Shown here piece by piece: positions 1 through 64,000 of a stretch of DNA of 64,000 nt. The notes beneath the pieces were generated by a model. That model had not been told where the DNA came from. It did no database searches and saw only the letters and a list, made by a program, of their open reading frames with translations. The DNA is from an uncultured virus (IMG/VR IMGVR_UViG_646564563_000001) (Duplodnaviria > Heunggongvirae > Uroviricota > Caudoviricetes): IMG/VR virus record IMGVR_UViG_646564563_000001; one strand, 5' to 3'. Position numbers and translations under genes: made by a program. Position 1 is the stretch's first letter; each line of letters opens with the position of its first letter.

Positions 1-1029
1 TTATTCGACAAAGTCCCTCTTGAGGATGGAATCGAAGAAGAAGATGCCAACTTTCAGGTCGGGCCGAACCAGTTCCACGCACAAGCAACCGAGGAAGTCC
101 TGCGCAAGCGGTCTATCAACCTTGTCGGTTTTTCCGAGGGTGAAAAGAAGGTTGTAGTATTTACCCACAATAAGATTTCGAAGGGCGACGAAAAGGTCCT
201 GCCCTTTGCTTTTGGTGACTACAAGGTCGTCTACATCCAAGGAGGTATAGCCCACGTCAAGGGTAGCCCGCCACCGCCGCAGCAGCCACAGCCGTTCACA
301 CATAGGAATGGTAGATATGCTTGTGGTTCATCGATCTTTCCGGCCCACTGCATCGGCGCAGGCACGTTAGGACTGATCGTTCGAGACGCGGCTGGGCGGC
401 TGTTTGGGATGACCAACAATCATGTCGCGGGAGCATGCAATCACGCAATGCCTGGCCTTCCTATTCTTGCGCCGGGCCCTGTCGATGCCACCCATGATGC
501 CTGCGACCCGTTCACGATCGGACGCCACAGTAGGCTGCTGCCGATCAACGATGGTATCCCCGAAAACATCAACATCGACGATAACTGCGACGTTAGCCTG
601 TTCGAGTTGTCCGACCCTGCCAGAGTGAGCTCGTTCCAGGGCAACGCCTATGACACTCCGGCCATCTCCGGCATGCCGGTTCCCGGTACTCGAGTACGGA
701 AGTATGGCCGAACAACAGGCCTGACCTCGGGCATGATCGTTGCTCAGGCCGCAAGTGCCATTCCCGTTTCGTATAACGTGAACGAGTACGGTGTTAGGAA
801 AAATGTGTGGTTTAACAATATCTTTGTGGTAGCCGGAGACAATGGTCTACCGTTTTCGCGCCCCGGTGACTCAGGGTCACTTGTCGTATCCGACGATGGT
901 GCTGGAAATCTTGTCGCGGTTGGGCTAGTCTTCGCAGGGAACGAACAGCGAAACCAATCGTTCATTCTTCCGCTGCCAGATGTACTGCAGAAACTTGCTG
1001 TGGATATAGTGACGGGCCACCATGCATGA
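1..1029 (+). CDS. Nal1-like trypsin-fold serine protease (5'-partial)
   Basis: Frame 1 is open from base 1 (LFDKVPLE...GTLGLIVRD...MTNNHV); triad motifs TNNH, NCD, PGDSGS; KYGRTTGLTSG. Confidence 0.85.
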   Translation, partial: LFDKVPLEDGIEEEDANFQVGPNQFHAQATEEVLRKRSINLVGFSEGEKKVVVFTHNKISKGDEKVLPFAFGDYKVVYIQGGIAHVKGSPPPPQQPQPFTHRNGRYACGSSIFPAHCIGAGTLGLIVRDAAGRLFGMTNNHVAGACNHAMPGLPILAPGPVDATHDACDPFTIGRHSRLLPINDGIPENINIDDNCDVSLFELSDPARVSSFQGNAYDTPAISGMPVPGTRVRKYGRTTGLTSGMIVAQAASAIPVSYNVNEYGVRKNVWFNNIFVVAGDNGLPFSRPGDSGSLVVSDDGAGNLVAVGLVFAGNEQRNQSFILPLPDVLQKLAVDIVTGHHA

Positions 1030-1258
1030 GACCAGCAGCACACTGCTTGGCGCAGCCAAGGCGTTAGCTAAGGACCTTGCTCTTCCTCCGAGCAAGGTCA
1101 CTGTGTTTGCTTGGAGCGATACGGCCGGAGAGCGTATTGTCATCGCAGCCGATCCGTGCTGGTTGAAGAACAGGCACAAACTACCAGCGTCGTTTCGCGG
1201 GTATCGTGTTGAAGTTCAACAGGAACTTGGGGCGGAAGTGTCCTTACCCAAAACCTGA
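1022..1258 (+). CDS. Small protein resembling the protease N-terminal (pro)domain
   Basis: Overlaps the protease stop; LPASFRGYRVEV parallels LPFAFGDYKVVY in the protease N-terminus. Confidence 0.7.
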   Translation: MHETSSTLLGAAKALAKDLALPPSKVTVFAWSDTAGERIVIAADPCWLKNRHKLPASFRGYRVEVQQELGAEVSLPKT

Positions 1259-1317
1259 CTGAACGCGTTCACTTGACGCTTCCTTCTGGCAGCCAAGCGA
1301 TCTTTTGCAGCCTTGCG

Positions 1318-1557
1318 TCACCGCGAAGCCTTCTCGCTATCCCTCACCACATACCCTGCCACCAAGTTCACCGCCCCCTGAACCAGCGCGAGGCCGCCCG
1401 CCACAAGGGACGCCCCCACTTCGCCCCCGCAGGCGTCCGACAGCCCCGGCAGCCAAGGCGCGATGATCGCGGCAACGATCGGGCCCAGAAGGCTGGTCCA
1501 GCCGACGGCGGCAATCTTGCGGGTGGGGCGAAGGCTGGGCTGATTGATCAGGTTCAT
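1318..1557 (-). CDS. Putative holin
   Basis: 79 aa, two hydrophobic helices, directly downstream of the endolysin, GGAG RBS. Confidence 0.6.
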   Translation of the reverse strand: MNLINQPSLRPTRKIAAVGWTSLLGPIVAAIIAPWLPGLSDACGGEVGASLVAGGLALVQGAVNLVAGYVVRDSEKASR

Positions 1558-1580
1558 GATGGTCTCTCCTTTGGCGGTTT

Positions 1581-2219
1581 TCAGGCCCGGTTGATCCAGT
1601 TGCGCACGACGAAGCCCGGGCAGGCTTTGGCGGCGTGGTCGTTGTGACCGGTGATGCGGGTGATGGCGGTCTCGGCGCGGATGGCGTCGATCAAGCCGCG
1701 CAGGGCGCGATCCTGGGCGGCGGTGAAGTTCCGCTCGAAGGGATCGGTAGCGGCCGAACCCGCGCCGCCGATCAGGCAGATGTGGATGACACCCCGATTG
1801 TGCCCTTCGACCCCGGCGCCGATTTCAGTCTCGGCCCGGCCGGGCAGTATCGCACCATCGCGATCGATCAGATGGTGGTAACCGATCTTGCGCCAACCGC
1901 GCTCTTCGCGGTGCCAGCGGTCGATTTCCTTGCGCTTGGCCGTGAGTGGCTGGCCGCGCATCCAGTCGGGGTGGGTGGCGGCGCAGTGGATGACGATCTC
2001 GTCCACGGGGTAGCGGGCGCTGCCCTGGAAGATCATCGGCCCCGGTGCAGCCGTGGCCACGGGAGGCTTCAGGTTGCGGATCGCGCCGCCCTCGGCCGAA
2101 ACCGCCTTCAGCGCGGCATCGGTGCGCGGGCCGAAGAGGCCGTCGATCGCGCCGGTGTAATAGCCGAGGCGCGCCAGCGCCATTTGCAGCGCCTTCAGCG
2201 CATCGATCTGGTCGTTCAT
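1581..2219 (-). CDS. Endolysin: peptidoglycan-binding domain + T7-type N-acetylmuramoyl-L-alanine amidase
   Basis: LQMALARLGY..IDGLFGPRT; IVIHCAAT, IGYH, GHND..AKACPGF; start reassigned to MNDQ after AAAGGA. Confidence 0.9.
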   Translation of the reverse strand: MNDQIDALKALQMALARLGYYTGAIDGLFGPRTDAALKAVSAEGGAIRNLKPPVATAAPGPMIFQGSARYPVDEIVIHCAATHPDWMRGQPLTAKRKEIDRWHREERGWRKIGYHHLIDRDGAILPGRAETEIGAGVEGHNRGVIHICLIGGAGSAATDPFERNFTAAQDRALRGLIDAIRAETAITRITGHNDHAAKACPGFVVRNWINRA

Positions 2220-2242
2220 GGGTTTGGTCCTTTCGGGCAAAG

Positions 2243-2288
2243 AAAAACCCCGCCGGAACGGCGGCGCGGGGCGGTCTTGGCGGGGTTC
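2243..2288 (-). terminator. Possible intrinsic terminator upstream of the lysis genes
   Basis: Minus strand CCCCGCC...GGCGGGG followed by TTTTT. Confidence 0.35.
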
Positions 2289-2433
2289 AACCGGCAGTGG
2301 ATGGGTCAGGCGGGGGGCTCTGCGCCTCCCGGGCAGCGGCCAGTTCGGCGGCGAGAAGGGCACAGCGCTCGGAGAGGATCACGATCTGCTGGCGCAGTTC
2401 GGCGACATATGCAGCGGATGCAGTGGGGGACAT
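2287..2433 (-). CDS. Small coiled-coil hypothetical protein
   Basis: MSPTASAAYVAELRQQ... preceded by AAAGGAG RBS. Confidence 0.55.
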   Translation of the reverse strand: MSPTASAAYVAELRQQIVILSERCALLAAELAAAREAQSPPPDPSTAG

Positions 2434-2450
2434 GGGGGCTCCTTTCGGGG

Positions 2451-4334
2451 TCAGAAATCGGTCTCGAGGTAAAGGCCTGTGCATTCGAAGGCGACAGCCG
2501 CGGCGGTGGCGCCGTTGTTCAGGAAGAGGCGAGGGGCGAGGAAGGTCGCAGCCTGGGGAAGGTCGGTCGTCACTTCCTGTTCGAAGACCGCGCCGGTCAG
2601 CTCATTCACTGCGCGCAGCCAGATGGAAGTGCCCGCAGCAGGGCACCAAATCGTCAGGGTGATCAGCCCCGCCGTCGCGACTGGAAACCCGGCCCCGAGA
2701 TCCACGAGGGTCGGCGCGCCGGTTGCGTCATTGCTGACCAGCTGCCAGTTCGTATGCGTGCCGCGCTGGAAACCGATCCCGATCGCTTCCACAAGCGCGG
2801 AGAGGGCCGTTGTGACCGCCAAGGCCGCGACCGAGGCCAGCACGCCGAAAAAGCCCATTCCGGTGGCCTGCAAGGTTGTCAGGCTGATCCGCGCGACAAG
2901 AGTGAACCCACCGAGGCCCGCGGCATTCCCGCGCCAGCAGGCGGTGACGGCTGAGCGCTGATCGCAGACGGAATCCACCACCGCGGCCGAGGTCACGCGC
3001 CAGCGCCGGGAACTGGACAGAAGCGTGCCAGCCGCCAGGGCGGGGTGGCTGATGGTGCCCACGCTGGTCAAGGCAATGCCCTGAGCGGCGATCGTCGTGG
3101 CCGAGACGGGTGCCCAGGCCCCGATCCGGTTCAGACCCATGTGTGGTTGGAGGGGGAAGTCGCGCCCCGAAGGCCGGACGACTTCCAGCCAAGGGGCGCC
3201 CGCGCGTTGGCGGCCGTAGAGTGCGAGCTTGCCCGCCGGGGGCGAAGCGGGCATCGCCGAAAGACCGGGGATCACGATCGGCGCCGGGAACTCCGCCCGG
3301 CCGGTTGCCCGATCAATTACGAAGGCATCGAAAAAGGCGGAGCCGTTGGGCGAGACCTTCAGCGTCACGTCGTCCGAACCCAGAAGCCCGAACAGCGCTC
3401 GCGCTGAAAACCCCGTCTTCAGGGCAAGGGTGGCGTCATTCGCGGCGGCGGCCTTGTTGATCGTGGCCTCATGCGACCCGCCCGCATTGTTCAGAAGGGT
3501 CGCCGCGGCGTTGACGCTGAGCCGGTTCGAAGCATCGGGCGAGGCGCCACCGAGGCCCAAGCCCAGCGCACTGATATTTGCCGCGGCCGCGCTGATCGCC
3601 GTGACGCTGGCCGCAAAGGTCACGGTCGGTGAGTTGATGATCGTGCTGCCCAGCGCCCCGGCGGTGGTTGACCCGAGGTTGACCACCGTCGTCGATCCGG
3701 CCGCGCCGCCGGTGCCGAGGTTCACGGTCTTGGTGACGCCCGTGGTCGTGCCCCCGGTGCCGAGCCCATAGGTGGCGGTGGTTGTGGCGGTGCCGATCGT
3801 GACCGCGGCGTTCGAAAATGTCGTCGCTCCAGTGAAGGTCTGGGCGGCGTTGCCGAGATGGGCAAGGGTCGCCGACAGGTTCGGCAGGGTGAAGGTGCGA
3901 GTCGTGCCCGTCAACAGGCCTGAAAGATCGAAGGCCGCGAGCCGCGTCGGATCGGCATCGTCAGCGAGGCGAAACAGGTTGTCCGGAAAGGGCAGCGCTG
4001 CCTGCCGGACCCAAGCGCCGCCAAGAAAGTTCAGAGCGGCATCGGTCGCGCGATCCCAGACCGACCAGCCCTCGGCCGGGGGATAGAAGGCCCAGGCGCC
4101 ATCCTGCCAAGCGGCAATCGCGAAGGCTTGGCCCGCCCAAGCGCCAGTCGGTGCAGCGCCTACGATATAGCGGGCGCCATCGACCGGCGATCCGGGCGGT
4201 GCGTTCAGCCCGGTGCTTTCCACGGCGGGTTGCACAAGGGCATCCAGGGCGCGGAGGGCCTCGTTGACGGTGATGTGCTTCTGCGCCTGGTTCGCCTCAA
4301 GATAGGTAAGGCGGATGTTCGGGGTGTCGGCCAT
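2451..4334 (-). CDS. DUF2793-domain tail fibre protein
   Basis: N-terminal YLEANQAQKHITVNEAL..LD and GAW.GQ..WQDGAW motifs; Thr/Gly-rich shaft; start at MADTP. Confidence 0.85.
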   Translation of the reverse strand: MADTPNIRLTYLEANQAQKHITVNEALRALDALVQPAVESTGLNAPPGSPVDGARYIVGAAPTGAWAGQAFAIAAWQDGAWAFYPPAEGWSVWDRATDAALNFLGGAWVRQAALPFPDNLFRLADDADPTRLAAFDLSGLLTGTTRTFTLPNLSATLAHLGNAAQTFTGATTFSNAAVTIGTATTTATYGLGTGGTTTGVTKTVNLGTGGAAGSTTVVNLGSTTAGALGSTIINSPTVTFAASVTAISAAAANISALGLGLGGASPDASNRLSVNAAATLLNNAGGSHEATINKAAAANDATLALKTGFSARALFGLLGSDDVTLKVSPNGSAFFDAFVIDRATGRAEFPAPIVIPGLSAMPASPPAGKLALYGRQRAGAPWLEVVRPSGRDFPLQPHMGLNRIGAWAPVSATTIAAQGIALTSVGTISHPALAAGTLLSSSRRWRVTSAAVVDSVCDQRSAVTACWRGNAAGLGGFTLVARISLTTLQATGMGFFGVLASVAALAVTTALSALVEAIGIGFQRGTHTNWQLVSNDATGAPTLVDLGAGFPVATAGLITLTIWCPAAGTSIWLRAVNELTGAVFEQEVTTDLPQAATFLAPRLFLNNGATAAAVAFECTGLYLETDF

Positions 4335-4347
4335 AGGGGCCTCCGGA

Positions 4348-7300
4348 TCAAAGGGTGACGTCGAGAATGGCGCCCCGGCCCAGCGCGCCGGTCTGTGCGA
4401 TGCGAAGCGCGAGAGGGCCGGTGACCGGGGCACCGAAATCGGCGGCTTGCATGGCGGCGGTGTAGGTGAAGGCGGGGGTGGCAAGACCCGAGGCGGTTCG
4501 AACGACAACCGCTCCATTCAGGATGTCGATCGCGTAACCCTCGGCCGCCTCGCCAAGTGGCACCTCTGTCAGTGCCCAGTTGTCGCCAGCGAAGGCGCGG
4601 GTGCGTCGGGTCCAGCTGAGGGCGATATCGCCGCCGGGCAGATTGACCCGCCGGGCGTGACAAGGCCGCCAGGGGCGCAGGCCACGGGCCGAGGGGGCAA
4701 AGGTGACGGCCAAGTTTGCCGGATCGCTTGCGGGTTTGCTCGAAGCGCCGACCCGCCAGTTCCAGGGCGCGCCATAGTCTGCACTGCCGATCGGCAGGGG
4801 TTTGACCCCACCGTCCAGCACGACGACACGTGCCCCGGCGGGGGCGGGGTTGGCGATGGCGTCCTCGGTGCCAAGGAGCCCACGAAGAAGCCGGGTCAGG
4901 CGCCAGCGCCCGGGGGATTGCAGGCTGGCGGTGGCGAAGCCGACGATCTCCCACAGATCGGGGGCCGTCTCGATCGCGAGCCAGTTCGTGCCGGAAAACA
5001 CGGCCGTATCGCTGACGCTGGCGAACTGGCCCGCGATCATGTCGACCCAAAGCTCGTTGCCGCGGTCAAAGCGGTTGGTCGGTCCTGCATAGAACGGGAA
5101 GGCCAGGGTGCCGAACCAGCCCGGCCGCGAAATCGTCGTCAGGACCGCAAAGCCATCGGTCGTGGCCGATCGCCAGACTGCCGCCGTGCCATACCACGGG
5201 GCGGCGTGGGCGGCGGCATAGGGTTGCCAGTCGGGGAAATCCTCCGACAACTGCGGCAGGTTCATCAGCGCGACGAGGGGCGGCCCGTAGACAGCCTTCG
5301 CGCCCGAAGTTGCGCCCCGATCCGAACCGGGGGCCAGATCGTAAAGCGCGCGATCTGACCGGCGCGCCTCCACCCGCCGCCCGGTGCCGTCGGTGATCGC
5401 GGTGAGGGCAAATTCGATCAGGCGATTGTCGTGATCAAGAAGGATCACATCGGCCGGGTCCAGCGCCAGGCGCGACGGTGGCAGGGTGAAACTCGCCTTC
5501 TCGCGGCCGACCCAAGCCTCGAAGAGGGCCCGGCGCACCCCGCGTTCGGCGGCGCCGCTGGTCGAGGCGATCGGCAGCTGCTCTGCCGAGATGCGAGCGG
5601 TGTCGACAGTGATCCGGCGGGCTTCGACCGTGATCCCAGCGAATTCCTCATCCCGCGCCATCAGCCGCCATTTGAGGGCGAGAGGAAGTTCGGTCTCCTG
5701 CGCGCGGGTCAGTTCCAGATCCTCGCCCTCGCGACTGGCCGCCACCAGCGTGTCGAGGGTGATGGTGGCGACGGGCCGCTGCCCCCGCATCCGAAAGCGG
5801 ATTTTGCCCTCGGCCTCGAAGGCGTCAAAACCGAAGAGGCGGGCGAGGGTCTCGATGGAGGCGCGGGGGCTTTCGATCGCGTTGACCGCAAAGCCCGGCA
5901 CCGACCCGGAGAGGTCGGTGACATCGAGGTCAGATTGGGCCAGCCCAGCGCGAGCGCAAAGCTCGGCTACGAGTTCGGCGAGGCCCGTGGCTCCGGCTCG
6001 GCCGGTGAGCCAATGCCCCAGCCGCCAGTTCTCCGCATCCGACCAGACATCGCTGCGGGCGGGGAAGGCCGGGAAGGGCCGTGCGTCCCACGTCCAAAGC
6101 GCGATCTCGGCCGTCTCGATCATCCGGCCGGAATAGAGGCTGGCAGAGGGGTTGTTGGCCGGGTTGGCCCAATAGCCGACCAGAGCCTCGGCATAGCGGC
6201 GCTGGATGAACTCGTCGGGCCAGCCCCGGGAAAAATGCGGCAGCAGGGATTCTGAGGACTTTGGGTCGACGAAGACGTTCGGCTGGTTGGTGCCACGATC
6301 GACGCAAGGCGCGCCTGCTTCGGTGAACCTGATCGGTTTCGATCCGGGCACCCAAGCCGTCGGCCCGCCGCTTTCAACGCCGCCCGGGCGATTGAAATGC
6401 TGCTGGCCCCACCAGTTGCGCAGGTCCTTGGGGCGGAAGACCCAAGGCTTTCCGGCCCCATCGGTGATCGGGGTGCGGATTTGCGCCAGGCGATCGGCCG
6501 AGGAGGCATAGAACCAGTCGAAGCCCTCGCCGCCCTCGATATTGGCTTGCAGATAGGCGGTCTGCCGTGGCCCCTGCCATCCAGCCAGAGCGTCGAGGTG
6601 ATCATCGCCATCGCGCCAGTCGGAGAGCGGCAGGTAGTTGTCGATGGCCACGAAATCCACATTCGCGGATGCCCAGAGCGGATCGAGGTGGAAGAATACG
6701 TCGGTTGAACCGTCGGCAGGCTGATGGCCGAAGTATTCCGACCAGTCGGCGGCATAGCTGACCTTGGTGGAGGGCCCGAGGATGGCGCTGACATCGGCCG
6801 CGAGTTGCACGAAGGCGGTGACGGCGGGATAGGTCGCAGCCCCCGAACGGATTTGGCTGAGGCCGCGCATCTCGGTGCCGATCAGGAAGGCATCGACGCC
6901 TCCGGCCGCGGCGCAGAGGTGGGCATAGTGCAGGATCATCCGGCGCAGGCCCCAATCACTGCCGCTGCCGGTGAAACTGACCGTCGTGCCCGAGACTGCA
7001 AACTGCCCCGGGGTGGCCGATCCGAAAAACGCCGCAACTTGTGTCCCTGCCGCCGCCGTTTTGTCGACCGTGCCCGCGAAGCCTGCCGCAGGGGCGCAGG
7101 TGATCCGTCCGCGCCAGGGATAGACCGGCTGACCGGGCGCGCTGCCGTTTGGCGAGTACGGGTTCGGCAGCGTGTTGGCGGCGGGGATATCCATCAGGAT
7201 GAAGGGGTAAAAGGTGACACGCTTGCCGCGGGCCTTCAGCTCCTGAATGGCCTGCACGACGGCGGCATCGGTCGGCGTGCCGCCATAGGCCGGGCCCCCT

Positions 7301-8319
7301 TCGACGGTGGAGACCACATGGGCACCGGCGCGCGTTACGCCGTTCACCTGCCAGGTCATTGGGGTGGTGGTCTTCGTGACGGATTCGACGCCTGGCTTGA
7401 TCTGACAATTGCCCGCCCGCAGATCGGTGCCGAACCAGGACACGACCAGCGACACCGCCTCACACTCCGGCAGGGCGGCATCCAGTCGGTTCAGCGAGGC
7501 CACCAGATCGGGCAGGCCCTCGACGCTGTTCTCGTTCTCTGGCACCGCCGTGCCATTGCCGCCGCCGCTGTTCCAAAGCCCCGGCGCGGCCGTGGTGCGG
7601 GTGACGGTCTCAGTGGCATAGACGAACTCGCCCGCGGACGGGATCAGGTTCACGGCGCGCACGAGGCGTTCCATCGCGCCGGGATCGGGCGAGGGCCGGA
7701 TCACCTCGAAGGACAGTTGGGGCAGGCGATTGCCGAAGGTCTCAAGGGCCAGATCCTCGAACATGACATAGGCCACGCCCCGATAGGCCGGGGCCTGCCC
7801 AGCGCCCTCCTTCGCCTCAATGAAGGGATCGGGCATTTGGGCCTCGGAGCCAAGATGCACCCGGATCACCGCGCCGGGCACATCAAACGGTTTGCCATCG
7901 GCCCAGATACGGCAGACGCCGCCGATCGGGCCTTCGCAAAGCGCCACGGCGAAGGAAGCGTAGTAGCGAGAGCCTTCGGTGACGACCTTGGGCCCGCCGC
8001 CCTTGCCGCCGCCTTGGGTCTGGCGGAACTGTTCTTCGCGGAAGTCGGTCGCCCAGATGATGTTCCCGCCAAGCCGCATCGTGCCGTAAAGGCGCGGGAT
8101 CACCGCCCCTTCAGTCGCGGACGTCAGGCGCAGGTCATCAAGCTTCGCGCCTTCGATGCGCTGATCGGGGGCGAGCGAGCCGATGATCAGGCTGTCGATG
8201 ACGGAGCCTGCAAATGACCCGATCGCGCCGCCGATGGTGGCGGCGCTGAAGCCGAGAAACGCACCACCGAAAGCGCTGCCGATTGCGGAACCGGCGGCGG
8301 CGAGGAGCATGGTTGCCAT
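4348..8319 (-). CDS. GTA-like baseplate 'megatron' / host-specificity protein (GTA_TIM + phage-tail_3)
   Basis: SYAADWSEY, IDNYLPLSDWR, IEGGEGFDWFY, WTWDARPFP motifs; start at MATML. Confidence 0.92.
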   Translation of the reverse strand: MATMLLAAAGSAIGSAFGGAFLGFSAATIGGAIGSFAGSVIDSLIIGSLAPDQRIEGAKLDDLRLTSATEGAVIPRLYGTMRLGGNIIWATDFREEQFRQTQGGGKGGGPKVVTEGSRYYASFAVALCEGPIGGVCRIWADGKPFDVPGAVIRVHLGSEAQMPDPFIEAKEGAGQAPAYRGVAYVMFEDLALETFGNRLPQLSFEVIRPSPDPGAMERLVRAVNLIPSAGEFVYATETVTRTTAAPGLWNSGGGNGTAVPENENSVEGLPDLVASLNRLDAALPECEAVSLVVSWFGTDLRAGNCQIKPGVESVTKTTTPMTWQVNGVTRAGAHVVSTVEGGPAYGGTPTDAAVVQAIQELKARGKRVTFYPFILMDIPAANTLPNPYSPNGSAPGQPVYPWRGRITCAPAAGFAGTVDKTAAAGTQVAAFFGSATPGQFAVSGTTVSFTGSGSDWGLRRMILHYAHLCAAAGGVDAFLIGTEMRGLSQIRSGAATYPAVTAFVQLAADVSAILGPSTKVSYAADWSEYFGHQPADGSTDVFFHLDPLWASANVDFVAIDNYLPLSDWRDGDDHLDALAGWQGPRQTAYLQANIEGGEGFDWFYASSADRLAQIRTPITDGAGKPWVFRPKDLRNWWGQQHFNRPGGVESGGPTAWVPGSKPIRFTEAGAPCVDRGTNQPNVFVDPKSSESLLPHFSRGWPDEFIQRRYAEALVGYWANPANNPSASLYSGRMIETAEIALWTWDARPFPAFPARSDVWSDAENWRLGHWLTGRAGATGLAELVAELCARAGLAQSDLDVTDLSGSVPGFAVNAIESPRASIETLARLFGFDAFEAEGKIRFRMRGQRPVATITLDTLVAASREGEDLELTRAQETELPLALKWRLMARDEEFAGITVEARRITVDTARISAEQLPIASTSGAAERGVRRALFEAWVGREKASFTLPPSRLALDPADVILLDHDNRLIEFALTAITDGTGRRVEARRSDRALYDLAPGSDRGATSGAKAVYGPPLVALMNLPQLSEDFPDWQPYAAAHAAPWYGTAAVWRSATTDGFAVLTTISRPGWFGTLAFPFYAGPTNRFDRGNELWVDMIAGQFASVSDTAVFSGTNWLAIETAPDLWEIVGFATASLQSPGRWRLTRLLRGLLGTEDAIANPAPAGARVVVLDGGVKPLPIGSADYGAPWNWRVGASSKPASDPANLAVTFAPSARGLRPWRPCHARRVNLPGGDIALSWTRRTRAFAGDNWALTEVPLGEAAEGYAIDILNGAVVVRTASGLATPAFTYTAAMQAADFGAPVTGPLALRIAQTGALGRGAILDVTL

Positions 8320-8324
8320 GGGGA

Positions 8325-8780
8325 TCAGCCTGGAAATATGAAGGCCGCCACGGCGCGACGGCGCCAGGGCAAGGTGAAGGGTTCGCGCGTGACGCCGGTG
8401 GTCTCGCGGGCATGGATTAGGGTCAGCTGGCTGGCAGGGCCGGGCACGAGGATGCCGCAGTGTTTGGCCGGGCCGTTTGCCACCATGCGGAAGAGGAGCA
8501 GCGCGCCGGGTTCGGCCGCACCCACCGGGATCTCGATCAGGAAGGCGCGGGCGGCCTCCCACATCACTTCGCGGCCGCTGCTCTCGCCCCAATCGCGGGT
8601 ATAGGGCGGTGGAGCGATCGGTTCGGCCCCGCGCAGGTCGCGCCAGATGCCGCGGGCGAGGCCAAGGCAATCGGTGCCAAGGCCGCGTGCAGAAGCCTGA
8701 TGGAGGTAAGGCGTACCGAGCCAGCTTGTCGCAATCGCCACCACCCGGGCGGGATCGGCCGGGGCGCGGGTCTCAGCCAT
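8325..8780 (-). CDS. NlpC/P60 tail peptidase
   Basis: WLGTPYLHQ..G.GTDCLGL, KHCGI motifs. Confidence 0.92.
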   Translation of the reverse strand: MAETRAPADPARVVAIATSWLGTPYLHQASARGLGTDCLGLARGIWRDLRGAEPIAPPPYTRDWGESSGREVMWEAARAFLIEIPVGAAEPGALLLFRMVANGPAKHCGILVPGPASQLTLIHARETTGVTREPFTLPWRRRAVAAFIFPG

Positions 8781-9678
8781 CGGCGAGGGGGCGCAGCGGT
8801 GCGCCGGAGTTGGCGTCGGTTTCGTTGGGGTAGCGGGTGACCAGATCGTCGCCGGGGATGGAGGGAAAGCCGCGAAAGTTCAGCGCATTGCCGAACCGGT
8901 CGCGGCAGGTGGCGTGGCGCTTGTCGCAGCCCGCGGTGATCGCAAAGGCGTCGCCCGGCGCGATCGGGCGCACCGGCGCTTCCATCAGCGTGATCGTGGC
9001 GGTGCCGCTGGCCAGCGTGTGGCTGGCCACTTCCGTCCGCCGCCCGGCATTGGCGCCTGAGGTCCATTCCACCACCCCGAAGTCGAACCAGCCCGAGGCA
9101 AAGGCCCCGAGGCCGGTTGCCACGGTAAGCCGCCGGTCGCCGATCGTGGCCGTGACCGACCCCGTGCCCCGATATAGCGGCCCCGTCAGGTTCACCCCGC
9201 AGCGGGCATCGCCCAGCGTCGCGTCGCAGAAGTACTGAAACGTCCGCCCCACCGGTTGGTTCAGCAAATGCGCCAGCGCCCGCACTTCCGCCGTGAAGGC
9301 ATAACGCCCCCGCCTGATCTCGCCGATGCTGCCGCGTCGCATCAGGACGCGCTGGCTGACCGCTTGCCAGTTCACCAGCCAAACCTCGACCGCGGCATTG
9401 TCCCAAAGGCCGTCCGCGATATCGGTCTCGGTGATCCGGTCGGAGCGCAGCGCGCCCTGGACGTCTTGGGCGTCAACCGACAGATCACCGAGGCTTCTGA
9501 TCTCGCTCGCCGCGAAACCAGTCTCGGGTTCGAAATTGGTGCCTGCAAAGGCCAGCACACGGTCATGATCGGTAAACCCGAAGACGGCACCATCGCGCCT
9601 TTGAAGGCGCCAGCACCACGCAAGAGTGGTGGTGCCTTCATCCAGATGCGCTTGGAAGCCCGCGGGCAGGGTCTTCAT
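8773..9678 (-). CDS. DUF2163 / BR0599 baseplate hub protein
   Basis: GFTDHDR, CDATLGDARC, AGCDKR..TCRDRFGN.LNFRGFP motifs; start at MKTLP. Confidence 0.92.
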   Translation of the reverse strand: MKTLPAGFQAHLDEGTTTLAWCWRLQRRDGAVFGFTDHDRVLAFAGTNFEPETGFAASEIRSLGDLSVDAQDVQGALRSDRITETDIADGLWDNAAVEVWLVNWQAVSQRVLMRRGSIGEIRRGRYAFTAEVRALAHLLNQPVGRTFQYFCDATLGDARCGVNLTGPLYRGTGSVTATIGDRRLTVATGLGAFASGWFDFGVVEWTSGANAGRRTEVASHTLASGTATITLMEAPVRPIAPGDAFAITAGCDKRHATCRDRFGNALNFRGFPSIPGDDLVTRYPNETDANSGAPLRPLADG

Positions 9679-9974
9679 GGGGTGCGGTCCTGTTGTTCGA
9701 GGCGTCCTACGGCGGCGCCAATGCGGGCGATGTTCTCGTCGAGGCGGATCATCCGCTCTTCGATCACGGCGATCGCGCGAAGCGCTTCGGTCACGTCGCG
9801 GATTTGCTCGGGACGGATCATTGCCAGATCGTCCAATTGTCGTTCGAGCATCGCGACGCGCGTGTTGATGATCCCGGCCCACCAGATCGCCGCCCCGCCT
9901 TGGGCGGAAAGGGCCAGCGCGAGACTGACGTAGGCGACATAGCCCATCGTGTTGCGGTCCTTGGGTGGGGTCAT
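9675..9974 (-). CDS. Membrane-anchored coiled-coil hypothetical protein
   Basis: N-terminal hydrophobic helix then heptad pattern; ATGA overlaps with both neighbours. Confidence 0.65.
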   Translation of the reverse strand: MTPPKDRNTMGYVAYVSLALALSAQGGAAIWWAGIINTRVAMLERQLDDLAMIRPEQIRDVTEALRAIAVIEERMIRLDENIARIGAAVGRLEQQDRTP

Positions 9975-10597
9975 CGGCGCACCTCGATCAGGGGAATGGA
10001 GGGGATGGAGCCGGTACGTTCGATGTCGAGCGTGACCGGCAGCTCGTCAGTGTCGAAGCGCACCGGCACGTCGAATTCGAACCCGGCCCGGATCACGGCG
10101 CCGGTGGTGGGAGGAACAGTGAAGGCGACGATCCCGGTCGTCGAGTTGACCGACCAGCCGGACCCTTGCGCCACCCCGTTCAGCGAAACGGTGACGGTGC
10201 CAGCCACGGGTTTGATGATCGCCCGCGCCCAGGATTGCGCGCCGGAGGTATAGGTCTTCACCAGCTGAAACGCCGTCGCGCTGCCATTCCCGGTTCCGAC
10301 GATTTGGTCAGTGGAGGAAGGCGCCGCCGAAGGCAGGCAGGATTTGTAGTCCGACCAGTCCTTGAACCGAAACGCGTGCAGGCGGCCGTTGCGAGCCTCA
10401 AAGAAGGCGACGACCGCGGCCAGATCGTCAGCCCGGCGCACGCCATAGGAGACGTCATAACGCCGCCGCGAGTTGGCCCAGGAGGCATTGCGTTCCTCGT
10501 CGCCCGAGGCCAGTTCGACGATCCGGGTGCGCCGTTCGGGCCCGCCCTTGGCGCCCCGGCTGATGCTGTCCGGAAACCTGATCTCATGAAACGCCAT
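9971..10597 (-). CDS. DUF2460 (TIGR02217) distal tail protein
   Basis: MAFHEIRFP..ISRG..GGPERRT, FRFKDWSD, GFEFDVPVRFD. Confidence 0.93.
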   Translation of the reverse strand: MAFHEIRFPDSISRGAKGGPERRTRIVELASGDEERNASWANSRRRYDVSYGVRRADDLAAVVAFFEARNGRLHAFRFKDWSDYKSCLPSAAPSSTDQIVGTGNGSATAFQLVKTYTSGAQSWARAIIKPVAGTVTVSLNGVAQGSGWSVNSTTGIVAFTVPPTTGAVIRAGFEFDVPVRFDTDELPVTLDIERTGSIPSIPLIEVRR

Positions 10598-12694
10598 TCA
10601 GCTGCTCCTTCGGCCATAGGCGACGGCCCGGGCGATGTCGGAGGCGACTTGCGCGCGGGAGGCGCGGAAGCTTTCGGCATCGCGTGCATAGATGTTGACA
10701 GTGGTGCCCGCGCCCCTCTCCCAGGCGCGGGTCTCGGCACGGTTCAGAACGCGTTCGCCGCGCAGAAGGACGGCGGCGTATTCGTCGGAGCCGAGGCCCA
10801 TCCCTCCGCCATTGTGGAACCGCGGGGCGGCGGCGAGGGCGGCGGCGGGGATCATCATGCTGGCGGGGCCGGGCACCCGGCCGCCGGAATGGTAGACCCC
10901 GGCCGAAATCGAGCCGCCGCCGATGCCCCCACCTATCCCACCCAGCACGCCGCCCAGCGCCGAGGCGAGGGGGCCGAAGACGAAGCGGCGGAAGGCGATC
11001 TTCGCCAGATCGGCGATGATCGAGGTCGCGAGGCTCGAGAAGTCGAGCTTCCCTGTCCGGACGAATTCCGCGACGGCCTCTTCCCCGGCGCGGAAAGCCG
11101 AGGTGATCGCCTCGCCCACGTTGGCGCCCCAGTTCGCGGCCTCGGCGGCGTAGGTCGACAACGCCTCGCTGACCGCCGCCCAGCCGGTCGCGGCCACGTC
11201 GGCCGCGGCGGCGACTTCCTCGGCTGTCTGCAACGGGCCCCCGCCGCCGCCCGCGCCGCCTTCGGCCGGATCGTCGGGCGTGACCGAGATTTGCAAAGCC
11301 CGATCACGGACATCGTTGAAGTATTCCGACAGGGGCGAGCCCGAGACGATGCCGCGGATTTGGGCGGCCAGCGCCGCGCGGCGTTCGGCATCGCGGGCAG
11401 CATAGGGGTTCGCCACGCTGTCGATGCGGAAGGTGGCTGGGTCCAGTGTCGAGAGAGCCGGGTCCAGGCCAACCGCTTCCAGCGCCGCGCTCGCCGCCTC
11501 GGCCAGGGCGTTGATCCCTGCGAGCGCCTTCTCGATCATCCAGTTCACGGCATCGATCACGGCGTTCGCGGCGCCAACCGCGAGGGCTCCGACGGCATCC
11601 GGCACACCCTGGAAGGCATAGGTGGCGCCTGCGGCCGCGACCTTGAAGGCGTTGATGACGAGGTCGCCCATCCAGATGACGCCATCGACGATCCGCTCCC
11701 AGGCCCAATCTGCCCAGGCGACGGCATTGTCCCACCAACCGCGGATCGTATCGAAGACCGGCTTGCCGATCTGGTAGACGTTCTCGGCAAAGACCTGCCA
11801 GGCGGCCCGCGCCACGTCGGTGAAGCTCACCTGCGCGCCGGTGGTCTCGTTGATCTCATTGCGCATGCCCGCGATCGCGGCCGAGCCCAGCGCCACGGCG
11901 GCCGTCACCAGTGGAAAGCGCCCGGCGACCTGAAGGATGCCTTGGCCGAGGGTCCGCGCCATGCCGCCCAGATCGCGAAAGAGCGCACCGACACCGCCAT
12001 TCCCGAACCCATAAATCTGAGAAATCTGGCTGCCCTGCTGCGCCATGACCATGAAAGGGTTCATGCCGCCTGCGAGAGACACCCCGATGTCCTGAAGCTG
12101 GAAGGACAGGTTGGCCATGCGGTGGCTGGCATTGCGCGTGGCCGTGCTCATCCCGCCCAGCGCGGTGGTCCGTCCCTTGATCGCCGCGATGCTGGCAAGG
12201 GTTGCCTGCCGTTCCCGCGAGATCGCCGCCGTCATCTCCTCCGCTGAAATTGCCCCCACGCGATGGGCCTGCCGGATCTCGATCAGGGTGGTCCGGTAAT
12301 CCCGCACCACCGCGAAAAGTGGGTTGTGCTTGGCGCGGAGGTCATCAAGGGCCCGGCCATAGGCCGCCACATCCACCGCATCGCGCGCCATGCCGCCCGA
12401 GACGCCGGTTGATCGGTTCACGGTGTTCATGACCGTGCCGGACACGGCGCCTGCCTGACGCAAGGCAGCGGCCGCTCGGGCCGCCCGATCGGCAAGGTCC
12501 TGCATCTGCCGCATGGCCTCGCCTGCCGACACCCCGGCCGCGTTCAAGCCTGCCGCTGCCCGCGGGCCAGCCGCTTCGATCAGGGTCAGCGCCCGGGCGC
12601 CTTCCTGGCCGATGCCGACCAGTTCGGCCTTCAGCGCCTGACCGCCGGTCGCGACAAGGCGCACCGAGACCCGGCGTTCAGTCCGGCTGCTCAT
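10598..12694 (-). CDS. Tail tape measure protein
   Basis: NLSFQLQDIGVSLAGGMNPFMVMAQQGSQI motif; Ala-rich; C-terminal FRASRAQVA. Confidence 0.9.
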   Translation of the reverse strand: MSSRTERRVSVRLVATGGQALKAELVGIGQEGARALTLIEAAGPRAAAGLNAAGVSAGEAMRQMQDLADRAARAAAALRQAGAVSGTVMNTVNRSTGVSGGMARDAVDVAAYGRALDDLRAKHNPLFAVVRDYRTTLIEIRQAHRVGAISAEEMTAAISRERQATLASIAAIKGRTTALGGMSTATRNASHRMANLSFQLQDIGVSLAGGMNPFMVMAQQGSQISQIYGFGNGGVGALFRDLGGMARTLGQGILQVAGRFPLVTAAVALGSAAIAGMRNEINETTGAQVSFTDVARAAWQVFAENVYQIGKPVFDTIRGWWDNAVAWADWAWERIVDGVIWMGDLVINAFKVAAAGATYAFQGVPDAVGALAVGAANAVIDAVNWMIEKALAGINALAEAASAALEAVGLDPALSTLDPATFRIDSVANPYAARDAERRAALAAQIRGIVSGSPLSEYFNDVRDRALQISVTPDDPAEGGAGGGGGPLQTAEEVAAAADVAATGWAAVSEALSTYAAEAANWGANVGEAITSAFRAGEEAVAEFVRTGKLDFSSLATSIIADLAKIAFRRFVFGPLASALGGVLGGIGGGIGGGSISAGVYHSGGRVPGPASMMIPAAALAAAPRFHNGGGMGLGSDEYAAVLLRGERVLNRAETRAWERGAGTTVNIYARDAESFRASRAQVASDIARAVAYGRRSS

Positions 12695-13032
12695 GATCCC
12701 GTCTCGTCATGTTGGGTGGCTCTCACTTGGGCGTTGATGCCGCGGACGGCGAAGGGTTCGATCAGGGGCAGAAGCTCGGCCGCGATCAGACGGTTCAGGC
12801 CCAGCGCCTCGGCCATGGCCAGGGCAGCGGTCATGTCCCAGCCGACCACCCCGCCGGGGATGGCTCGGAACTGGCCGCGCAAAGCTTGGGCCAATTCCCA
12901 GACCTGCCAGGCTTCAAGGGTGCGGGGGCGGTGCAGATCAGCGGGGCAGGCCGGGCAGGGTTTTACGCATCCGGCGCAGTAGCCTTCGCCCCCGCTGAAG
13001 TGCCATTCGGCAAGGGCGCGGAGGCGTTTCCC
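12691..13032 (-). CDS. Tail assembly chaperone T segment, reached by -1 frameshift
   Basis: -1 frame from GGGAAAC reads KRLRALAEWHFSGGEGYCAGC..CPACP...GWDMTAALA without a stop to 12691. Confidence 0.8.
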   Translation of the reverse strand, partial: GKRLRALAEWHFSGGEGYCAGCVKPCPACPADLHRPRTLEAWQVWELAQALRGQFRAIPGGVVGWDMTAALAMAEALGLNRLIAAELLPLIEPFAVRGINAQVRATQHDETGS

Positions 13033-13370
13033 TCATCGGCCAGGATCAGGCCCTTGGCCACATAGTCCGTCTGGAAGCGCTGGAAGAGCGGGAAGAGATC
13101 GAGCAGTGCGGCGACCGCCTCAGGCGTCGGTGGCACCGGATAGCCCTCGGCATTGCCGACTCCCTCCCAGTCGAGGATCGCCAGCGACCCGATCGCCTTG
13201 GCCAGGGCGACGGCGACCTGATCGGCGGGCGCGTCTTCCTGGAGGCTGGCCACCTGCGCGTCGCTCCTGGCCGCGCCAATCAGGGCAGAGGTGAGCGGGG
13301 CCAAGCGCAGGCGGACCCCGCCGCCGAGGTCGAGCCAGGCGGGTTCGGGGGAGAGGTTCAGGCGGATCAT
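12963..13370 (-). CDS. Tail assembly chaperone G
   Basis: MIRLNLS...ILDWEGVGN; lies between tail tube and TMP; slippery GGGAAAC near the end. Confidence 0.8.
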   Translation of the reverse strand: MIRLNLSPEPAWLDLGGGVRLRLAPLTSALIGAARSDAQVASLQEDAPADQVAVALAKAIGSLAILDWEGVGNAEGYPVPPTPEAVAALLDLFPLFQRFQTDYVAKGLILADEGNASAPLPNGTSAGAKATAPDA

Positions 13371-13381
13371 GGAGGGGCTCC

Positions 13382-14326
13382 TCAATAGCTGGTGGTCGTG
13401 TTGACAAGGACGGCGGTGCACATGCGGGCGGGCGAGGTGGCCCGCGCCGCCTGCCATTCGAAGGTCGCCTGCACGCCCTGCGGTCCGTTGATCGGGATGC
13501 GGGGGCGGGGCAGATAGGCTGCGTGCACAGTGAAGGTGAGCGAGGCGTTCGCCCCCAGGCTCCAGGCGAACACGAGCTCGCAGGGATCACCGGCGATCGC
13601 TTGGTTCACCAAGGTCAGATCGGCGAACCGCGCCTCGATCGATCCGGTCAAGGCGGCCATTGATGGGTCGAGCCCTTCGAGGAGCCCGTCGTTGCGGATT
13701 GTCTCGATCCGGTCGAGGTTGTTGGCATAGGACACCTGCGCCCAGACGATATTGCCCAGCGCCGCCCCGTTCCGTGTGATCGACCCCTGAAAATTACCGA
13801 AGCGCTGCAAGGGAAGCGTGGCATCGGTGAGGACACCGGCGGCCGTCGTGGCCGCAACCGTCTCGCCGCGGCCGATCAGGCCGACCGTCGCGGTCAACAG
13901 CCCTGACCGCTGCGATTGCCACTGGATGCGATCTGCGACGAGGCCGGAATACATCGCAAACCGCGGCACATCGGGCATTTGCGTCTCGATCGCCATGCTG
14001 GGCAGCGTGAAACCGCCCGACTGGAACGTGTGCGTCCGGGGCGTGGTGCCGGTGGTCGTGGGCTGGCCGAAGATCGCCTTCAGCCAGAAGCCGAGGTTCT
14101 CGGCATCCATAGGAATGACGACATCGCCGTCGACGTTCACCGCATCGCGGATCGGCGCCTGCGGGTCGCGGCCGTAGCCGAGGAGTTCGGGCGACAAGAG
14201 CCCTTGTTCGGAGCCGAGCGTCGTCGTGGCAAAGGGCATCCGGCGATAGCCGCTGGCGGGCGGCGTGCCGTAAACGGATTCAAAGGCGAACGCGACTTGC
14301 GTCCGCGCGCCGGGCTGGCGGGCCAT
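13382..14326 (-). CDS. Tail tube (major tail) protein
   Basis: MARQPGAR..FESVYGTPP, ELLGYGRDP, GPQGVQATFEWQAA. Confidence 0.88.
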   Translation of the reverse strand: MARQPGARTQVAFAFESVYGTPPASGYRRMPFATTTLGSEQGLLSPELLGYGRDPQAPIRDAVNVDGDVVIPMDAENLGFWLKAIFGQPTTTGTTPRTHTFQSGGFTLPSMAIETQMPDVPRFAMYSGLVADRIQWQSQRSGLLTATVGLIGRGETVAATTAAGVLTDATLPLQRFGNFQGSITRNGAALGNIVWAQVSYANNLDRIETIRNDGLLEGLDPSMAALTGSIEARFADLTLVNQAIAGDPCELVFAWSLGANASLTFTVHAAYLPRPRIPINGPQGVQATFEWQAARATSPARMCTAVLVNTTTSY

Positions 14327-14350
14327 GGGTCAGTCCTTTCGGGGGTGGGG

Positions 14351-14791
14351 TCAGAGAAGCGGGTCGGTCGTGGCGTAGGCGAGGATCACCGGGAACACCG
14401 CTGCCTTCAGACCCTCATTGCCGTCGATTGCCAGCAGCACCGGTTCCGGCGCCTCGGGCGCGATATAGTCGCAAAGGCCGCCAAGCGTGCGGTCGGCGGC
14501 GAGCGCCGTGCCGATCGCCAGGCGGAGAGCGTCAAAGGCGGCATCCCGGGCGGCGGGTGTGCCATCCACGACCACTTCGATCTCGGCCCGGTGCTCAAAG
14601 TAGTAGCCCGGCGGTGAAAGCCACACCTCCGGCGGCCCCGGATCGCCATCGCGCAGGATCACCACCCCGGCGGCAGGCACCTTCTCGGGCAGGATCGAAT
14701 TGCGCAGCACCTTGGCACCGGGCGGCACCGCGCCGGACAATAGGCTATGAAGCGACGCGAGCAGGCGCTCGGCCGTGGATTGAAATGGCAT
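14351..14791 (-). CDS. Putative tail terminator / completion protein
   Basis: ILRDGDPG.PEV.LSP, ADRTLGGLCD; position just upstream of the tail tube. Confidence 0.7.
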   Translation of the reverse strand: MPFQSTAERLLASLHSLLSGAVPPGAKVLRNSILPEKVPAAGVVILRDGDPGPPEVWLSPPGYYFEHRAEIEVVVDGTPAARDAAFDALRLAIGTALAADRTLGGLCDYIAPEAPEPVLLAIDGNEGLKAAVFPVILAYATTDPLL

Positions 14792-14844
14792 CTCTGGTCT
14801 TTCCGAACTAAGTGCAATCAAAGACCCGAAAGTCTCACCGATTT

Positions 14845-16041
14845 CTAGTCCGAGCTGGTCGGTCCAGACCCACAAACGGCCTCGTATTCCAACAAATATT
14901 CACCCTCAGGCAGGATTTTTCCGCGCTCCGCTGAATGCAAATGTATATTGAAATCGAAGATAGTTCCCGTGTTGGCGCGCAGTGTGATGTTGGGTGTTTC
15001 AGTGGGGCTGGACAGAAGCTTTGCGCTTATGCTGGGCGGAGTGGTCATATTTGGATCGAAGCGGCCGCTGGCCGTAAAGTTTCGTACGGGTCTCGAAAGT
15101 AGTACTCTTATTCGGCCAGAATTTCTGGAGTCGTCAGCAAAATAGTACTCCTGCACAATTTTGACTGCAGGCTCTCTCTGAAGCGAAACCTCGCGAATGT
15201 CCTCAAGCACGTCCTCATTCGCTTTTTCGCCTGCGCGCTCTTGATGGATTTGGAGGAATCGCTCGGTCTGATAGATAAGAATGATCGATCCAGTCTCTTC
15301 GTGCGCTTCTTGAAGAAGCTCGAGTCGAGCGTTCAGCGTCTTTCCACTTTTCTTTTCCCACCAGTCCTCTTTTTGCTCAGAAGTAACCAGGATCAGTGGA
15401 CGCTTTGACTGTTTCCCATAGTCTAGAATCTGCCTCCACATGAGATAATCACCGGCAAATCCGTTGCCTTCTTTTCCGTCGTCCATGTATCCAGGTGGAA
15501 TCTTTTCCTTCTTGCGCCTTTCTGCCTCTTTAATAAGATCGGCAAGATTTCCGGGCTTGGAGCCAATGTTACCAGCTAACGCTGCTTCAAGGCGCGCAAC
15601 AACCTCATCGTTGCTTTCGTATTCTGGAGTAGTGGACTTTTCTGTTGCTATGGAAGCCCTTGCGGTCTCAATGGCCTGTTTGAGTGATCCCTCAAGTTCC
15701 TCAGAGACAGATTTAGGGACTGCGCGAATGCCCCTAATTGCTGAAATTTGTCCCTGAGAGGATTTCATAATTTCTTCGAAGTGCTTCTCGGACTTTTCAA
15801 ATTCCGAGGCGGCATCTAAAATCACTTTTCGGCGATTTTTCACGAATTCGTTGGAGGTTTGAAAAGAAATCCACAGACGACCCTTGAAGCTCTCAATAGC
15901 GCCAAGCAACGCTTCTCTTGTTGCCTTATTGTAACGGTAGAGATCCAAGAGCACATTTGCGTCAACTGTAAGCGTGCCCTTGTCCCACGCTTCCTCAAAG
16001 TCCTTGTCCGTCAGAAAGTACCATGGAAATTTATCGCGCAT
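14845..16041 (-). CDS. PIN-like domain protein (PIN_8/DUF4935 type), low-GC moron
   Basis: VDANVLLDLYRY, EF.KNR, KIPPGYMD, GDYLMW.Q, KEDWW motifs; GGAGG RBS; AT-richer than flanks. Confidence 0.85.
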   Translation of the reverse strand: MRDKFPWYFLTDKDFEEAWDKGTLTVDANVLLDLYRYNKATREALLGAIESFKGRLWISFQTSNEFVKNRRKVILDAASEFEKSEKHFEEIMKSSQGQISAIRGIRAVPKSVSEELEGSLKQAIETARASIATEKSTTPEYESNDEVVARLEAALAGNIGSKPGNLADLIKEAERRKKEKIPPGYMDDGKEGNGFAGDYLMWRQILDYGKQSKRPLILVTSEQKEDWWEKKSGKTLNARLELLQEAHEETGSIILIYQTERFLQIHQERAGEKANEDVLEDIREVSLQREPAVKIVQEYYFADDSRNSGRIRVLLSRPVRNFTASGRFDPNMTTPPSISAKLLSSPTETPNITLRANTGTIFDFNIHLHSAERGKILPEGEYLLEYEAVCGSGPTSSD

Positions 16042-16158
16042 GACGCCTCCTCTATCATTTTCAACTATTGACCGCTTCCATCGGCCTTTCAAGCGGACTT
16101 CTTGACCTCGGTGGACGCTCAGCTGTGCCTTCAAAGCGAAAACGCAGATGGATTGGTC

Positions 16159-16800
16159 TTATCTCTTCCACGCCCCCAGGATCGCTCCCGGCAGTCGTGC
16201 CGTCGCAGCCGGCGCCAACCCATCAAGGTCCAGCTTCTTCGGCATCTTCACCTGCCGTAAAAGGAGGAACACCGGCACGGTCTGGGCCCCGGTCAGAATA
16301 CCATCCCGCCGCCGTCGCCCGCCCTTTGCTGCGGCAAGGCCCCGGCTGTTCAGCCGCGCATCATCGGCGACCAACAAACTAGGCCCGTTTCGGCGATAGA
16401 CGAAGCGCAGGCGCATGCCGGTGCGCTGTTCCCAGCGCCAGGGGGTGATGCGCTGGCGGCCAAGACCGGTGACACCTGCCGCGGGCAAGGGAATGGCCAA
16501 CCAGAGGCCGCCCTTGCCGCGGATCAGCACGCCGCCATCGAACGCGTGCAGGATGTCGGGCGCCTCGGTCCAGACGAGGCTTGCCGCGCGAAGGCTGGTG
16601 CCCGATCGCGGGAAGTCGGCCTGCCGAACGGTGTTGGCAAGGCGCGACCCAAGCCCAGAAGCCCGCACCTGCCCGCGCCAGTCGTCGCGCAGGCCCCGCC
16701 CGGCTGCAAAGACGCCGCGGGTGACGGCGGCCTCGGCCTCTTGCAGGATCTCGGTGGCGATTGCCGCCAGATCACCGTCGATGCTGGCGCCGATCTTCAT
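16159..16800 (-). CDS. DUF6441-like neck/tail protein
   Basis: WRGQV..SGLG.RLANT, LWLAIP, LRFVYRR.GPSLLV. Confidence 0.75.
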   Translation of the reverse strand: MKIGASIDGDLAAIATEILQEAEAAVTRGVFAAGRGLRDDWRGQVRASGLGSRLANTVRQADFPRSGTSLRAASLVWTEAPDILHAFDGGVLIRGKGGLWLAIPLPAAGVTGLGRQRITPWRWEQRTGMRLRFVYRRNGPSLLVADDARLNSRGLAAAKGGRRRRDGILTGAQTVPVFLLLRQVKMPKKLDLDGLAPAATARLPGAILGAWKR

Positions 16801-17111
16801 ACCTCTCGCGCCTCGGCCTTCCAGACGTGGCGCAGGGCGTCGCGCACGGGCTCGCCCCGAACCTCGTAGATCACACCCGCGATTTCGAACGTGTCCCCGG
16901 GCGCAAGGGCGCCCAGCGCGGCGCATTCGACATCGATCATCACGCTGTCGGTGACGAACCGGCCTTCGCCGAAGCCTGACACCGCATCAGGCCGCCGCAG
17001 CATGACGCGCACGGCCATCGGCGCGCCCGCCCCACCAGATCGCCAGACCGCATCCTGTGCGAGGTTCGGATCGCGGAAGAGGGCGGCCGTGGCGCTGGCG
17101 AAGGCCGACAT
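16797..17111 (-). CDS. Head-tail joining protein
   Basis: MSAFA..LFRDPNL; position after the decoration gene. Confidence 0.75.
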   Translation of the reverse strand: MSAFASATAALFRDPNLAQDAVWRSGGAGAPMAVRVMLRRPDAVSGFGEGRFVTDSVMIDVECAALGALAPGDTFEIAGVIYEVRGEPVRDALRHVWKAEAREV

Positions 17112-17112
17112 C

Positions 17113-17451
17113 TCAGGTTGCTCCCCCGTTCAGGCGCACGATGCCGGTCGTGTCACCCGCACCGCCTGCCACAGCTTGCGTGGCGATGCCGATCCGGGTG
17201 TTGCCGGTTAGAACGTTGGTGGTCCGGCTGTTCGCCGCATCCCAGTAGATCGTCTGACCGACCGTCCAGGCCTGCGAGGGCGCCTTCGGCAGCGAGAACA
17301 CGCCCACCAGCCGGATGACGGCGGTGTCGCCGGTCGCCGCAGCGCCCTCGGCCACGCCGAAGATGCTGCCGACCAGCACGCCCTGGCCTGAGGCGATGGC
17401 TGCTGCTGCGGTGATGTTGATGGTTTCGCCATTGGCGATGAAGTTTTTCAT
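17113..17451 (-). CDS. DUF2190 capsid cement/decoration protein
   Basis: MKNFI..G, SGQGVLVGSIFGVA, GVFSLPKA, VRLNG. Confidence 0.88.
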   Translation of the reverse strand: MKNFIANGETINITAAAAIASGQGVLVGSIFGVAEGAAATGDTAVIRLVGVFSLPKAPSQAWTVGQTIYWDAANSRTTNVLTGNTRIGIATQAVAGGAGDTTGIVRLNGGAT

Positions 17452-17477
17452 CGGGGTTCTCCTTCAGAGTTTGGGAT

Positions 17478-19496
17478 TCAGACGCCCGCGTTGCGGAAGA
17501 GGCCGCGCCAGTCGATGGCTTTGGCGGCGAAGTCGTGGCGGGCCTTGATCTCGATGCCGTCGACCTCGAAGCCCGAGCGGGTCTCGGTGTAGACGCCCTG
17601 CTGGCCCTCGAGATAGGCGAACTCGATCGTGTCGATCCGCGAGGGATCGGCGGCCAAGAACCAAGGGTCGGGCCCGGCGGCGGGGATCAGGCGGGCTTCC
17701 TCGATCGGTTCCAGGCGGTTGGCGAAGGCGTTGACTCCGGCGACCGCATTCGGGGTGGTGGCGGTGACGTTCTTGCGCGCCTCAACCGACCGCACGCCGG
17801 GCGGGGTGATGATGTAGCGCGGCAAGACACTGATCTGGCGGCCCTCAAGGCCGCGCTGGTTGCCGAAGAGGCGATAGGCTTCGGCGAGGGTGGTTTCCGA
17901 GATCGTGCCCGCCGTGCCGAGGTTGGCGTGGGAGGCATGGAACAGCGGGTTGCCATCGGCCATGTTGGGATTGGTCGAAAAGATCGAATATACCAGATCG
18001 CTTTCCAGATCCGCTGCCGCGGCACCAAACGCGGACGGGATACGGGTGAAGGCATCAAGATCGTCATTGATCAGTGTCTGCCGGGTGATGCCCACAATCC
18101 GGCCGTAGGTCACCAGCGCATAGACCTCGCGGCTTTCGCCGATGGTGCCATAGGTGAACTCTCCCGATTCCGGCACGCGCAGCAGGTCCGGCGCACCGCC
18201 AAGCTGGTTGCGGGCGACCGGCTTGAAGTCGGTGATCACGGCCTGCCGCGCCCAGGCCGTGAAGGTGCGGGGCGTGGTGTCATAGGCCGCGCGCAGGGTC
18301 TTGTTGGCGACATTGGCCAGGATCAGGGGAAAGTCGCTGGTCGAATGCAGACCGGAACGGCCGATCAGGGCCTCGGTCGCCAGTTCCATCTTCGACAGGC
18401 CGCGCGTGGCGATGCCGCGGCGATCAAGGGCGTGGCGGGCCAGTTCGAGAAGGGTCAGGCCGCGGAACTCGCGGGCGCGGTCGGTCAGTTGCGCTCGGCC
18501 GGGGTTGTGGCGGTGCAGGAGCGCCTCGGACATGGCATCGCGATAGGCGGCCTCAGTTGCCCCGGTGCCGCGAGCGGTGGCCGCGACAGGTTCCGATCCC
18601 CGGGCCGCTGGTGCATCGGCCTCGGCCAGCTTGTCGAGGATCGCAGCCCGGGCGGCATCCAACGACAGGCCCCGCCGGATCATATCGGCGGCGAAGCCTG
18701 CGCCAAGCGCGTGGCGTTCGCAGAGCGCCAGCACTTCGGCTGCGGAACGGTTCGCTTCGGTGCGGATCGCATCGGGGGAGGGATCGGCTGCGGGCGGCGT
18801 GATGGGCGCGGGCGCGGCGCGGGTTTCGGCGGGAGCGTCAGGTTCGGGGATCTGGGTGTCGGGCATGGTGGTCCTCGTCTGGTTCGGGGAAGGGGCGGGC
18901 GCGTCTGCCCGGGTGAGGAGGCAGGGGGTGAGGGTTTCAGTTCGGGCGGCGCCGGTTGCCGCATCGGCGCCGCGGATATGCGCGCCGGGATCGGCGGGCA
19001 TGGCGACGGCGGAGATTTCCATCGGCTCCCAGTCGACCGCGCGCCACAACTCGCGCTGGCCTTGGGCCTTGGTGATGTCGTAGCGATGGACCCGGTAGCC
19101 GACGGAGACGGCCGAGACCGTGCCATCCATGATCCGCTGCACGATCGGCGCGGCATCAGGCGCCGACGTCAGCCGCACCCGGGCAAAGCCCTGGCCGCCT
19201 TCGATCCGGGCGGAACCTGGCAGAACGGCACCCACAACGGATTCCAGCCCCCAGGACCGGTGCGAATCCAGGAACGGCGCGCCCGCATTCAGGCGGTCCA
19301 TCCGCACCGCGCCGGGCGTGACGACCAGTTCCTCGTCATATTCGACGACATCATCCCAGCCCTCATAGCGCCGCCGCTGAACGGTGGCGCCGGTGGTCCA
19401 GATCACGTCGATCGTCATGTCGTCGCCCTCGCCGCGGACAAGGCGCAGCGAGGCCTCCCGCGTGATCAGCGGGAGGTTTCGGGTCTCAGGGGGCAT
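17478..19496 (-). CDS. Prohead protease / major capsid fusion protein
   Basis: PFLDSH, VSVGY, WEPMEISAV (HK97-type protease); HSTSDFP, DFAAKAIDWRG (capsid). Confidence 0.93.
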   Translation of the reverse strand: MPPETRNLPLITREASLRLVRGEGDDMTIDVIWTTGATVQRRRYEGWDDVVEYDEELVVTPGAVRMDRLNAGAPFLDSHRSWGLESVVGAVLPGSARIEGGQGFARVRLTSAPDAAPIVQRIMDGTVSAVSVGYRVHRYDITKAQGQRELWRAVDWEPMEISAVAMPADPGAHIRGADAATGAARTETLTPCLLTRADAPAPSPNQTRTTMPDTQIPEPDAPAETRAAPAPITPPAADPSPDAIRTEANRSAAEVLALCERHALGAGFAADMIRRGLSLDAARAAILDKLAEADAPAARGSEPVAATARGTGATEAAYRDAMSEALLHRHNPGRAQLTDRAREFRGLTLLELARHALDRRGIATRGLSKMELATEALIGRSGLHSTSDFPLILANVANKTLRAAYDTTPRTFTAWARQAVITDFKPVARNQLGGAPDLLRVPESGEFTYGTIGESREVYALVTYGRIVGITRQTLINDDLDAFTRIPSAFGAAAADLESDLVYSIFSTNPNMADGNPLFHASHANLGTAGTISETTLAEAYRLFGNQRGLEGRQISVLPRYIITPPGVRSVEARKNVTATTPNAVAGVNAFANRLEPIEEARLIPAAGPDPWFLAADPSRIDTIEFAYLEGQQGVYTETRSGFEVDGIEIKARHDFAAKAIDWRGLFRNAGV

Positions 19497-19588
19497 GGGA
19501 GAGGCTCCGTTCTGAGGAGATTTCAGTTCGCGCTTGTGCGTCTCGGCGTTTTATGAAAATATGGATTTATGAAGGATAGGAGATTCGG

Positions 19589-20146
19589 ATGCCCACGATC
19601 GAAATCACTGACTACGACTTCGCCCGCCTGCAGAAAGTGGCCGTGCCGTTCATCGACACGCCCGCGACGGTCTTTACGAAGGTGATGGACGCCTTCGAGC
19701 GCGCCAACACTGCGGCGGCTGCTCCGGCCTCCGTTCCGGTCGCTACGGCCAACCTGCCGGTCTACCATCACGACAATCTCCCTCCGCTTACCCATACGAA
19801 GCTGCTTGAGGCTACTTTTGATGGGAAGCAGCCCGAGAAGGTCGCGTGGGACGCGCTTGTGCGGCTGGCCTTGATCGAGACCAAGGAGCAGGCGGGTTCG
19901 ATCCAGGGGCTGCGCAAGATCGCGGCAGCAAACATCGTTGAAGGCCGCAAGGACGACGAAGGCTACAAGTTCCTCCCTGAGCATGGCTTTTCCTATCAGG
20001 GCGTTTCGGCAGAGGATGCGGTCAAGATCGTCTTCCGCTGCGCCAAGGGGCTGAAGGTCAACCTCTTTGCCGAGTTTGAATGGCGGTCCAAAGACGATGC
20101 CTACCGCCCCGGCGAACGGGCGCGCCTCGAGTACCGCGCCAGCTGA
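19589..20146 (+). CDS. SepA-family-like protein with SeqA/RHH-like N-terminus (antisense moron)
   Basis: MPTIEITDYDFARLQKVAVPFIDTP, PPLTHTKLL, FEWR.K..A..PG; own GGAG RBS. Confidence 0.65.
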   Translation: MPTIEITDYDFARLQKVAVPFIDTPATVFTKVMDAFERANTAAAAPASVPVATANLPVYHHDNLPPLTHTKLLEATFDGKQPEKVAWDALVRLALIETKEQAGSIQGLRKIAAANIVEGRKDDEGYKFLPEHGFSYQGVSAEDAVKIVFRCAKGLKVNLFAEFEWRSKDDAYRPGERARLEYRAS

Positions 20147-20154
20147 ACAGTTGA

Positions 20155-21678
20155 TCATTGTTCCTCCGTGGGCGGGTCGCGATCCGTCGCGTCCACGGCT
20201 TGCGCGAGACCGGCGCGGCTGACGCGGCGGGGATCAGCATCGAAAATCAGGCCCAGCTGATCGAAGAGGGCGGCGTACTTCTGCCATTCCTCGACGACTT
20301 CGCGCGGGTCGTAACCGCGGCGGGCGATCTGCTGGGCGGGGGTTGAGAAGCCCGCACGGACCTCCATCAGATCGGCCGTCACGTCCTGCAGCGGGTTCAC
20401 GCTTTCAAACCGGGGCGGGGCCCATTCGACGGCGATCTCGGGCTGGGGCAGGGCACCAGCCGTCCAGGCGGCCTCCATCACCCAATCCCAGATGCGCTGG
20501 CAGAACATCGGGATCACCACTTGCCACTGGACCGCTTCGACCATGCGCCGGAACTCGTGCAGGCCGACGCGCGAGGAGGCGAAGTTCACCTGTGACAGAT
20601 CGCCCGTCATCAGCTCGTAGGGCACGCGGAACCCGGCCGAGATGATGTGCTGCTGAACCTGGTTCCATTCGTAGATGCCCGAGGTGGAGGCGGGCGTGCT
20701 GAACTTGATGTCCTTGCCGTTGCGCACGTATCCGATCAGACCGGGTTCGAATTGTTCGATCCGGTTGCCGTCGGCATCCTGCACCACCGGCGCCATGGAT
20801 TGCTGATCCTCGTCGGCGCCGAAGACGAAGCCGACCATAGAGGCTTCGATCTTCTTGCGGACCAGTTCGGCGGTCTGCCAGTCGCCCAGTTCCCTGAGCG
20901 CCCGCATGGCGGGCACGCCCCAAGGCACGCCGCGGTTCTGCACGCGCTGGCGTTCGAAGAGGTGGGCGACGCCGTCTGCCCCGACCCTCAGCGATTCAAA
21001 CCGGCGCCCGAAGACCGGCATCGCATCGCCGGGATGGTCGGGGAACATCCAGTAGCCCCGGCGGCGGCCGAGCGCGTCGTATTCGATGCCCTGGACGATC
21101 CGGCCTCCGTCAGGCCGGTTGTCGAACTTGGCCCCATCGAGGTGATCGGCCTCGTTGAGCTGGATCTGCACTGGGGCTGCCAATCGGTCACTGGCCCGGC
21201 GGCGATGGCGCAGGGCAAAGACTTCGCCGCCTTCGATCATTTCGCGCACGGCCAGAGCGGTCAGGCCGTGGAAGTCGGTGTGCCCATCGGCATCGGCACG
21301 CGGCGCCCAGCGCTTCCAGAGATCATCGGCGAGCTTGTTCAGCGCCGGATCGGCCGCCGCGGCCCGGGGACGAATGCCGGTGCCGACGATGTTCGACACC
21401 AGAACCTGTACGGCCTTTGCGGCAAGCGGATCATTGCGGACCAGATCGCGCATGCGGTCGCGCAGGGCGCCACCCGCAACTGCGATTTCCGCGTCGGCCG
21501 CGGTGCTGCCTGCGCGCCAGCCATCCGTGCCGCGCCCGCGGGCGGCAGCATCGTAGCCCCGCCGAAGGTTGGCGATTGCCACCCGGGCGGCATAGCGCCG
21601 GGCGGCCGTGCGGGGCGCGACCGTCGCCACGATCCGATCGATCACGCCCCAGGGCACATCGGGCGGCGAGGGTTTCAT
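20155..21678 (-). CDS. Lambda-family portal protein
   Basis: LRDRMRDLVRN, QGIEYDALGRR, YELMTGDLSQVNFASSR. Confidence 0.95.
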   Translation of the reverse strand: MKPSPPDVPWGVIDRIVATVAPRTAARRYAARVAIANLRRGYDAAARGRGTDGWRAGSTAADAEIAVAGGALRDRMRDLVRNDPLAAKAVQVLVSNIVGTGIRPRAAAADPALNKLADDLWKRWAPRADADGHTDFHGLTALAVREMIEGGEVFALRHRRRASDRLAAPVQIQLNEADHLDGAKFDNRPDGGRIVQGIEYDALGRRRGYWMFPDHPGDAMPVFGRRFESLRVGADGVAHLFERQRVQNRGVPWGVPAMRALRELGDWQTAELVRKKIEASMVGFVFGADEDQQSMAPVVQDADGNRIEQFEPGLIGYVRNGKDIKFSTPASTSGIYEWNQVQQHIISAGFRVPYELMTGDLSQVNFASSRVGLHEFRRMVEAVQWQVVIPMFCQRIWDWVMEAAWTAGALPQPEIAVEWAPPRFESVNPLQDVTADLMEVRAGFSTPAQQIARRGYDPREVVEEWQKYAALFDQLGLIFDADPRRVSRAGLAQAVDATDRDPPTEEQ

Positions 21679-21884
21679 GTGCGGCCCCGGCTGAAGCTAG
21701 CCTTGCCCGCAACCGGCCGGGTATTGCCCGTGCCAGTTGCCATCTGCCCCTCGATGAAGCGGATGCGGGCCAGAAGATCGGCGGCATTCCCATAGGTCAG
21801 GCGGCGCCCATCGTATTCCACCACCAAGGCGCCTGCGGCATAGGCGCGGTGGAGCGCATCAAGTTCGGCTTGCGAGAAGGACAT
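21675..21884 (-). CDS. gpW-like head completion protein
   Basis: MSFSQAELDAL..AYAAG...VEYDGRRLTY. Confidence 0.85.
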   Translation of the reverse strand: MSFSQAELDALHRAYAAGALVVEYDGRRLTYGNAADLLARIRFIEGQMATGTGNTRPVAGKASFSRGRT

Positions 21885-23866
21885 CAGAGCCATTTTCCAC
21901 GTCGGGGCCCGAGCCAGCCGGTTGGGCGCTTCGGGGCAGATTGCGGTTGCGGCCGGTCGGGTTGACCGGCCGGGGTGGTTGCCGGGCGCGCAGGCCCGAT
22001 CTGTTCTTCCAGCGCTTCCCAGCGCGCGTTGTCCCAGCGATCGATCCCCATCAGCCAGGCGGCGGCGCGGGCATAGACCCGGCAGTCGAGGGCCTCGTTG
22101 CGTTCCCGGGTCTGTTCCCATTCGAGCTTCTGATAGCCGGTGCGGGTTTTGCGGGTGACGAGTTGTTCAGACGTCAGCTGCTTCACCCATTCGGCCGTGG
22201 TGCCCTTCGGGATATGCACAAAGCCTGCGGGCCAGTCGGCCCCGGCTGCCCGTTCCTCATCGGTCGGCGCGGCCAGGCGCAGGAAACGGTAGGTCTCGGC
22301 CTTGAAGACGGCACCCGCCACTTTCCAGAGCCGGACCCCGCGGCGGAGCTTTCGGCCGCCTTCAGTCGTTTCCACATAGGTGGGCCCGTCCACTGGCGTT
22401 GATCGATCAAACCCGGCCACGCCCTTGATGGCGATCACTTGTCCGTGCCCAGCTTGCCGGACCCAAGCATAAACCGCGTCGGTCGTGGCGCCGTCACCTG
22501 AGTCGATCGCCACCCGCGCCAGTGCCATCCGGGCGCCCGAAGCGTGTTCCCATGTCATGCCGAGGAACTCATTCAGATCGGCCCAAACCTCCGCCCGGGC
22601 GGTGTCGCCCTCAAGGACGACGTGATCGACGAGCCAAGAGCGAAGATTCCGTCCCCAACCCCAAACGTCGATCTCGATCCGGTCGCGCTGCACGTCGATC
22701 CCTGCCGTGAGGATCAGCACACCGACAGGCGCACGGCCCAACTGCCAATCCTCGCGCCGCTCATAGAGCCGCTGCCAGTCCGGCGCTTCGCCGCGCTCCG
22801 CCCAGGTTTCGCCGAGGACGGTGTTCTTGACGGTTTTCAGTGCGGAGTCGTTGCCTTGCGCCTGATCCCAGCGCCGGGCGATTTCTTCCCAGGACAACCA
22901 CCCGAGGGGCGAGTAGAGCCCCGAGATGTGGAACCCGATCACGCCTGCCATCTCAGCCGAAGCCTGCACATCGGGTGCAGCCGTCGGCAGCCAATCCGCC
23001 CCGTTCTCCTCGTCCATCATCCATGTTTTGTGCCGCTCGGCGATTGGCGCCTCGCAATGTTCGCAGAGATAGGCGGCGGTGTCCGGTCGCCCCTTTTCCC
23101 AGCGCAGCCGTTCGAACTTCAGCCATTGCAGCCCGCCGCAATGCGGGCAGGGGACGTGATAGCGGCGCTGGTCGGTCAATTCGAACTCCCGCTCGATCCG
23201 GCTGAGGCCCTTGATCGTGGGCGTCGAGGCCAGGAAGATTTTCTTGCGGTGGCCGAAGCTGTCGGTGCGGGCTTCAGCCAGCGCCACCGGATCGCCTTCC
23301 CCCTCAAGGTCGCCCGGATAGGCGTCGACCTCGTCCAGAAAGAGCCAGCGCGCGGGCATTGACCGCAGCCCCACGGCCGAGTTCGCGCCGGTCAGCACCA
23401 ACTGGCCGCTGGGGAAACGCTTGGCCAGCACCGTGTTTCCGGCGTCGCGCGACCGGGCGGGCAGGACGAGGGCCCGGAGGTCTGGGCTTTCCTCGATCAG
23501 GGGTTCGATCCGCTGCTGGCTGAGGCTCTTGGCCAGATCGGTCGTCGGTTGCACCGCCAAGATCGGCCCCGGCGCGCGGTGGATGCAGAAGCCGATCCAG
23601 TTATTTCCGGCCTCGGTAGCGCCGACCTGCGCCGACTTCATGAACACCACCCGCTGCGCCGGGTTGTTCGGCGACAGGGCCTCCATGATCGCCTTGAGGT
23701 AGGGCGTCCGGCTGGTGCGATAGGGTCCGGCCTCTGACGCTGCCCGCGACGACAGGATGCGGTGCCGGTCTGCCCATTCAGCCACGGTCTGCGCCGGATC
23801 GGGCGCCAGACCCCGTGCCCAGGCGACAGCGATATCCTCCGCCCCCTCGAAGCTAGCGAAGTTCAA
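21884..23866 (-). CDS. Terminase large subunit (lambda gpA family)
   Basis: KSAQVGATE, LFLDEVD, STPTIKG, CPHC/CEHC, GIDVQ, RNEALDC. Confidence 0.96.
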   Translation of the reverse strand: MNFASFEGAEDIAVAWARGLAPDPAQTVAEWADRHRILSSRAASEAGPYRTSRTPYLKAIMEALSPNNPAQRVVFMKSAQVGATEAGNNWIGFCIHRAPGPILAVQPTTDLAKSLSQQRIEPLIEESPDLRALVLPARSRDAGNTVLAKRFPSGQLVLTGANSAVGLRSMPARWLFLDEVDAYPGDLEGEGDPVALAEARTDSFGHRKKIFLASTPTIKGLSRIEREFELTDQRRYHVPCPHCGGLQWLKFERLRWEKGRPDTAAYLCEHCEAPIAERHKTWMMDEENGADWLPTAAPDVQASAEMAGVIGFHISGLYSPLGWLSWEEIARRWDQAQGNDSALKTVKNTVLGETWAERGEAPDWQRLYERREDWQLGRAPVGVLILTAGIDVQRDRIEIDVWGWGRNLRSWLVDHVVLEGDTARAEVWADLNEFLGMTWEHASGARMALARVAIDSGDGATTDAVYAWVRQAGHGQVIAIKGVAGFDRSTPVDGPTYVETTEGGRKLRRGVRLWKVAGAVFKAETYRFLRLAAPTDEERAAGADWPAGFVHIPKGTTAEWVKQLTSEQLVTRKTRTGYQKLEWEQTRERNEALDCRVYARAAAWLMGIDRWDNARWEALEEQIGPARPATTPAGQPDRPQPQSAPKRPTGWLGPRRGKWL

Positions 23867-24461
23867 CTTTGACCTCCGACATCTCCGCCAGATGGCGGCG
23901 CAGATAGCGCATCAGCACCTGCTCCACGGCATGCGGCTCGGCCCCGAGTTCGGCGGCGATGTCCGCGGCCACCCGCGGCGGCCAATTCAGCCAGGCGTCG
24001 CGTTCACGCCGTGCCAGATCGAACACCATCGCGGTGGCCCGGGCGCGATCGACGACCTCGCCCTTCATCTTCTGCAACCTCACCCGGGCGGTCTGCGCTT
24101 TCAGTACCTCATTCGCCATCCGGGCTTTAACGAAGGAGACCTCGCCTCCGTCACCCGCCGCCGCGCCCGGGTCGGCCCCGGCTTCGGTCAAGGTTTCCGC
24201 CACGGCTGCGAAGGCCTGCCGCGGCACGGCCTTGGTGCCCGCAACTATCCGGGTCGCCGCCGCCGTGCCCCGGCCCAGATCCCGGGCATGGGCGCCGCGT
24301 TGCTTCGCCGGATCGGTGGACGCATCCCACATCGCATCGGCCTTGGCGGCGTCGATCGTGCCATCGGCCTCCGTCGTGATCCGCCCGGTGGCGATGGCCT
24401 TGCGCACGGCGCTTTCATGCACCCCGCGCAAGGCGGCATAGGCGCGCCGCGACAGCCCCAT
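23853..24461 (-). CDS. Terminase small subunit (Nu1-like)
   Basis: HTH MGLSRRAYAALRGVHESAVRKAI; ERDAWLNWP; immediately upstream of terL. Confidence 0.8.
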   Translation of the reverse strand: MGLSRRAYAALRGVHESAVRKAIATGRITTEADGTIDAAKADAMWDASTDPAKQRGAHARDLGRGTAAATRIVAGTKAVPRQAFAAVAETLTEAGADPGAAAGDGGEVSFVKARMANEVLKAQTARVRLQKMKGEVVDRARATAMVFDLARRERDAWLNWPPRVAADIAAELGAEPHAVEQVLMRYLRRHLAEMSEVKVELR

Positions 24462-24552
24462 CTTGCGACATTCTCCAATTAAGGCAGTGATTTGGACTTG
24501 CTCTTCGGACGGTCTCGGCAATGTCTGCGACACCTTGAAACGGAGGTTTCCG

Positions 24553-24774
24553 ATGCCCGCCAAGACCGCCCTGATGACCGGCCATGAGGCCAATTGCCTG
24601 GCCGCCGCCGACCATTTCATCGCCTGCCGCGGGTCGAAACCCGCGACCCGCATCCGCGCCCGGTTTGACCGAATCGATCAGGCCGAAGCCTTCGCCGCGA
24701 CCTTCGGCGACAGCCGCACGATGATCTACGCCGTCACCGCCGAAGGCCGCTCGGCCCACATCAAGAACGCCTGA
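24553..24774 (+). CDS. Hypothetical protein
   Basis: GGAGG RBS before MPAKTA. Confidence 0.7.
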   Translation: MPAKTALMTGHEANCLAAADHFIACRGSKPATRIRARFDRIDQAEAFAATFGDSRTMIYAVTAEGRSAHIKNA

Positions 24775-24785
24775 AGGAGGTACCG

Positions 24786-25371
24786 ATGTTCACCAACCTC
24801 TCCGCCGTCCAGATCAATCGCCTCGCCCAGCGCCTGAGCGATGCCCCCTTGGGCCGCAGCGCCAGCGTGGCCGCGGCCGCCGAACGGTTCGAACGGCTTC
24901 TGGCCGCCAAGATCGGCACCGACCGCGCGCCGAAGGCGATCAAGTCGATCCTGACCGCCCCGGGCTTGGAGACGGCCGCCGGGCGGTTGGCGGCCGAGAT
25001 CGACGCCTTCGAGCAGGAAACCGCGGCAGAACCGGCGCCGCCCCCTGCCGCCCCAGAACAAGCCGTCGAACCGGCGCCGATTGCCGAGGCTGAACCCGCC
25101 GCCGCGCCCAGCGCCCCGCGTCGTCGCCGGGATGCCGACCTCGAGGCCAAAGCCCGGCAGGGGGAACTCCCCCCGCCGCCCGATTTCTCCGCCCCGACCC
25201 ACGCCCGTTTCCGGGCGAAACTCGCCGCGCTGGTGGAACTGGCCGGAAAAGGCAGATGCCACGGGCCTGCGCGCAGTGCAAATCAACCCGGTGTCGTCCA
25301 GCCCCAAGGCGCTGGCCCGCTATCGCGACCTCGCAGTGCTGGCGATCGAAGCCCGGGAGGGCCGGGCATGA
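24786..25371 (+). pseudogene. Hypothetical gene broken by a 1-nt frameshift near 25245-25252
   Basis: PPPPDFSAPTHARFR..ELA continues in another frame as KADATGLRAVQINPVSSSPKALARYRDL. Confidence 0.6.
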
Positions 25372-25703
25372 AGATCACCCGCAGCTTCGAGCCCGGCGAC
25401 CGCTATCGCTACGACTTCGACCTTTGTTCCTGCGCCCGGGGATGGGCGCAGGTCGATACCGCGCAGGATGCCGCGTGGTTCGGCACATGGGCCTCGCCCG
25501 CCGAGCGGACGATCCTCAACTTCGCCGAGGGCGATGTCACCCGCACTTTCTGCGACACCGACGCAGAGTTCGCCGCCGCCCTGCGCGAGATCGATCGCTG
25601 GAACCGGGATCACGGCTATGGCCCGGCCCGGATCGACCCCGGCTTCGATCCGGCGCTGAAGGCGGCGTTCGAGGCGGTCGGGCTGGGGGATATGCTTCAC
25701 TGA
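25368..25703 (+). CDS. Hypothetical phage protein
   Basis: GGAGG RBS then MKITRSF..DRYRYDF..GWAQVDT.QDA.WFGTW. Confidence 0.75.
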   Translation: MKITRSFEPGDRYRYDFDLCSCARGWAQVDTAQDAAWFGTWASPAERTILNFAEGDVTRTFCDTDAEFAAALREIDRWNRDHGYGPARIDPGFDPALKAAFEAVGLGDMLH

Positions 25704-25736
25704 TCGCAAGTGCACTGAGTTCTTGCGGCGCGCATT

Positions 25737-26039
25737 CTAGGAGAAGATCTGAACCGCGCTTTTGACAAGCTGAACCACTTGCTCGTCGTTTAGATCACAC
25801 GATCTCCTCAGCTTTGGGTCGCTATCGATATTGGGTGGGGCTCCAATGACGAGAAACTTGGTCTCTTTCCCTTTTTCGTACGGAGCAGGCGCAAGGACTT
25901 CCCAATTATCAACACGCCCAAGTGTGACATAATGATCCGGCGAGCCAATCGCGTTCAGCAGATCCTTTTCGCTCGGATCAGAGTTTTGGAAGGTTACGTC
26001 AGTAATCTGCCCGCTGGGCTGAAGAATCTTTCCAATCAA
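25737..26039 (-). CDS. Low-GC hypothetical protein (start uncertain, TTG)
   Basis: AT-richer island; GAGGAG about 8 nt before TTG; open frame to 25737. Confidence 0.45.
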   Translation of the reverse strand: MIGKILQPSGQITDVTFQNSDPSEKDLLNAIGSPDHYVTLGRVDNWEVLAPAPYEKGKETKFLVIGAPPNIDSDPKLRRSCDLNDEQVVQLVKSAVQIFS

Positions 26040-26107
26040 GCGCACTTCTCCTCTAACGGGTTCTTCCCGAACCAGAGCTATACTCCAATCTCCCACTTGA
26101 GAAGAAG

Positions 26108-26812
26108 CTATCCCCTCGCCAGCGGCGCCACGTTCCAGAACAGCACTCGCCCCGGCCCGCGCTTGGCAAGGCACAACTCCCAGGCCTTTGCGTCGTAGTG
26201 CGGATCGGCTGGGAAGGGCGCGGCCAGCGCCGCTCGATCGCTGAACTTGCGGGGATGGACGTGGATCGTGGCATCGGCCACCTCGCGCGGGGTGAGGTCG
26301 CGGCCGATCTGGACGACATGGCGGCGGGCTTTCGGCCATGCGGCGGCAAGGCCACGGGCGAGGACGCCGGACCCGGCGGCGCACCAGACCTCTTCGGGGT
26401 CAAAGGCTGCCAGACGGGCAGCAGCGGCGATTGCCTCGACGGCGCCGGGGATTTCGGCGCCAAAGGGGATCAGGCTGGCGCCGGTGTTGCGGCAGTATTC
26501 GCGGGCGCGCGATTGCACGACCGACAGATAGCCCGGGCTGATCGGCACCACTTTGGCGCCGAGGCGGGCGGCCTCAAGCGTCCGAGGATGCGGCCGGGTG
26601 CGGGCGGCGACGAAGATCGTGGCGCGTTTGCCGAGGCCCCGCGCCACCGTGGCGATTGCCGTCTGGGCGCCGCCCTCGGGCGGGCTGGCATAGACCGCCT
26701 CCTGCACCCCGTCGAAGACCTGCGCGATGAAGCGGGCCTTGGTGCCGCCCGGGAAGAGGTCGTCGCGGACAACGGCAATGCCATGGTGCATTTCAAGGAT
26801 CGGGGCGGTCAT
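26108..26812 (-). CDS. Minimal PLP-dependent enzyme (fold type II)
   Basis: RDDL..GGTKAR (Schiff-base Lys), GSG phosphate loop, YDAK, LFWNV. Confidence 0.8.
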   Translation of the reverse strand: MTAPILEMHHGIAVVRDDLFPGGTKARFIAQVFDGVQEAVYASPPEGGAQTAIATVARGLGKRATIFVAARTRPHPRTLEAARLGAKVVPISPGYLSVVQSRAREYCRNTGASLIPFGAEIPGAVEAIAAAARLAAFDPEEVWCAAGSGVLARGLAAAWPKARRHVVQIGRDLTPREVADATIHVHPRKFSDRAALAAPFPADPHYDAKAWELCLAKRGPGRVLFWNVAPLARG

Positions 26813-27783
26813 TGGTCGTCCTCCGGTTCGTCGTCGGTATCCGGCCCTTCGATCTCGCCGAACTCCACCGGCCCGCAGGCCTCGGTCGCCTTGCGGGGAT
26901 CGCCTTTGCGGAACACCAGCACGTTTTGGTGGGTCCGGCCGAGCTTGCGGGCGACGGTGAACTGGCGGCCGACACGGATCGGCAGCGAGCCAACGGCCGT
27001 GACGAGGATCGCGTCGTTGTAGAACCGTGCGCCCGCGGCCTCAAAGGCCTCGACCGTCAGGCCGGGCAGGTTGACGAAGAACCCATCGGTATCGCGCACA
27101 TCGCCGATCACCCAGACGGCGAAGCGGTTTGGCCGCAGGCGGGCGACGGCCTGGGCGATGATTTCGGCTTGGGCCTTCAGGAAGTCGGCCAGGGGCATGG
27201 TGGAAAGGTCCGAGGGGTCATCGGAATAGCGTTCGAGGTTCCAGTAGGGCGGGGAGCTGAACACCAGATCGGCCTCGATGCCAGCGGTCAGCCGGGCCAG
27301 ATCGCGGCTATCTCCGGCGATCCAGTGCGGGGCCGGGTCGCCCGCGAGATCGGCTTGCGCTTGGTTCGCGGCCACCTGTTCGGCGCGGAGTTCGATCCCG
27401 ACGTAGGGGCGGCCAAGGCGGGCGGCGACAATGCCGCGGACGGAACCGCCCGCGAAGGGGTCCAGGACGGTGCCACCCGGCGGGCAGAACCAGCGATAGG
27501 CGATTTCGCAAAGGACGGGATCGAAGATCGACGTTCCCGAGGCCGTTGGGGCGTCCGAGGCGGCGTAATGGTCGGCCAGGAATTCCTCGGTGGTCATTTC
27601 CCGGCCGAGTTCTGCCTCCTTGGCGCGCTTCTTGACGTAGAATGACGGGTCGCCAGAGGTGTGCGACGGCATCAGGACACCGCCATTCTGCGGGGTAGCC
27701 GATTGTGAGGCGGGCCCAGCGCCGACGACATGCTCGCCGCGCATCAGGTCCTGGCCGAACGTGCGGGCGGGGCCCTTAGCCAT
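26809..27783 (-). CDS. SAM-dependent DNA amino-methylase-fold protein
   Basis: SIFDPVLCE..YRWF, VLDPFAGGSVRG (motif I), GIEL, SPPY (motif IV); AAGGAGG RBS before MAKG. Confidence 0.85.
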   Translation of the reverse strand: MAKGPARTFGQDLMRGEHVVGAGPASQSATPQNGGVLMPSHTSGDPSFYVKKRAKEAELGREMTTEEFLADHYAASDAPTASGTSIFDPVLCEIAYRWFCPPGGTVLDPFAGGSVRGIVAARLGRPYVGIELRAEQVAANQAQADLAGDPAPHWIAGDSRDLARLTAGIEADLVFSSPPYWNLERYSDDPSDLSTMPLADFLKAQAEIIAQAVARLRPNRFAVWVIGDVRDTDGFFVNLPGLTVEAFEAAGARFYNDAILVTAVGSLPIRVGRQFTVARKLGRTHQNVLVFRKGDPRKATEACGPVEFGEIEGPDTDDEPEDDQ

Positions 27784-28552
27784 GAGCGGCCTCCTTCCGG
27801 GCACGCTTGCCCTCCTTGTGGCGATAGTGGTCGATGTCCTTGTGGATCGGGGCCGGGTCGGCGGTGCCCAAGCCGGGGACGGCGGGGAAGGACTTCTCGC
27901 CCGGCCAACCACGATCCAGCAGGCGGGGCGCACCGCCGGGGGCAGCGCCGCGGCCGAGTTCGGAGCGAATACCCAGATCCAGCCAGGCGCGCTTGCGATC
28001 CTGCCACCAGCCCTTGCGGGCCTCGAACACCGAGAAGGGCGGGATGCCGAAACGTTCGGCGAGGTTCGCCGACGGGGCGGGGGCAGCGGCGGCGCCGCCG
28101 GTGCTTTCGCCCTCGGCGTTGCCGTCACTTCCACCCATCCCGAACCCCTCGAACCCGGCCATGATTTCGTCGAGCTCCGTCTCGTCAAAGCCGATCAGGT
28201 CCAGATCGAAATCTGCCTCGCGCAGCGTCGCTAGTTCCGACCGCAAGAGGTCGTCGTCCCACCCGGCATTCTCGGCGATGCGGTTGTCGGCGATCACCAG
28301 CGCTCTGCGCTGGGCCTCGGTCAGATGGTCCAGCACGATCACCGGAACCTCGGTCAGGCCCAGCGCCTTGGCGGCCATCAGGCGGCCGTGGCCTGCGATG
28401 ATCACCTCGTCCTCGCCGATCAGGATCGGGTTGGTGAAGCCGAACTCGGCGATCGAAGCCGCGATCTGGGCGATTTGATCCTCGCTGTGGGTCCGAGCGT
28501 TGCGGATGTAGGGAACCAGCCGGTCAACCGAGAGCATGTCGATCTGAAGCAT
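27776..28552 (-). CDS. ParB/Srx-domain protein
   Basis: NARTHS..QI..IAASI.EFGFTNPIL, IIAGHGRL, IADNRIAE..GWD; C-terminal PPFSV...WQDRKRAW. Confidence 0.88.
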   Translation of the reverse strand: MLQIDMLSVDRLVPYIRNARTHSEDQIAQIAASIAEFGFTNPILIGEDEVIIAGHGRLMAAKALGLTEVPVIVLDHLTEAQRRALVIADNRIAENAGWDDDLLRSELATLREADFDLDLIGFDETELDEIMAGFEGFGMGGSDGNAEGESTGGAAAAPAPSANLAERFGIPPFSVFEARKGWWQDRKRAWLDLGIRSELGRGAAPGGAPRLLDRGWPGEKSFPAVPGLGTADPAPIHKDIDHYRHKEGKRARKEAAHG

Positions 28553-28601
28553 GGGGCGCGGGGCCTTTCGGAAGGGGCGGCCGGGCGGTGCGGCCTCAGG
28601 T

Positions 28602-28728
28602 GCGCACCCGCGCACCCAAGATGCGCACCCAAGGCGCGGACCCAGATTTTTGTTCTGTCACTAGCGGTTAGACGCGCCTAGGCCCCCCGCATACGCCTCC
28701 CTTCCGGGAGAACCTAACGCGGGGGGCC
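28602..28728 (-). other. Putative cos site (cosQ/cosN-like plus cosB-like repeats)
   Basis: Minus strand AGGTTCT..TATGC GGGGGGCCTAGG CGCG resembles lambda GGGTCCT..TTACG GGGCGGCGACCT CGCG; followed by GGGTGCGC repeats. Confidence 0.55.
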
Positions 28729-28812
28729 TGCCGGTAGCGGCGGCGGGAGCAGGGGTGACGGGGTTGGGGCCGAAGCTTCGCGCTTCCGACACCCTTCGCC
28801 ATCTTGCCTTCT

Positions 28813-29334
28813 TTATGCGTCAAAACCCGGGAAAGTGTCGCGCCCGAAGTTCGACGGATCGGGCCGGTTGTCCTCGGTGTCCGCGCCGCTTTCGCGCGGG
28901 GTTGTGCGGGTGGTTGCGGTGAGGGGTTTTGCGCCCTTGCCTTTGCCCTTTGATTTGTCGAGCTTTTCCAGCTTCTTCGAGATGGTCAGAAGAGCGGCCA
29001 CCCAGCGGCGCCAGGCGGTAGACCGCACCACCCCGGCGCGAATGCAGACCTGCCGCCAGCGGGCACCCTCGGCCCGAAGCCAGACGATCCGCGCATCCTC
29101 GGGGTTCAGCATGAGGAGCCAGTCGAAGCATTCCTCCATCCGGCTGATGGCGGCGGCGCTGGGGATCACCCGCATCGGCCGCTCGGGCGTGTAGCCGTAG
29201 GCATGCTTGGCGTCATGCACCACCGGCGGCCACGAATTGCCATAGCCGCGGGGGCGGTCCTTCTCGGGCAGGTTCCTCAGGGTGTAGGCGGCTTCCTCGA
29301 GGCGATCCTCGATCTCGCGGGGCGTCAGGCGCAA
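28813..29334 (-). CDS. DUF6362-like HTH protein, probable late-gene regulator
   Basis: AAISRMEE...W, IVWLRAEG.RW..VC...G..RSTAWRRW; TTG start with AAGGAG RBS. Confidence 0.75.
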   Translation of the reverse strand: MRLTPREIEDRLEEAAYTLRNLPEKDRPRGYGNSWPPVVHDAKHAYGYTPERPMRVIPSAAAISRMEECFDWLLMLNPEDARIVWLRAEGARWRQVCIRAGVVRSTAWRRWVAALLTISKKLEKLDKSKGKGKGAKPLTATTRTTPRESGADTEDNRPDPSNFGRDTFPGFDA

Positions 29335-29363
29335 TGGGGGGCTCCTTCGGGGCAGGGGGCGGA

Positions 29364-30329
29364 TCAGTAGATTTGATGGGCGCGCAGGGTGGCCTCACTC
29401 ACAAGGCCCGCCCGCAGCAGGGCATCGCGCTGGATGTTCGTGACGGCGCTGGTCGGCACGTAGGCGCCTGAGTTCAGCCAGGCGGCCAAGCGCGCCAACC
29501 GGTCCTCGGGGGTCGCGGTCTGGCTGCCGGGCGCAACGGCCGGGCCAGCGCCAGCTTCCCCAGCCCCTTGCAACCTTGCCGCCTGGGAAATCCGCTTGGC
29601 ATGGCGCGCCGCGATCGCCTGGCTGAAATACTCCCACGTTCGGATCGGGCTGCTCCGGGCTTTTGCGGTGCGGTCTGCGATCACTGGCAGGACGTCCAGT
29701 TCGAGGTCGTAGCCTGCCGCCAGCCAGGCGCCGATCGTCGCCGTCGTTCCGGTGATGGCTGCCCGCGCTGCTGGGGTCATGCCTTCGCCGCAAGCGGCAA
29801 GGCAGGCGGCCTCGGCTGCGTCCAGATCGGGGCCTTCGTCGGCGGCGTCAACCTCAACCCGGGCCTCGCGCGTCGCGCCCGCGTCACGCGCGGTAGTAAT
29901 TACTGGTTCTTTACTTACAAGGTTAGTGTCCAGATTCTGGACATGGCTTTTCGCAAAATCTGGACATGGCTTTTGCCCATTTCCATGTCTGGATTCTGGA
30001 CATGGGTCAGGCCGGTTTTCGGGGCCCAGCGGCAGTTCCGCCTGCGCCGAAAACTCCGGCTCGAAGGCCAGGAAGTACCGGGTTGATTGCCGCCGGTGGG
30101 CGCCCTCGGAGTGGCGCCGTTCGCGGCGGATGAGCCCGGCCTGTTCCAGCTTGTCGAGATGCACGTTCAGGCTGGAACGCGAGATTTCGGCATCGGCCGC
30201 CAACTGGTCCTGCGACGGGAAGCACCCGTAATCCGGGTTGTGCCGGTCGCAGAGATGCCAGAGGACGAGCTTGGTCGCAGGCGCCAGCCCGCGCTGCTGG
30301 ATCGCCCAGTTGGTGGCTCGATGGCTCAT
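29364..30329 (-). CDS. Replication initiator (HTH_36, lambda O-like)
   Basis: KLVLWHLCDRHN..GCFPSQDQLA..AEISRSS; internal iterons. Confidence 0.8.
   Translation of the reverse strand: MSHRATNWAIQQRGLAPATKLVLWHLCDRHNPDYGCFPSQDQLAADAEISRSSLNVHLDKLEQAGLIRRERRHSEGAHRRQSTRYFLAFEPEFSAQAELPLGPENRPDPCPESRHGNGQKPCPDFAKSHVQNLDTNLVSKEPVITTARDAGATREARVEVDAADEGPDLDAAEAACLAACGEGMTPAARAAITGTTATIGAWLAAGYDLELDVLPVIADRTAKARSSPIRTWEYFSQAIAARHAKRISQAARLQGAGEAGAGPAVAPGSQTATPEDRLARLAAWLNSGAYVPTSAVTNIQRDALLRAGLVSEATLRAHQIY
29894..30005. repeat. Putative replication origin: three TCTGGACATGG iterons plus AT-rich tract
   Basis: Copies at 29936, 29959, 29995; palindrome TGTCCAGA-T-TCTGGACA at 29927-29943. Confidence 0.7.
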
Positions 30330-30520
30330 AGTGCGGCCGTCACCGTGAGGCGCTTGACGATCGCCTCCATCAGCGCGATCCGCCGGTGCGCGTCGTCCTG
30401 GCGCATCTTTCCGGCCCGAACCCGCGCCCAGTAGAACTGGCGCCGCAGGTCAAGTTCGCGCTGGGCTTCGTTGATCAGGGCGGAGACCGGAAACCGGCCC
30501 TCGGGGGTAACTTTGGTCAT
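30326..30520 (-). CDS. Hypothetical protein
   Basis: MTKVTP..EAQRELDLRRQFY..V..GKM; overlaps the rep start. Confidence 0.65.
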   Translation of the reverse strand: MTKVTPEGRFPVSALINEAQRELDLRRQFYWARVRAGKMRQDDAHRRIALMEAIVKRLTVTAAL

Positions 30521-30533
30521 CGGCGCCCCCATC

Positions 30534-30788
30534 TCAGCGCCGCCCGGCCACGGCCTTGTGCTGGCCAGTCTTGCGGGCTTCCTGATCGCGCAGCCAGTCG
30601 CGGACAGCCTCCTTGCGGTAGAGCACTTTGCGGCCGACACGGACGCAAGGAGGGCCCACGCGCCGGGTTTCCCAGCGCTGCAACGTGTCGACGGACAGGG
30701 CCAGTTGCCGGGCCAGTTCCGCCCTATCAAGCCAGCCATCCAGCAGCGCCGGATCGGCGCCCGTGTCCTTCAAGGGATTGGTATACAT
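30534..30788 (-). CDS. AlpA/excisionase-like HTH protein
   Basis: LDRAELARQLALSVDTLQRW...GPP..RVGRKVLYR...V.DWL; GAGGAG RBS. Confidence 0.85.
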   Translation of the reverse strand: MYTNPLKDTGADPALLDGWLDRAELARQLALSVDTLQRWETRRVGPPCVRVGRKVLYRKEAVRDWLRDQEARKTGQHKAVAGRR

Positions 30789-30861
30789 GGGTTTCTCCTC
30801 GCGCCGCCGCCCCGGGGATCGGGGCCGGTCATCGGCCAGGAGAGGCAAGCACGGGGCAGGG

Positions 30862-30913
30862 ACCGGCGAAGAGGCGGAAAACGGCGGAAAGGAAAAGGGA
30901 ATTACGCCGGTCA
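30862..30913 (-). promoter_or_regulatory. 52-bp operator-like element upstream of alpA (copy A)
   Basis: 45/52 identical to the reverse complement of 31718-31769; internal TTTCCGCC repeats. Confidence 0.7.
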
Positions 30914-31102
30914 CGCTGGATCGTAGTTCAACCGGCGAAACAGGCCCTCCAACCGGCTTGATTGGCGACAGGTTTATGACAATCTGAAGGGGAGCAGTTC
31001 ACAACAGATTCGCCGAAACGTCGCCGCGCCCGGAAGGGCGAGGTGCACGGCCCCTGTGCGTTCAGGGGCTGGAGAAAGGAGGGCGGTAACGGGGGGCAGG
31101 TA

Positions 31103-31693
31103 ATGGCGTTTGTCGCCCGGAATTTCTATTCAATTCTCGAGACCTCCTTCCGCTGGGAGTGCAGCCAGACCGAGATCGTCGAACTGGCGATGGCCGAGAA
31201 GATCGACCTCGTCATCGCGCTGCCGAATGTCCGGTTCGACGATGGCACCGAAGCGAGGATGGGCGTGATCGAGGGCGGTGCTGTGCGCCCCTTGTTCCGC
31301 GGCTATGGACTACTCGAGGAGCATGTCTTCATCCGCCAGGCGCGACCTGCGAACTGCGGCTGGAAGCGGATCGAAGAGCCTAAGGGGGGCATCCGCGTCA
31401 TGGCGCCCGACGTGCTGATCACAGCGGCCGAGGTCGAACGGTTCGAAGACGAAAACAACCTTGTGCGGAGGGTCGTGTCGGGGCCCGGGGCACAATCCCG
31501 CTATGACTGGGATGGGTTCTATTGCGAGATCATCTGCCGGATGCATAACAACGGCCTCCCAGAGAAGCAGAAGGAACTCATCGAGGAGATGTTCAATTGG
31601 TTCCTCGGCAAGTCAGTCAATGGGGACGCGCCTGACGAGTCGACAATCCGCAAGAAGATCAGAGGTTTCTGGGGCAGGCTCTGCCCCGATTAG
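31103..31693 (+). CDS. Putative DNA-binding regulator with C-terminal wHTH-like domain
   Basis: RYDWDGFY...LPEKQKELI..M..WF...PDESTIRKKI; lies between the two operator copies. Confidence 0.65.
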   Translation: MAFVARNFYSILETSFRWECSQTEIVELAMAEKIDLVIALPNVRFDDGTEARMGVIEGGAVRPLFRGYGLLEEHVFIRQARPANCGWKRIEEPKGGIRVMAPDVLITAAEVERFEDENNLVRRVVSGPGAQSRYDWDGFYCEIICRMHNNGLPEKQKELIEEMFNWFLGKSVNGDAPDESTIRKKIRGFWGRLCPD

Positions 31694-31717
31694 TCTCTCG
31701 CCCGCCCAGCGCGGTTC

Positions 31718-31769
31718 TGACCGGCGCAATTCCCCGGACCTTTCCGCCGGTTTCCGCCTCTGCGCCGGT
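31718..31769 (+). promoter_or_regulatory. 52-bp operator-like element upstream of int (copy B)
   Basis: Inverted counterpart of 30862-30913. Confidence 0.7.
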
Positions 31770-31835
31770 TTGGCCCGAATGAGACATTGCTCCGCGCCGC
31801 GGGTCGTCGCTGACTGCGGGTGAAAGGAGCGTCGC

Positions 31836-33065
31836 ATGAAGGCAAAACTCTCTGAACGCGTTGTAAAGGCTGCCGAAGTCGGCAGCCGCAAGTACGTCCT
31901 GTTTGACGAAGACACCCCCGGCTTCGGGCTCTGCGTCTACACGACGGGGCGAAAGGGCTTCGTCCTGATCTATCGGATCGCGGGCCAGCAGAAGCGCTTC
32001 ACGATCGGCGTCTGGCCGACATGGTCGGTCACCGCCGCCCGGGATGAAGCGAAGCGCCTGATCCGTGAAATCGACCGCGGGGAAGACCCTCTCGACACTC
32101 GCAAGGCGGCCCGCGGTGCGCCGACGGTCAAGGAACTGGCCGAGCGGTTCATCGAAGAGCACCTGCCGAAGCTGGCCAAGACCAACGCTTCGGACCAGAA
32201 GAGCATGCTGGAAAAGCTGGTGCTGCCCGAATGGAAGAACCGGAAGGTGGCGGACATCACGCCCACGGACGTCGATCGCCTGCTGACCAAGATCGCGGCC
32301 GGGCGGGCGCGGCCGTCGAAGAAGAAGCCCACGCAGAAGCGCCGCAAAAAGCTGGCCCCGCCCAAGCCCACGCCGGTGCGCGCCAACAGGGCGGGTGAAA
32401 TGCTGCGCAAGATGTTCAACCTCGCCATGCTGTGGAAAATGCGCACCGACAATCCCGCCTTCGGTTTCCGGCGCCGCCCCGAGGTTGCCCGCGACCGGTT
32501 CCTATCTTTCGAGGAGATCGAACGCCTAGCCAACGCGCTGGCAGTCGACGAAGACCAGCGCGCCGCCAGCATCATCCGCCTCTGCATGCTGACCGGCGCC
32601 CGGCTGGGCGAGGTCCGCACCGCCACCTTCGACCAGTTCAACCTCGATCTGGCCATCTGGACCAAGCAGGCCGCTTACACAAAGCAGCGCCGCATCCACC
32701 GCGTGCCGATCTCGCACGAAGCCGTGGCGCTGATCCGCCTGCGCAGGGAAATCGTGCCGAAGGGCTGCCCGTTCCTCTTCCCCGGCGACGTACCCGACCA
32801 GCCCGTTGGCGATCCCAAGCGCTTCTGGCCGAAGATGCAGAAGGTCGCCCTGATCCCCGACGTGCGCATCCACGACCTGCGCCACACCTTCGCCTCGCTG
32901 CTGGTTTCCGGCGGCGCATCGCTGGAAATGATCGGCCGCCTCCTCGGCCACACCCAGATCGGCACCACCCAGCGCTACGCCCACCTGATCGACGCACCCC
33001 TGCGGGCGGGGGTCAACGCAGTGGGTGAGATGCTGAAGCCGCGGTTGAGGGTGGTGGGGGAGTAA
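31836..33065 (+). CDS. int: Tyrosine integrase with N-terminal arm-binding domain
   Basis: TGARLGE, HDLRHTFAS, LLGH, TQRY catalytic motifs. Confidence 0.96.
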   Translation: MKAKLSERVVKAAEVGSRKYVLFDEDTPGFGLCVYTTGRKGFVLIYRIAGQQKRFTIGVWPTWSVTAARDEAKRLIREIDRGEDPLDTRKAARGAPTVKELAERFIEEHLPKLAKTNASDQKSMLEKLVLPEWKNRKVADITPTDVDRLLTKIAAGRARPSKKKPTQKRRKKLAPPKPTPVRANRAGEMLRKMFNLAMLWKMRTDNPAFGFRRRPEVARDRFLSFEEIERLANALAVDEDQRAASIIRLCMLTGARLGEVRTATFDQFNLDLAIWTKQAAYTKQRRIHRVPISHEAVALIRLRREIVPKGCPFLFPGDVPDQPVGDPKRFWPKMQKVALIPDVRIHDLRHTFASLLVSGGASLEMIGRLLGHTQIGTTQRYAHLIDAPLRAGVNAVGEMLKPRLRVVGE

Positions 33066-33262
33066 GGTGCAGCCTGCAAGGTCGGCTGGCGGTAGCGCAG
33101 TCCGAATGGTTGTGGTTCAATGCCTTGCAGGCCGTGCAACCTCTTGTTGCGCGACGATTGTGCTGTAAAGGTTATCTGGCGAGGAATTTGCTCGGGGGTG
33201 CAGTGGGTGGGAGTGGGCAGGATTGATGAGACGTCATGCTCAGCCAAAGTTTTCGGCATAGC

Positions 33263-36200
33263 ATGAAATCGAACGAGTCAAATTTCGGATTTTTGCAATC
33301 CCACGAACCCCAGCTTTACAGGCTGGGGACACTAGCGGAGCGCTATTTTTCTGAAGACCCGAACACATGCAACATTAAGCTGCGACAGTTCTCGGAATTG
33401 GTGGCGCAGTTTACTGCGAGCAGATTGGGTCTTCCGATTGCACAATCGGACAACCTTGCCGACCTGCTTCGGTTACTAAAGATCGAGCGCAGCCTTCCAA
33501 AACAAGTCCTTGAGATACTCCACAGTTTGCGAATCGCCGGTAACCAGGCAGCGCATCAAAATACCGATGACCACTCAAGTGCCTTAAGCGGACTCAAGCT
33601 CGCGCGCCAATTGGCGATCTGGTATTTCAGAACATTTCACAAGCCCTCTGGTATTTTTGGTCCTTTCATTCCGCCAGAAAGGCCCAAGGACGTTTCAGAA
33701 TCGATCGTCTTGGAGCTGGAACGTTTAAAGGCGGAGTTGGAGGCCTCCCTCACTGAAGCCGATCAACTACGGGAAGCGGCAAGGCAGGCCGAAATTGAAA
33801 GGAAAAGCGCTGCAGATCGCGCCGAGCAGGAGCGAGTTGACCGCGAAACTTGGGAGAAGCTTGCGGAGGAAGCGGAGGAAGATCGCAGGGCCCTTTCCTC
33901 ACAGCTACAATCATTGCAAGTTCAGGCTTCCTCCAAGGACGCTCTAACGTTTGAGGCAGTCACCGAACTGGCTCGAGATGCTGCCAGCAAGATCAACCTG
34001 GACGAGGCAGACACACGGGTTCTTATCGATAAGCAATTGCGCGATGCAGGATGGGAGGCGGACACGAAACAACTTCGGTTCGCATCCGGTGCTCGCCCCA
34101 TGAAAGGCCGCAATCGCGCGATCAGTGAATGGCCAGCCGAAAGTGGACCGGCCGACTACGCACTCTTCTGCGGCATGGTCTTGGTGGGAACCGTGGAGGC
34201 AAAGCGGCAGAACAGAAATGTCATGGAGGTCTTGCGGCAGGCAGAACGGTACTCAGCGGGCTTCAAGCTGAATGAAGGTGAACTGGCACAAGGTGCTCCT
34301 TGGGCAGGTTTCAAAGCTCCCTTTGCGTTCTCGACAAACGGACGGCCCTACCTCAAGCAGGTTGAAACCTTGTCGGGCATCTGGCGGCGGGATTTGCGCG
34401 ATGCCAACAACCCTGCCGAAGTGCTTGTCGGATGGCCTTCACCTCGCGGGCTGCTTGAGCGGCTGACTGTGAATAAGTCCGCAGCGCACCATGACCTTGC
34501 ATCGCAGCCCTTCGACTTTGGGTTTCCGCTAAGACCATATCAACACAAGGCGATCGAGGCGGTTGAACAGGCATTGCTTGAGGATCGGCGGGCGATGCTC
34601 GTCGCTATGGCAACCGGAACGGGGAAGACAAAGCTCGCAATCGCTATGCTTTACCGGCTGATCGCCGCCAAGCGGTTCCGCCGCGTCTGCTTCGTTGTGG
34701 ATAGAAGCGCGTTGGGTGAGCAGACCGAGAGCGAGTTCACCACTACCAAAGTGGTCAACGGCAAGTCTTTTGCGGACATTTTTGGCCTCAAGGGGCTTGA
34801 TGACGTGGTCCCCGATGACGAAACCCGCATCCACATCTGCACGATCCAGGGGTTGGTCCGCCGAGTGCTGTATGCCGCTGATGAGGCTGATGCGCCCACA
34901 GTCGACCAGTATGATCTGATCGTGGTGGACGAATGCCATCGCGGGTATCTGCTCGACCGCGAAATGTCTGAGGGCGACATTACGTTTCGCAGCCAGGACG
35001 ACTACATCTCGAAGTACCGCCGAGTCCTCGAGTACTTCGATGCGGTAAAGATTGGCCTGACGGCCACACCAGCGCTACACACCACTGAAATCTTCGGTCT
35101 TCCAGTGTTCACTTATTCCTATCGCGAAGCAGTGGTTGACGGTTACCTTGTTGATCACGAACCGCCGGTGCGCATCGGAACGCTGTTGTCTGAGGGTGGT
35201 ATCCATTTCTCTCGTGACGACCAAGTTGATTTCATCCACCCAACAAGCGGAGCAATTCAACCCGCTACTTTGCCAGACGACATCGACTTCGAGGTTGACC
35301 AGTTCAACAAGAGCGTTATCACCGTCCCTTTCAATCGAGTAATCGCACAAGAGCTCACGAAGTTCATCGATCCAAGCTTGCCAGATAAGACGCTGGTCTT
35401 TGCTGTGTCCGACGCGCACGCGGATATCCTTGTGAACGAGTTGCGGGTCGCATTCCGTTCAGCATTTGGCGCGCTGCCTGATGCAACTGTGCAGAAGATC
35501 ACGGGGAAAGTCGACAAGGTCGGAAAGTTGATCCGATCGTTCCGCAACGATCCACTGCCTAAAGTGGCGGTGACAGTAGACCTCCTGACTACTGGGATCG
35601 ACGTCCCTCGGATCAGCAATCTGGTGTTCATGCGGCGCGTCAACAGCCGTATCCTTTACGAACAAATGCTTGGCCGTGCCACCCGGCTATGTCCAGAAAT
35701 CGACAAGGAGGCTTTTCGCATCTTCGACGCGGTGGACCTCTACGCTCATTTGCAAAACCTTACCGACATGCGGCCGGTGGCTGCGGACCCAAGCTTCACC
35801 CTCACAAAGCTGTTCGAAGAACTCAGCCAACGCGGCGACGTAGAACATAAAGAGCGTGTGCGTGAGCAGATCATCGTTCGCCTCCGACGCAAGCTGCGGC
35901 GCTTGTCGCCAGAGGCACGGGCTCGATTTGAAAAGGCTGCGGGTGAAACTCCGGAAGAAAGCCTGCAGCGTTTTATCTCTGGCGATGCCAGCGCGCTTGC
36001 AGAATGGGCGGCCGAGCGACCTTCTTTGGGCCCGATCCTTGACTGGACCTCGGAGGATGGCACTCCAAACTATATCCCGATCTCTGAACATCCTGATCAG
36101 GTAACGACCGTTTCACGCGGCTATGGTGCAGCAGACCGGCCCGAGGACTTTCTGGATGCTTTCGCCACTTTTGTCAGGTCCAACGTCAATACTATCGCTG

Positions 36201-36643
36201 CCCTGAAGATCGTCGTGCAGCGCCCCCAAGAGCTGACCCGCGAGGAACTGCGGCAATTGCGCCTTGAGCTGGACGCGGCGGGCTTCACCGATAGTAAGAT
36301 CAGACGCGCCTGGGCCGATGCCAACAACGTAGAAATCGCGGCCTCGATCATCGGTTATATCCGCCAAGCGGCGCTGGGTGATCCCCTCGTTCCCTATTCT
36401 GATCGCGTGCGGCATGCCGTGGATACGATCTTGCGCCAGCGGCAATGGACCGATGTGCAGCGAAAGTGGATTGACCGGATCGGGCGGCAGCTTGACCTTG
36501 AGACTATTGTGGATCGTGCGGCCTTCGATGCCGAGCCCTTCGCATCGCTAGGGGGTTGGTCTCGGATTGACCGCGTGTTTAATGGCGAACTGGCGCAAGT
36601 GGTTCGCGACCTTAACGAAAACATCTGGAAAGACGCAGGCTGA
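33263..36643 (+). CDS. hsdR: Type I restriction endonuclease subunit R (EcoKI-like)
   Basis: ADY..VEAK nuclease; ATGTGKT, DECHRGY, LTATP, QMLGRATR helicase motifs. Confidence 0.95.
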   Translation: MKSNESNFGFLQSHEPQLYRLGTLAERYFSEDPNTCNIKLRQFSELVAQFTASRLGLPIAQSDNLADLLRLLKIERSLPKQVLEILHSLRIAGNQAAHQNTDDHSSALSGLKLARQLAIWYFRTFHKPSGIFGPFIPPERPKDVSESIVLELERLKAELEASLTEADQLREAARQAEIERKSAADRAEQERVDRETWEKLAEEAEEDRRALSSQLQSLQVQASSKDALTFEAVTELARDAASKINLDEADTRVLIDKQLRDAGWEADTKQLRFASGARPMKGRNRAISEWPAESGPADYALFCGMVLVGTVEAKRQNRNVMEVLRQAERYSAGFKLNEGELAQGAPWAGFKAPFAFSTNGRPYLKQVETLSGIWRRDLRDANNPAEVLVGWPSPRGLLERLTVNKSAAHHDLASQPFDFGFPLRPYQHKAIEAVEQALLEDRRAMLVAMATGTGKTKLAIAMLYRLIAAKRFRRVCFVVDRSALGEQTESEFTTTKVVNGKSFADIFGLKGLDDVVPDDETRIHICTIQGLVRRVLYAADEADAPTVDQYDLIVVDECHRGYLLDREMSEGDITFRSQDDYISKYRRVLEYFDAVKIGLTATPALHTTEIFGLPVFTYSYREAVVDGYLVDHEPPVRIGTLLSEGGIHFSRDDQVDFIHPTSGAIQPATLPDDIDFEVDQFNKSVITVPFNRVIAQELTKFIDPSLPDKTLVFAVSDAHADILVNELRVAFRSAFGALPDATVQKITGKVDKVGKLIRSFRNDPLPKVAVTVDLLTTGIDVPRISNLVFMRRVNSRILYEQMLGRATRLCPEIDKEAFRIFDAVDLYAHLQNLTDMRPVAADPSFTLTKLFEELSQRGDVEHKERVREQIIVRLRRKLRRLSPEARARFEKAAGETPEESLQRFISGDASALAEWAAERPSLGPILDWTSEDGTPNYIPISEHPDQVTTVSRGYGAADRPEDFLDAFATFVRSNVNTIAALKIVVQRPQELTREELRQLRLELDAAGFTDSKIRRAWADANNVEIAASIIGYIRQAALGDPLVPYSDRVRHAVDTILRQRQWTDVQRKWIDRIGRQLDLETIVDRAAFDAEPFASLGGWSRIDRVFNGELAQVVRDLNENIWKDAG

Positions 36644-38112
36644 TGAACGGAACAAGGGCACGGGAAACCGTTCAGAAGCTTTGGAACGCAAGCAAGAGTT
36701 TGCAGGGCGGCGGCGTAAGCTACTACGAGTACGTCACGGAGCTGACCTACCTGCTGCTGCTGAAGATGCTGGAAGAGGTCAAGCGCAACGGGGTCAAGCT
36801 GGAGGAGCGCCTGCCGCCGAACCTGCGCTGGGGGGAGCTAAAGCGGCTTGAGGGCGAACAGCGCCTGATCCGCTACCGTGCGATGCTGCTGGAGCTGGGC
36901 ACCTCCGACAAGTTTAACTTCCCGCTCGTCAAACAGGTTTTCACTGATGCGAAAACCTCGCTGACCAAGGCCACGGCCCTCACCAGCCTTATAACCACCA
37001 TCGACACGGTCGACTGGTATGCGGCCGAAGAAGATGGCCTGGGTGACCTTTACGAGGGCTTGCTTGAACGCACCACATCTGAGCGCAAGTCCAAGGCGGG
37101 CCAGTATTTCACGCCCCGGCCGCTGATCGAAACCATCATCCATTTGATGAAGCCCAAGGTTGGGGAGGTTATCCAAGACCCCGCGGCGGGCACCGGTGGC
37201 TTTCTAATTGCCGCTCACCGCGCCATCATGCGCGATACAGACGACCTAACGACAGTTCCCAAGGACGTCGCCTTTGCCCAGCGGAACGGAAAGTACCAGG
37301 GCGCGGAACTAATTACAGGCACGCACCGGCTGAATACGATGAACTTGCTTTTGCATGGCATTGACCAGCCGATCGACCCGATTGATGCATTGACGTCGGA
37401 CGCCAAGAAGTTCGATCCCGCCGATCTGATCCTGACCAACCCGCCCTTCAACAAGTTCCCCGAAAGCGTGGCACGCGATGACTTCGTTATCACTGCAGAG
37501 GCCAGAAAGGGCCCGCTTCCCTTTGTCGAACACGTCATCCGGGGGCTGAAGGTTGGCGGGCGAGCCGCGATCGTCGTGCCCGACAACACCCTGTTCGAAG
37601 ACAGCATGGGCCGCGATCTGCGCAATTGGATGATGGACCTGTGCGATCTGCACACCATCCTGCGCCTACCGACCGGCATCTTCTACGCCCAGGGCGTCAA
37701 GACCAACGTGATCTTTCTGACCAAGAAGTCAGAGGAACGGGTCGGGGCGACCAAGGCGGTCTGGTTCTACGATCTGCGCGCACAGATGCCTAACTTCGGC
37801 AAGACCCGCACGCTGACGACCGCTGATTTCGAACCCTTCATTGCCGCCTATGGGGATGATCCCCACGGCAAATCGCCTCGCATCGACGAGGGCGAAGCCG
37901 GACGTTTCCGCAAGTTCACCCGAGACGAGATCTCCAAGCGTAATGACAACCTCGACGTCACTTGGCTGCGCGACGATGTCGAAGTCGTCGAAGAAGGGCT
38001 GACCGAACCTGACGACATCGCATCCGCGATCATAGGGCATCTGCGCGCCGCGCTCGAGGAGATCGAAGCCGTGGCCGACGAACTCGCCGAAGTGGCCGAG
38101 GCTGACGAATGA
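36643..38112 (+). CDS. hsdM: Type I modification methylase subunit M
   Basis: GQYFTPR, DPAAGTGGFL, NPPF, LRLPTGIFYAQGVKTN. Confidence 0.95.
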   Translation: MNGTRARETVQKLWNASKSLQGGGVSYYEYVTELTYLLLLKMLEEVKRNGVKLEERLPPNLRWGELKRLEGEQRLIRYRAMLLELGTSDKFNFPLVKQVFTDAKTSLTKATALTSLITTIDTVDWYAAEEDGLGDLYEGLLERTTSERKSKAGQYFTPRPLIETIIHLMKPKVGEVIQDPAAGTGGFLIAAHRAIMRDTDDLTTVPKDVAFAQRNGKYQGAELITGTHRLNTMNLLLHGIDQPIDPIDALTSDAKKFDPADLILTNPPFNKFPESVARDDFVITAEARKGPLPFVEHVIRGLKVGGRAAIVVPDNTLFEDSMGRDLRNWMMDLCDLHTILRLPTGIFYAQGVKTNVIFLTKKSEERVGATKAVWFYDLRAQMPNFGKTRTLTTADFEPFIAAYGDDPHGKSPRIDEGEAGRFRKFTRDEISKRNDNLDVTWLRDDVEVVEEGLTEPDDIASAIIGHLRAALEEIEAVADELAEVAEADE

Positions 38113-39035
38113 CCACCGCTGAAACCTTTGGCCGCACGATCCAGCTTTTCCTTGTCGACGGCACCCCCAACGGTCTGCGCAAGGCGACCATCCACGGCTG
38201 GACCGGTCTGATCTTTGTCGCGACAACCTCCACCTTCGGCGCTCTGACGTCCCGCAGGGAACTCGATCGCACCGGCATTAACCTGCTGGCGGGGCCCGAC
38301 CCAGAAAAAGAGGGCGGCACACGGGTCTACATCGGGTCAGCCAACAGTGTGCAGGAGCGGATCAGGCAAAGCGCCGTCCAGCGCGACTTCTGGGAAATCG
38401 CCATCGCCGTCACCACCAGCGACGATGACTTGTCGAAAGGCCATGTCGAATACCTCGAGGCTCGGCTGATCGAACTGGCCACCCAAGCCCAGCGCGTGGC
38501 CCTGGACAACGGGAACAACCCCGCAAGCCAGCGCAGACGGCTGCCCGAGGCCGATCAGGCGAACATGGAACAGTTCCTCGCCAATCTGAAAATCATGCTC
38601 CCCGTGATCGGGCTGGACCTGCTTAAACCGCAACCGCGCGCTGCGTCACTGGTTAGCACGCCGGTCGAACAGCGCACCTCGGGCGAGGTAAAGTTCGAGA
38701 TGCGCCACAAGACCGGCGTGCAGGCCACGGCGGTCGAAGAGGATGGCGAGTTCATCGTTCTGGAAGGCTCGCAGGCCTTGATCAACACCGGCCATGTCCA
38801 GCAAAGCTATGGCAGGCTGAAGAAAAGCCTTGTGGATCAGGGCATCCTTGTTCCGTCTGCCCCGAACATGCTGGTGTTTGCCAAGCCCCATGCGTTCAAC
38901 AGCCCTTCAGCGGCAGCGGCCGTAGTGCTGGATCGGAACAGCAACGGACGGATTGAGTGGAAGGTGCAGGGATCAAGGCAGAGCTACCACGAATGGCAGC
39001 AAGCGCGGATCGCTATTGACGGGGTGAGCGCATGA
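38109..39035 (+). CDS. GIY-YIG nuclease-like + DUF4357 protein
   Basis: TIQLFLVDG.P.G, GIN..YIG, YLEARLI, FNSPSAAAAVV....NGRIEWK. Confidence 0.85.
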   Translation: MTTAETFGRTIQLFLVDGTPNGLRKATIHGWTGLIFVATTSTFGALTSRRELDRTGINLLAGPDPEKEGGTRVYIGSANSVQERIRQSAVQRDFWEIAIAVTTSDDDLSKGHVEYLEARLIELATQAQRVALDNGNNPASQRRRLPEADQANMEQFLANLKIMLPVIGLDLLKPQPRAASLVSTPVEQRTSGEVKFEMRHKTGVQATAVEEDGEFIVLEGSQALINTGHVQQSYGRLKKSLVDQGILVPSAPNMLVFAKPHAFNSPSAAAAVVLDRNSNGRIEWKVQGSRQSYHEWQQARIAIDGVSA

Positions 39036-40657
39036 GAGAGCTGCCGAATGGGTGGGCAGAGACCACGCTAGGCAAGGTAACGTTGCCTTTCGAAACAACA
39101 GATCCAACCCGACGCCCGGACGAGACGTTTCAGTACATCGACATTGGCTCTATCGATAATCAGACCCAAACTATCACGCAGCCCAAGTCTATTTTGGGCC
39201 GAGATGCACCCTCGCGAGCGCGGCGCGTTGTCAAAAAAGATGACGTGCTGTTTTCGACAGTCCGAACCTACTTGAAGAACATTGCAGTAGTTCCAGAATC
39301 ATTGGATAGCCAACTTACCTCCACTGGCATTGCTGTTTTGCGCCCAAGTGAGGCACTTGATGGGCGCTACCTCTTCAATTGGGTGAAGTCAGATGAATTC
39401 ATCTCGACGATGTCCAAGGCGCAGGATGGCACTCTTTATCCCGCGGTGACGGATAAAGACGTGTCGGGCGGAAGAATTCCACTACCGCCGCTCCATGAAC
39501 AAAAACGAATAGTGGCCAAGGTGGATGGGTTGACCGCCCGCACCGCCCGCGCCCGAGCCGACCTTGACCGCATCCCCACCCTCATCGCCCGCTACAAACA
39601 AAGCCTCCTGGCCCTCGCGTTTTCGGGTGAACTGACCGCTGGCTGGCGAAAGACTAAGGCGCTCAATGACTTCGAAACGGTCAAACTTCACTCGCTTTGT
39701 TTGTCAGTTACGGACGGCGATCATCAAGCACCACCGAGGTCAGATTCCGGGATTCCGTTCATCACAATCTCTGCAATGAATACCGGACGGATCGATCTTT
39801 CGAAGGCAACCCGCGCTGTTCCCCGCAGTTACTTTGACGAGATCAAGGAATCGCGACGCCCTGCCATTGGTGACGTTTTGTTCTCCGTTACAGGTTCCAT
39901 CGGAATTCCGGCACTGGTTGAAACCGACCTTCCTTTCGTCTTTCAGCGGCACATCGCAATAATGAAACCGAATACTGAACGGGTGAGCGGTCGTTTCCTG
40001 TCTTATCTACTCGCGTCCCCGCAGATCAGAGAACAAGTTGATGCAATCGCCACTGGTACAGCTCAGTTGACTGTTCCTCTTGGTGGGTTGAGACAATTCG
40101 ATTTTCCTTGTCCCACCCTAGAGGAGCAAGCCGAAATCGTTCGTCTCATCACGTCTGCCTTCAACTGGGTGGACCGCATGGCCGCCGACCACGCCGCCGC
40201 CGCCGACCTCCTCCCCAAACTCGATGCCGCCATCCTCGCCAAAGCGTTCCGTGGCGAACTCGTCCCACAAGACCCGAGCGACGAACCCGCCAGCGCATTG
40301 CTGGAGCGTGTTCAAGTGGAGCGTAATGCCACCTCAAGAAACCCTCGCGGCCGACGACTAGCCGGAGTCTCCGAGGTCATCGAGATTCAACTGCCGCCAA
40401 TTCAGATACATGTATCAGTCGGCCCAGTTACAATAATAGAAACCCGCGGGAGGCAGGCGATGACCAAAAGCCGCCAAGATGATGATGTGATGGGCAAACC
40501 CTATTTGGCCAGCCTACTGAAGGAGGGGCACAGTGCATCAGCGCAAGATCTGTTCAAGGCCGCTGATCTGCCTGTGGCCGATTTCTACAAGCAACTCGCC
40601 TGGGAGATCGCCAACAAGCATATCCGCGATGACGATGAAAAGCTGGAAGCGCTCTGA
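39032..40657 (+). CDS. hsdS: Type I specificity subunit S with a C-terminal extension
   Basis: LPNGW, PLPPLHEQKRIV, PTLEEQAEIV, ILAKAFRGELVPQDPSDEPA; about 100 extra residues. Confidence 0.93.
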   Translation: MRELPNGWAETTLGKVTLPFETTDPTRRPDETFQYIDIGSIDNQTQTITQPKSILGRDAPSRARRVVKKDDVLFSTVRTYLKNIAVVPESLDSQLTSTGIAVLRPSEALDGRYLFNWVKSDEFISTMSKAQDGTLYPAVTDKDVSGGRIPLPPLHEQKRIVAKVDGLTARTARARADLDRIPTLIARYKQSLLALAFSGELTAGWRKTKALNDFETVKLHSLCLSVTDGDHQAPPRSDSGIPFITISAMNTGRIDLSKATRAVPRSYFDEIKESRRPAIGDVLFSVTGSIGIPALVETDLPFVFQRHIAIMKPNTERVSGRFLSYLLASPQIREQVDAIATGTAQLTVPLGGLRQFDFPCPTLEEQAEIVRLITSAFNWVDRMAADHAAAADLLPKLDAAILAKAFRGELVPQDPSDEPASALLERVQVERNATSRNPRGRRLAGVSEVIEIQLPPIQIHVSVGPVTIIETRGRQAMTKSRQDDDVMGKPYLASLLKEGHSASAQDLFKAADLPVADFYKQLAWEIANKHIRDDDEKLEAL

Positions 40658-42309
40658 TGCGGATCGATCGGGTATACATTGACGGGTTCCGCAACCTGCA
40701 GGACGTCGAAGCGGACTTTGACGAAGGCTGCCTGACAACGGTCATCATCGGCCAAAACGGCGCGGGCAAGTCGAACCTGATCGAAGCGATCGTCGAGATT
40801 TTCCGCCATCTTGATCCGCCCACCAGCAAACACGGCGGCAAGCTGCGCTTCACGTTCGAAATCGACTACATCATCAAGGGCCGCAAAGTGCGTGCGAGCA
40901 ATCGCGACGGGTCAACCAAGGTGCTGGTTGACGGCGAGCTGATGCCCATGACCCGGTTTCAGGACAGCAAGGCCGACCTCTTCCCCGATCTGATCTTTGG
41001 CTACTATTCCGGCACCGGCCGACGCTTGGAAAAGCTCTTCGACGACCATCAGGCCCGGTACTACAACGTCATCAACAAGGACAGACCAGAGGCCGAGTAC
41101 GCCGCCGCCCGCACCGCCCGACGCTTGTTCTATTGCCGCCCCGTGCACGGCGTGTTCGCGCTGCTCTGCCATTTCGCGAAACCGAGCGAAAAGCCCGATT
41201 CAGCAAACGTCCTCAGCAAACAACTGGGGATAACCGGGTTTCATTCGGCCTTGGCGCACTTCAAGGAACCGTCCTGGTTCAACCAGTCAAACTGGAAAAA
41301 GGCCCGGGCCTCAGCTTCGCCGGGGCGAGGGCGGCGAAGCTACAGCGATCTAGGCGAACAGGCCGAAGATGTATGGGGTGCAAGGGGCCCCGCAGGTGAA
41401 TGCGCCCGTGCCCTGAAGGACATGGCCTTCCACCCCTTGTCGGTCACCGGGAAGGTCGTGGACGACTATCGTGACAAGCCAAAGGTCGAAGCGCAGCTTG
41501 CCTGCTTCCTCCGCGACAAGGCAGCCCTGCAGAAGTTCGCAGCGAGGTACGAAACAGACCAAGACATGTTTGCGGCCCTCGAAGCCGCTGACATTTCAGA
41601 CCTGTTCCGCGAAATGCTCGTGTGGGTCACTCGCGACGGTAACGACAGCGGCGACGTCAGTTTCAGCGACCTGTCTGATGGCGAGCGGCAGCTGCTGATG
41701 GTGCTTGGCCTGATCCGGGTGTCGCGTGGCAGAGAGGCCCTGTTCCTACTGGACGAGCCCGATACCCACCTGAATCCTGCATGGCAGCTGACCTACCTTG
41801 AGCTGATCAAGGAATGGACCGACGTGGCTGCGGACAAGGATCGGTGTCAGATCATCATGACCTCACACAATCCGCTGACCATCGCGTCGCTCACCAGACA
41901 AGAGGTGCGCGTGATGCAGCAAAGCGAAGCTGCCCGGCTGGTCGTTTCGGAACCATTTGCGGACCCACGTGGCATGGGTTTCACCGCCACTCTGACGCAG
42001 ATATTCGGTCTTTCCACGACCTTGGACTTGGCGACCCAGCAACAGATAGATGATCGGAACGCCCTTGCCCGCATCGAACAGCGCAGCGAGGAGCAGCAGA
42101 AGGAGTTGATCTCCATCAATGAGAAGCTTAATAGGCTGGGCTTCATGAATGAAAGTCGCGAACCCTTGTACCAAGAGTTCCTGAGCGCTTGGCAAGACGT
42201 GCGCTACGCAGATCGACCTCCGTTGTCGCCAGAAGCAATCACGAAACGCCATGAAGCGATGAAGGATTTGATAAGAAGATTAACGACTAAGGCGGGGCAG
42301 GCGCATTGA
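40657..42309 (+). CDS. ABC-type ATPase (PtuA/AAA_21-like)
   Basis: GQNGAGKS, LSDGE, LLDEPD, SHNP. Confidence 0.9.
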   Translation: MRIDRVYIDGFRNLQDVEADFDEGCLTTVIIGQNGAGKSNLIEAIVEIFRHLDPPTSKHGGKLRFTFEIDYIIKGRKVRASNRDGSTKVLVDGELMPMTRFQDSKADLFPDLIFGYYSGTGRRLEKLFDDHQARYYNVINKDRPEAEYAAARTARRLFYCRPVHGVFALLCHFAKPSEKPDSANVLSKQLGITGFHSALAHFKEPSWFNQSNWKKARASASPGRGRRSYSDLGEQAEDVWGARGPAGECARALKDMAFHPLSVTGKVVDDYRDKPKVEAQLACFLRDKAALQKFAARYETDQDMFAALEAADISDLFREMLVWVTRDGNDSGDVSFSDLSDGERQLLMVLGLIRVSRGREALFLLDEPDTHLNPAWQLTYLELIKEWTDVAADKDRCQIIMTSHNPLTIASLTRQEVRVMQQSEAARLVVSEPFADPRGMGFTATLTQIFGLSTTLDLATQQQIDDRNALARIEQRSEEQQKELISINEKLNRLGFMNESREPLYQEFLSAWQDVRYADRPPLSPEAITKRHEAMKDLIRRLTTKAGQAH

Positions 42310-43160
42310 TCTACGTTCGTCGTGATCCCGCTCTCATTCCCGAAAGGGTCCTAAAGGTTGCTGAGCGTGCTCAGGCGGAACTTGAAGCCTTGCCGCCCGA
42401 TCAGCGAGTAGCGTTTATCAAGAAGAAGTCTCACGTTTGGACCGGTTTCAAGAAGTACTTGTCCAAGATGTCCTATGGGAAGTGTTGGTACTCAGAGAGC
42501 TCGGACCCTCAGTCATTCTTTGACGTCGATCACTTTCGGCCCAAAGCCGAAGCTCAGAGAGGGGACGGTGGTGAGAAAGACGAAGGGTATCCTTGGCTGG
42601 CATTCGACTGGGACAACTTCAGGTACTCCGCGGGCCGATCCAATCGCCACAGCACTGACGAAGACACAGAGGAAGTAGTAGGTAAAGGGAGCTGGTTCCC
42701 ACTTTGTCCGGGAAGCCCTTGCGCCACGTGGGACAACCGAGCCTTGGCGGCGGAGAAACCGGTCTTGCTCGACCCTACGAACGTAGGTGACATGCGCCTT
42801 GTCAAGATTGGTTCATCCGGATCGGTCGAGCCCAGCGGCATCTGCGTCGGCACCAACCGTGAACGCGTAGCAAAGTCGGTCAAGTACTATGGGCTTGATT
42901 TGCCAGCATTAAAGGAAGCCAGGCTTCAAGTTATGCGCGAGGTTCAAGAGATGTTTGAAGTCCTAGTGCAAACTGTTGCTGCCGCGAATGAGGTTCCAGC
43001 CGCAGCTGATCTGCTACCAGTGCCTAAAGAAGCAGAGTTGATAACGGCAAAGACAATGCCGAACAGTCCTTACGCCCTGGCGGCTAGAAGCCGATTGATC
43101 GAACTCGGGATGCCTGAATTGATTGCTCGGCCGGAGGACTACCCTGCGCCAGTTATCTAG
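42306..43160 (+). CDS. HNH-type nuclease (PtuB-like)
   Basis: KCWYSE, VDHFRPK, YPWLAFDWDNF, LLDP. Confidence 0.82.
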   Translation: MIYVRRDPALIPERVLKVAERAQAELEALPPDQRVAFIKKKSHVWTGFKKYLSKMSYGKCWYSESSDPQSFFDVDHFRPKAEAQRGDGGEKDEGYPWLAFDWDNFRYSAGRSNRHSTDEDTEEVVGKGSWFPLCPGSPCATWDNRALAAEKPVLLDPTNVGDMRLVKIGSSGSVEPSGICVGTNRERVAKSVKYYGLDLPALKEARLQVMREVQEMFEVLVQTVAAANEVPAAADLLPVPKEAELITAKTMPNSPYALAARSRLIELGMPELIARPEDYPAPVI

Positions 43161-43345
43161 CGCATGGGCAAGTTGGGGTTTCCGGGTCAACAATAGGTCA
43201 ACCGGCCAACCTACCTCGTTCACGGTTTGGGCTACGGTCGGGGCCGTCGGTTGCGGTTGAGAGCGGCAAGGTAATCACGCGAGATCAACGGGTTGGCGCG
43301 TAACTGCTTGAAATCTAAGGGTCCGATGTTCTCCTTTTGGTCCGC

Positions 43346-43390
43346 CTCATAACCTGAAGGCCGCAGGTTCAAATCCTGCCCCCGCAACCA
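43346..43390 (+). other. att core: 3' 45 nt of a tRNA-fMet(CAT) gene
   Basis: CTCATAACCTGAAGGCCGCAGGTTCAAATCCTGCCCCCGCAACCA with anticodon loop, T arm and CCA; 5' half absent. Confidence 0.9.
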
Positions 43391-43478
43391 AAGTCACAAA
43401 GCGTTATCAAGAGCTTGCACCCCGCCGACCGGTCGGGCTTTTTGTTGCGCAATCGGGCGGTGCTACGCCGGTGCTACG

Positions 43479-43829
43479 GGTAATCCTCCCCTTTTTAGCG
43501 GGGCGCATCCGTAGAATTCACGCGGCCATTTTCAGTTTCATGGCGGGTGTGATGCCGCCGATGCCCATGTTCGGACGGTCGTTGTTGTATGTCCAGAGCC
43601 ATTGCGTGGCGAAGTCCTGAGCCTCCTCGATGGTTTCGATGATGTATTGGTCGAGCCACTCATGCCGGAGTGAGCCATTGAGGCGCCATCGGTTCAAGCC
43701 CAAAGGCGAACGCGGTTGTAGCGCTCGATATAGGCGTTCTGCTGCGGCTGACCGGGTTGGATGTGCTGGATCGTGATGCCCTGTTTCTCTGCCCAGATCA
43801 GCAGCTTGCCACTGATGTATTCCGGGCCA
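43479..43829 (-). mobile_element. IS3-family remnant (3' end of transposase and terminal IR), disrupted
   Basis: GPEYISG, IQPGQPQQNAYIERYNR, WLWTYNNDRPN; broken by a 42-nt insert and by IS110. Confidence 0.88.
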
Positions 43830-45117
43830 TAGCATGTTAGTAATGACGCGCCGTTGAAGGTTATGGCCGTCTGCGCAGCCTCCAAAATTGCGCGAGCCAG
43901 GCGGCCATAACCAGGGCTCAGGTCTCTATGGTGGTTTTGCGAACCACACCACAGAGGAGACCGGCTATGGCCAAGGTTGAGCATACTTCGGATGCCCGTG
44001 TTCTGGTAGGCATCGACATTTCCAAACACCGGCACGAGGTGCTGATTGCCGTCCCGGGCAAGACGCGGCGCCGCCGGATGACGGTGCTGAACACCGCCGA
44101 GGATTATCGCCGTCTGATCGCTGCTTTGCTTGATTATGGCCTACCGGTCACCATCGGCTTCGAGGCGACGGGCAACTACCACCGGGCGCTGATGTTCGCC
44201 CTCGGGGCCGCGGGATTCGATCTGAAGCTCGTCTCTTCCGTCGCTCTCGCCCGCACGCGAGAAGCGTTGCACAACAGCTGGGACAAGAACGATCCCAAGG
44301 ATGCGCAGGTCATCCTGCGGATGCTGGAGATCGGGGCAGTTCAAGTCTTTCACGACCCGCTGGTCGTCGGCACTTGCGACATCCAGGAACTGTCAAAGAC
44401 CTACGAGATGGTCGCGCGGTCGAAGACAGAACTGTGGCATCGTATCCTGACCCATTACCTGCCCCTGTATTTTCCCGAGGCGGACCGGTTCCATCGCAGT
44501 TCTCGTGGAGACTGGTTCTTGGCGTTACTTGAGGCCTTTCCATCTCCTTACATGATCACCGCCATGGACAAGGACGCCTTCATAGAGGCTGCCTGGCCGG
44601 TGATTGGTCGCCGCGTCGCCAAGGCGGCGCTATTGGCGGATATCTACGAGACATCAAAGACTTCCGTGGGTTTGCCCGTCGCGCCAGACTCCGATGCAAT
44701 CCGGATGTTCCGTCTCGTTTTGGCGCAGGGACGCAGCCTTGTTCAGCAGCGCAACGCCATTGAGGACCGTGCGACAGAGCTGCTGGCCGACCATCCAGAT
44801 TATCAACTGCTGCGCACGATACCCGGGATCGGGCCTGTCAATGCGCTGGCCGTTCTGGCCGAAGCCGGTGATCTGCGCCGCTTTCGCCATCACCGCCAGT
44901 TTCTGAAGTTCTGCGGCATGGACCTGGCGACGGTGCAATCCGGTGTGTTCCGCGGACGAAGCAAGATCTCGAAGTATGGCAACGCCCGCCTGCGTCGCAC
45001 ACTCTGGCTGGCCAGTCAGGCCGCCGTGCTAAAGCCCGCCAACAGCTTCCGCGACAAGTTCGAGCGATACATCGCGCAGGACCGGCACAACCCGGATCTT
45101 CGGCGCAAGGCCTATAC
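43830..45117 (+). mobile_element. IS110-family element; transposase from 43967, C-terminally truncated by the Mu-like prophage
   Basis: VGIDISK, FEATG, KNDPKDA (DEDD), TIPGIG, QSG..GNARLR; sequence diverges after RRKAYT. Confidence 0.9.
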
Positions 45118-45167
45118 TGTAGCGCGCGATCAGCTTCCGGACGGACGTTGAACAGCTTTCGGACGAA
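45118..45167 (+). repeat. Mu-type end: terminal TG and two transposase-binding repeats
   Basis: CAGCTTCCGGACG (45131) and CAGCTTTCGGACG (45153), 22 bp apart. Confidence 0.75.
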
Positions 45168-45238
45168 AATTTTTACCTGACCGCAAATCCTGACGCGCTC
45201 CGACTGCCTCTGCCTTGGCAACGCCCCGGTCGATCCGG

Positions 45239-46219
45239 TCAGAGCGCCCCGGCCGGATAAAGGCTGAGCAGGTAGAGGCTTCCGGCGCCGATCGTCAGCG
45301 CCCCGCCCGGATGCGCGACCCCTTTGGTGACGGTCGTTCCCGCGGCATCGACCCGGCGGAGATCATAGCTTCCCGCCGCCACCGCCACGCTGGCCAGATC
45401 CGCCGCCCGGGTCACCGCCGCGGCCTCGGTCGGAATGACCGAACTGACGGCGGCGCCGGTCTCCAGCTGCGCCCCCCACAGGTAAAGCCCAGAGGCCCCA
45501 TCCCCCAGATAAGAGGTCGCGCCATTCGCGCTGACGACGCTCGGATAGACGTTGAAATTGCCGCTCGCCGCCGCCTGCGTCTGCGTCACGCTGCAGCGAT
45601 ACCAGCCATTCCCCGCCGCCACGATCTGCGCCACATGCCCCGCATAGCCCTGCGACACCACCCCGAGCGTCCCCGTCTGCAGGTCGAAATAGCTGGTGCG
45701 GAAAGCATTCGCGCTGTCGGCGGTCACCAGGGCAAACCACCGACGCTCGGCCGCCTTGACGAAGATAGAGGCGGTCACGGAGGTCCCCGCCGCGATCTGC
45801 GTGCCGGTGCGGGCCACGAAATGGCTATTGTTGCTGGTATCTTCGACAAGCTTGTCGGCCGTCATGGTGCCATCCGGGGCCAGCGCGGCATTTGCCAGCA
45901 CGCTGGCCCGGGTTTTCCCCCAGGACGCGGCCTCGAACTGCGCGCTGTTGGGCAGCAGGTTGGTCGCGGATGCCTCAAGCAGAAGCGCCCGCTTACCGGT
46001 GCTGTAATCATAGCGGGGCTGATCGGCGGGGGCAGACCTGATCAGCCCGTCGGCACCCACATAGGTCGCCGGGCTGGCCCGCGTCAGGGCCCAAGGCGAC
46101 CCGAGGGCGAGACCCGCCACAAAATCATGCAGCAGCACGGGCATGACCCCGCCTACGGCATAGCCTGCAAGCGGTGCCACGCCGCCGCCGCCCATCCCGC
46201 ACCCCGGAAGCCCCGTCAT
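45239..46219 (-). CDS. Head-spike fibre protein, RcGTA GhsB (rcc01080)-like
   Basis: TRASPATY, PRYDYSTGKRALLLEASATNLL, NGWYRCS, LWGAQLE, TRAAD; start at MTGLP. Confidence 0.85.
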   Translation of the reverse strand: MTGLPGCGMGGGGVAPLAGYAVGGVMPVLLHDFVAGLALGSPWALTRASPATYVGADGLIRSAPADQPRYDYSTGKRALLLEASATNLLPNSAQFEAASWGKTRASVLANAALAPDGTMTADKLVEDTSNNSHFVARTGTQIAAGTSVTASIFVKAAERRWFALVTADSANAFRTSYFDLQTGTLGVVSQGYAGHVAQIVAAGNGWYRCSVTQTQAAASGNFNVYPSVVSANGATSYLGDGASGLYLWGAQLETGAAVSSVIPTEAAAVTRAADLASVAVAAGSYDLRRVDAAGTTVTKGVAHPGGALTIGAGSLYLLSLYPAGAL

Positions 46220-46485
46220 CAGACCCACCCCGTCATCCCCTCGGCCGTGGTGCCGGTCGCCCAGATGCGGCTGGCCCAGATCGGGTGTTGCCCGACCGGC
46301 AGATAGCCGGTGGTGCAAACGGCGCCGCCGCGCGCGGCGGAATATTTGACGACGCCGCCCCGCTCGCCGATCGTCACCGCGCGCACGGGCGCGGGCAGGT
46401 CCGCCGCATCATTGGGGGTGACCGCAAACGAGGACAGGGCCGGGCCGGTCAGATCGATACTTTCCCCCTTGAAATAATCATTCAT
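46219..46485 (-). CDS. Head-spike base protein, RcGTA GhsA (rcc01079)-like
   Basis: GPA...FAVTPND..DL...VRA, RIWATGTTA. Confidence 0.85.
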   Translation of the reverse strand: MNDYFKGESIDLTGPALSSFAVTPNDAADLPAPVRAVTIGERGGVVKYSAARGGAVCTTGYLPVGQHPIWASRIWATGTTAEGMTGWV

Positions 46486-46520
46486 CCAGATCTCTCCTCA
46501 ATTCCAGATCTCTCCTCAAT
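46485..46520. repeat. Perfect 18-bp tandem duplication TCCAGATCTCTCCTCAAT
   Basis: Copies at 46485-46502 and 46503-46520. Confidence 0.95.
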
Positions 46521-47847
46521 TCTCGACGCGCAGCATGCGGTATCCGGTGCCGCCGCTGTCCGCAGCACCGACGCGGACCTTTTTGGCAACAGTGACGCCA
46601 CCGATCTGCGTCAGCAGCGTGGCCGAAGTTTGGTTGTCGCCTTTGGGCGAGGTGAAACTCGCGATGATCATCCCCGCCGCGATCAGACCCCAATAGTCAT
46701 CTGTCGCCACCAGGCGCCCGCCGAGGCCCGGATCGCATTCGAGCTGCGCAACCTTCTCCGCCACCCGCGCAACGAGTTTCGCTCGGGCCGTCGGGTCAGT
46801 ACTCTTGTTGCGCACCGCAAAGATCAGCTGTCCAACCAGATCCTTCGCAAAACTGCCAAAATAACCGGGATCCGGCAGGTCATCACCGAAGATGAAATTC
46901 CCGGTGTCGTCCCAGTCGTATTGCCACCCTGCACCACTCCACCCACCGCCGTTTGCGAAGGCGTCCCAGGCCAGTTTCGACGCCTCCCAGTACCCCGCGC
47001 CGGTCATGTGGATGTAGTTGTCTGCCGAATCCCAGAAATACTGCGGCAGCAGGCTGGTCGGCACAAAACGCCGTCGGGCCGCATCCATGGCCACGGTACG
47101 CCGGATCGCCTTGTTCATGATGGCAGCCAGGTTCGTGTCCCAAAACCGCGACAACCCGGAACAGATCACCGGCGTTGTTTCGCCGAACCAGCTCAACGCC
47201 CGAAAGCGCGTGATCAGCGCATCGAGCAGCCCCGGATACGCCGCCGCATTGCTCGCATCGGCCTCTCCTTGCCACCAGAACGCCGCATCGACGCGGTCCA
47301 CGGTCTTGCCGGTCAGCGCAGCGATCTCGGTCAGCGCAGCCGGGACGTTGGCAACGGTCGCAGCCCACATGTTCGGGTCAGGAGAGCTGGCGTCCCAGCG
47401 CGCAATCGGGACCCCGCCGCGCGAGATATTGATGACAAACACAGGGCGCGTCGGGTTTTCGATCGCCGCCCGCGCGCCGACGAACATCCCCCAGTTGGCC
47501 TGCCCCGCAATGGCCGCCCCGGTCTGGAACGTGCCGATCGTCGTGGTCGCCGCGCTGGCCGTCAGCGCGGTGCCGGAATAGGACCACATATACAGGTTCG
47601 GCGGTGGGTCGAACGAAGCATAGGACGCCCGGCGCGCGGCATTGCTTTGGCCAGCGACGAAAAGCACCAGCGGCTCACCGGTCAGCGCCGCGTCAAGATC
47701 GTCGAGCCTGTCGGCCAAGGCGCCGGTGCCCGCCAGTTGCGCCGCCAGATCGTTGATCGACGTCTTGACCGTCGTGCCGTTGCGGTTGCCGAGGACACTG
47801 TCGAGCAGCGCCGCGGAAACCAGATTGGGGGAATTGACGCCAGACAT
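46516..47847 (-). CDS. Virion-associated SGNH/SASA (sialate O-acetylesterase-like) protein
   Basis: AGQSNA, RGG, WWQGEAD, DNYIH motifs; follows the tail tip gene. Confidence 0.82.
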   Translation of the reverse strand: MSGVNSPNLVSAALLDSVLGNRNGTTVKTSINDLAAQLAGTGALADRLDDLDAALTGEPLVLFVAGQSNAARRASYASFDPPPNLYMWSYSGTALTASAATTTIGTFQTGAAIAGQANWGMFVGARAAIENPTRPVFVINISRGGVPIARWDASSPDPNMWAATVANVPAALTEIAALTGKTVDRVDAAFWWQGEADASNAAAYPGLLDALITRFRALSWFGETTPVICSGLSRFWDTNLAAIMNKAIRRTVAMDAARRRFVPTSLLPQYFWDSADNYIHMTGAGYWEASKLAWDAFANGGGWSGAGWQYDWDDTGNFIFGDDLPDPGYFGSFAKDLVGQLIFAVRNKSTDPTARAKLVARVAEKVAQLECDPGLGGRLVATDDYWGLIAAGMIIASFTSPKGDNQTSATLLTQIGGVTVAKKVRVGAADSGGTGYRMLRVEN

Positions 47848-47873
47848 GCGCGCTCCTCGTGTGATGATGATGG

Positions 47874-50800
47874 TCAGGTTACGATGATGGTGAAGGGGCC
47901 TGCAACCGGGCCGGGAACGCCTGCGGCGTTCTGCGGCTCGATCCAGATGTGATGTGTGCCTTGAGCCAGACAGGCATCGGTTTCGAGATAGGCGCGGATG
48001 TTGTCGATCGTGGCGATCGTGCTCGCCTCGGCCCGGATGCCGATGCCGGTGCCACCGCTGACCGCCTGGATGCGATCGAACACAGCGCCTGCGGCTGAGA
48101 CCGCCGTACCCGAGCGGATCGTGCTGCCGGTCAACCGCGCTTGCACAGTCGATCCGGAGACCGCGATGACATCATAGCTCACTCGGTAATACTTGCCGGA
48201 CGTCAGCGCGACAGTCTGAGAGAGCGTGCTGGCCGTGCCCGCAGCGTGCGTCGCAACCCCGCCAGAGATCGTCCACCCGGCGTCCAATGTCCAGGAGCCC
48301 ACCGCCTCCAGCCCGCCGCCCACGATCAGGTCGGTGCGGGTCGTGTCGCCGAGCGTCGTCGCATAGGACTGCCCGGGCTCGACCGCGATCGGCGCCCCCA
48401 CGGCATCGGTCTCGCGGTCCAGCAGACTGGTGATCGAGCGGTAGATCTGCACCCGTGCCGTCGCCGTGTCATCGCCGGTGGCGAACTGGATCAGCGCCCC
48501 GCCCAGCAGCGTCGTGATCGAGATCGAGGACGCATCGAGCGCGGCGGGCAAGGCCGCGTCGGCCGACCCGACCACGATCGTGATCGTCGCAGACCATGGC
48601 CCCGCGACGCCCGTCGCCCCGATGCCGCGGGCACGCAGATCGACCGACTGCCCGGGCGTGTAGCTGTCGATCGTGCCGCCGCCATTGGCCACCGGGATCG
48701 TGGTGCTGCTCCAGCTCTCGGCGCCGGATATCCGGTGATCCAGACCGATCTCGATCGTCGGCACCGACCCGGTGCCGGGGGCGACCGCATAGCTGATCCT
48801 GTTGGCCAGACCCGTCGCGGCGAGGCCCGAGGTCAGCGCCACAAACCGCGGGGCCGAGGGCTGCAGCAGGTTGTCGTCGATCTCGGCCCCGACGCGGCTC
48901 GACCAGGCGGGGATCGGCGTGGCCGCCAGGATCGTGTCGATCTGCGGCGCGGCATCGACGGTGCGCACGATCGCGCACATGTCCTGCGTCGCCTCGATCC
49001 GCGTCACGATCTGGGTGTAGCTCTCGACGCGGGCCGGGCCGACGTGCACGAGATCACCGACGATCGGCATCGGACCGGAGCCGGTCAGCGTCAGGATCTG
49101 CGTCTCGCCCGGCAGGGTCCTGACGGGTCGCACGACCGAGATGCCCACCGTGTCATCCTCGGCCTCAAAGAAGCGGAACCGCACGGCATAGGTCTCGCCC
49201 GCGGCCATCGAGACGACGTCATCGATCTCGACCGCCGCGCCATCCACCGACTTGACCCGGGCGGCAAGCTGCACGCGGTTGAGCACGTCATGGCTGAGCG
49301 CGATGGCGTCGCCCCGAGTGGCGGTGCGCACGGCGCCGTCCTGGGTGACCTCGTAGGTGTCGGGGCGATGGAGCACCTCCAGCTGGCGCCGCCGCGCCTC
49401 GCGCCAGACCTCGGCCGCATGCACCTTGCCGGGCAGAGCCAACTGCTCGGTCATGGTGATCTCTCCCGTGTAGCCGGGCCAGCGGACGACGCGCTCGGTC
49501 TCCTTGAAGTCGTTGCCCGCGTCCTTGAACTTGACCACGAAGGCATGCGGCGGATTGCGATAGGCGCGGCTCCACTTGAACCCCCACGAATTGCGCGGGT
49601 TGATGTGATCGACGATCAGCGTGTTGACGAGCGGCCGATCGATGACGACGCCCCAGCGGATGCCGTCATGGCGCGGCGTCGCCCGGCCCGCGGCCGCGAT
49701 CTCGGTCAGCACATCGCGCAGGGTGGTGCCCTGATCCTCCAGCACCGCGTTATAGGTCAGCCCCTCGGCCGCGCACCATTCTGCCCAGTCGGCGAGCAGG
49801 TCGAGATCGAGGCCGGAATCGGCCACCGCCTTGGGGTTGGACGCGTGAGTCAGCACCTCCAGATAGGCGGCGGCCGGGTTTTCCGAGGCGCGACGCACCC
49901 AGACCCCGGAGGCGGCATCCCAGTCGCGGCAGATCCGGCTCACCAGGCAGTTGAAATTGTCGATCGAGCCGCTGATCTGATGCGTCGCCTTGATCCGCAG
50001 CGCCACCAGCGCCAGCGGCCGCGGATAGGCCAGCGGATATTCCGGCCGGATCGTCTGCAGCGCGGCCCAGGTGGTGCGCTGGGAAATCTTGCTGTCGGTG
50101 GCCTCATCCTGCAGCATCGTCAGGCGGACCTGCCAGCGACCACGGCTGGGAAAGCTCCAGCTGTGCTGGCGGAAAAACGACTCGGCCTTGGTGGTGACGA
50201 TATCGAGCTGCGTCACCAGCTGCCATTCCTCGGCCTCGATCAACCGCTGCTCGATCCTGATCGAGACGCCGTGCGGTTGCCGCTTGCCGTCGTCGTCGTA
50301 TTTGAACAGCCCGCCGGTCCAGGCGAGGATGATGCTGGCGCCCGCGGCATCCGGGCCGGTGGTGCGCACGACGGGCGTGGCCGTGGTCGGCGCGTTGACC
50401 ATCCGGGTCGCGGTATAGGTCTCCCAAATCCAGCCGCCGTCGCCGTCCGAGACCCGCCTCCGGGCCTCATATTCCTCGGATACCTGCGTGATATTGCCCG
50501 CGTCGTCCCTCGGATACGGCCGGGTCAGCTCGACGCCGATCTGCTCCTCGACCACTTGGCGCGGATAGAGGCTGAGCGGCAGTTCCCCTGCAACGCCATA
50601 GCGGATCTCGGTCTCGACCTCGTCATATTCGGAGAGCGAAGTTTCGCCGAGCCGCATGCCGTCGATCGCCACCTCGCCCTCGCCAAGGCAAAAGACCGCG
50701 CGCATATATTGCTGATCGCCGACAATCTCGGTGTAGGGCGTGGCGGCAAAGGGCGGGGCATAGCGCATCGTGCCCAGCACCACCGGCACCGCGGCGCCCG

Positions 50801-51302
50801 GCTCCAACCGATTGCGCCAGCCGCTGATCGCATAGGTGGTCTTGGCCTCGCTGTCGGGTTTGACGGGCGGGATCAGAGCGTTGATCAGCAGCTGGCCGAC
50901 AATCGTGAAGCCCGCGACCGCCAACCCCCATTGCCAGCTCCCGACCGCAAATCCGGGGAACAGAAACCCGGTGAGCGCGACGGCCGCGACCGAAACGATG
51001 ATCGACAGGATTGACCTGAGGGCGCCTTTGCCGGGCGTGATCCGGATCACCACGCGCACCCCCGGCCGCGGCCGGGCCAGCGCCCAGAGCTCGCGCGGCA
51101 CGATCTGCGTGCCCCGCTCGGTCACCAGCGCCACCCGGGCGCGGGCCAGATCAGCCTCGGTGGCCGCAGGCAGCGCCCGGGCGACGATCTCGGCCAGGGT
51201 CAGCCCATGCGGCACATCAAGCGTGATCCGCCCGCGGCCGGGATCGAACTGCGGGGCCGCCAGCACATGGATGGGGGCGGAAACGGGGCGCAGATCCCTC
51301 AT
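47874..51302 (-). CDS. Tail tip / host-specificity protein (TipJ-like)
   Basis: VPVVLGTMRYAPP, ALRIKATHQISG, NPAAAY, INPRNSW. Confidence 0.88.
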   Translation of the reverse strand: MRDLRPVSAPIHVLAAPQFDPGRGRITLDVPHGLTLAEIVARALPAATEADLARARVALVTERGTQIVPRELWALARPRPGVRVVIRITPGKGALRSILSIIVSVAAVALTGFLFPGFAVGSWQWGLAVAGFTIVGQLLINALIPPVKPDSEAKTTYAISGWRNRLEPGAAVPVVLGTMRYAPPFAATPYTEIVGDQQYMRAVFCLGEGEVAIDGMRLGETSLSEYDEVETEIRYGVAGELPLSLYPRQVVEEQIGVELTRPYPRDDAGNITQVSEEYEARRRVSDGDGGWIWETYTATRMVNAPTTATPVVRTTGPDAAGASIILAWTGGLFKYDDDGKRQPHGVSIRIEQRLIEAEEWQLVTQLDIVTTKAESFFRQHSWSFPSRGRWQVRLTMLQDEATDSKISQRTTWAALQTIRPEYPLAYPRPLALVALRIKATHQISGSIDNFNCLVSRICRDWDAASGVWVRRASENPAAAYLEVLTHASNPKAVADSGLDLDLLADWAEWCAAEGLTYNAVLEDQGTTLRDVLTEIAAAGRATPRHDGIRWGVVIDRPLVNTLIVDHINPRNSWGFKWSRAYRNPPHAFVVKFKDAGNDFKETERVVRWPGYTGEITMTEQLALPGKVHAAEVWREARRRQLEVLHRPDTYEVTQDGAVRTATRGDAIALSHDVLNRVQLAARVKSVDGAAVEIDDVVSMAAGETYAVRFRFFEAEDDTVGISVVRPVRTLPGETQILTLTGSGPMPIVGDLVHVGPARVESYTQIVTRIEATQDMCAIVRTVDAAPQIDTILAATPIPAWSSRVGAEIDDNLLQPSAPRFVALTSGLAATGLANRISYAVAPGTGSVPTIEIGLDHRISGAESWSSTTIPVANGGGTIDSYTPGQSVDLRARGIGATGVAGPWSATITIVVGSADAALPAALDASSISITTLLGGALIQFATGDDTATARVQIYRSITSLLDRETDAVGAPIAVEPGQSYATTLGDTTRTDLIVGGGLEAVGSWTLDAGWTISGGVATHAAGTASTLSQTVALTSGKYYRVSYDVIAVSGSTVQARLTGSTIRSGTAVSAAGAVFDRIQAVSGGTGIGIRAEASTIATIDNIRAYLETDACLAQGTHHIWIEPQNAAGVPGPVAGPFTIIVT

Positions 51303-51739
51303 CTTGCGGCCTCCGAAATGATCTGCACGTGGCGTTCAAAGGGGCTTTGAACGTGCCGCCAATGCCCCGTGAACCGGTGCGCCCAGGGGCCGCGCCGATA
51401 GTCCTCCAGCACCGCATGGGTCTGGCCGATGTGGATCATCAGCCCGTGGCGAATGACGATGCCCAGATGCGTCGAGAGCCGACCGCGCCGGAAAACCGCA
51501 AGATCGAAGGCGAGCGCCGGGCCGGTCACCGGCACCCAGAGCGGCGAGGTCTTTGCACCCTCGATCAGCGCGGCGATTTCGCCATGCTCCTCGACCGAGC
51601 CATAGCCCAGGTACTCGGGCAGCGTGATCCCCAGCTCCTCGCGGTAAATCACGCAAGCGAGGCCCCAGCAGTCAGCTCCCTCGGCCGAGCGGCCGTGATC
51701 GAGGTGCGGAATGCCGACGTAGCGGTTTGACCAGGACAT
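51299..51739 (-). CDS. NlpC/P60 (C40) tail peptidase
   Basis: YVGIP...GR...GADCWGL, HLGI, MIH. Confidence 0.9.
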   Translation of the reverse strand: MSWSNRYVGIPHLDHGRSAEGADCWGLACVIYREELGITLPEYLGYGSVEEHGEIAALIEGAKTSPLWVPVTGPALAFDLAVFRRGRLSTHLGIVIRHGLMIHIGQTHAVLEDYRRGPWAHRFTGHWRHVQSPFERHVQIISEAAR

Positions 51740-51741
51740 GC

Positions 51742-52269
51742 TTACCTCCACAGCCCGGGGAATTTCTGACGGGTCATCCGCCCGGCCGGGAAATGCTCCA
51801 GCTCGATCTCGTCGCGCGAGAGCGAGAGCGTGATCTCGGCCGAGGTGCCGTCGGCGGTGCTGAGCAGCATCCCGTGCCACTCAGATTCGATCAGGTTCGG
51901 CGTCGCGGCCTCGACCACAGCGACCGCGACGGTCGCCAGATCGGTGTAAGACCGCAGCACCTCGGTCAGCTGCGCGTCGAGATTTTCGAGAACGATCTGA
52001 GCCTGCGCCGGGGCGTCCTCGGCATCGTCAGGAAGAACGGCCGAGGCGATGATCCAGAGGTAAGGGTCAGTGGCAGGGTCAGCCCCGCGCCAGGTGGACC
52101 GCGTGCCGTAGATCCGCGGCTCGTCCGAGATCCGCTCGGTGTTGTCGGTGCTGAGCCGGATCGGCGCTGCCAGCTCGGGGTGGGTGATCTCGATCAGCAC
52201 CACATCGATCTCGGCCGAGACCGGGTCGATCTGCGCCTGACGCGCGTTGAGAGAGACACGACGGCTCAT
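51742..52269 (-). CDS. DUF1833-like minor tail protein
   Basis: LIEITHPEL..PIRL, LPDD, LEN, FPGLW; start at MSRRV. Confidence 0.78.
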   Translation of the reverse strand: MSRRVSLNARQAQIDPVSAEIDVVLIEITHPELAAPIRLSTDNTERISDEPRIYGTRSTWRGADPATDPYLWIIASAVLPDDAEDAPAQAQIVLENLDAQLTEVLRSYTDLATVAVAVVEAATPNLIESEWHGMLLSTADGTSAEITLSLSRDEIELEHFPAGRMTRQKFPGLWR

Positions 52270-52688
52270 GGCATCACCACCACTTGGAACTGCTTGCGGA
52301 ACTCGATGCCCTGGATCGTCTCGATCGGCGGCGTGTCGCCCCAGGCGCAGAGCCACCGCGACGCGAGCAGGATCGGCGTGCCGTCATGGGTCAGCAGCGG
52401 CTGCCCGTCATGGGTCAGGAGCGGCTGCCCGTCGCGGGTCGCGTCCGGCATCCAGAACAGCGCCGCGCCCTGGGCGCAGTCATCGCCGTAGAAATTGTCG
52501 AACACCGCCCGCTGATTGGCCGTCAGGATCAGCGAGAGGGAGACCAGTTTCGCCACCGCCGAAAACCGGCGCCGATAGCCGGGCGGCCCGGCCTCGAATC
52601 CGCGCTTGCGGCGCGCATCCTGCGGCTGCAGCTGATAGCTGGAGCGCTCGGGCCGGGGCAGATCGCTGGGCCAGACGGGATAGCTCAT
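52266..52688 (-). CDS. Distal tail protein
   Basis: WPSDLPRP, EAGPP..RRRFS, F.MPD; follows the TMP. Confidence 0.75.
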   Translation of the reverse strand: MSYPVWPSDLPRPERSSYQLQPQDARRKRGFEAGPPGYRRRFSAVAKLVSLSLILTANQRAVFDNFYGDDCAQGAALFWMPDATRDGQPLLTHDGQPLLTHDGTPILLASRWLCAWGDTPPIETIQGIEFRKQFQVVVMP

Positions 52689-55600
52689 CGCGCGATCCCC
52701 GTCGGTGTGACGCCGTAAAACTCGCGCATCGCGCGCCGCCCGCGCCCGCCGGGCGTGATCAGGCCATCGCCCACGGCGTCGGAGAGGACATAGCGCGGCT
52801 GGCGCTGGCCGCGGCTGTCGGTCACTTCCTGCACCTCGATATCGACCTGGCGCGAGCTGTTGTTGATGATCTGCGGTTGCAACATGACCACCGGCGCCTG
52901 GGCCGAATTGGCCGGAGCGCCGCCACTCAGGATGCGACGGGTCAGATCGGCCGGGACGATCGTGCTCGGCCCGGTGTATTCGAGCTCGGGTCCGTTTTCG
53001 CCCACAATACGCAGCCCGCCACCATGCTGCCCGCCGCCCGCAAAGCCGGGGATGCCGAGCCCGCTCATGACCGACGAAAACAGCGTGCCCCAGAAGCCGC
53101 CGCCCCCACCGCCCTGCACGGCACTGCCGAGCGCCTGGCCGAACTTGTCGAACCCCGTGCCCATCGTCCCGAGTTGCCCGGTGGCGAGCGTCGTCGTCGT
53201 GCCGAACTTCGCCATCGCCTGTTCGGCCGCGCCGAGCCGGTTTGCCCAGCTTTTCTGCATCGCCTCATCGGACGGGCGCTCAAACTGACGCATCCAAGCA
53301 TTGGTCGCGCTCGACACATCCGGCGCCGCCTTGAGCGCGGCCAGAGCGCCAGAATGGGTCGTGTTCAGCTCGCGCCAGGCGTAATCGAGCTGGCCCTGCA
53401 CGTTGCCAAGGTTCTGGCGCCCACCCAAAGCAGCCAGCAGACCATCAGCGCGCGGACCGTGGTGCTGGAACAGCCCGAAGCTGGTCGGCACGCCATTCTT
53501 GTCGTCCCCGCCTGCAAGCGGGTTGAAGCTGCTTTCACCTTGCACGTTACCCATGATCGCGGCCACCTGATGCGGCTTCAGGCCCTTGGAGCTGAAGAAG
53601 CTCCAGACCTGTTTTTGTACATCGGCCGAGCCCTGCAGCCCGCCCATCCCGCCGCCCGCGCTGATGCCGCCCGCCAGCCCGCCCACGCCCGCGCCGCCGA
53701 TGATCACCGTGGCGGCGGTGACGTTCATGCTGGCTACGGTACGCATCGCCGCTGCGGCGGCTTGGCTTGGATCAACCTGGGGACCCTTGCCGGTGAAGCG
53801 ATCCCAGATGCCCTGCAGCCCGCCGACATCGCCCATCGTCGCGTAGTCGGTGCCGAAGATCGCATTCTTGAGCGGGTTGGTGATCGCCAGCTCTTCAAAC
53901 ATAGAGCCGAGTTCGGAGGCGAGGTTTTCGAAGGCGCCACCAAGATCACCTTCCTTCAGCGCGTCAAAGATCCCGTCGATCGCGTTTTCGCCAGCCTTCT
54001 GCACCGTGTCCCAGGCATCGGCGACGCGATCGAGCTGCGCCTGCAGATCGCTCGACAGATCTGCTTGCTGCAGGATCTGCCGTGCGCGGTCGCTATCGCG
54101 ATCGATCCCCGCGGTCCGGATATCCATCTCGGCCTGATAAATCGCCAGCACCCGGCGCCGCACGGTCTCGCTCTGGCCGACAAGGCTCAGCTCCAGCTGC
54201 AGCTGACCCACGGTCTGCGCCTGGGAGCGATAAAGCTCGCGTCCCGCCGCCACGAGGCCAAAGGGATCGGCACTGGACAAGCCCTTGCTCGATTCCCAGA
54301 GGTCGCGCAGCTGCTGCTTGTGGGCCTCGGTCAGCTGCGTCATGTCCCGCAGCTTCGCCTCGAAATCCTGACGCTCTGCCTCGATCTGCAGGCGCTTCAC
54401 TTCGAGGCTGTCCGCGCCATATTGCGCGGTGGCCTCGGCGATTTTCTTCGTCATCTCCAGATCGTCGGACAAGTCGTAAGGCGCGCGCGTGTCTTTCAGC
54501 GCCTTCATCACATCGCCGGTGAGGTCTTTGAGCTCTTTGGCCTTTTCTGCCGCCGTCTTGTACGGTGCGCCGATGTCAGCCTTCGAAACAGACTTCAACA
54601 GCGCGTCAATCTGCTCACTCGTGCCCTTAACGCGCAGCGCCTCCAGCGCGACTTTAGCGACGTTTGCGCCGAACGTCAGAGCCGCCTCGGAAGCGCCGTC
54701 AGCGTTGTACTGAGCTTTTTTAATAGCTTTTGCGATCTCTTGTGCTGCAGCGGCCCTCTCCGCATCGGTGCTCGCAAACTGGTATTTTTGAATCGCAGCC
54801 CCAACCTGAGCGGCACCATAGCTGGTCAGGTTGAATTGTTTCTCGAGCGTCCGTAGATCAACGACCCCCCACGACGCCATGTCGTCAATGGTGTCGGAAA
54901 TAGACCCGATTGCATCTTTCAAGTCCTTTGCGGCTTGCATCTGCGCGATGCCAAGCATCGCGAGGTTCATTTCGCGCGCTTTTTTTGCGCCGACACCGAA
55001 GTCCTCGCTCAGCTCGGAGGTGCCCTTCTTGGCCTCCTTCATCGCGCGATTAACGGCCGAAGTTGATTTCTCCAGATCGCCGAGCGTCTCATCGAGCGTC
55101 TGCGCTTTCTCGCCGGAGTCCATGAACCATTGCACGGCGGCCGTGCCGAAGCCGATCACTGCCATGGTGGCGAGCGACATCGGGTTGAGCATCCCCATGA
55201 AGGAGGCCCGCAGCGCAGTCCCGACACTCAGGCCGGAGGCGCGCAACCCGGCGAAGGTTTGCGTCACCTGTGTGCCCTGCTGCATCATCAGCATCATCGG
55301 GTTTTGGCCGGCCATCGCCATCATCGCGATGTCGTTCCACTGGTACATCAGGTTTGCCGAATAAGCTGCAGCGGCCCCTGACCCTGACCCGGCGGCCGGG
55401 GAAGCCGGAACCGGGTTCGGGACCGGCGGCACAACCGGGGGCGCAGGCGTCGGAACTGGGGGCGGAGTCGGAACCGGCGTGGGCAAAGGCGCGGTGAAGC
55501 TGTCGATCGACGTGGTCGCCTTGCGCAGCGCCTCGCGCGCGCGGGCCTCCGTCTCGGCCGCGGCGGCCGCTTCGCGCGACGCCTGGGCCGCATCGCGTTT

Positions 55601-55768
55601 GGCGGCCGCGTTTTGGATGGTGGCGGCGGTGTCCTGACCTGTCACGGCAGCCGCGCCTTGCGTCTCGGCGGCCAGCGCATCCGTTGCGGCCAGCACTTCC
55701 TTGGCAGCCGCCGTCGCGCTGGACGCGTTCCCGCGAAAGATCAGCTCATAGACGAAAGGCCCGCTCAT
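52685..55768 (-). CDS. Tape measure protein with embedded phage tail lysozyme domain
   Basis: QWNDIAMM..AGQNPM..MQQGTQV; AAIMGNVQGESSFNP..GLFQ..FERP. Confidence 0.9.
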   Translation of the reverse strand: MSGPFVYELIFRGNASSATAAAKEVLAATDALAAETQGAAAVTGQDTAATIQNAAAKRDAAQASREAAAAAETEARAREALRKATTSIDSFTAPLPTPVPTPPPVPTPAPPVVPPVPNPVPASPAAGSGSGAAAAYSANLMYQWNDIAMMAMAGQNPMMLMMQQGTQVTQTFAGLRASGLSVGTALRASFMGMLNPMSLATMAVIGFGTAAVQWFMDSGEKAQTLDETLGDLEKSTSAVNRAMKEAKKGTSELSEDFGVGAKKAREMNLAMLGIAQMQAAKDLKDAIGSISDTIDDMASWGVVDLRTLEKQFNLTSYGAAQVGAAIQKYQFASTDAERAAAAQEIAKAIKKAQYNADGASEAALTFGANVAKVALEALRVKGTSEQIDALLKSVSKADIGAPYKTAAEKAKELKDLTGDVMKALKDTRAPYDLSDDLEMTKKIAEATAQYGADSLEVKRLQIEAERQDFEAKLRDMTQLTEAHKQQLRDLWESSKGLSSADPFGLVAAGRELYRSQAQTVGQLQLELSLVGQSETVRRRVLAIYQAEMDIRTAGIDRDSDRARQILQQADLSSDLQAQLDRVADAWDTVQKAGENAIDGIFDALKEGDLGGAFENLASELGSMFEELAITNPLKNAIFGTDYATMGDVGGLQGIWDRFTGKGPQVDPSQAAAAAMRTVASMNVTAATVIIGGAGVGGLAGGISAGGGMGGLQGSADVQKQVWSFFSSKGLKPHQVAAIMGNVQGESSFNPLAGGDDKNGVPTSFGLFQHHGPRADGLLAALGGRQNLGNVQGQLDYAWRELNTTHSGALAALKAAPDVSSATNAWMRQFERPSDEAMQKSWANRLGAAEQAMAKFGTTTTLATGQLGTMGTGFDKFGQALGSAVQGGGGGGFWGTLFSSVMSGLGIPGFAGGGQHGGGLRIVGENGPELEYTGPSTIVPADLTRRILSGGAPANSAQAPVVMLQPQIINNSSRQVDIEVQEVTDSRGQRQPRYVLSDAVGDGLITPGGRGRRAMREFYGVTPTGIAR

Positions 55769-55769
55769 C

Positions 55770-55985
55770 TCATCTTCCCACGAAAGCGTCGATCGCAGCC
55801 CGCTCCATCAGCTGCAGATCCGCAAAATCCACGTCGTCGTATCCACCCCGCCGCAGCGCGACATCGACACCGGAATAGTCGAGGCCCAACCACAGCGCGC
55901 CGTGCACCTCGGTCACCCGCCACTGGGTCTGGATGTCGAAAAAGGCCGCGACCGTCCGCGCGTGGCACTGCCAGATCTCGATCAC
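55770..55985 (-). CDS. DUF1799 tail chaperone T segment
   Basis: TQWR...GLDY...LQLMERAA. Confidence 0.85.
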   Translation of the reverse strand: MIEIWQCHARTVAAFFDIQTQWRVTEVHGALWLGLDYSGVDVALRRGGYDDVDFADLQLMERAAIDAFVGR

Positions 55986-56118
55986 ATCCTCGGTGACGGG
56001 GGCTCGATCTCGGCCCCCATCGCAGCAAACTGCGCGGCGATGTCGGGTGTTGCCACGACAGGTCGGCTTGGATCGACCCGGCCCAGCCGCGCGCAGATCC
56101 AGGCGCGCGCGACGGCCG

Positions 56119-56496
56119 TCAGTTTCCCCGCTTCGCCTCCTGGCCGAAGTTGGCCTCGGCGAGTGCGGTCATGATCCCGGCCCGCCCCCAAGGCAGACCG
56201 ACCAAGCCATCGAGACGCTCGGCCGAGAACGGCACATCGGCGCCCCGCTCATCGACGATGCCCCGCCAGGAGCGGCAGCACATCCGCATCTGCTCCTTGT
56301 CGGCCTCGATGCGCTCGCGATCCGTCGTCGCGGCGGCATGCCGTTCCTGGCACGCCAGCAGGACTTCGCGCGGTTGCGCCTCGAACTGCATCTCGAAGCT
56401 CTGCTCGACGAACGTGCCAGCATTGTCCGGATCGGGCACACGCACCGTCACCGGCCACCAGTAGAGATGCTTGTCGGTCATCACGAATTTCGTCAT
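56119..56496 (-). CDS. Tail assembly chaperone G
   Basis: YWWPVTV.VPD, W.GI.D..G..VPFS; ends GN* on slippery GGGAAAC. Confidence 0.82.
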   Translation of the reverse strand: MTKFVMTDKHLYWWPVTVRVPDPDNAGTFVEQSFEMQFEAQPREVLLACQERHAAATTDRERIEADKEQMRMCCRSWRGIVDERGADVPFSAERLDGLVGLPWGRAGIMTALAEANFGQEAKRGN

Positions 56497-56510
56497 GGTC
56501 TGATCCTGTC

Positions 56511-56627
56511 TCAGATGATGTTCTTGCGGCCCGCAATCCCGAGAAGGCGGAACGCTTCTTCGCGAACCTCTTCGCCGACCAGCAAAAAGCCGACGCGAAT
56601 GAGGAAACAGCCGAGGCGGTGGCGCAT
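56511..56627 (-). CDS. Possible 38-aa small protein
   Basis: MRHRLGCFLIRVGFLLVGEEVREEAFRLLGIAGRKNII fills the gap between tube and chaperone genes. Confidence 0.4.
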   Translation of the reverse strand: MRHRLGCFLIRVGFLLVGEEVREEAFRLLGIAGRKNII

Positions 56628-56628
56628 G

Positions 56629-57555
56629 TCAGCGCACGATGATCTTGATTTCGTCACGGCCCGAGACCGGGCAGAACCGCAGCGGCAGGCTGTAGTTCGC
56701 GACGTTGTCGGTCTGGCCCTGCGCGGGCTTGCCGATCTCGACGGCCGGGGCGGTGATCTCGACGATGTTGCCCGCCGTGGTGCCGTGCACGATCGACAGC
56801 GCGCCCCGGGTCGAGGCCTTGGCCAAGGTGAACCAGTCTTTGGTGGCGATTGTGTCGGCGACCACGACGGCCGTGCCGCTGGCTTTCCGATCGGTGATCT
56901 TCATCTCCTCGGAGCCGATCAGGAACCGCGGCGTCACCGTATTGCCCAGATCGAGCGACAGGCTTTCGGCCCCGCCGGTGTAGCCATGCAGCGAGAAGAC
57001 ATCGTTCGCTTTCGAAACCGGCACCGGCGTCGTCCAGCCGGTCATGGTCACCGCAGGAAGGGCGACATCGGTCACGGTCCCGAGCATGCCCATGAAGCTG
57101 AACTTGAACTTCGGGATCTGCTTCGGAACGAAGTTCATCGAGACGTTGGCACGGCCGCCCAGGAAGATGTGCTGGACGCCGTCCGAGTTGAAATAGAGCG
57201 TCCCGCTCTCCTGGGCCGCTTCGACGATCGCATATTCGACCTTGGTCGCGGCCGTGACGGTCTCGCTCAGCCCGCAGACCCGCAGGATCGAGCCGTATTT
57301 CGGGGCGGTGCCAGCGGCGCCGCCGCCTGCGATCTCGATCTCGAATTCGAGCTTGCCATACATCGCCGTCAGGATCGCGCCCTGGTTGCCCATGTAGGGC
57401 AGCATCAGATCGCGCGAGACCTCGGTCGCCTCGATGGGCGTGAAGGTGATGTTGGTGGCGATGAGCGCGTTCGCGGCCGCGGGGGTCGCATCCACGCCCT
57501 GGGTCGTTTCGATCTTGTGGAGCATGGCCAGCGTCGGCCAGCGGCGGGATGCCAT
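56629..57555 (-). CDS. Tail tube protein
   Basis: KIET..G.D..P, AGTAP.YG..LR.CG, LDLGN, HGTTAGNIV. Confidence 0.88.
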   Translation of the reverse strand: MASRRWPTLAMLHKIETTQGVDATPAAANALIATNITFTPIEATEVSRDLMLPYMGNQGAILTAMYGKLEFEIEIAGGGAAGTAPKYGSILRVCGLSETVTAATKVEYAIVEAAQESGTLYFNSDGVQHIFLGGRANVSMNFVPKQIPKFKFSFMGMLGTVTDVALPAVTMTGWTTPVPVSKANDVFSLHGYTGGAESLSLDLGNTVTPRFLIGSEEMKITDRKASGTAVVVADTIATKDWFTLAKASTRGALSIVHGTTAGNIVEITAPAVEIGKPAQGQTDNVANYSLPLRFCPVSGRDEIKIIVR

Positions 57556-57557
57556 GG

Positions 57558-57755
57558 TCAGCGTCCTTTCCGGGTCTGGGCCGCGGGGGCGGCGGGGATC
57601 GTGTCGGCGGCGGCATCAGTCGAGAGGTCGCCCTGATCCTCTCCCGCCGCCGACGGGGGCGTCTCGGATGCCGGGGCGTCATCTTCCTCGACGCGGGTCA
57701 GCGCACCCGTTTCGGGATCGCGCAGGTAACGGCCGCCTTCGGTGGGCTGGTCCAT
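57558..57755 (-). CDS. Small hypothetical virion-cluster protein
   Basis: GGRYLRDPETGALTRV motif; GGAG RBS. Confidence 0.7.
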   Translation of the reverse strand: MDQPTEGGRYLRDPETGALTRVEEDDAPASETPPSAAGEDQGDLSTDAAADTIPAAPAAQTRKGR

Positions 57756-57757
57756 GG

Positions 57758-58189
57758 TCAGGCTCCTGTCAGGAAACGGGCGGTCGCCCAGGTTTGTGCG
57801 TAAATGCTGACGCCCGTGCTGATCGGGCTCGTTTCGCCGCCGACCAGCTCGCAGGGCTCAACGAAGCCGGGGATCACGACGCCCGCCAAAGCGGCCTCGA
57901 TGTCGGAGCGATAGGCGTCGAAGGCCATCGCGCGCTCGCCCCCCATCACCCCGTCGTAAAGGCGCACAACGATGCCGACGACGAACTGCACCTCGACCCA
58001 TTGCCGGAAGCCGCCCCCCATCAGGGTCTGCGGACGCCCGGTCTCGGTCCAGGGCATGATGATCGCGGTGCCGCTCTTGACCTGACCGGCGCGGTCGGCG
58101 AGCGCATCGATATTCTCGGCGACATCGACACCGGCCCAGCGGGGATCGCTGAGATGAGAAGTCAGATGGCTCAAGAGGTCCGCGAGCAT
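57758..58189 (-). CDS. Tail terminator (Mu gp37-like)
   Basis: Position after gp36; size and beta-rich pattern. Confidence 0.7.
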   Translation of the reverse strand: MLADLLSHLTSHLSDPRWAGVDVAENIDALADRAGQVKSGTAIIMPWTETGRPQTLMGGGFRQWVEVQFVVGIVVRLYDGVMGGERAMAFDAYRSDIEAALAGVVIPGFVEPCELVGGETSPISTGVSIYAQTWATARFLTGA

Positions 58190-58614
58190 CAGCGCCACCC
58201 TGCCAGCCGGGCGGGCGTGAAGACCGGCTCGGGATGGGCCGCCATGACAGTGCCGCCCGAGACCGCCGCCGCCGTCTCTCCCGCCGCGACCGGCAGGGTG
58301 ATCAGCCCGCGCGAGACATCCTTCAGGGCGAGGATCGCATCCTTGTAGTCTTGGCCAACATGATCGGGGGCACCATTGCGATGCAGCGTGTAGCGGGCGA
58401 TGCTGACGGCCCAGCCGCGCACGATCGACGGCACCGAGGGCAGCGGCAGGGCGTATTTCGCGCCGACATAGCCGTCGATCGCGGCATCGGCCGTGGCCAG
58501 CGCGGACGCGACGACATCGGCGTCGATCACGCCGTCGCGGTCGCGGTCGGCGATCTGGCGCAGCTCGGCCTCGCCCGCGCGGTCGATCAGGTCATCGAGC
58601 GTCGCGTAGGACAT
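58189..58614 (-). CDS. Mu gp36-like (DUF1320) head-tail adaptor
   Basis: MSYAT.DDL, IDGYV..KY.LPL, IARY.L, Y.DAI..L. Confidence 0.9.
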   Translation of the reverse strand: MSYATLDDLIDRAGEAELRQIADRDRDGVIDADVVASALATADAAIDGYVGAKYALPLPSVPSIVRGWAVSIARYTLHRNGAPDHVGQDYKDAILALKDVSRGLITLPVAAGETAAAVSGGTVMAAHPEPVFTPARLAGWR

Positions 58615-58904
58615 CAGGCGACCTCACCGAAGAGCTTGCCGAGTTCCGTAAATACCGCGGCGGGATCCACCTCGATCTCGGCGCGGCCGGGCTGGAACAC
58701 GGCCCGGTTCACGGCCATGAAGCCCTGTTCGATCGCGGTGCGGCCGATCTGGAGCCATATCTTGTCGATCGCCGGATCAGCGGCCAGCACATCGAGACGG
58801 CGCAGCAGCAGCTCTTCCAGCCACTTGTTGCCGTTCACCACTGCCAAAGCTTCGCCGCTTTGCGGCTTGTAACCGGCGACCGGCAGACCTTCATGCGTGC
58901 TCAT
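58614..58904 (-). CDS. Acb2-like anti-CBASS nucleotide-sponge protein
   Basis: VAGYK..S......N..K and WL.IGRT.IEQGFMA..RAVFQP match Acb2 motifs as recalled. Confidence 0.75.
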   Translation of the reverse strand: MSTHEGLPVAGYKPQSGEALAVVNGNKWLEELLLRRLDVLAADPAIDKIWLQIGRTAIEQGFMAVNRAVFQPGRAEIEVDPAAVFTELGKLFGEVA

Positions 58905-58974
58905 CTTCGACCTCGTCGCGTTCGAAATGCCGGGGGCGATCTGATCGCCGCCCCCGGCGCGGGCGATGGGCCCC

Positions 58975-59463
58975 TCAGCCCTTCGCCTTGCCGCGTCCCG
59001 CTTTCGGCGTGGTCTTGGCGGCTTCGGGATCTTCTTCGACCGGTTGCACCTCGGCCTGTTCTTCCGCCTGGACGGGTTCGAGGCTGTCTTCGGTGCCGCT
59101 CACCGGGCGGGTATTCGGATCGACGGGCGCGACCGGGGCGCTTTCGTTTTCGATGGGCCAAGTGCCGTCAGCATCTTCGGCGACCGGAAGCGGCCCGCCC
59201 TGGAGCTCGATCACGCGGGCCTCAAGCAGCTTGAGCTGCGCCTCGGCCGAGAGCGCGCGGGCCTGCCAATCGACGATCACGGCATTCAGATCCGCCGCGA
59301 CGTCAGCATTCTCGATCAGCCCCGCCGCATCCTCGGCCAGCACACCCGCGGCGCGCAGCTGCTCGCGCTCGGCATCGGTCACGCGGACCTTGTCACCGGG
59401 ACGCTTCACCGCATCGCGGATCTTCGCGGGGCCGATCAGTACCACTTCGATTTTGTCTTCCAT
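58975..59463 (-). CDS. Mu gp35-like protein
   Basis: PGDKVRVTDAE.EQL..AGVL plus acidic tail; start at MEDK. Confidence 0.7.
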   Translation of the reverse strand: MEDKIEVVLIGPAKIRDAVKRPGDKVRVTDAEREQLRAAGVLAEDAAGLIENADVAADLNAVIVDWQARALSAEAQLKLLEARVIELQGGPLPVAEDADGTWPIENESAPVAPVDPNTRPVSGTEDSLEPVQAEEQAEVQPVEEDPEAAKTTPKAGRGKAKG

Positions 59464-59527
59464 CAACGGCTCCTGTCGGTTTGAGCAAGCGGGCGGCGAA
59501 CCGCCCGCTCCTGAAACCGACCGCCGA

Positions 59528-60481
59528 TCAGGCCGCGGCCCCGGCGTTCTGCAGCAGGAACCCCCCTTCGGCGCCCACCAGATAGGGCCGACGCTCGACC
59601 GTGGTCGGGTAGATCCAGCTGTCGCAGCTGCGCTCGAAGTAGGGCTGCTGAACCTGCGGATAGCCCGCCAGTTCGTAGGTGTAGCCGTAGGCGGGCACCT
59701 GGAAGTTGTCGCCGGTATCGGGGACATAGGAGAGGATCACGTCATCGCCCCAGACATCGCTGGCCATCGTGTCGTCGGTCGCGTTTTCGGGCAGCCAGAC
59801 CGCGGCGCCAAGCAGCACGCGCTTCACCTCGAAATAGGCCGCCAGCATGTCAAGCGTGATGCTGTCCTTCGAGGTGTACTTGAACTGCTCCTTGATCTTG
59901 GGGTGGTTCTTCGCCGCGTTCGCAGCCGTCGGCCCCAGCGTGATCGTGTTCGGATAGCGCCCGATCGAGCGCCGGATCGCTTCCTTCCCAGCATCGACAT
60001 CCGCTTTCGGGTTCGACAGGTCCGACGTCCAGCGCGCGGTACCGGTGAGCGCGAGTTTGTGGTTCGCGTCATAATTGGCCGCCGTGCGCGCCAGCTGCGC
60101 CGCCGCATATTCATGGCCCAGATCGATGACGTTCAGCACCATGTTGACGGCGCCCGCGCCCAGATCGACGCCCGGGATGGATTCCGCCTCTTGCTGGTGT
60201 TCGATCGGCACCACGCCTTCGAGCGCGTCCTGAACGAGCGCCACCGGGTCCGAGGCGTAGCCATACTGCACGCGCTTCTTGTCCGCGCCGGGCGCCCGGC
60301 GGGTGTTCAGCATCCGGAAAGCTTCCTTGCCGAACTTCAGGACGCGCATCGAGCGGTTGGGGATCGTCACCCGCGGAAAGAGCAGGTGCGAGATGAATTC
60401 CGAATTGCGATAGCCGCGCGCATGGGTCGAAAGGATCGGATCGACGACGGCGGCGGTACGGACGTTGACGGGCGGGGCCAT
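59528..60481 (-). CDS. Major capsid protein
   Basis: VDPILSTHARGY.N, FGKEAF, P.YGYTY. Confidence 0.9.
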   Translation of the reverse strand: MAPPVNVRTAAVVDPILSTHARGYRNSEFISHLLFPRVTIPNRSMRVLKFGKEAFRMLNTRRAPGADKKRVQYGYASDPVALVQDALEGVVPIEHQQEAESIPGVDLGAGAVNMVLNVIDLGHEYAAAQLARTAANYDANHKLALTGTARWTSDLSNPKADVDAGKEAIRRSIGRYPNTITLGPTAANAAKNHPKIKEQFKYTSKDSITLDMLAAYFEVKRVLLGAAVWLPENATDDTMASDVWGDDVILSYVPDTGDNFQVPAYGYTYELAGYPQVQQPYFERSCDSWIYPTTVERRPYLVGAEGGFLLQNAGAAA

Positions 60482-60491
60482 GGGGGTCTCC

Positions 60492-60836
60492 TCAGCGGAT
60501 CAGGATTTGGACGAGCTCGCCCGCGGCCGCGGCCGTCAGAGCGGTGGCGAAGATGTTCGCGTCGGTGCCGACAACCGCCTTGCGCACGCCACCGCCAGCA
60601 GCGGAACACAGCGGATCGCCTTTCGCGATGGTCGCTTTCGCGGTGACGGTTTCGGTCCCGGCCGCGGTGATGGCGATCGGCATGCCGACCTCGGTGGCGG
60701 GGTACTGCGCGACACCCTTGACGGCTGCGTTGGCGGCGGTGATCGGCGCGTCGTCAAAGCCGATCAGGTCACCGGCGGAGCAGATCGCGGTCACCGAGGC
60801 GGTGAGGGTCAGGATGGCGTGGTAGGAACGGATCAT
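60492..60836 (-). CDS. Capsid cement/decoration protein (DUF2190-like)
   Basis: GVA, I.KGD.L, ALTAAAAGELVQIL. Confidence 0.8.
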   Translation of the reverse strand: MIRSYHAILTLTASVTAICSAGDLIGFDDAPITAANAAVKGVAQYPATEVGMPIAITAAGTETVTAKATIAKGDPLCSAAGGGVRKAVVGTDANIFATALTAAAAGELVQILIR

Positions 60837-60848
60837 GTTGACCTCTGA

Positions 60849-61961
60849 TCAGGAAACGGCGCGCACGGCGTCGAGATAGTCCGTGCCGGGGTGGGCGCGC
60901 TGATGGGCCAGCGCCTTTTCGTGGCGGGAGAGCGCCTCGGCATCGACGGCCTTGCCGTCGGCCGCGAACTGAACGGGCGTCGCGGTGCCGGGATCTTTGC
61001 CCAGATCGGTTTCGCCGAAGGTCACCACCTTCGGCTGGGCCGACAGGATGTCGCGCAGCGCCTTGGCCAGATCGACCTGCGCGCCGCCCTCGGCAAAAGC
61101 GACGGTCGCGCCCAGGGGCAGCGCATCGAGGACGGCGACGGTCTGATCCTTGACCGCGGGCAAGAGCTTGCCATCGGCGATCAGCCCCTCGGCAAAGGCG
61201 ACGTTTTCATCGTGACGGGCGGCGGCTTCGCGGGCGGCAACCGCCGCCTCGCGCGCGGCGATTTCGGCTTCGCGCGCGGCGAAGGCCGGGTCGGGCTGGG
61301 TCACAGCGGGCTCCTTCTTGGGGTGTTGCTCGCCCGAGAACATCGGCTCGGGCTTGGGGTGGATTTCGATCTCGCTCAGCCATTCGAGCCGGTAGGACGG
61401 CAGAACCTTGTCCGCCTCTTCCAGGCCGAATTTCTCGATGAAGAAGTCGCGCAGGCCGCGCAGGATCGAGGCGGTCTCCTCGAAGCCGCGCTCGCCGAAG
61501 GCCGAGGTGAAGACGGTATCGGCACGGCCGGAAAACTTGACGTTGCGCAGCCCGGAGACCGCCGGAGCAGCCGCGCCCAGAAACCCGACATGCTTCGGAT
61601 ACCAGGTGCCCGGCACAGGATTGTGCGGCTGGCCCGGGCTGAAGAACGCCATCGAGACCTTCTTGAACCGCCCACCCTTCACCAGATCCGCGAACTGCGG
61701 CTCGATCTCGTGCAGATCCGCAAAGAGGCGCTCGGTTTTGGCGTCGTAATGGAACGATTTGATCCAGCCATAGGCCGGGGCGTCAGTATCCGGATGCCCG
61801 ACGACGATCGGCGCGGGGGCGGTCTCGGGGTCATAGGCGTCGGCAATCGCCCGCAGATCGCCCGCGGAATAGGTGATGGCCGCGCCTTCCATCGGCGTGA
61901 AAGTGCCGGGGCGAAAAACCTCGATGCGCGCGGTGAGGGGGGCGGGGCTGGTCTCGGTCAT
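60849..61961 (-). CDS. Mu-like prohead protease I / scaffold
   Basis: IEVFRPG, APIVVGHP, PAYGW, KKVS, HVGFLGA..PAV.GL; start at MTET. Confidence 0.9.
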   Translation of the reverse strand: MTETSPAPLTARIEVFRPGTFTPMEGAAITYSAGDLRAIADAYDPETAPAPIVVGHPDTDAPAYGWIKSFHYDAKTERLFADLHEIEPQFADLVKGGRFKKVSMAFFSPGQPHNPVPGTWYPKHVGFLGAAAPAVSGLRNVKFSGRADTVFTSAFGERGFEETASILRGLRDFFIEKFGLEEADKVLPSYRLEWLSEIEIHPKPEPMFSGEQHPKKEPAVTQPDPAFAAREAEIAAREAAVAAREAAARHDENVAFAEGLIADGKLLPAVKDQTVAVLDALPLGATVAFAEGGAQVDLAKALRDILSAQPKVVTFGETDLGKDPGTATPVQFAADGKAVDAEALSRHEKALAHQRAHPGTDYLDAVRAVS

Positions 61962-62011
61962 GGGTCCGTCCTTGGTGACGGACAACCCTTCGCACAGGCC
62001 CGAATGCAAAA

Positions 62012-62033
62012 CCCCCGGACACAGGTCCGGGGG
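62012..62033. promoter_or_regulatory. Perfect 9-bp palindrome upstream of the head operon (candidate late-activator site)
   Basis: CCCCCGGAC-ACAG-GTCCGGGGG, about 50 bp before the protease start. Confidence 0.5.
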
Positions 62034-62228
62034 CATCGCGTGGTGGCCTCTTGGTCAGATCATAGGCGCGGCGACGCCGCTCACGCAATGGTCTTCGCCC
62101 GGGTCGCTTCGGATTGGCGCGCAGAGCAATCCTAACGGGGGGCTAACGGGGCGGGATGGCTTCTGACGTGCATCCGGGGCCGCACAATGACTGGACCCAT
62201 CAGCGGCGCAATCAGCGACGCGGCCACC

Positions 62229-62783
62229 TCAGCCCTCCAGCCAGTCCTGCGCCTGTTCCAGGATCCCCTCCTGATCCGCCGCCGAGATCCCGATATAGGG
62301 CCGGGCCGGAATGGTGATCGTGTGCGCCTTGATCGCCACGTCCTTGCCACCCTCCTTGTCGCGTTTGGCAAAGCGCCGCCCGACCATGTAACGGCTGCCC
62401 GCTTGCTTCTCGATCGTGCCGCCCAGCTGGTGGATTGCGGCGTATGCCACCGGCGATCCGATGCGCAGTTCGTCATCGGAGGCGATGTAGTTGATCGACC
62501 CGGCCAGAGACGAGCCGGACTTGCCTTTCGTATTCGATCGCAGAATTGTCAGCGGCAGCTGTCCGGCCTTCGTTCGCGCCCGGATTGTCGCCGGTTTCAA
62601 GGGCGTCCACGGTTTTCCGTCTGGACCGGTTTCGGTTTTGAACCGCGTGCTGGTCGAAGCCAGCAGCAGCTCGCCGACCCCCTTGTAGAACCCGCGGGGA
62701 TTTTCCATCCGTGCCAGCAGATCCCGCAGCGCCTGGCGCGCGGTGGCCTCCTGCAGCTCAACCGAGATGCTTATGCCCGTCAT
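62229..62783 (-). CDS. Virion morphogenesis protein (Mu gpG)
   Basis: RF.TE.GPDG.PW.PL, YAAIHQLGG, IPARPYIG. Confidence 0.92.
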   Translation of the reverse strand: MTGISISVELQEATARQALRDLLARMENPRGFYKGVGELLLASTSTRFKTETGPDGKPWTPLKPATIRARTKAGQLPLTILRSNTKGKSGSSLAGSINYIASDDELRIGSPVAYAAIHQLGGTIEKQAGSRYMVGRRFAKRDKEGGKDVAIKAHTITIPARPYIGISAADQEGILEQAQDWLEG

Positions 62784-62875
62784 CGTTGAAATCTCCCTTG
62801 GTTTCGGCTATATTTCTGGTGTCGAAGCGGTGCGGCGGTGACTGCCCTTCTAGCCGCTTCGGTGCTGCGACCCGA

Positions 62876-64000
62876 TCACCCGGGCCGCTTTCGTTTCCAG
62901 AGCAGCTTTCCGACCCTTTGCTTGTCGATGTGGCTGTAGTCCGGCTTGGCACGGTTGAAGGATGCGTAACCGGTGACTGCTCCCCACGCCTTGCGCCCGA
63001 CCTCAAACAGCACTTGCAGCGAAGTCGTCTGATCGACTTTGATGTAGCGCCGCGTCACCATGAGCTCTTCATAAGCCGGGAAGTATCCGGAGACTGCGTC
63101 AACTGGTACCGCGCGCACGCCCATCCAGATTTCATCCGGGTTCATGATCGCTTCAGCCAAGAGCGCCGCATATTCACCGCGGCCGCGTTTCATGAGCTTC
63201 GACGCTCCAGAGTGTTCAAGGAAAAGCTGCTCGGAAATGACGATCGTCGCTCCGGATTTGTCCTCCCAAAGCGCAGCTTTCCCGACGTCGGCGCCAAATG
63301 GCTCAAGGAATGCCCTCAGATAATCAGGCTCAGGGAGACCTTCAGGCATGCGCTCTGCCGTGAACGGCACCGATGCCGCAAGCAGATCCGCCATCGGCTC
63401 CGCTTTGTCGATCGACACGACATGATGCCCTTTCAGATCTCCGGTCAAGATCGCACCCCCGTCATTGAGGAGCGCCGACGGCACAAGGCCGCGCTCCCAC
63501 AGATCGCCCGGCATGTAATCCCAGCCGTAGCCGATCCCCTCGGGAAGCTCGATCACCGCACCAGTGGCCCTGTCGATGTGCTTGACCATCGAAGTCTCAG
63601 GTGCCTTGTCCGGCCCGTCCTTGCCCATGCGCCGCAGATCACCGCGCGAGAGCGTCCGCACACCGCAGCTGCAGACCCAATCGTTCGGCGGGAAATGCGC
63701 ATCCCACCACGGATCGTTCCAGAACAGCACCAGGTTGTGCCAGGAGGTGTGCTCCGGCCGCGGGTTCAGCGGCACCCGGGTTTCTCCGTGGCGGTATTGC
63801 CAATAGGGCCGCACCTTGACCACATCCGGATCGCGCATCTGCCGCAACCTCCCGGCCATGTAGCTCGTGCGGATGTTCGTCTCGAAAATGGTGCGGATGC
63901 GCCATTCGCGCCCGCCGTTGTAGGACCAGCCGTATTTTTCGACGAGACGGTCGAACTCGTCCGCGAAGGCCTTGATGTCGTAAGTGCGCGCGCCCTCGAT
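62876..64000 (-). CDS. Mu gpF minor head protein fused to a PBECR-type nuclease-fold domain (5'-partial)
   Basis: TIFETNIRTSY, RP.H..W, PPNDW.CSC.V (MuF); PDEIW..RRYIK C-terminal domain; frame open to the window end. Confidence 0.85.
   Translation of the reverse strand: MEGARTYDIKAFADEFDRLVEKYGWSYNGGREWRIRTIFETNIRTSYMAGRLRQMRDPDVVKVRPYWQYRHGETRVPLNPRPEHTSWHNLVLFWNDPWWDAHFPPNDWVCSCGVRTLSRGDLRRMGKDGPDKAPETSMVKHIDRATGAVIELPEGIGYGWDYMPGDLWERGLVPSALLNDGGAILTGDLKGHHVVSIDKAEPMADLLAASVPFTAERMPEGLPEPDYLRAFLEPFGADVGKAALWEDKSGATIVISEQLFLEHSGASKLMKRGRGEYAALLAEAIMNPDEIWMGVRAVPVDAVSGYFPAYEELMVTRRYIKVDQTTSLQVLFEVGRKAWGAVTGYASFNRAKPDYSHIDKQRVGKLLWKRKRPG

Follow-up and report, generated by a model that had tools for sequence, protein, structure and literature searches.

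A candidate route for attaching the amino-acid arm of SAM to DNA, encoded by a ParB, methyltransferase-fold and PLP enzyme cassette of a lambda-like prophage

What might a small PLP enzyme do beside a ParB-like protein and a SAM-dependent enzyme with a methyltransferase (MTase) fold? The question is raised by three overlapping genes of the window, that is, the whole stretch of 64,000 nucleotides analyzed here, which comes from an uncultured virus (IMG/VR record IMGVR_UViG_646564563_000001). The initial annotation had read these genes as a candidate pathway of DNA hypermodification, in which the 3-amino-3-carboxypropyl (acp) arm of SAM passes to a base by way of the SAM enzyme and is then decarboxylated by the PLP enzyme. 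All three genes were present in the program-made list of open reading frames, and the motifs on which that reading was built (DPFAGGSVRG, SSPPY, VVRDDLFPGGTKAR, GSG, YDAK, and LFWNV) were all found in the translations. The cassette is carried by a lambda-like prophage of about 30 kb, as three minus-strand genes upstream of the terminase genes, in the following arrangement.

28813..29334, minus strand: DUF6362 gene directly upstream of the cassette (Pfam DUF6362, 122.4 bits)
27776..28552, minus strand: ParB-N (ParB/Srx) gene, 258 aa (Pfam ParB_N, PHROG 15396)
26809..27783, minus strand: gene of a permuted N6/N4 amino-MTase-fold SAM enzyme, 324 aa (Pfam N6_N4_Mtase, PHROG 12517)
26108..26812, minus strand: gene of a minimal fold-type-II PLP enzyme, 234 aa (PHROG 7093, M6 gp52 family)
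24786..25703, plus strand: conserved opposite-strand gene between the PLP gene and the terminase genes (PHROG 24512, E 1.6e-212)
24653..23853, minus strand: small terminase subunit, downstream of the cassette (PHROG 57)
23866..21884, minus strand: lambda gpA-type large terminase subunit, downstream of the cassette (Pfam GpA_ATPase and GpA_nuclease)

The ParB, MTase, and PLP genes are translationally coupled. The first two overlap by 8 nt, with the ParB TAA stop lying within ATGGCTAA, and the MTase and PLP genes overlap by 4 nt (ATGA), preceded by GGAGGA. The ATG at 27783 was taken as the start of the MTase because the PHROG 12517 alignment begins at residue 136 of the longer MTase ORF (26809..28188) and because this ATG is preceded by a Shine-Dalgarno sequence of its own (AAGGAGG). 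Similarly, the ATG at 28552 is the likely start of ParB, since PHROG 15396 aligns from residue 22 of the longer ParB ORF (27776..28615). A frameshifted pseudogene of a fused ParB-MTase was considered and discarded: ParB reads like protein until its frame ends, the MTase starts from an ATG with a Shine-Dalgarno sequence of its own, and relatives retain the split. Regarding the neighboring genes, the DUF6362 gene is also located upstream of ParB in syntenic IMG/VR loci, and its product may be a regulator, judging from a weak HTH_23 match. Homologues of the opposite-strand gene hold the same place in relatives.

The ParB protein scored 30.3 bits against Pfam ParB_N (cut-off 26.3) over ORF residues 25-101 and matched PHROG 15396 with an E of 9.7e-162; the AGHGRLMAA found in its translation is the GxxR box of the ParB/Srx N-terminal domain. 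Pfam matched this N-terminal domain only, with neither the centromere-binding HTH nor the C-terminal dimerisation domain of partition ParB. The rest of the protein corresponds to the N-terminal extension of the MTase. PHROG 498, the family of fused ParB-MTases, covers residues 19-212 of the ParB ORF, and the PPFSVFEARKGWWQDRKRAWLDLGIRSELGRG segment in its C-terminal third serves, in the fused relatives, as the MTase module's N-terminal extension, a form seen in Erythrobacter phage R6L gp1.

The second protein scored 50.9 bits against Pfam N6_N4_Mtase (PF01555, cut-off 26.7) and matched PHROG 12517 with an E of 1.1e-149. Its motifs run in the order I then IV, namely DPFAGGSVRG (I), GIEL (II), IAGDSR (III), and SSPPYWNLERYSDD (IV), and motif IV contains SSPPY, most relatives having SCPPY. 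When its profile was compared with the PDB, the match to TTHA0409 (2zie) had an E of 3.7e-15, and CcrM, M.PvuII, and M.MboIIA were also matched. All of the solved relatives matched (18 PDB sequence matches) were methyltransferases, and no known acp or aminopropyl transferase was among these 18. R6L gp1 has been annotated as a CcrM-type adenine MTase (PMC5463345); against the CcrM equivalog of NCBIfam the window MTase reached 25.1 bits, far below the cut-off of 830.

The third protein scored 31.7 bits against PALP (PF00291), just below the gathering cut-off of 35, and is about 90 residues shorter than the solved PF00291 members; many of its homologues carry a precomputed PF00291 match. A phmmer search of PDB sequences returned a chance match only (E 0.19). 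An AlphaFold (AF2) model with a pLDDT of 97.3 confirmed, at the level of a predicted structure, the two-domain alpha/beta fold type II of the Trp-synthase beta superfamily. With this model Foldseek matched D-cysteine desulfhydrase (4d8u, E 3.5e-11) and an ACC-deaminase homologue (1j0a, TMq 0.77), the best TMq being 0.78. K25 (GGTK), G23, and G149 (GSG phosphate loop) were invariant in 65/65 aligned homologues. The translation places the putative Schiff-base Lys25 near the N-terminus, and the C-terminal motif reads PFP..YDAKAW..LFWNV. The lysine motif of ACC deaminase is GGNK.

A kinship of this enzyme with ViI gp226 and M6 gp52 had been suggested, and the HMM and structure comparisons agreed with it. 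PHROG 7093 matched the window protein with an E of 3.9e-84 and M6 gp52 with 530 bits, BLASTP between the two proteins gave an E of 2e-10, and the profile of the PLP family scored 67.8 bits on gp52. For ViI gp226, hhalign against the family gave a probability of 68% and an E of 5e-5, with Lys25 aligned to Lys92. Moreover, the PLP gene of mycobacteriophage AlanGrant overlaps a ParB-MTase gene, and its product matches ViI gp226 (Vi01 orf00226) with an E of 3e-9. Lee et al. (NAR 2021/22, PMC8989533) describe gp52 and gp226 as decarboxylases of DNA-tethered amino acids, with gp226 modelled on 1j0a. Charge favors the reading proposed below, the proteins of the PLP family being basic (median pI 9.1; 52/65 above 8; the window protein 9.9) and the ParB and MTase proteins acidic by pI, but M6 gp52, with a pI of 6.45, is not basic, which counts against an argument from charge. 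No 5-hmU kinase, amino acid:DNA transferase (aGPT-Pplase), or radical-SAM isomerase was found in the PHROG and Pfam scans of the prophage genes, several ORFs having no PHROG match; the initial annotation had likewise seen neither the kinase nor the transferase of the thymidine pathway.

The PLP enzyme very probably works together with the MTase-fold enzyme, and the functional tie assumed at the outset was strengthened by genomic context. The PLP query gave 1266 protein clusters at 50% identity, and each MTase type was represented by several hundred IMG/VR loci. The MTase gene adjoins the PLP gene in 79/80 of the best viral PLP loci, and the sole exception has just 191 nt of upstream sequence. 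For distant PLP relatives, with 38-46% identity to P0231 and found with a 7-sequence alignment, a same-strand MTase gene lay within 4 kb in 67/73 loci; both gene orders occur, one locus is fused, and 5 of the 6 misses have cut flanks. Additionally, PALP and N6_N4_Mtase are combined in 15/30 long representative proteins, and at least three fusion topologies were seen: the PLP domain can be an insertion separating motifs II and III of the MTase (R6L gp1, ZS04_7, Pam4_70), placed C-terminally (P0259, P0261, P0250), or placed N-terminally before ParB (P0127). The inserted domain has long Pro/Ala/Glu-rich linkers and lies at the loop between MTase helix B and strand 3; given these linkers, fusion shows tethering and not a shared active site. 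Cultured phages with the module are R6L, ZS04, Pam4, Mae-JY30, AlanGrant/Vincenzo, ZRG1, and P2559S. The PLP gene is almost never found without the MTase, and the MTase is often found without PLP. This asymmetry is the pattern expected of a tailoring enzyme acting on the product of a core enzyme.

We propose that the three genes constitute a single module with which a temperate siphophage modifies DNA after replication, expressed together with the late and packaging genes. The analysis establishes how the genes are built, their folds and families, the fusions, the co-occurrence, and the covariation of MTase motifs with decarboxylase type described below, whereas the group transferred (acp versus methyl), the target base, the order of the steps, and the role of ParB are inferred. 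The ParB-N protein would recruit or activate the enzyme on double-stranded DNA and supply the N-terminal extension of the catalytic subunit. The amino-MTase-fold enzyme would bind intact SAM and alkylate an exocyclic amino group, N6 of A or N4 of C, transferring the acp arm and releasing methylthioadenosine. The PLP enzyme would then engage the tethered amino acid's free alpha-amine in a Schiff base and decarboxylate this amino acid, so that the end product would be a cationic 3-aminopropyl base. Since a methyl group offers the PLP enzyme no amine, and no other pathway of amino-acid donation was visible in PHROG scans of the ~30-kb prophage (several ORFs giving no match), an acp or aminopropyl reading is supported; the counterpoint is that all the MTase motifs, including (S/C)PPY, are canonical. 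We lean slightly towards an end product that carries the amino-acid arm of SAM, whether as aminopropyl or as acp. The specific sequence of acp transfer to A-N6 or C-N4 and PLP-dependent decarboxylation on the DNA to an aminopropyl base is put forward tentatively, at just under an even chance.

A sister clade of MTases, of the FAGD type, which did not figure in the initial annotation, speaks for a role of SAM's amino-acid arm. An AdoMet_dc gene directly follows the MTase gene in 74/80 of its loci. The AdoMet_dc ORFs tested were above the Pfam threshold in 10/10 cases, the ZRG1 decarboxylase passes the NCBI cut-off of the SAM-decarboxylase equivalog, and the pyruvoyl ESH, HTxPE, and Cys motifs of these decarboxylases are conserved. 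The clade forms one branch of the MTase tree (14/14 rows, support 99), and two of its cofactor motifs differ, GGSVRG being replaced by GD(T/S)VFG and GDSR by DDGQ, together the change expected for loss of the carboxylate. The window enzyme, with FAGGSVRG and a PLP gene, falls outside the clade on a separate branch. The possibility that the phage "SAM decarboxylase" is an arginine decarboxylase or another paralogue was set aside, given that ZRG1 passes the equivalog cut-off and that the MTase motifs co-vary, although some members may be of that kind. The order of the steps would be reversed in this clade: a pyruvoyl SAM decarboxylase would make dcSAM, from which the retuned GD(T/S)VFG enzyme would transfer the aminopropyl group. 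That an MTase fold has been turned into a DNA alkyltransferase, placing the amino-acid arm of SAM on A-N6 or C-N4 by two convergent phage routes, is offered as a possible reading that we hold slightly less than evenly probable.

The alternative that survives best is an ordinary, probably low-specificity m6A/m4C MTase with ParB, in which PLP serves the cofactor and not the DNA, for example by destroying S-adenosylhomocysteine (SAH) beside an enzyme that methylates the whole genome before packaging. The canonical motifs and the solved relatives, all of them MTases, agree with it. The co-occurrence survey called for by the initial annotation bears on this point in both directions: PLP loci nearly always contain the MTase, but 44 of the best 80 viral MTase loci have no PLP or AdoMet_dc gene within 3 kb. 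No decarboxylase was found among the 65 downstream ORFs of these 44 loci, whose corresponding spot holds second MTases, QueC-like genes, and DUF4406 genes, and AdoMet_dc occurs in 0/80 GGSVRG-type loci. The catalytic and SAM motifs are identical in PLP-linked and PLP-less MTases. Therefore, with 44/80 loci lacking a decarboxylase, the MTase works without one and may simply methylate. The Arg of GGSVRG, previously regarded as a sign of altered chemistry tied to PLP, loses that meaning, as it is present in all such MTases with and without PLP. PLP-linked and PLP-less enzymes are intermixed on the tree (a quick IQ-TREE with several phage rows on long branches), with at least 14 changes between presence and absence of PLP, of which well-supported branches require 4; such frequent gain or loss also favors ordinary methylation. 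In addition, a candidate relative, the prophage ParB-MTase BCE_0392 (M.BceSVII), makes m6A according to SMRT and LC-MS results (PMC3526280 and PMC3459991). By contrast, the PLP enzyme groups with the DNA-adduct decarboxylases gp52 and gp226 and not with known SAH- or SAM-degrading enzymes, and the SAM decarboxylase and changed cofactor motifs of the sister clade are left unexplained. Furthermore, the hosts already remove SAH. We consider this alternative unlikely.

A second alternative takes PLP as a stand-in for the SAM decarboxylase, making dcSAM locally for direct transfer of the aminopropyl group, with no acp-DNA intermediate. The PLP gene does occupy the position that AdoMet_dc has in the sister clade, and a PLP domain fused or tethered to the MTase would favor the hand-over of a small molecule. 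However, the PLP-linked MTases retain both residues, Arg and Gly, that were replaced in the dcSAM-linked clade, they are indistinguishable from the PLP-less enzymes, which must use SAM, and the PLP family's sole characterised members take substrates tethered to DNA (PMC8989533); we judge it quite improbable. Finally, that the genes are neighbors without a common pathway, with PLP as an independent auxiliary or anti-defence gene depleting, for example, SAM or an amino acid, would suit the pre-terminase region of siphophages, which gathers accessory genes (those of the PLP-less loci among them), but is very hard to credit given the at least three fusion topologies, including insertion inside the MTase, and a co-occurrence of 79/80 and 67/73 across differing phage backbones and gene orders.

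To our knowledge, the phage DNA hypermodifications described start from 5-hydroxymethylpyrimidines, deazaguanines, or Mom-type acylation. No description of a ParB-MTase with a PLP enzyme or a SAM decarboxylase was found in the literature searched, namely main texts outside subscription journals. If true, the acp and aminopropyl pathway proposed here would provide the first case of DNA hypermodified with an aminoalkyl group derived from SAM, and the first in which an MTase-fold enzyme hypermodifies an amino group of a purine or of cytosine. Chemically, the modification would be a new class. Two or three genes would suffice to make it, with no call for a modified nucleotide pool, and for this reason the module would be easy to move into other organisms. 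The module would occur in hundreds of phage and prophage lineages, of Alpha- and Gammaproteobacteria, Bacteroidota, Actinobacteria, and cyanobacterial phages. The tethered cations would be expected to block restriction enzymes, possibly also Cas nucleases, and to ease DNA packaging. Moreover, this reading would reinterpret two annotations in common use, "Threonine dehydratase" for the PLP family and phage "speD," usually read as a polyamine auxiliary metabolic gene.

Among known systems, SAM acp and aminopropyl transferases include TYW2, Tsr3, TapT, CntL, BtaA, and spermidine synthase. These have in common with the window enzyme the MTase fold and the proposed chemistry, in which a nucleophile attacks C-gamma of SAM or dcSAM; they act on RNA, lipids, or small molecules instead of DNA, and no sequence relationship to them was found. 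The window MTase may thus work like an acp or aminopropyl transferase without being a member of those families. Its sequence relatives are the PF01555 DNA MTases (TTHA0409 2zie, CcrM 6pbd, M.PvuII 1boo, M.MboIIA 1g60), with which, taken together with the prophage ParB-MTase M.BceSVII, it has in common the Rossmann SAM fold with motifs I-IV, the (S/C)PPY catalytic loop, the ParB-N partner, and the position beside the terminase genes. It differs from them in its permuted order (I before IV), in a motif I of GGSVRG versus GSGTT, and in a gene split from the ParB part and coupled to a decarboxylase. The ParB-dependent phage thymine dioxygenases likewise require a ParB-N-type protein for action on double-stranded DNA, but belong to the Fe/2OG dioxygenase class and make another modification (PNAS 2026, PMC13229309).

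As for the decarboxylases, M6 gp52 shares PHROG 7093 and the C-terminal PFP..YD.KAW..FWN motif with the window PLP enzyme, and both gp52 and ViI gp226 have the same stripped-down fold-type-II fold, 1j0a being a top Foldseek match here. The window protein is shorter (234 aa, versus 278 for gp52 and 424 for gp226), and its partners are ParB and an amino-MTase-fold SAM enzyme that is sometimes fused to the PLP domain. The sister clade, represented by Pseudomonas phage ZRG1 and Croceibacter phage P2559S, has the same domain architecture, the same motif IV (FSCPPYxDLEVYSD), the same place before the terminase, and, likewise, a decarboxylase gene whose sequence overlaps that of the MTase gene at the latter's 3' end. 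It differs in that its decarboxylase is a pyruvoyl AdoMet_dc and not a PLP enzyme, and in the changes to motifs I and III (G->D, R->F, GDSR->DDGQ).

A lambda-like prophage, about 30 kb long, was found to hold the three-gene cassette; in it, the packaging genes are preceded by the ParB-N, MTase and PLP genes on the minus strand. The features concerned are:

From about 4348: tail genes
20155..21678: portal
21884..23866: large terminase, gpA-type
23853..24653: small terminase
26812..26108, minus strand: PLP protein, 234 aa
27783..26809, minus strand: amino-MTase-fold protein, 324 aa
28552..27776, minus strand: ParB-N protein, 258 aa
29364..30329: replication initiator, O-like
31836..33065: integrase
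Within 33236-39035, plus strand: helicase-like protein, 1135 aa (PHROG 16694/16)
Within 33236-39035, plus strand: MTase-like protein, 489 aa (PHROG 2713/13671)
Within 33236-39035, plus strand: 308-aa protein (PHROG 12629)

A GC content of about 0.67 indicates a high-GC bacterial host, and, among named sources, a Gemmobacter sp. MAG has the nearest match to the PLP protein (96% identity). The stop of ParB and the ATG of the MTase overlap, and an AAGGAGG ribosome-binding site serves that ATG; the PLP ATG overlaps the MTase stop as ATGA, with GGAGGA upstream. Every motif that the initial annotation had quoted for these genes was present in the window. In the interval from the PLP gene to the small terminase, the opposite strand carries a conserved gene of unknown function, 305 aa long (24786-25703, plus strand; PHROG 24512, E 1.6e-212), with conservation confined to the C-terminal half in many relatives. 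The region 33236-39035 (plus strand), directly past the integrase, is an island of lower GC (0.57-0.59) that may be of the defence or restriction type. GC also falls to 0.564 at 14001-16000, in the tail/head region of the prophage.

The PLP and MTase genes had been proposed to serve one pathway, and their distribution in viral loci (numbered L; PLP homologues are numbered P) bears this out. Among the best 80 of 138 viral relatives, the MTase adjoins the PLP gene in 79, and the sole exception, L041, has only 191 nt of upstream sequence. Since most of these loci belong to syntenic phages, the linkage there could by itself be due to inheritance. The cassette is found on other backbones too: in L001 and L083 TerL shares just 29% identity, and L069 has opposite strands. 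Of the 80 loci given by a second scan, for which a distant PLP homologue set the ranking, 73 were analyzed, the seven already numbered being left out. An MTase accompanied the PLP gene in 67 of the 73, as a separate same-strand gene before or after it (66) or fused to it (1); of the six loci without an MTase, five have cut flanks and only L323 is flanked in full. Moreover, Erythrobacter phage R6L gp1, ZS04_7 and Pam4_70 are fused forms in which the PLP domain interrupts the MTase, with GVDLREEQ..AN on one side and WHTGDS on the other. Cultured phages of the PLP type comprise Erythrobacter phages R6L and ZS04, Pseudanabaena phage Pam4, phage Mae-JY30 and mycobacteriophages AlanGrant and Vincenzo; Listeria phage B054 and Enterococcus phage phiFL3A stand for the type that lacks a decarboxylase. 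In a survey of 30 chosen representative proteins of at least 324 aa, PALP and N6_N4_Mtase were combined in 15, with the PLP domain inserted, C-terminal (P0259, P0261, P0250) or N-terminal ahead of ParB (P0127). The other representatives carried DUF3102 (2), YunG (4) or nothing recognised; those with DUF3102 (P0178, P0257) or a YunG-like PF24585 domain (P0124, P0195, P0245, P0264) may be genuine fusions to a partner other than the MTase or artefacts of gene calling. As long Pro/Ala/Glu-rich linkers flank the inserted PLP domain, fusion is read as tethering and not as a composite active site. The two enzymes very probably act in one pathway.

The PLP protein, modelled from 65 homologues (pLDDT 97.3), is a trimmed fold-type-II PLP enzyme, with D-cysteine desulfhydrase and the ACC-deaminase homologue 1j0a as its nearest structures. 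It looks catalytically competent, because Lys25, Gly23 and Gly149 are invariant in all 65 homologues. Solved PLP enzymes scored at most 28.6 bits with the family profile, and one ORF of Pseudomonas phage M6, which is gp52 by its Lys36 (PMC8989533), scored 67.8 bits. The kinship with gp52 suspected in the initial annotation is clear: PHROG 7093 takes in both the window protein (283 bits) and gp52 (530 bits), and BLASTP aligned them over 212 residues (E 2e-10), including the C-terminal PFP..YD.KAW..FWN motif. The match to ViI gp226 is weak (probability only 68%, E 5e-5); nevertheless, the family Lys25 pairs with Lys92, a residue named in the same source. Both gp52 and gp226 decarboxylate amino acids already on thymine in DNA (PMC8989533). 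A third lineage was detected in mycobacteriophages AlanGrant and Vincenzo, where a PALP protein (40.6 bits; PHROG 3650) overlaps the ParB-MTase. Its tblastn matches were mostly ViI-like phages, including Vi01 orf00226, which is gp226 (E 3e-9).

Judged from their sequences, the ParB and MTase proteins are two halves of one enzyme. The fused ParB-MTase family PHROG 498 (633 aa) aligns with the ParB ORF through profile positions 29-205 and with the MTase ORF through profile positions 321-613, and the segment PPF..L.AR.GWW..RKRAWL.LGI.SE.GRG, which in R6L gp1 separates the ParB domain from the MTase core, forms the C-terminal part of the ParB protein in the window. A frameshift accident was ruled out as the origin of the split, the ParB frame being protein-like up to its stop; the MTase's own start signals and the identical split kept in close relatives also speak against it. 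The order of motif I before motif IV is permuted relative to solved beta-class enzymes. The MTase profile matched TTHA0409 (2zie; E 3.7e-15) and also CcrM, an N4-cytosine MTase, M.PvuII and M.MboIIA; with 25 bits, the protein does not qualify as a CcrM equivalog (cut-off 830), and gp1 is labelled 'CcrM-like' in the R6L paper (PMC5463345).

The clues to the target base diverge. Motif IV reads SSPPY in the window enzyme and its three nearest relatives and SCPPY in nearly all other members, the clade linked to decarboxylated SAM (dcSAM) included (compared with L096-L174). A Cys before PPY is unusual among amino-MTases, and SPPY is commoner among N4-cytosine enzymes. The sole experimental hint is adenine, from the Bacillus cereus prophage enzyme BCE_0392. 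By analogy with thymine dioxygenases, for which ParB dependence is known (PMC13229309), the probable role of ParB is to load the enzyme onto duplex DNA or to activate it there, and the position of the cassette ahead of the terminase suggests that the substrate is DNA awaiting packaging. The PLP protein is strongly basic, at pI 9.9 (the median of its family is 9.1, and 52 of 65 members exceed 8), and ParB and MTase are acidic (4.9 and 4.8), which suggests electrostatic docking of the PLP protein to its partners or to DNA.

Additionally, a tblastn search of 50,697 phage records with the MTase matched 27, and in two of these, Croceibacter phage P2559S and Pseudomonas phage ZRG1, a gene annotated as S-adenosylmethionine decarboxylase overlaps the 3' end of the ParB-MTase. 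Both products pass Pfam AdoMet_dc (70 and 83 bits; cut-off 25), and that of ZRG1 passes the NCBI SAM-decarboxylase equivalog (86.1 bits against 75.65). A scan with the MTases of these two phages gave 392 viral relatives, of which the best 80 (L175-L254) were examined. An AdoMet_dc homologue was directly downstream of the MTase in 74, and in the remaining six the MTase runs straight into the terminase genes. All ten downstream ORFs tested pass Pfam AdoMet_dc, and the pyruvoyl ESH site, HTxPE and Cys are conserved throughout 76 decarboxylases. These are of the short pyruvoyl type, and such pairs occur at phage loci L085:3407-5048 and L092:2341-4186. The MTases of this sister clade carry FAGD(T/S)VFG and (I)CDDGQN in place of the window-type FAGGSVRG and GDSR, a motif count that is partly circular within this set as FAGD was in one scan pattern. 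In the 324-aa window protein, the residues exchanged in motif I are Gly113 (Asp in the sister clade) and Arg116 (Phe). The contrast in AdoMet_dc itself, 0/80 GGSVRG-type loci against 74/80 of the other type, is independent. On a quick tree, the decarboxylase-linked MTases form a single branch (14/14 rows, support 99). Loss of Arg and gain of Asp in the cofactor pocket would be expected once the cofactor loses its carboxylate. Phage 'speD' genes beside such MTases may serve DNA modification and not polyamine synthesis.

The PLP enzyme is almost never found without the MTase, whereas the MTase is often alone, as expected of a tailoring enzyme that works on what a core enzyme has made. Characterised members of the PLP family need a free alpha-amino acid tethered to the base, and the 3-amino-3-carboxypropyl (acp) arm is the only such group that a SAM enzyme can deliver. 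The SAM enzyme would transfer this arm to DNA, and the PLP enzyme would then decarboxylate it there. In the sister clade, dcSAM would be made beside a retuned enzyme, the same cofactor arm converging on an aminopropyl base. This dcSAM supply points at the amino-acid arm of SAM, and the retention by PLP-linked enzymes of residues lost in the dcSAM clade fits SAM binding first and decarboxylation after. That the product carries this arm is slightly favoured; acp transfer followed by decarboxylation on DNA is put forward tentatively, at a little under even chances.

The main rival reading is plain methylation by an MTase of low specificity, with the PLP partner dealing with the cofactor, and several results speak for it. 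When the 80 viral loci nearest the window MTase were inspected, a PLP gene was present within 3 kb in 36, and PLP and AdoMet_dc were both absent from the other 44. Pfam detected no decarboxylase among 65 ORFs downstream in those 44 loci, which included terminase subunits, second MTases, QueC-like proteins and DUF4406. At two PLP-less loci (L118:1780-2802, L162:1363-2364), a protein of about 340 aa follows the MTase with weak PP-loop, QueC-like or PAPS-reductase-like matches (22-26 bits); an ATP-dependent carboxylate-acting enzyme would fit an acp 'handle', the matches being at threshold. The motifs do not differ between PLP-linked and PLP-less MTases, and the two kinds interleave on the quick tree (at least 14 changes, 4 forced by well-supported branches); therefore, the reaction should be the same with or without PLP. 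Acp transfer would leave PLP-less relatives with an acp base; under the rival they simply methylate. Every motif of the MTase is a methyltransferase motif, and BCE_0392 (M.BceSVII), a ParB-MTase that may belong to this family, was described from SMRT data as a promiscuous m6A MTase (PMC3526280). According to PMC3459991, its product was m6dA by LC-MS, the antibody signal was weak, protection extended to 0 of 28 restriction enzymes, and a tritiated-methyl SAM assay by another group was negative. None of the 27 phage records matched by the MTase is a Bacillus phage. The rival appears unlikely, at about one chance in four in our judgement.

A full-text literature search, subscription journals being outside its scope, yielded no account of a ParB-MTase that is coupled with a PLP enzyme or SAM decarboxylase. 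The R6L paper gives gp1 as a methylase only (PMC5463345), and PLP genes are labelled 'DNA modification methylase', 'threonine dehydratase' or 'nucleoside deaminase' in phage records. If true, the predicted chemistry would be without precedent in DNA. Each component comes from a known family, their combination is new, and the kind of system is already known, namely phage post-replicative DNA hypermodification with a gp52-type decarboxylase.
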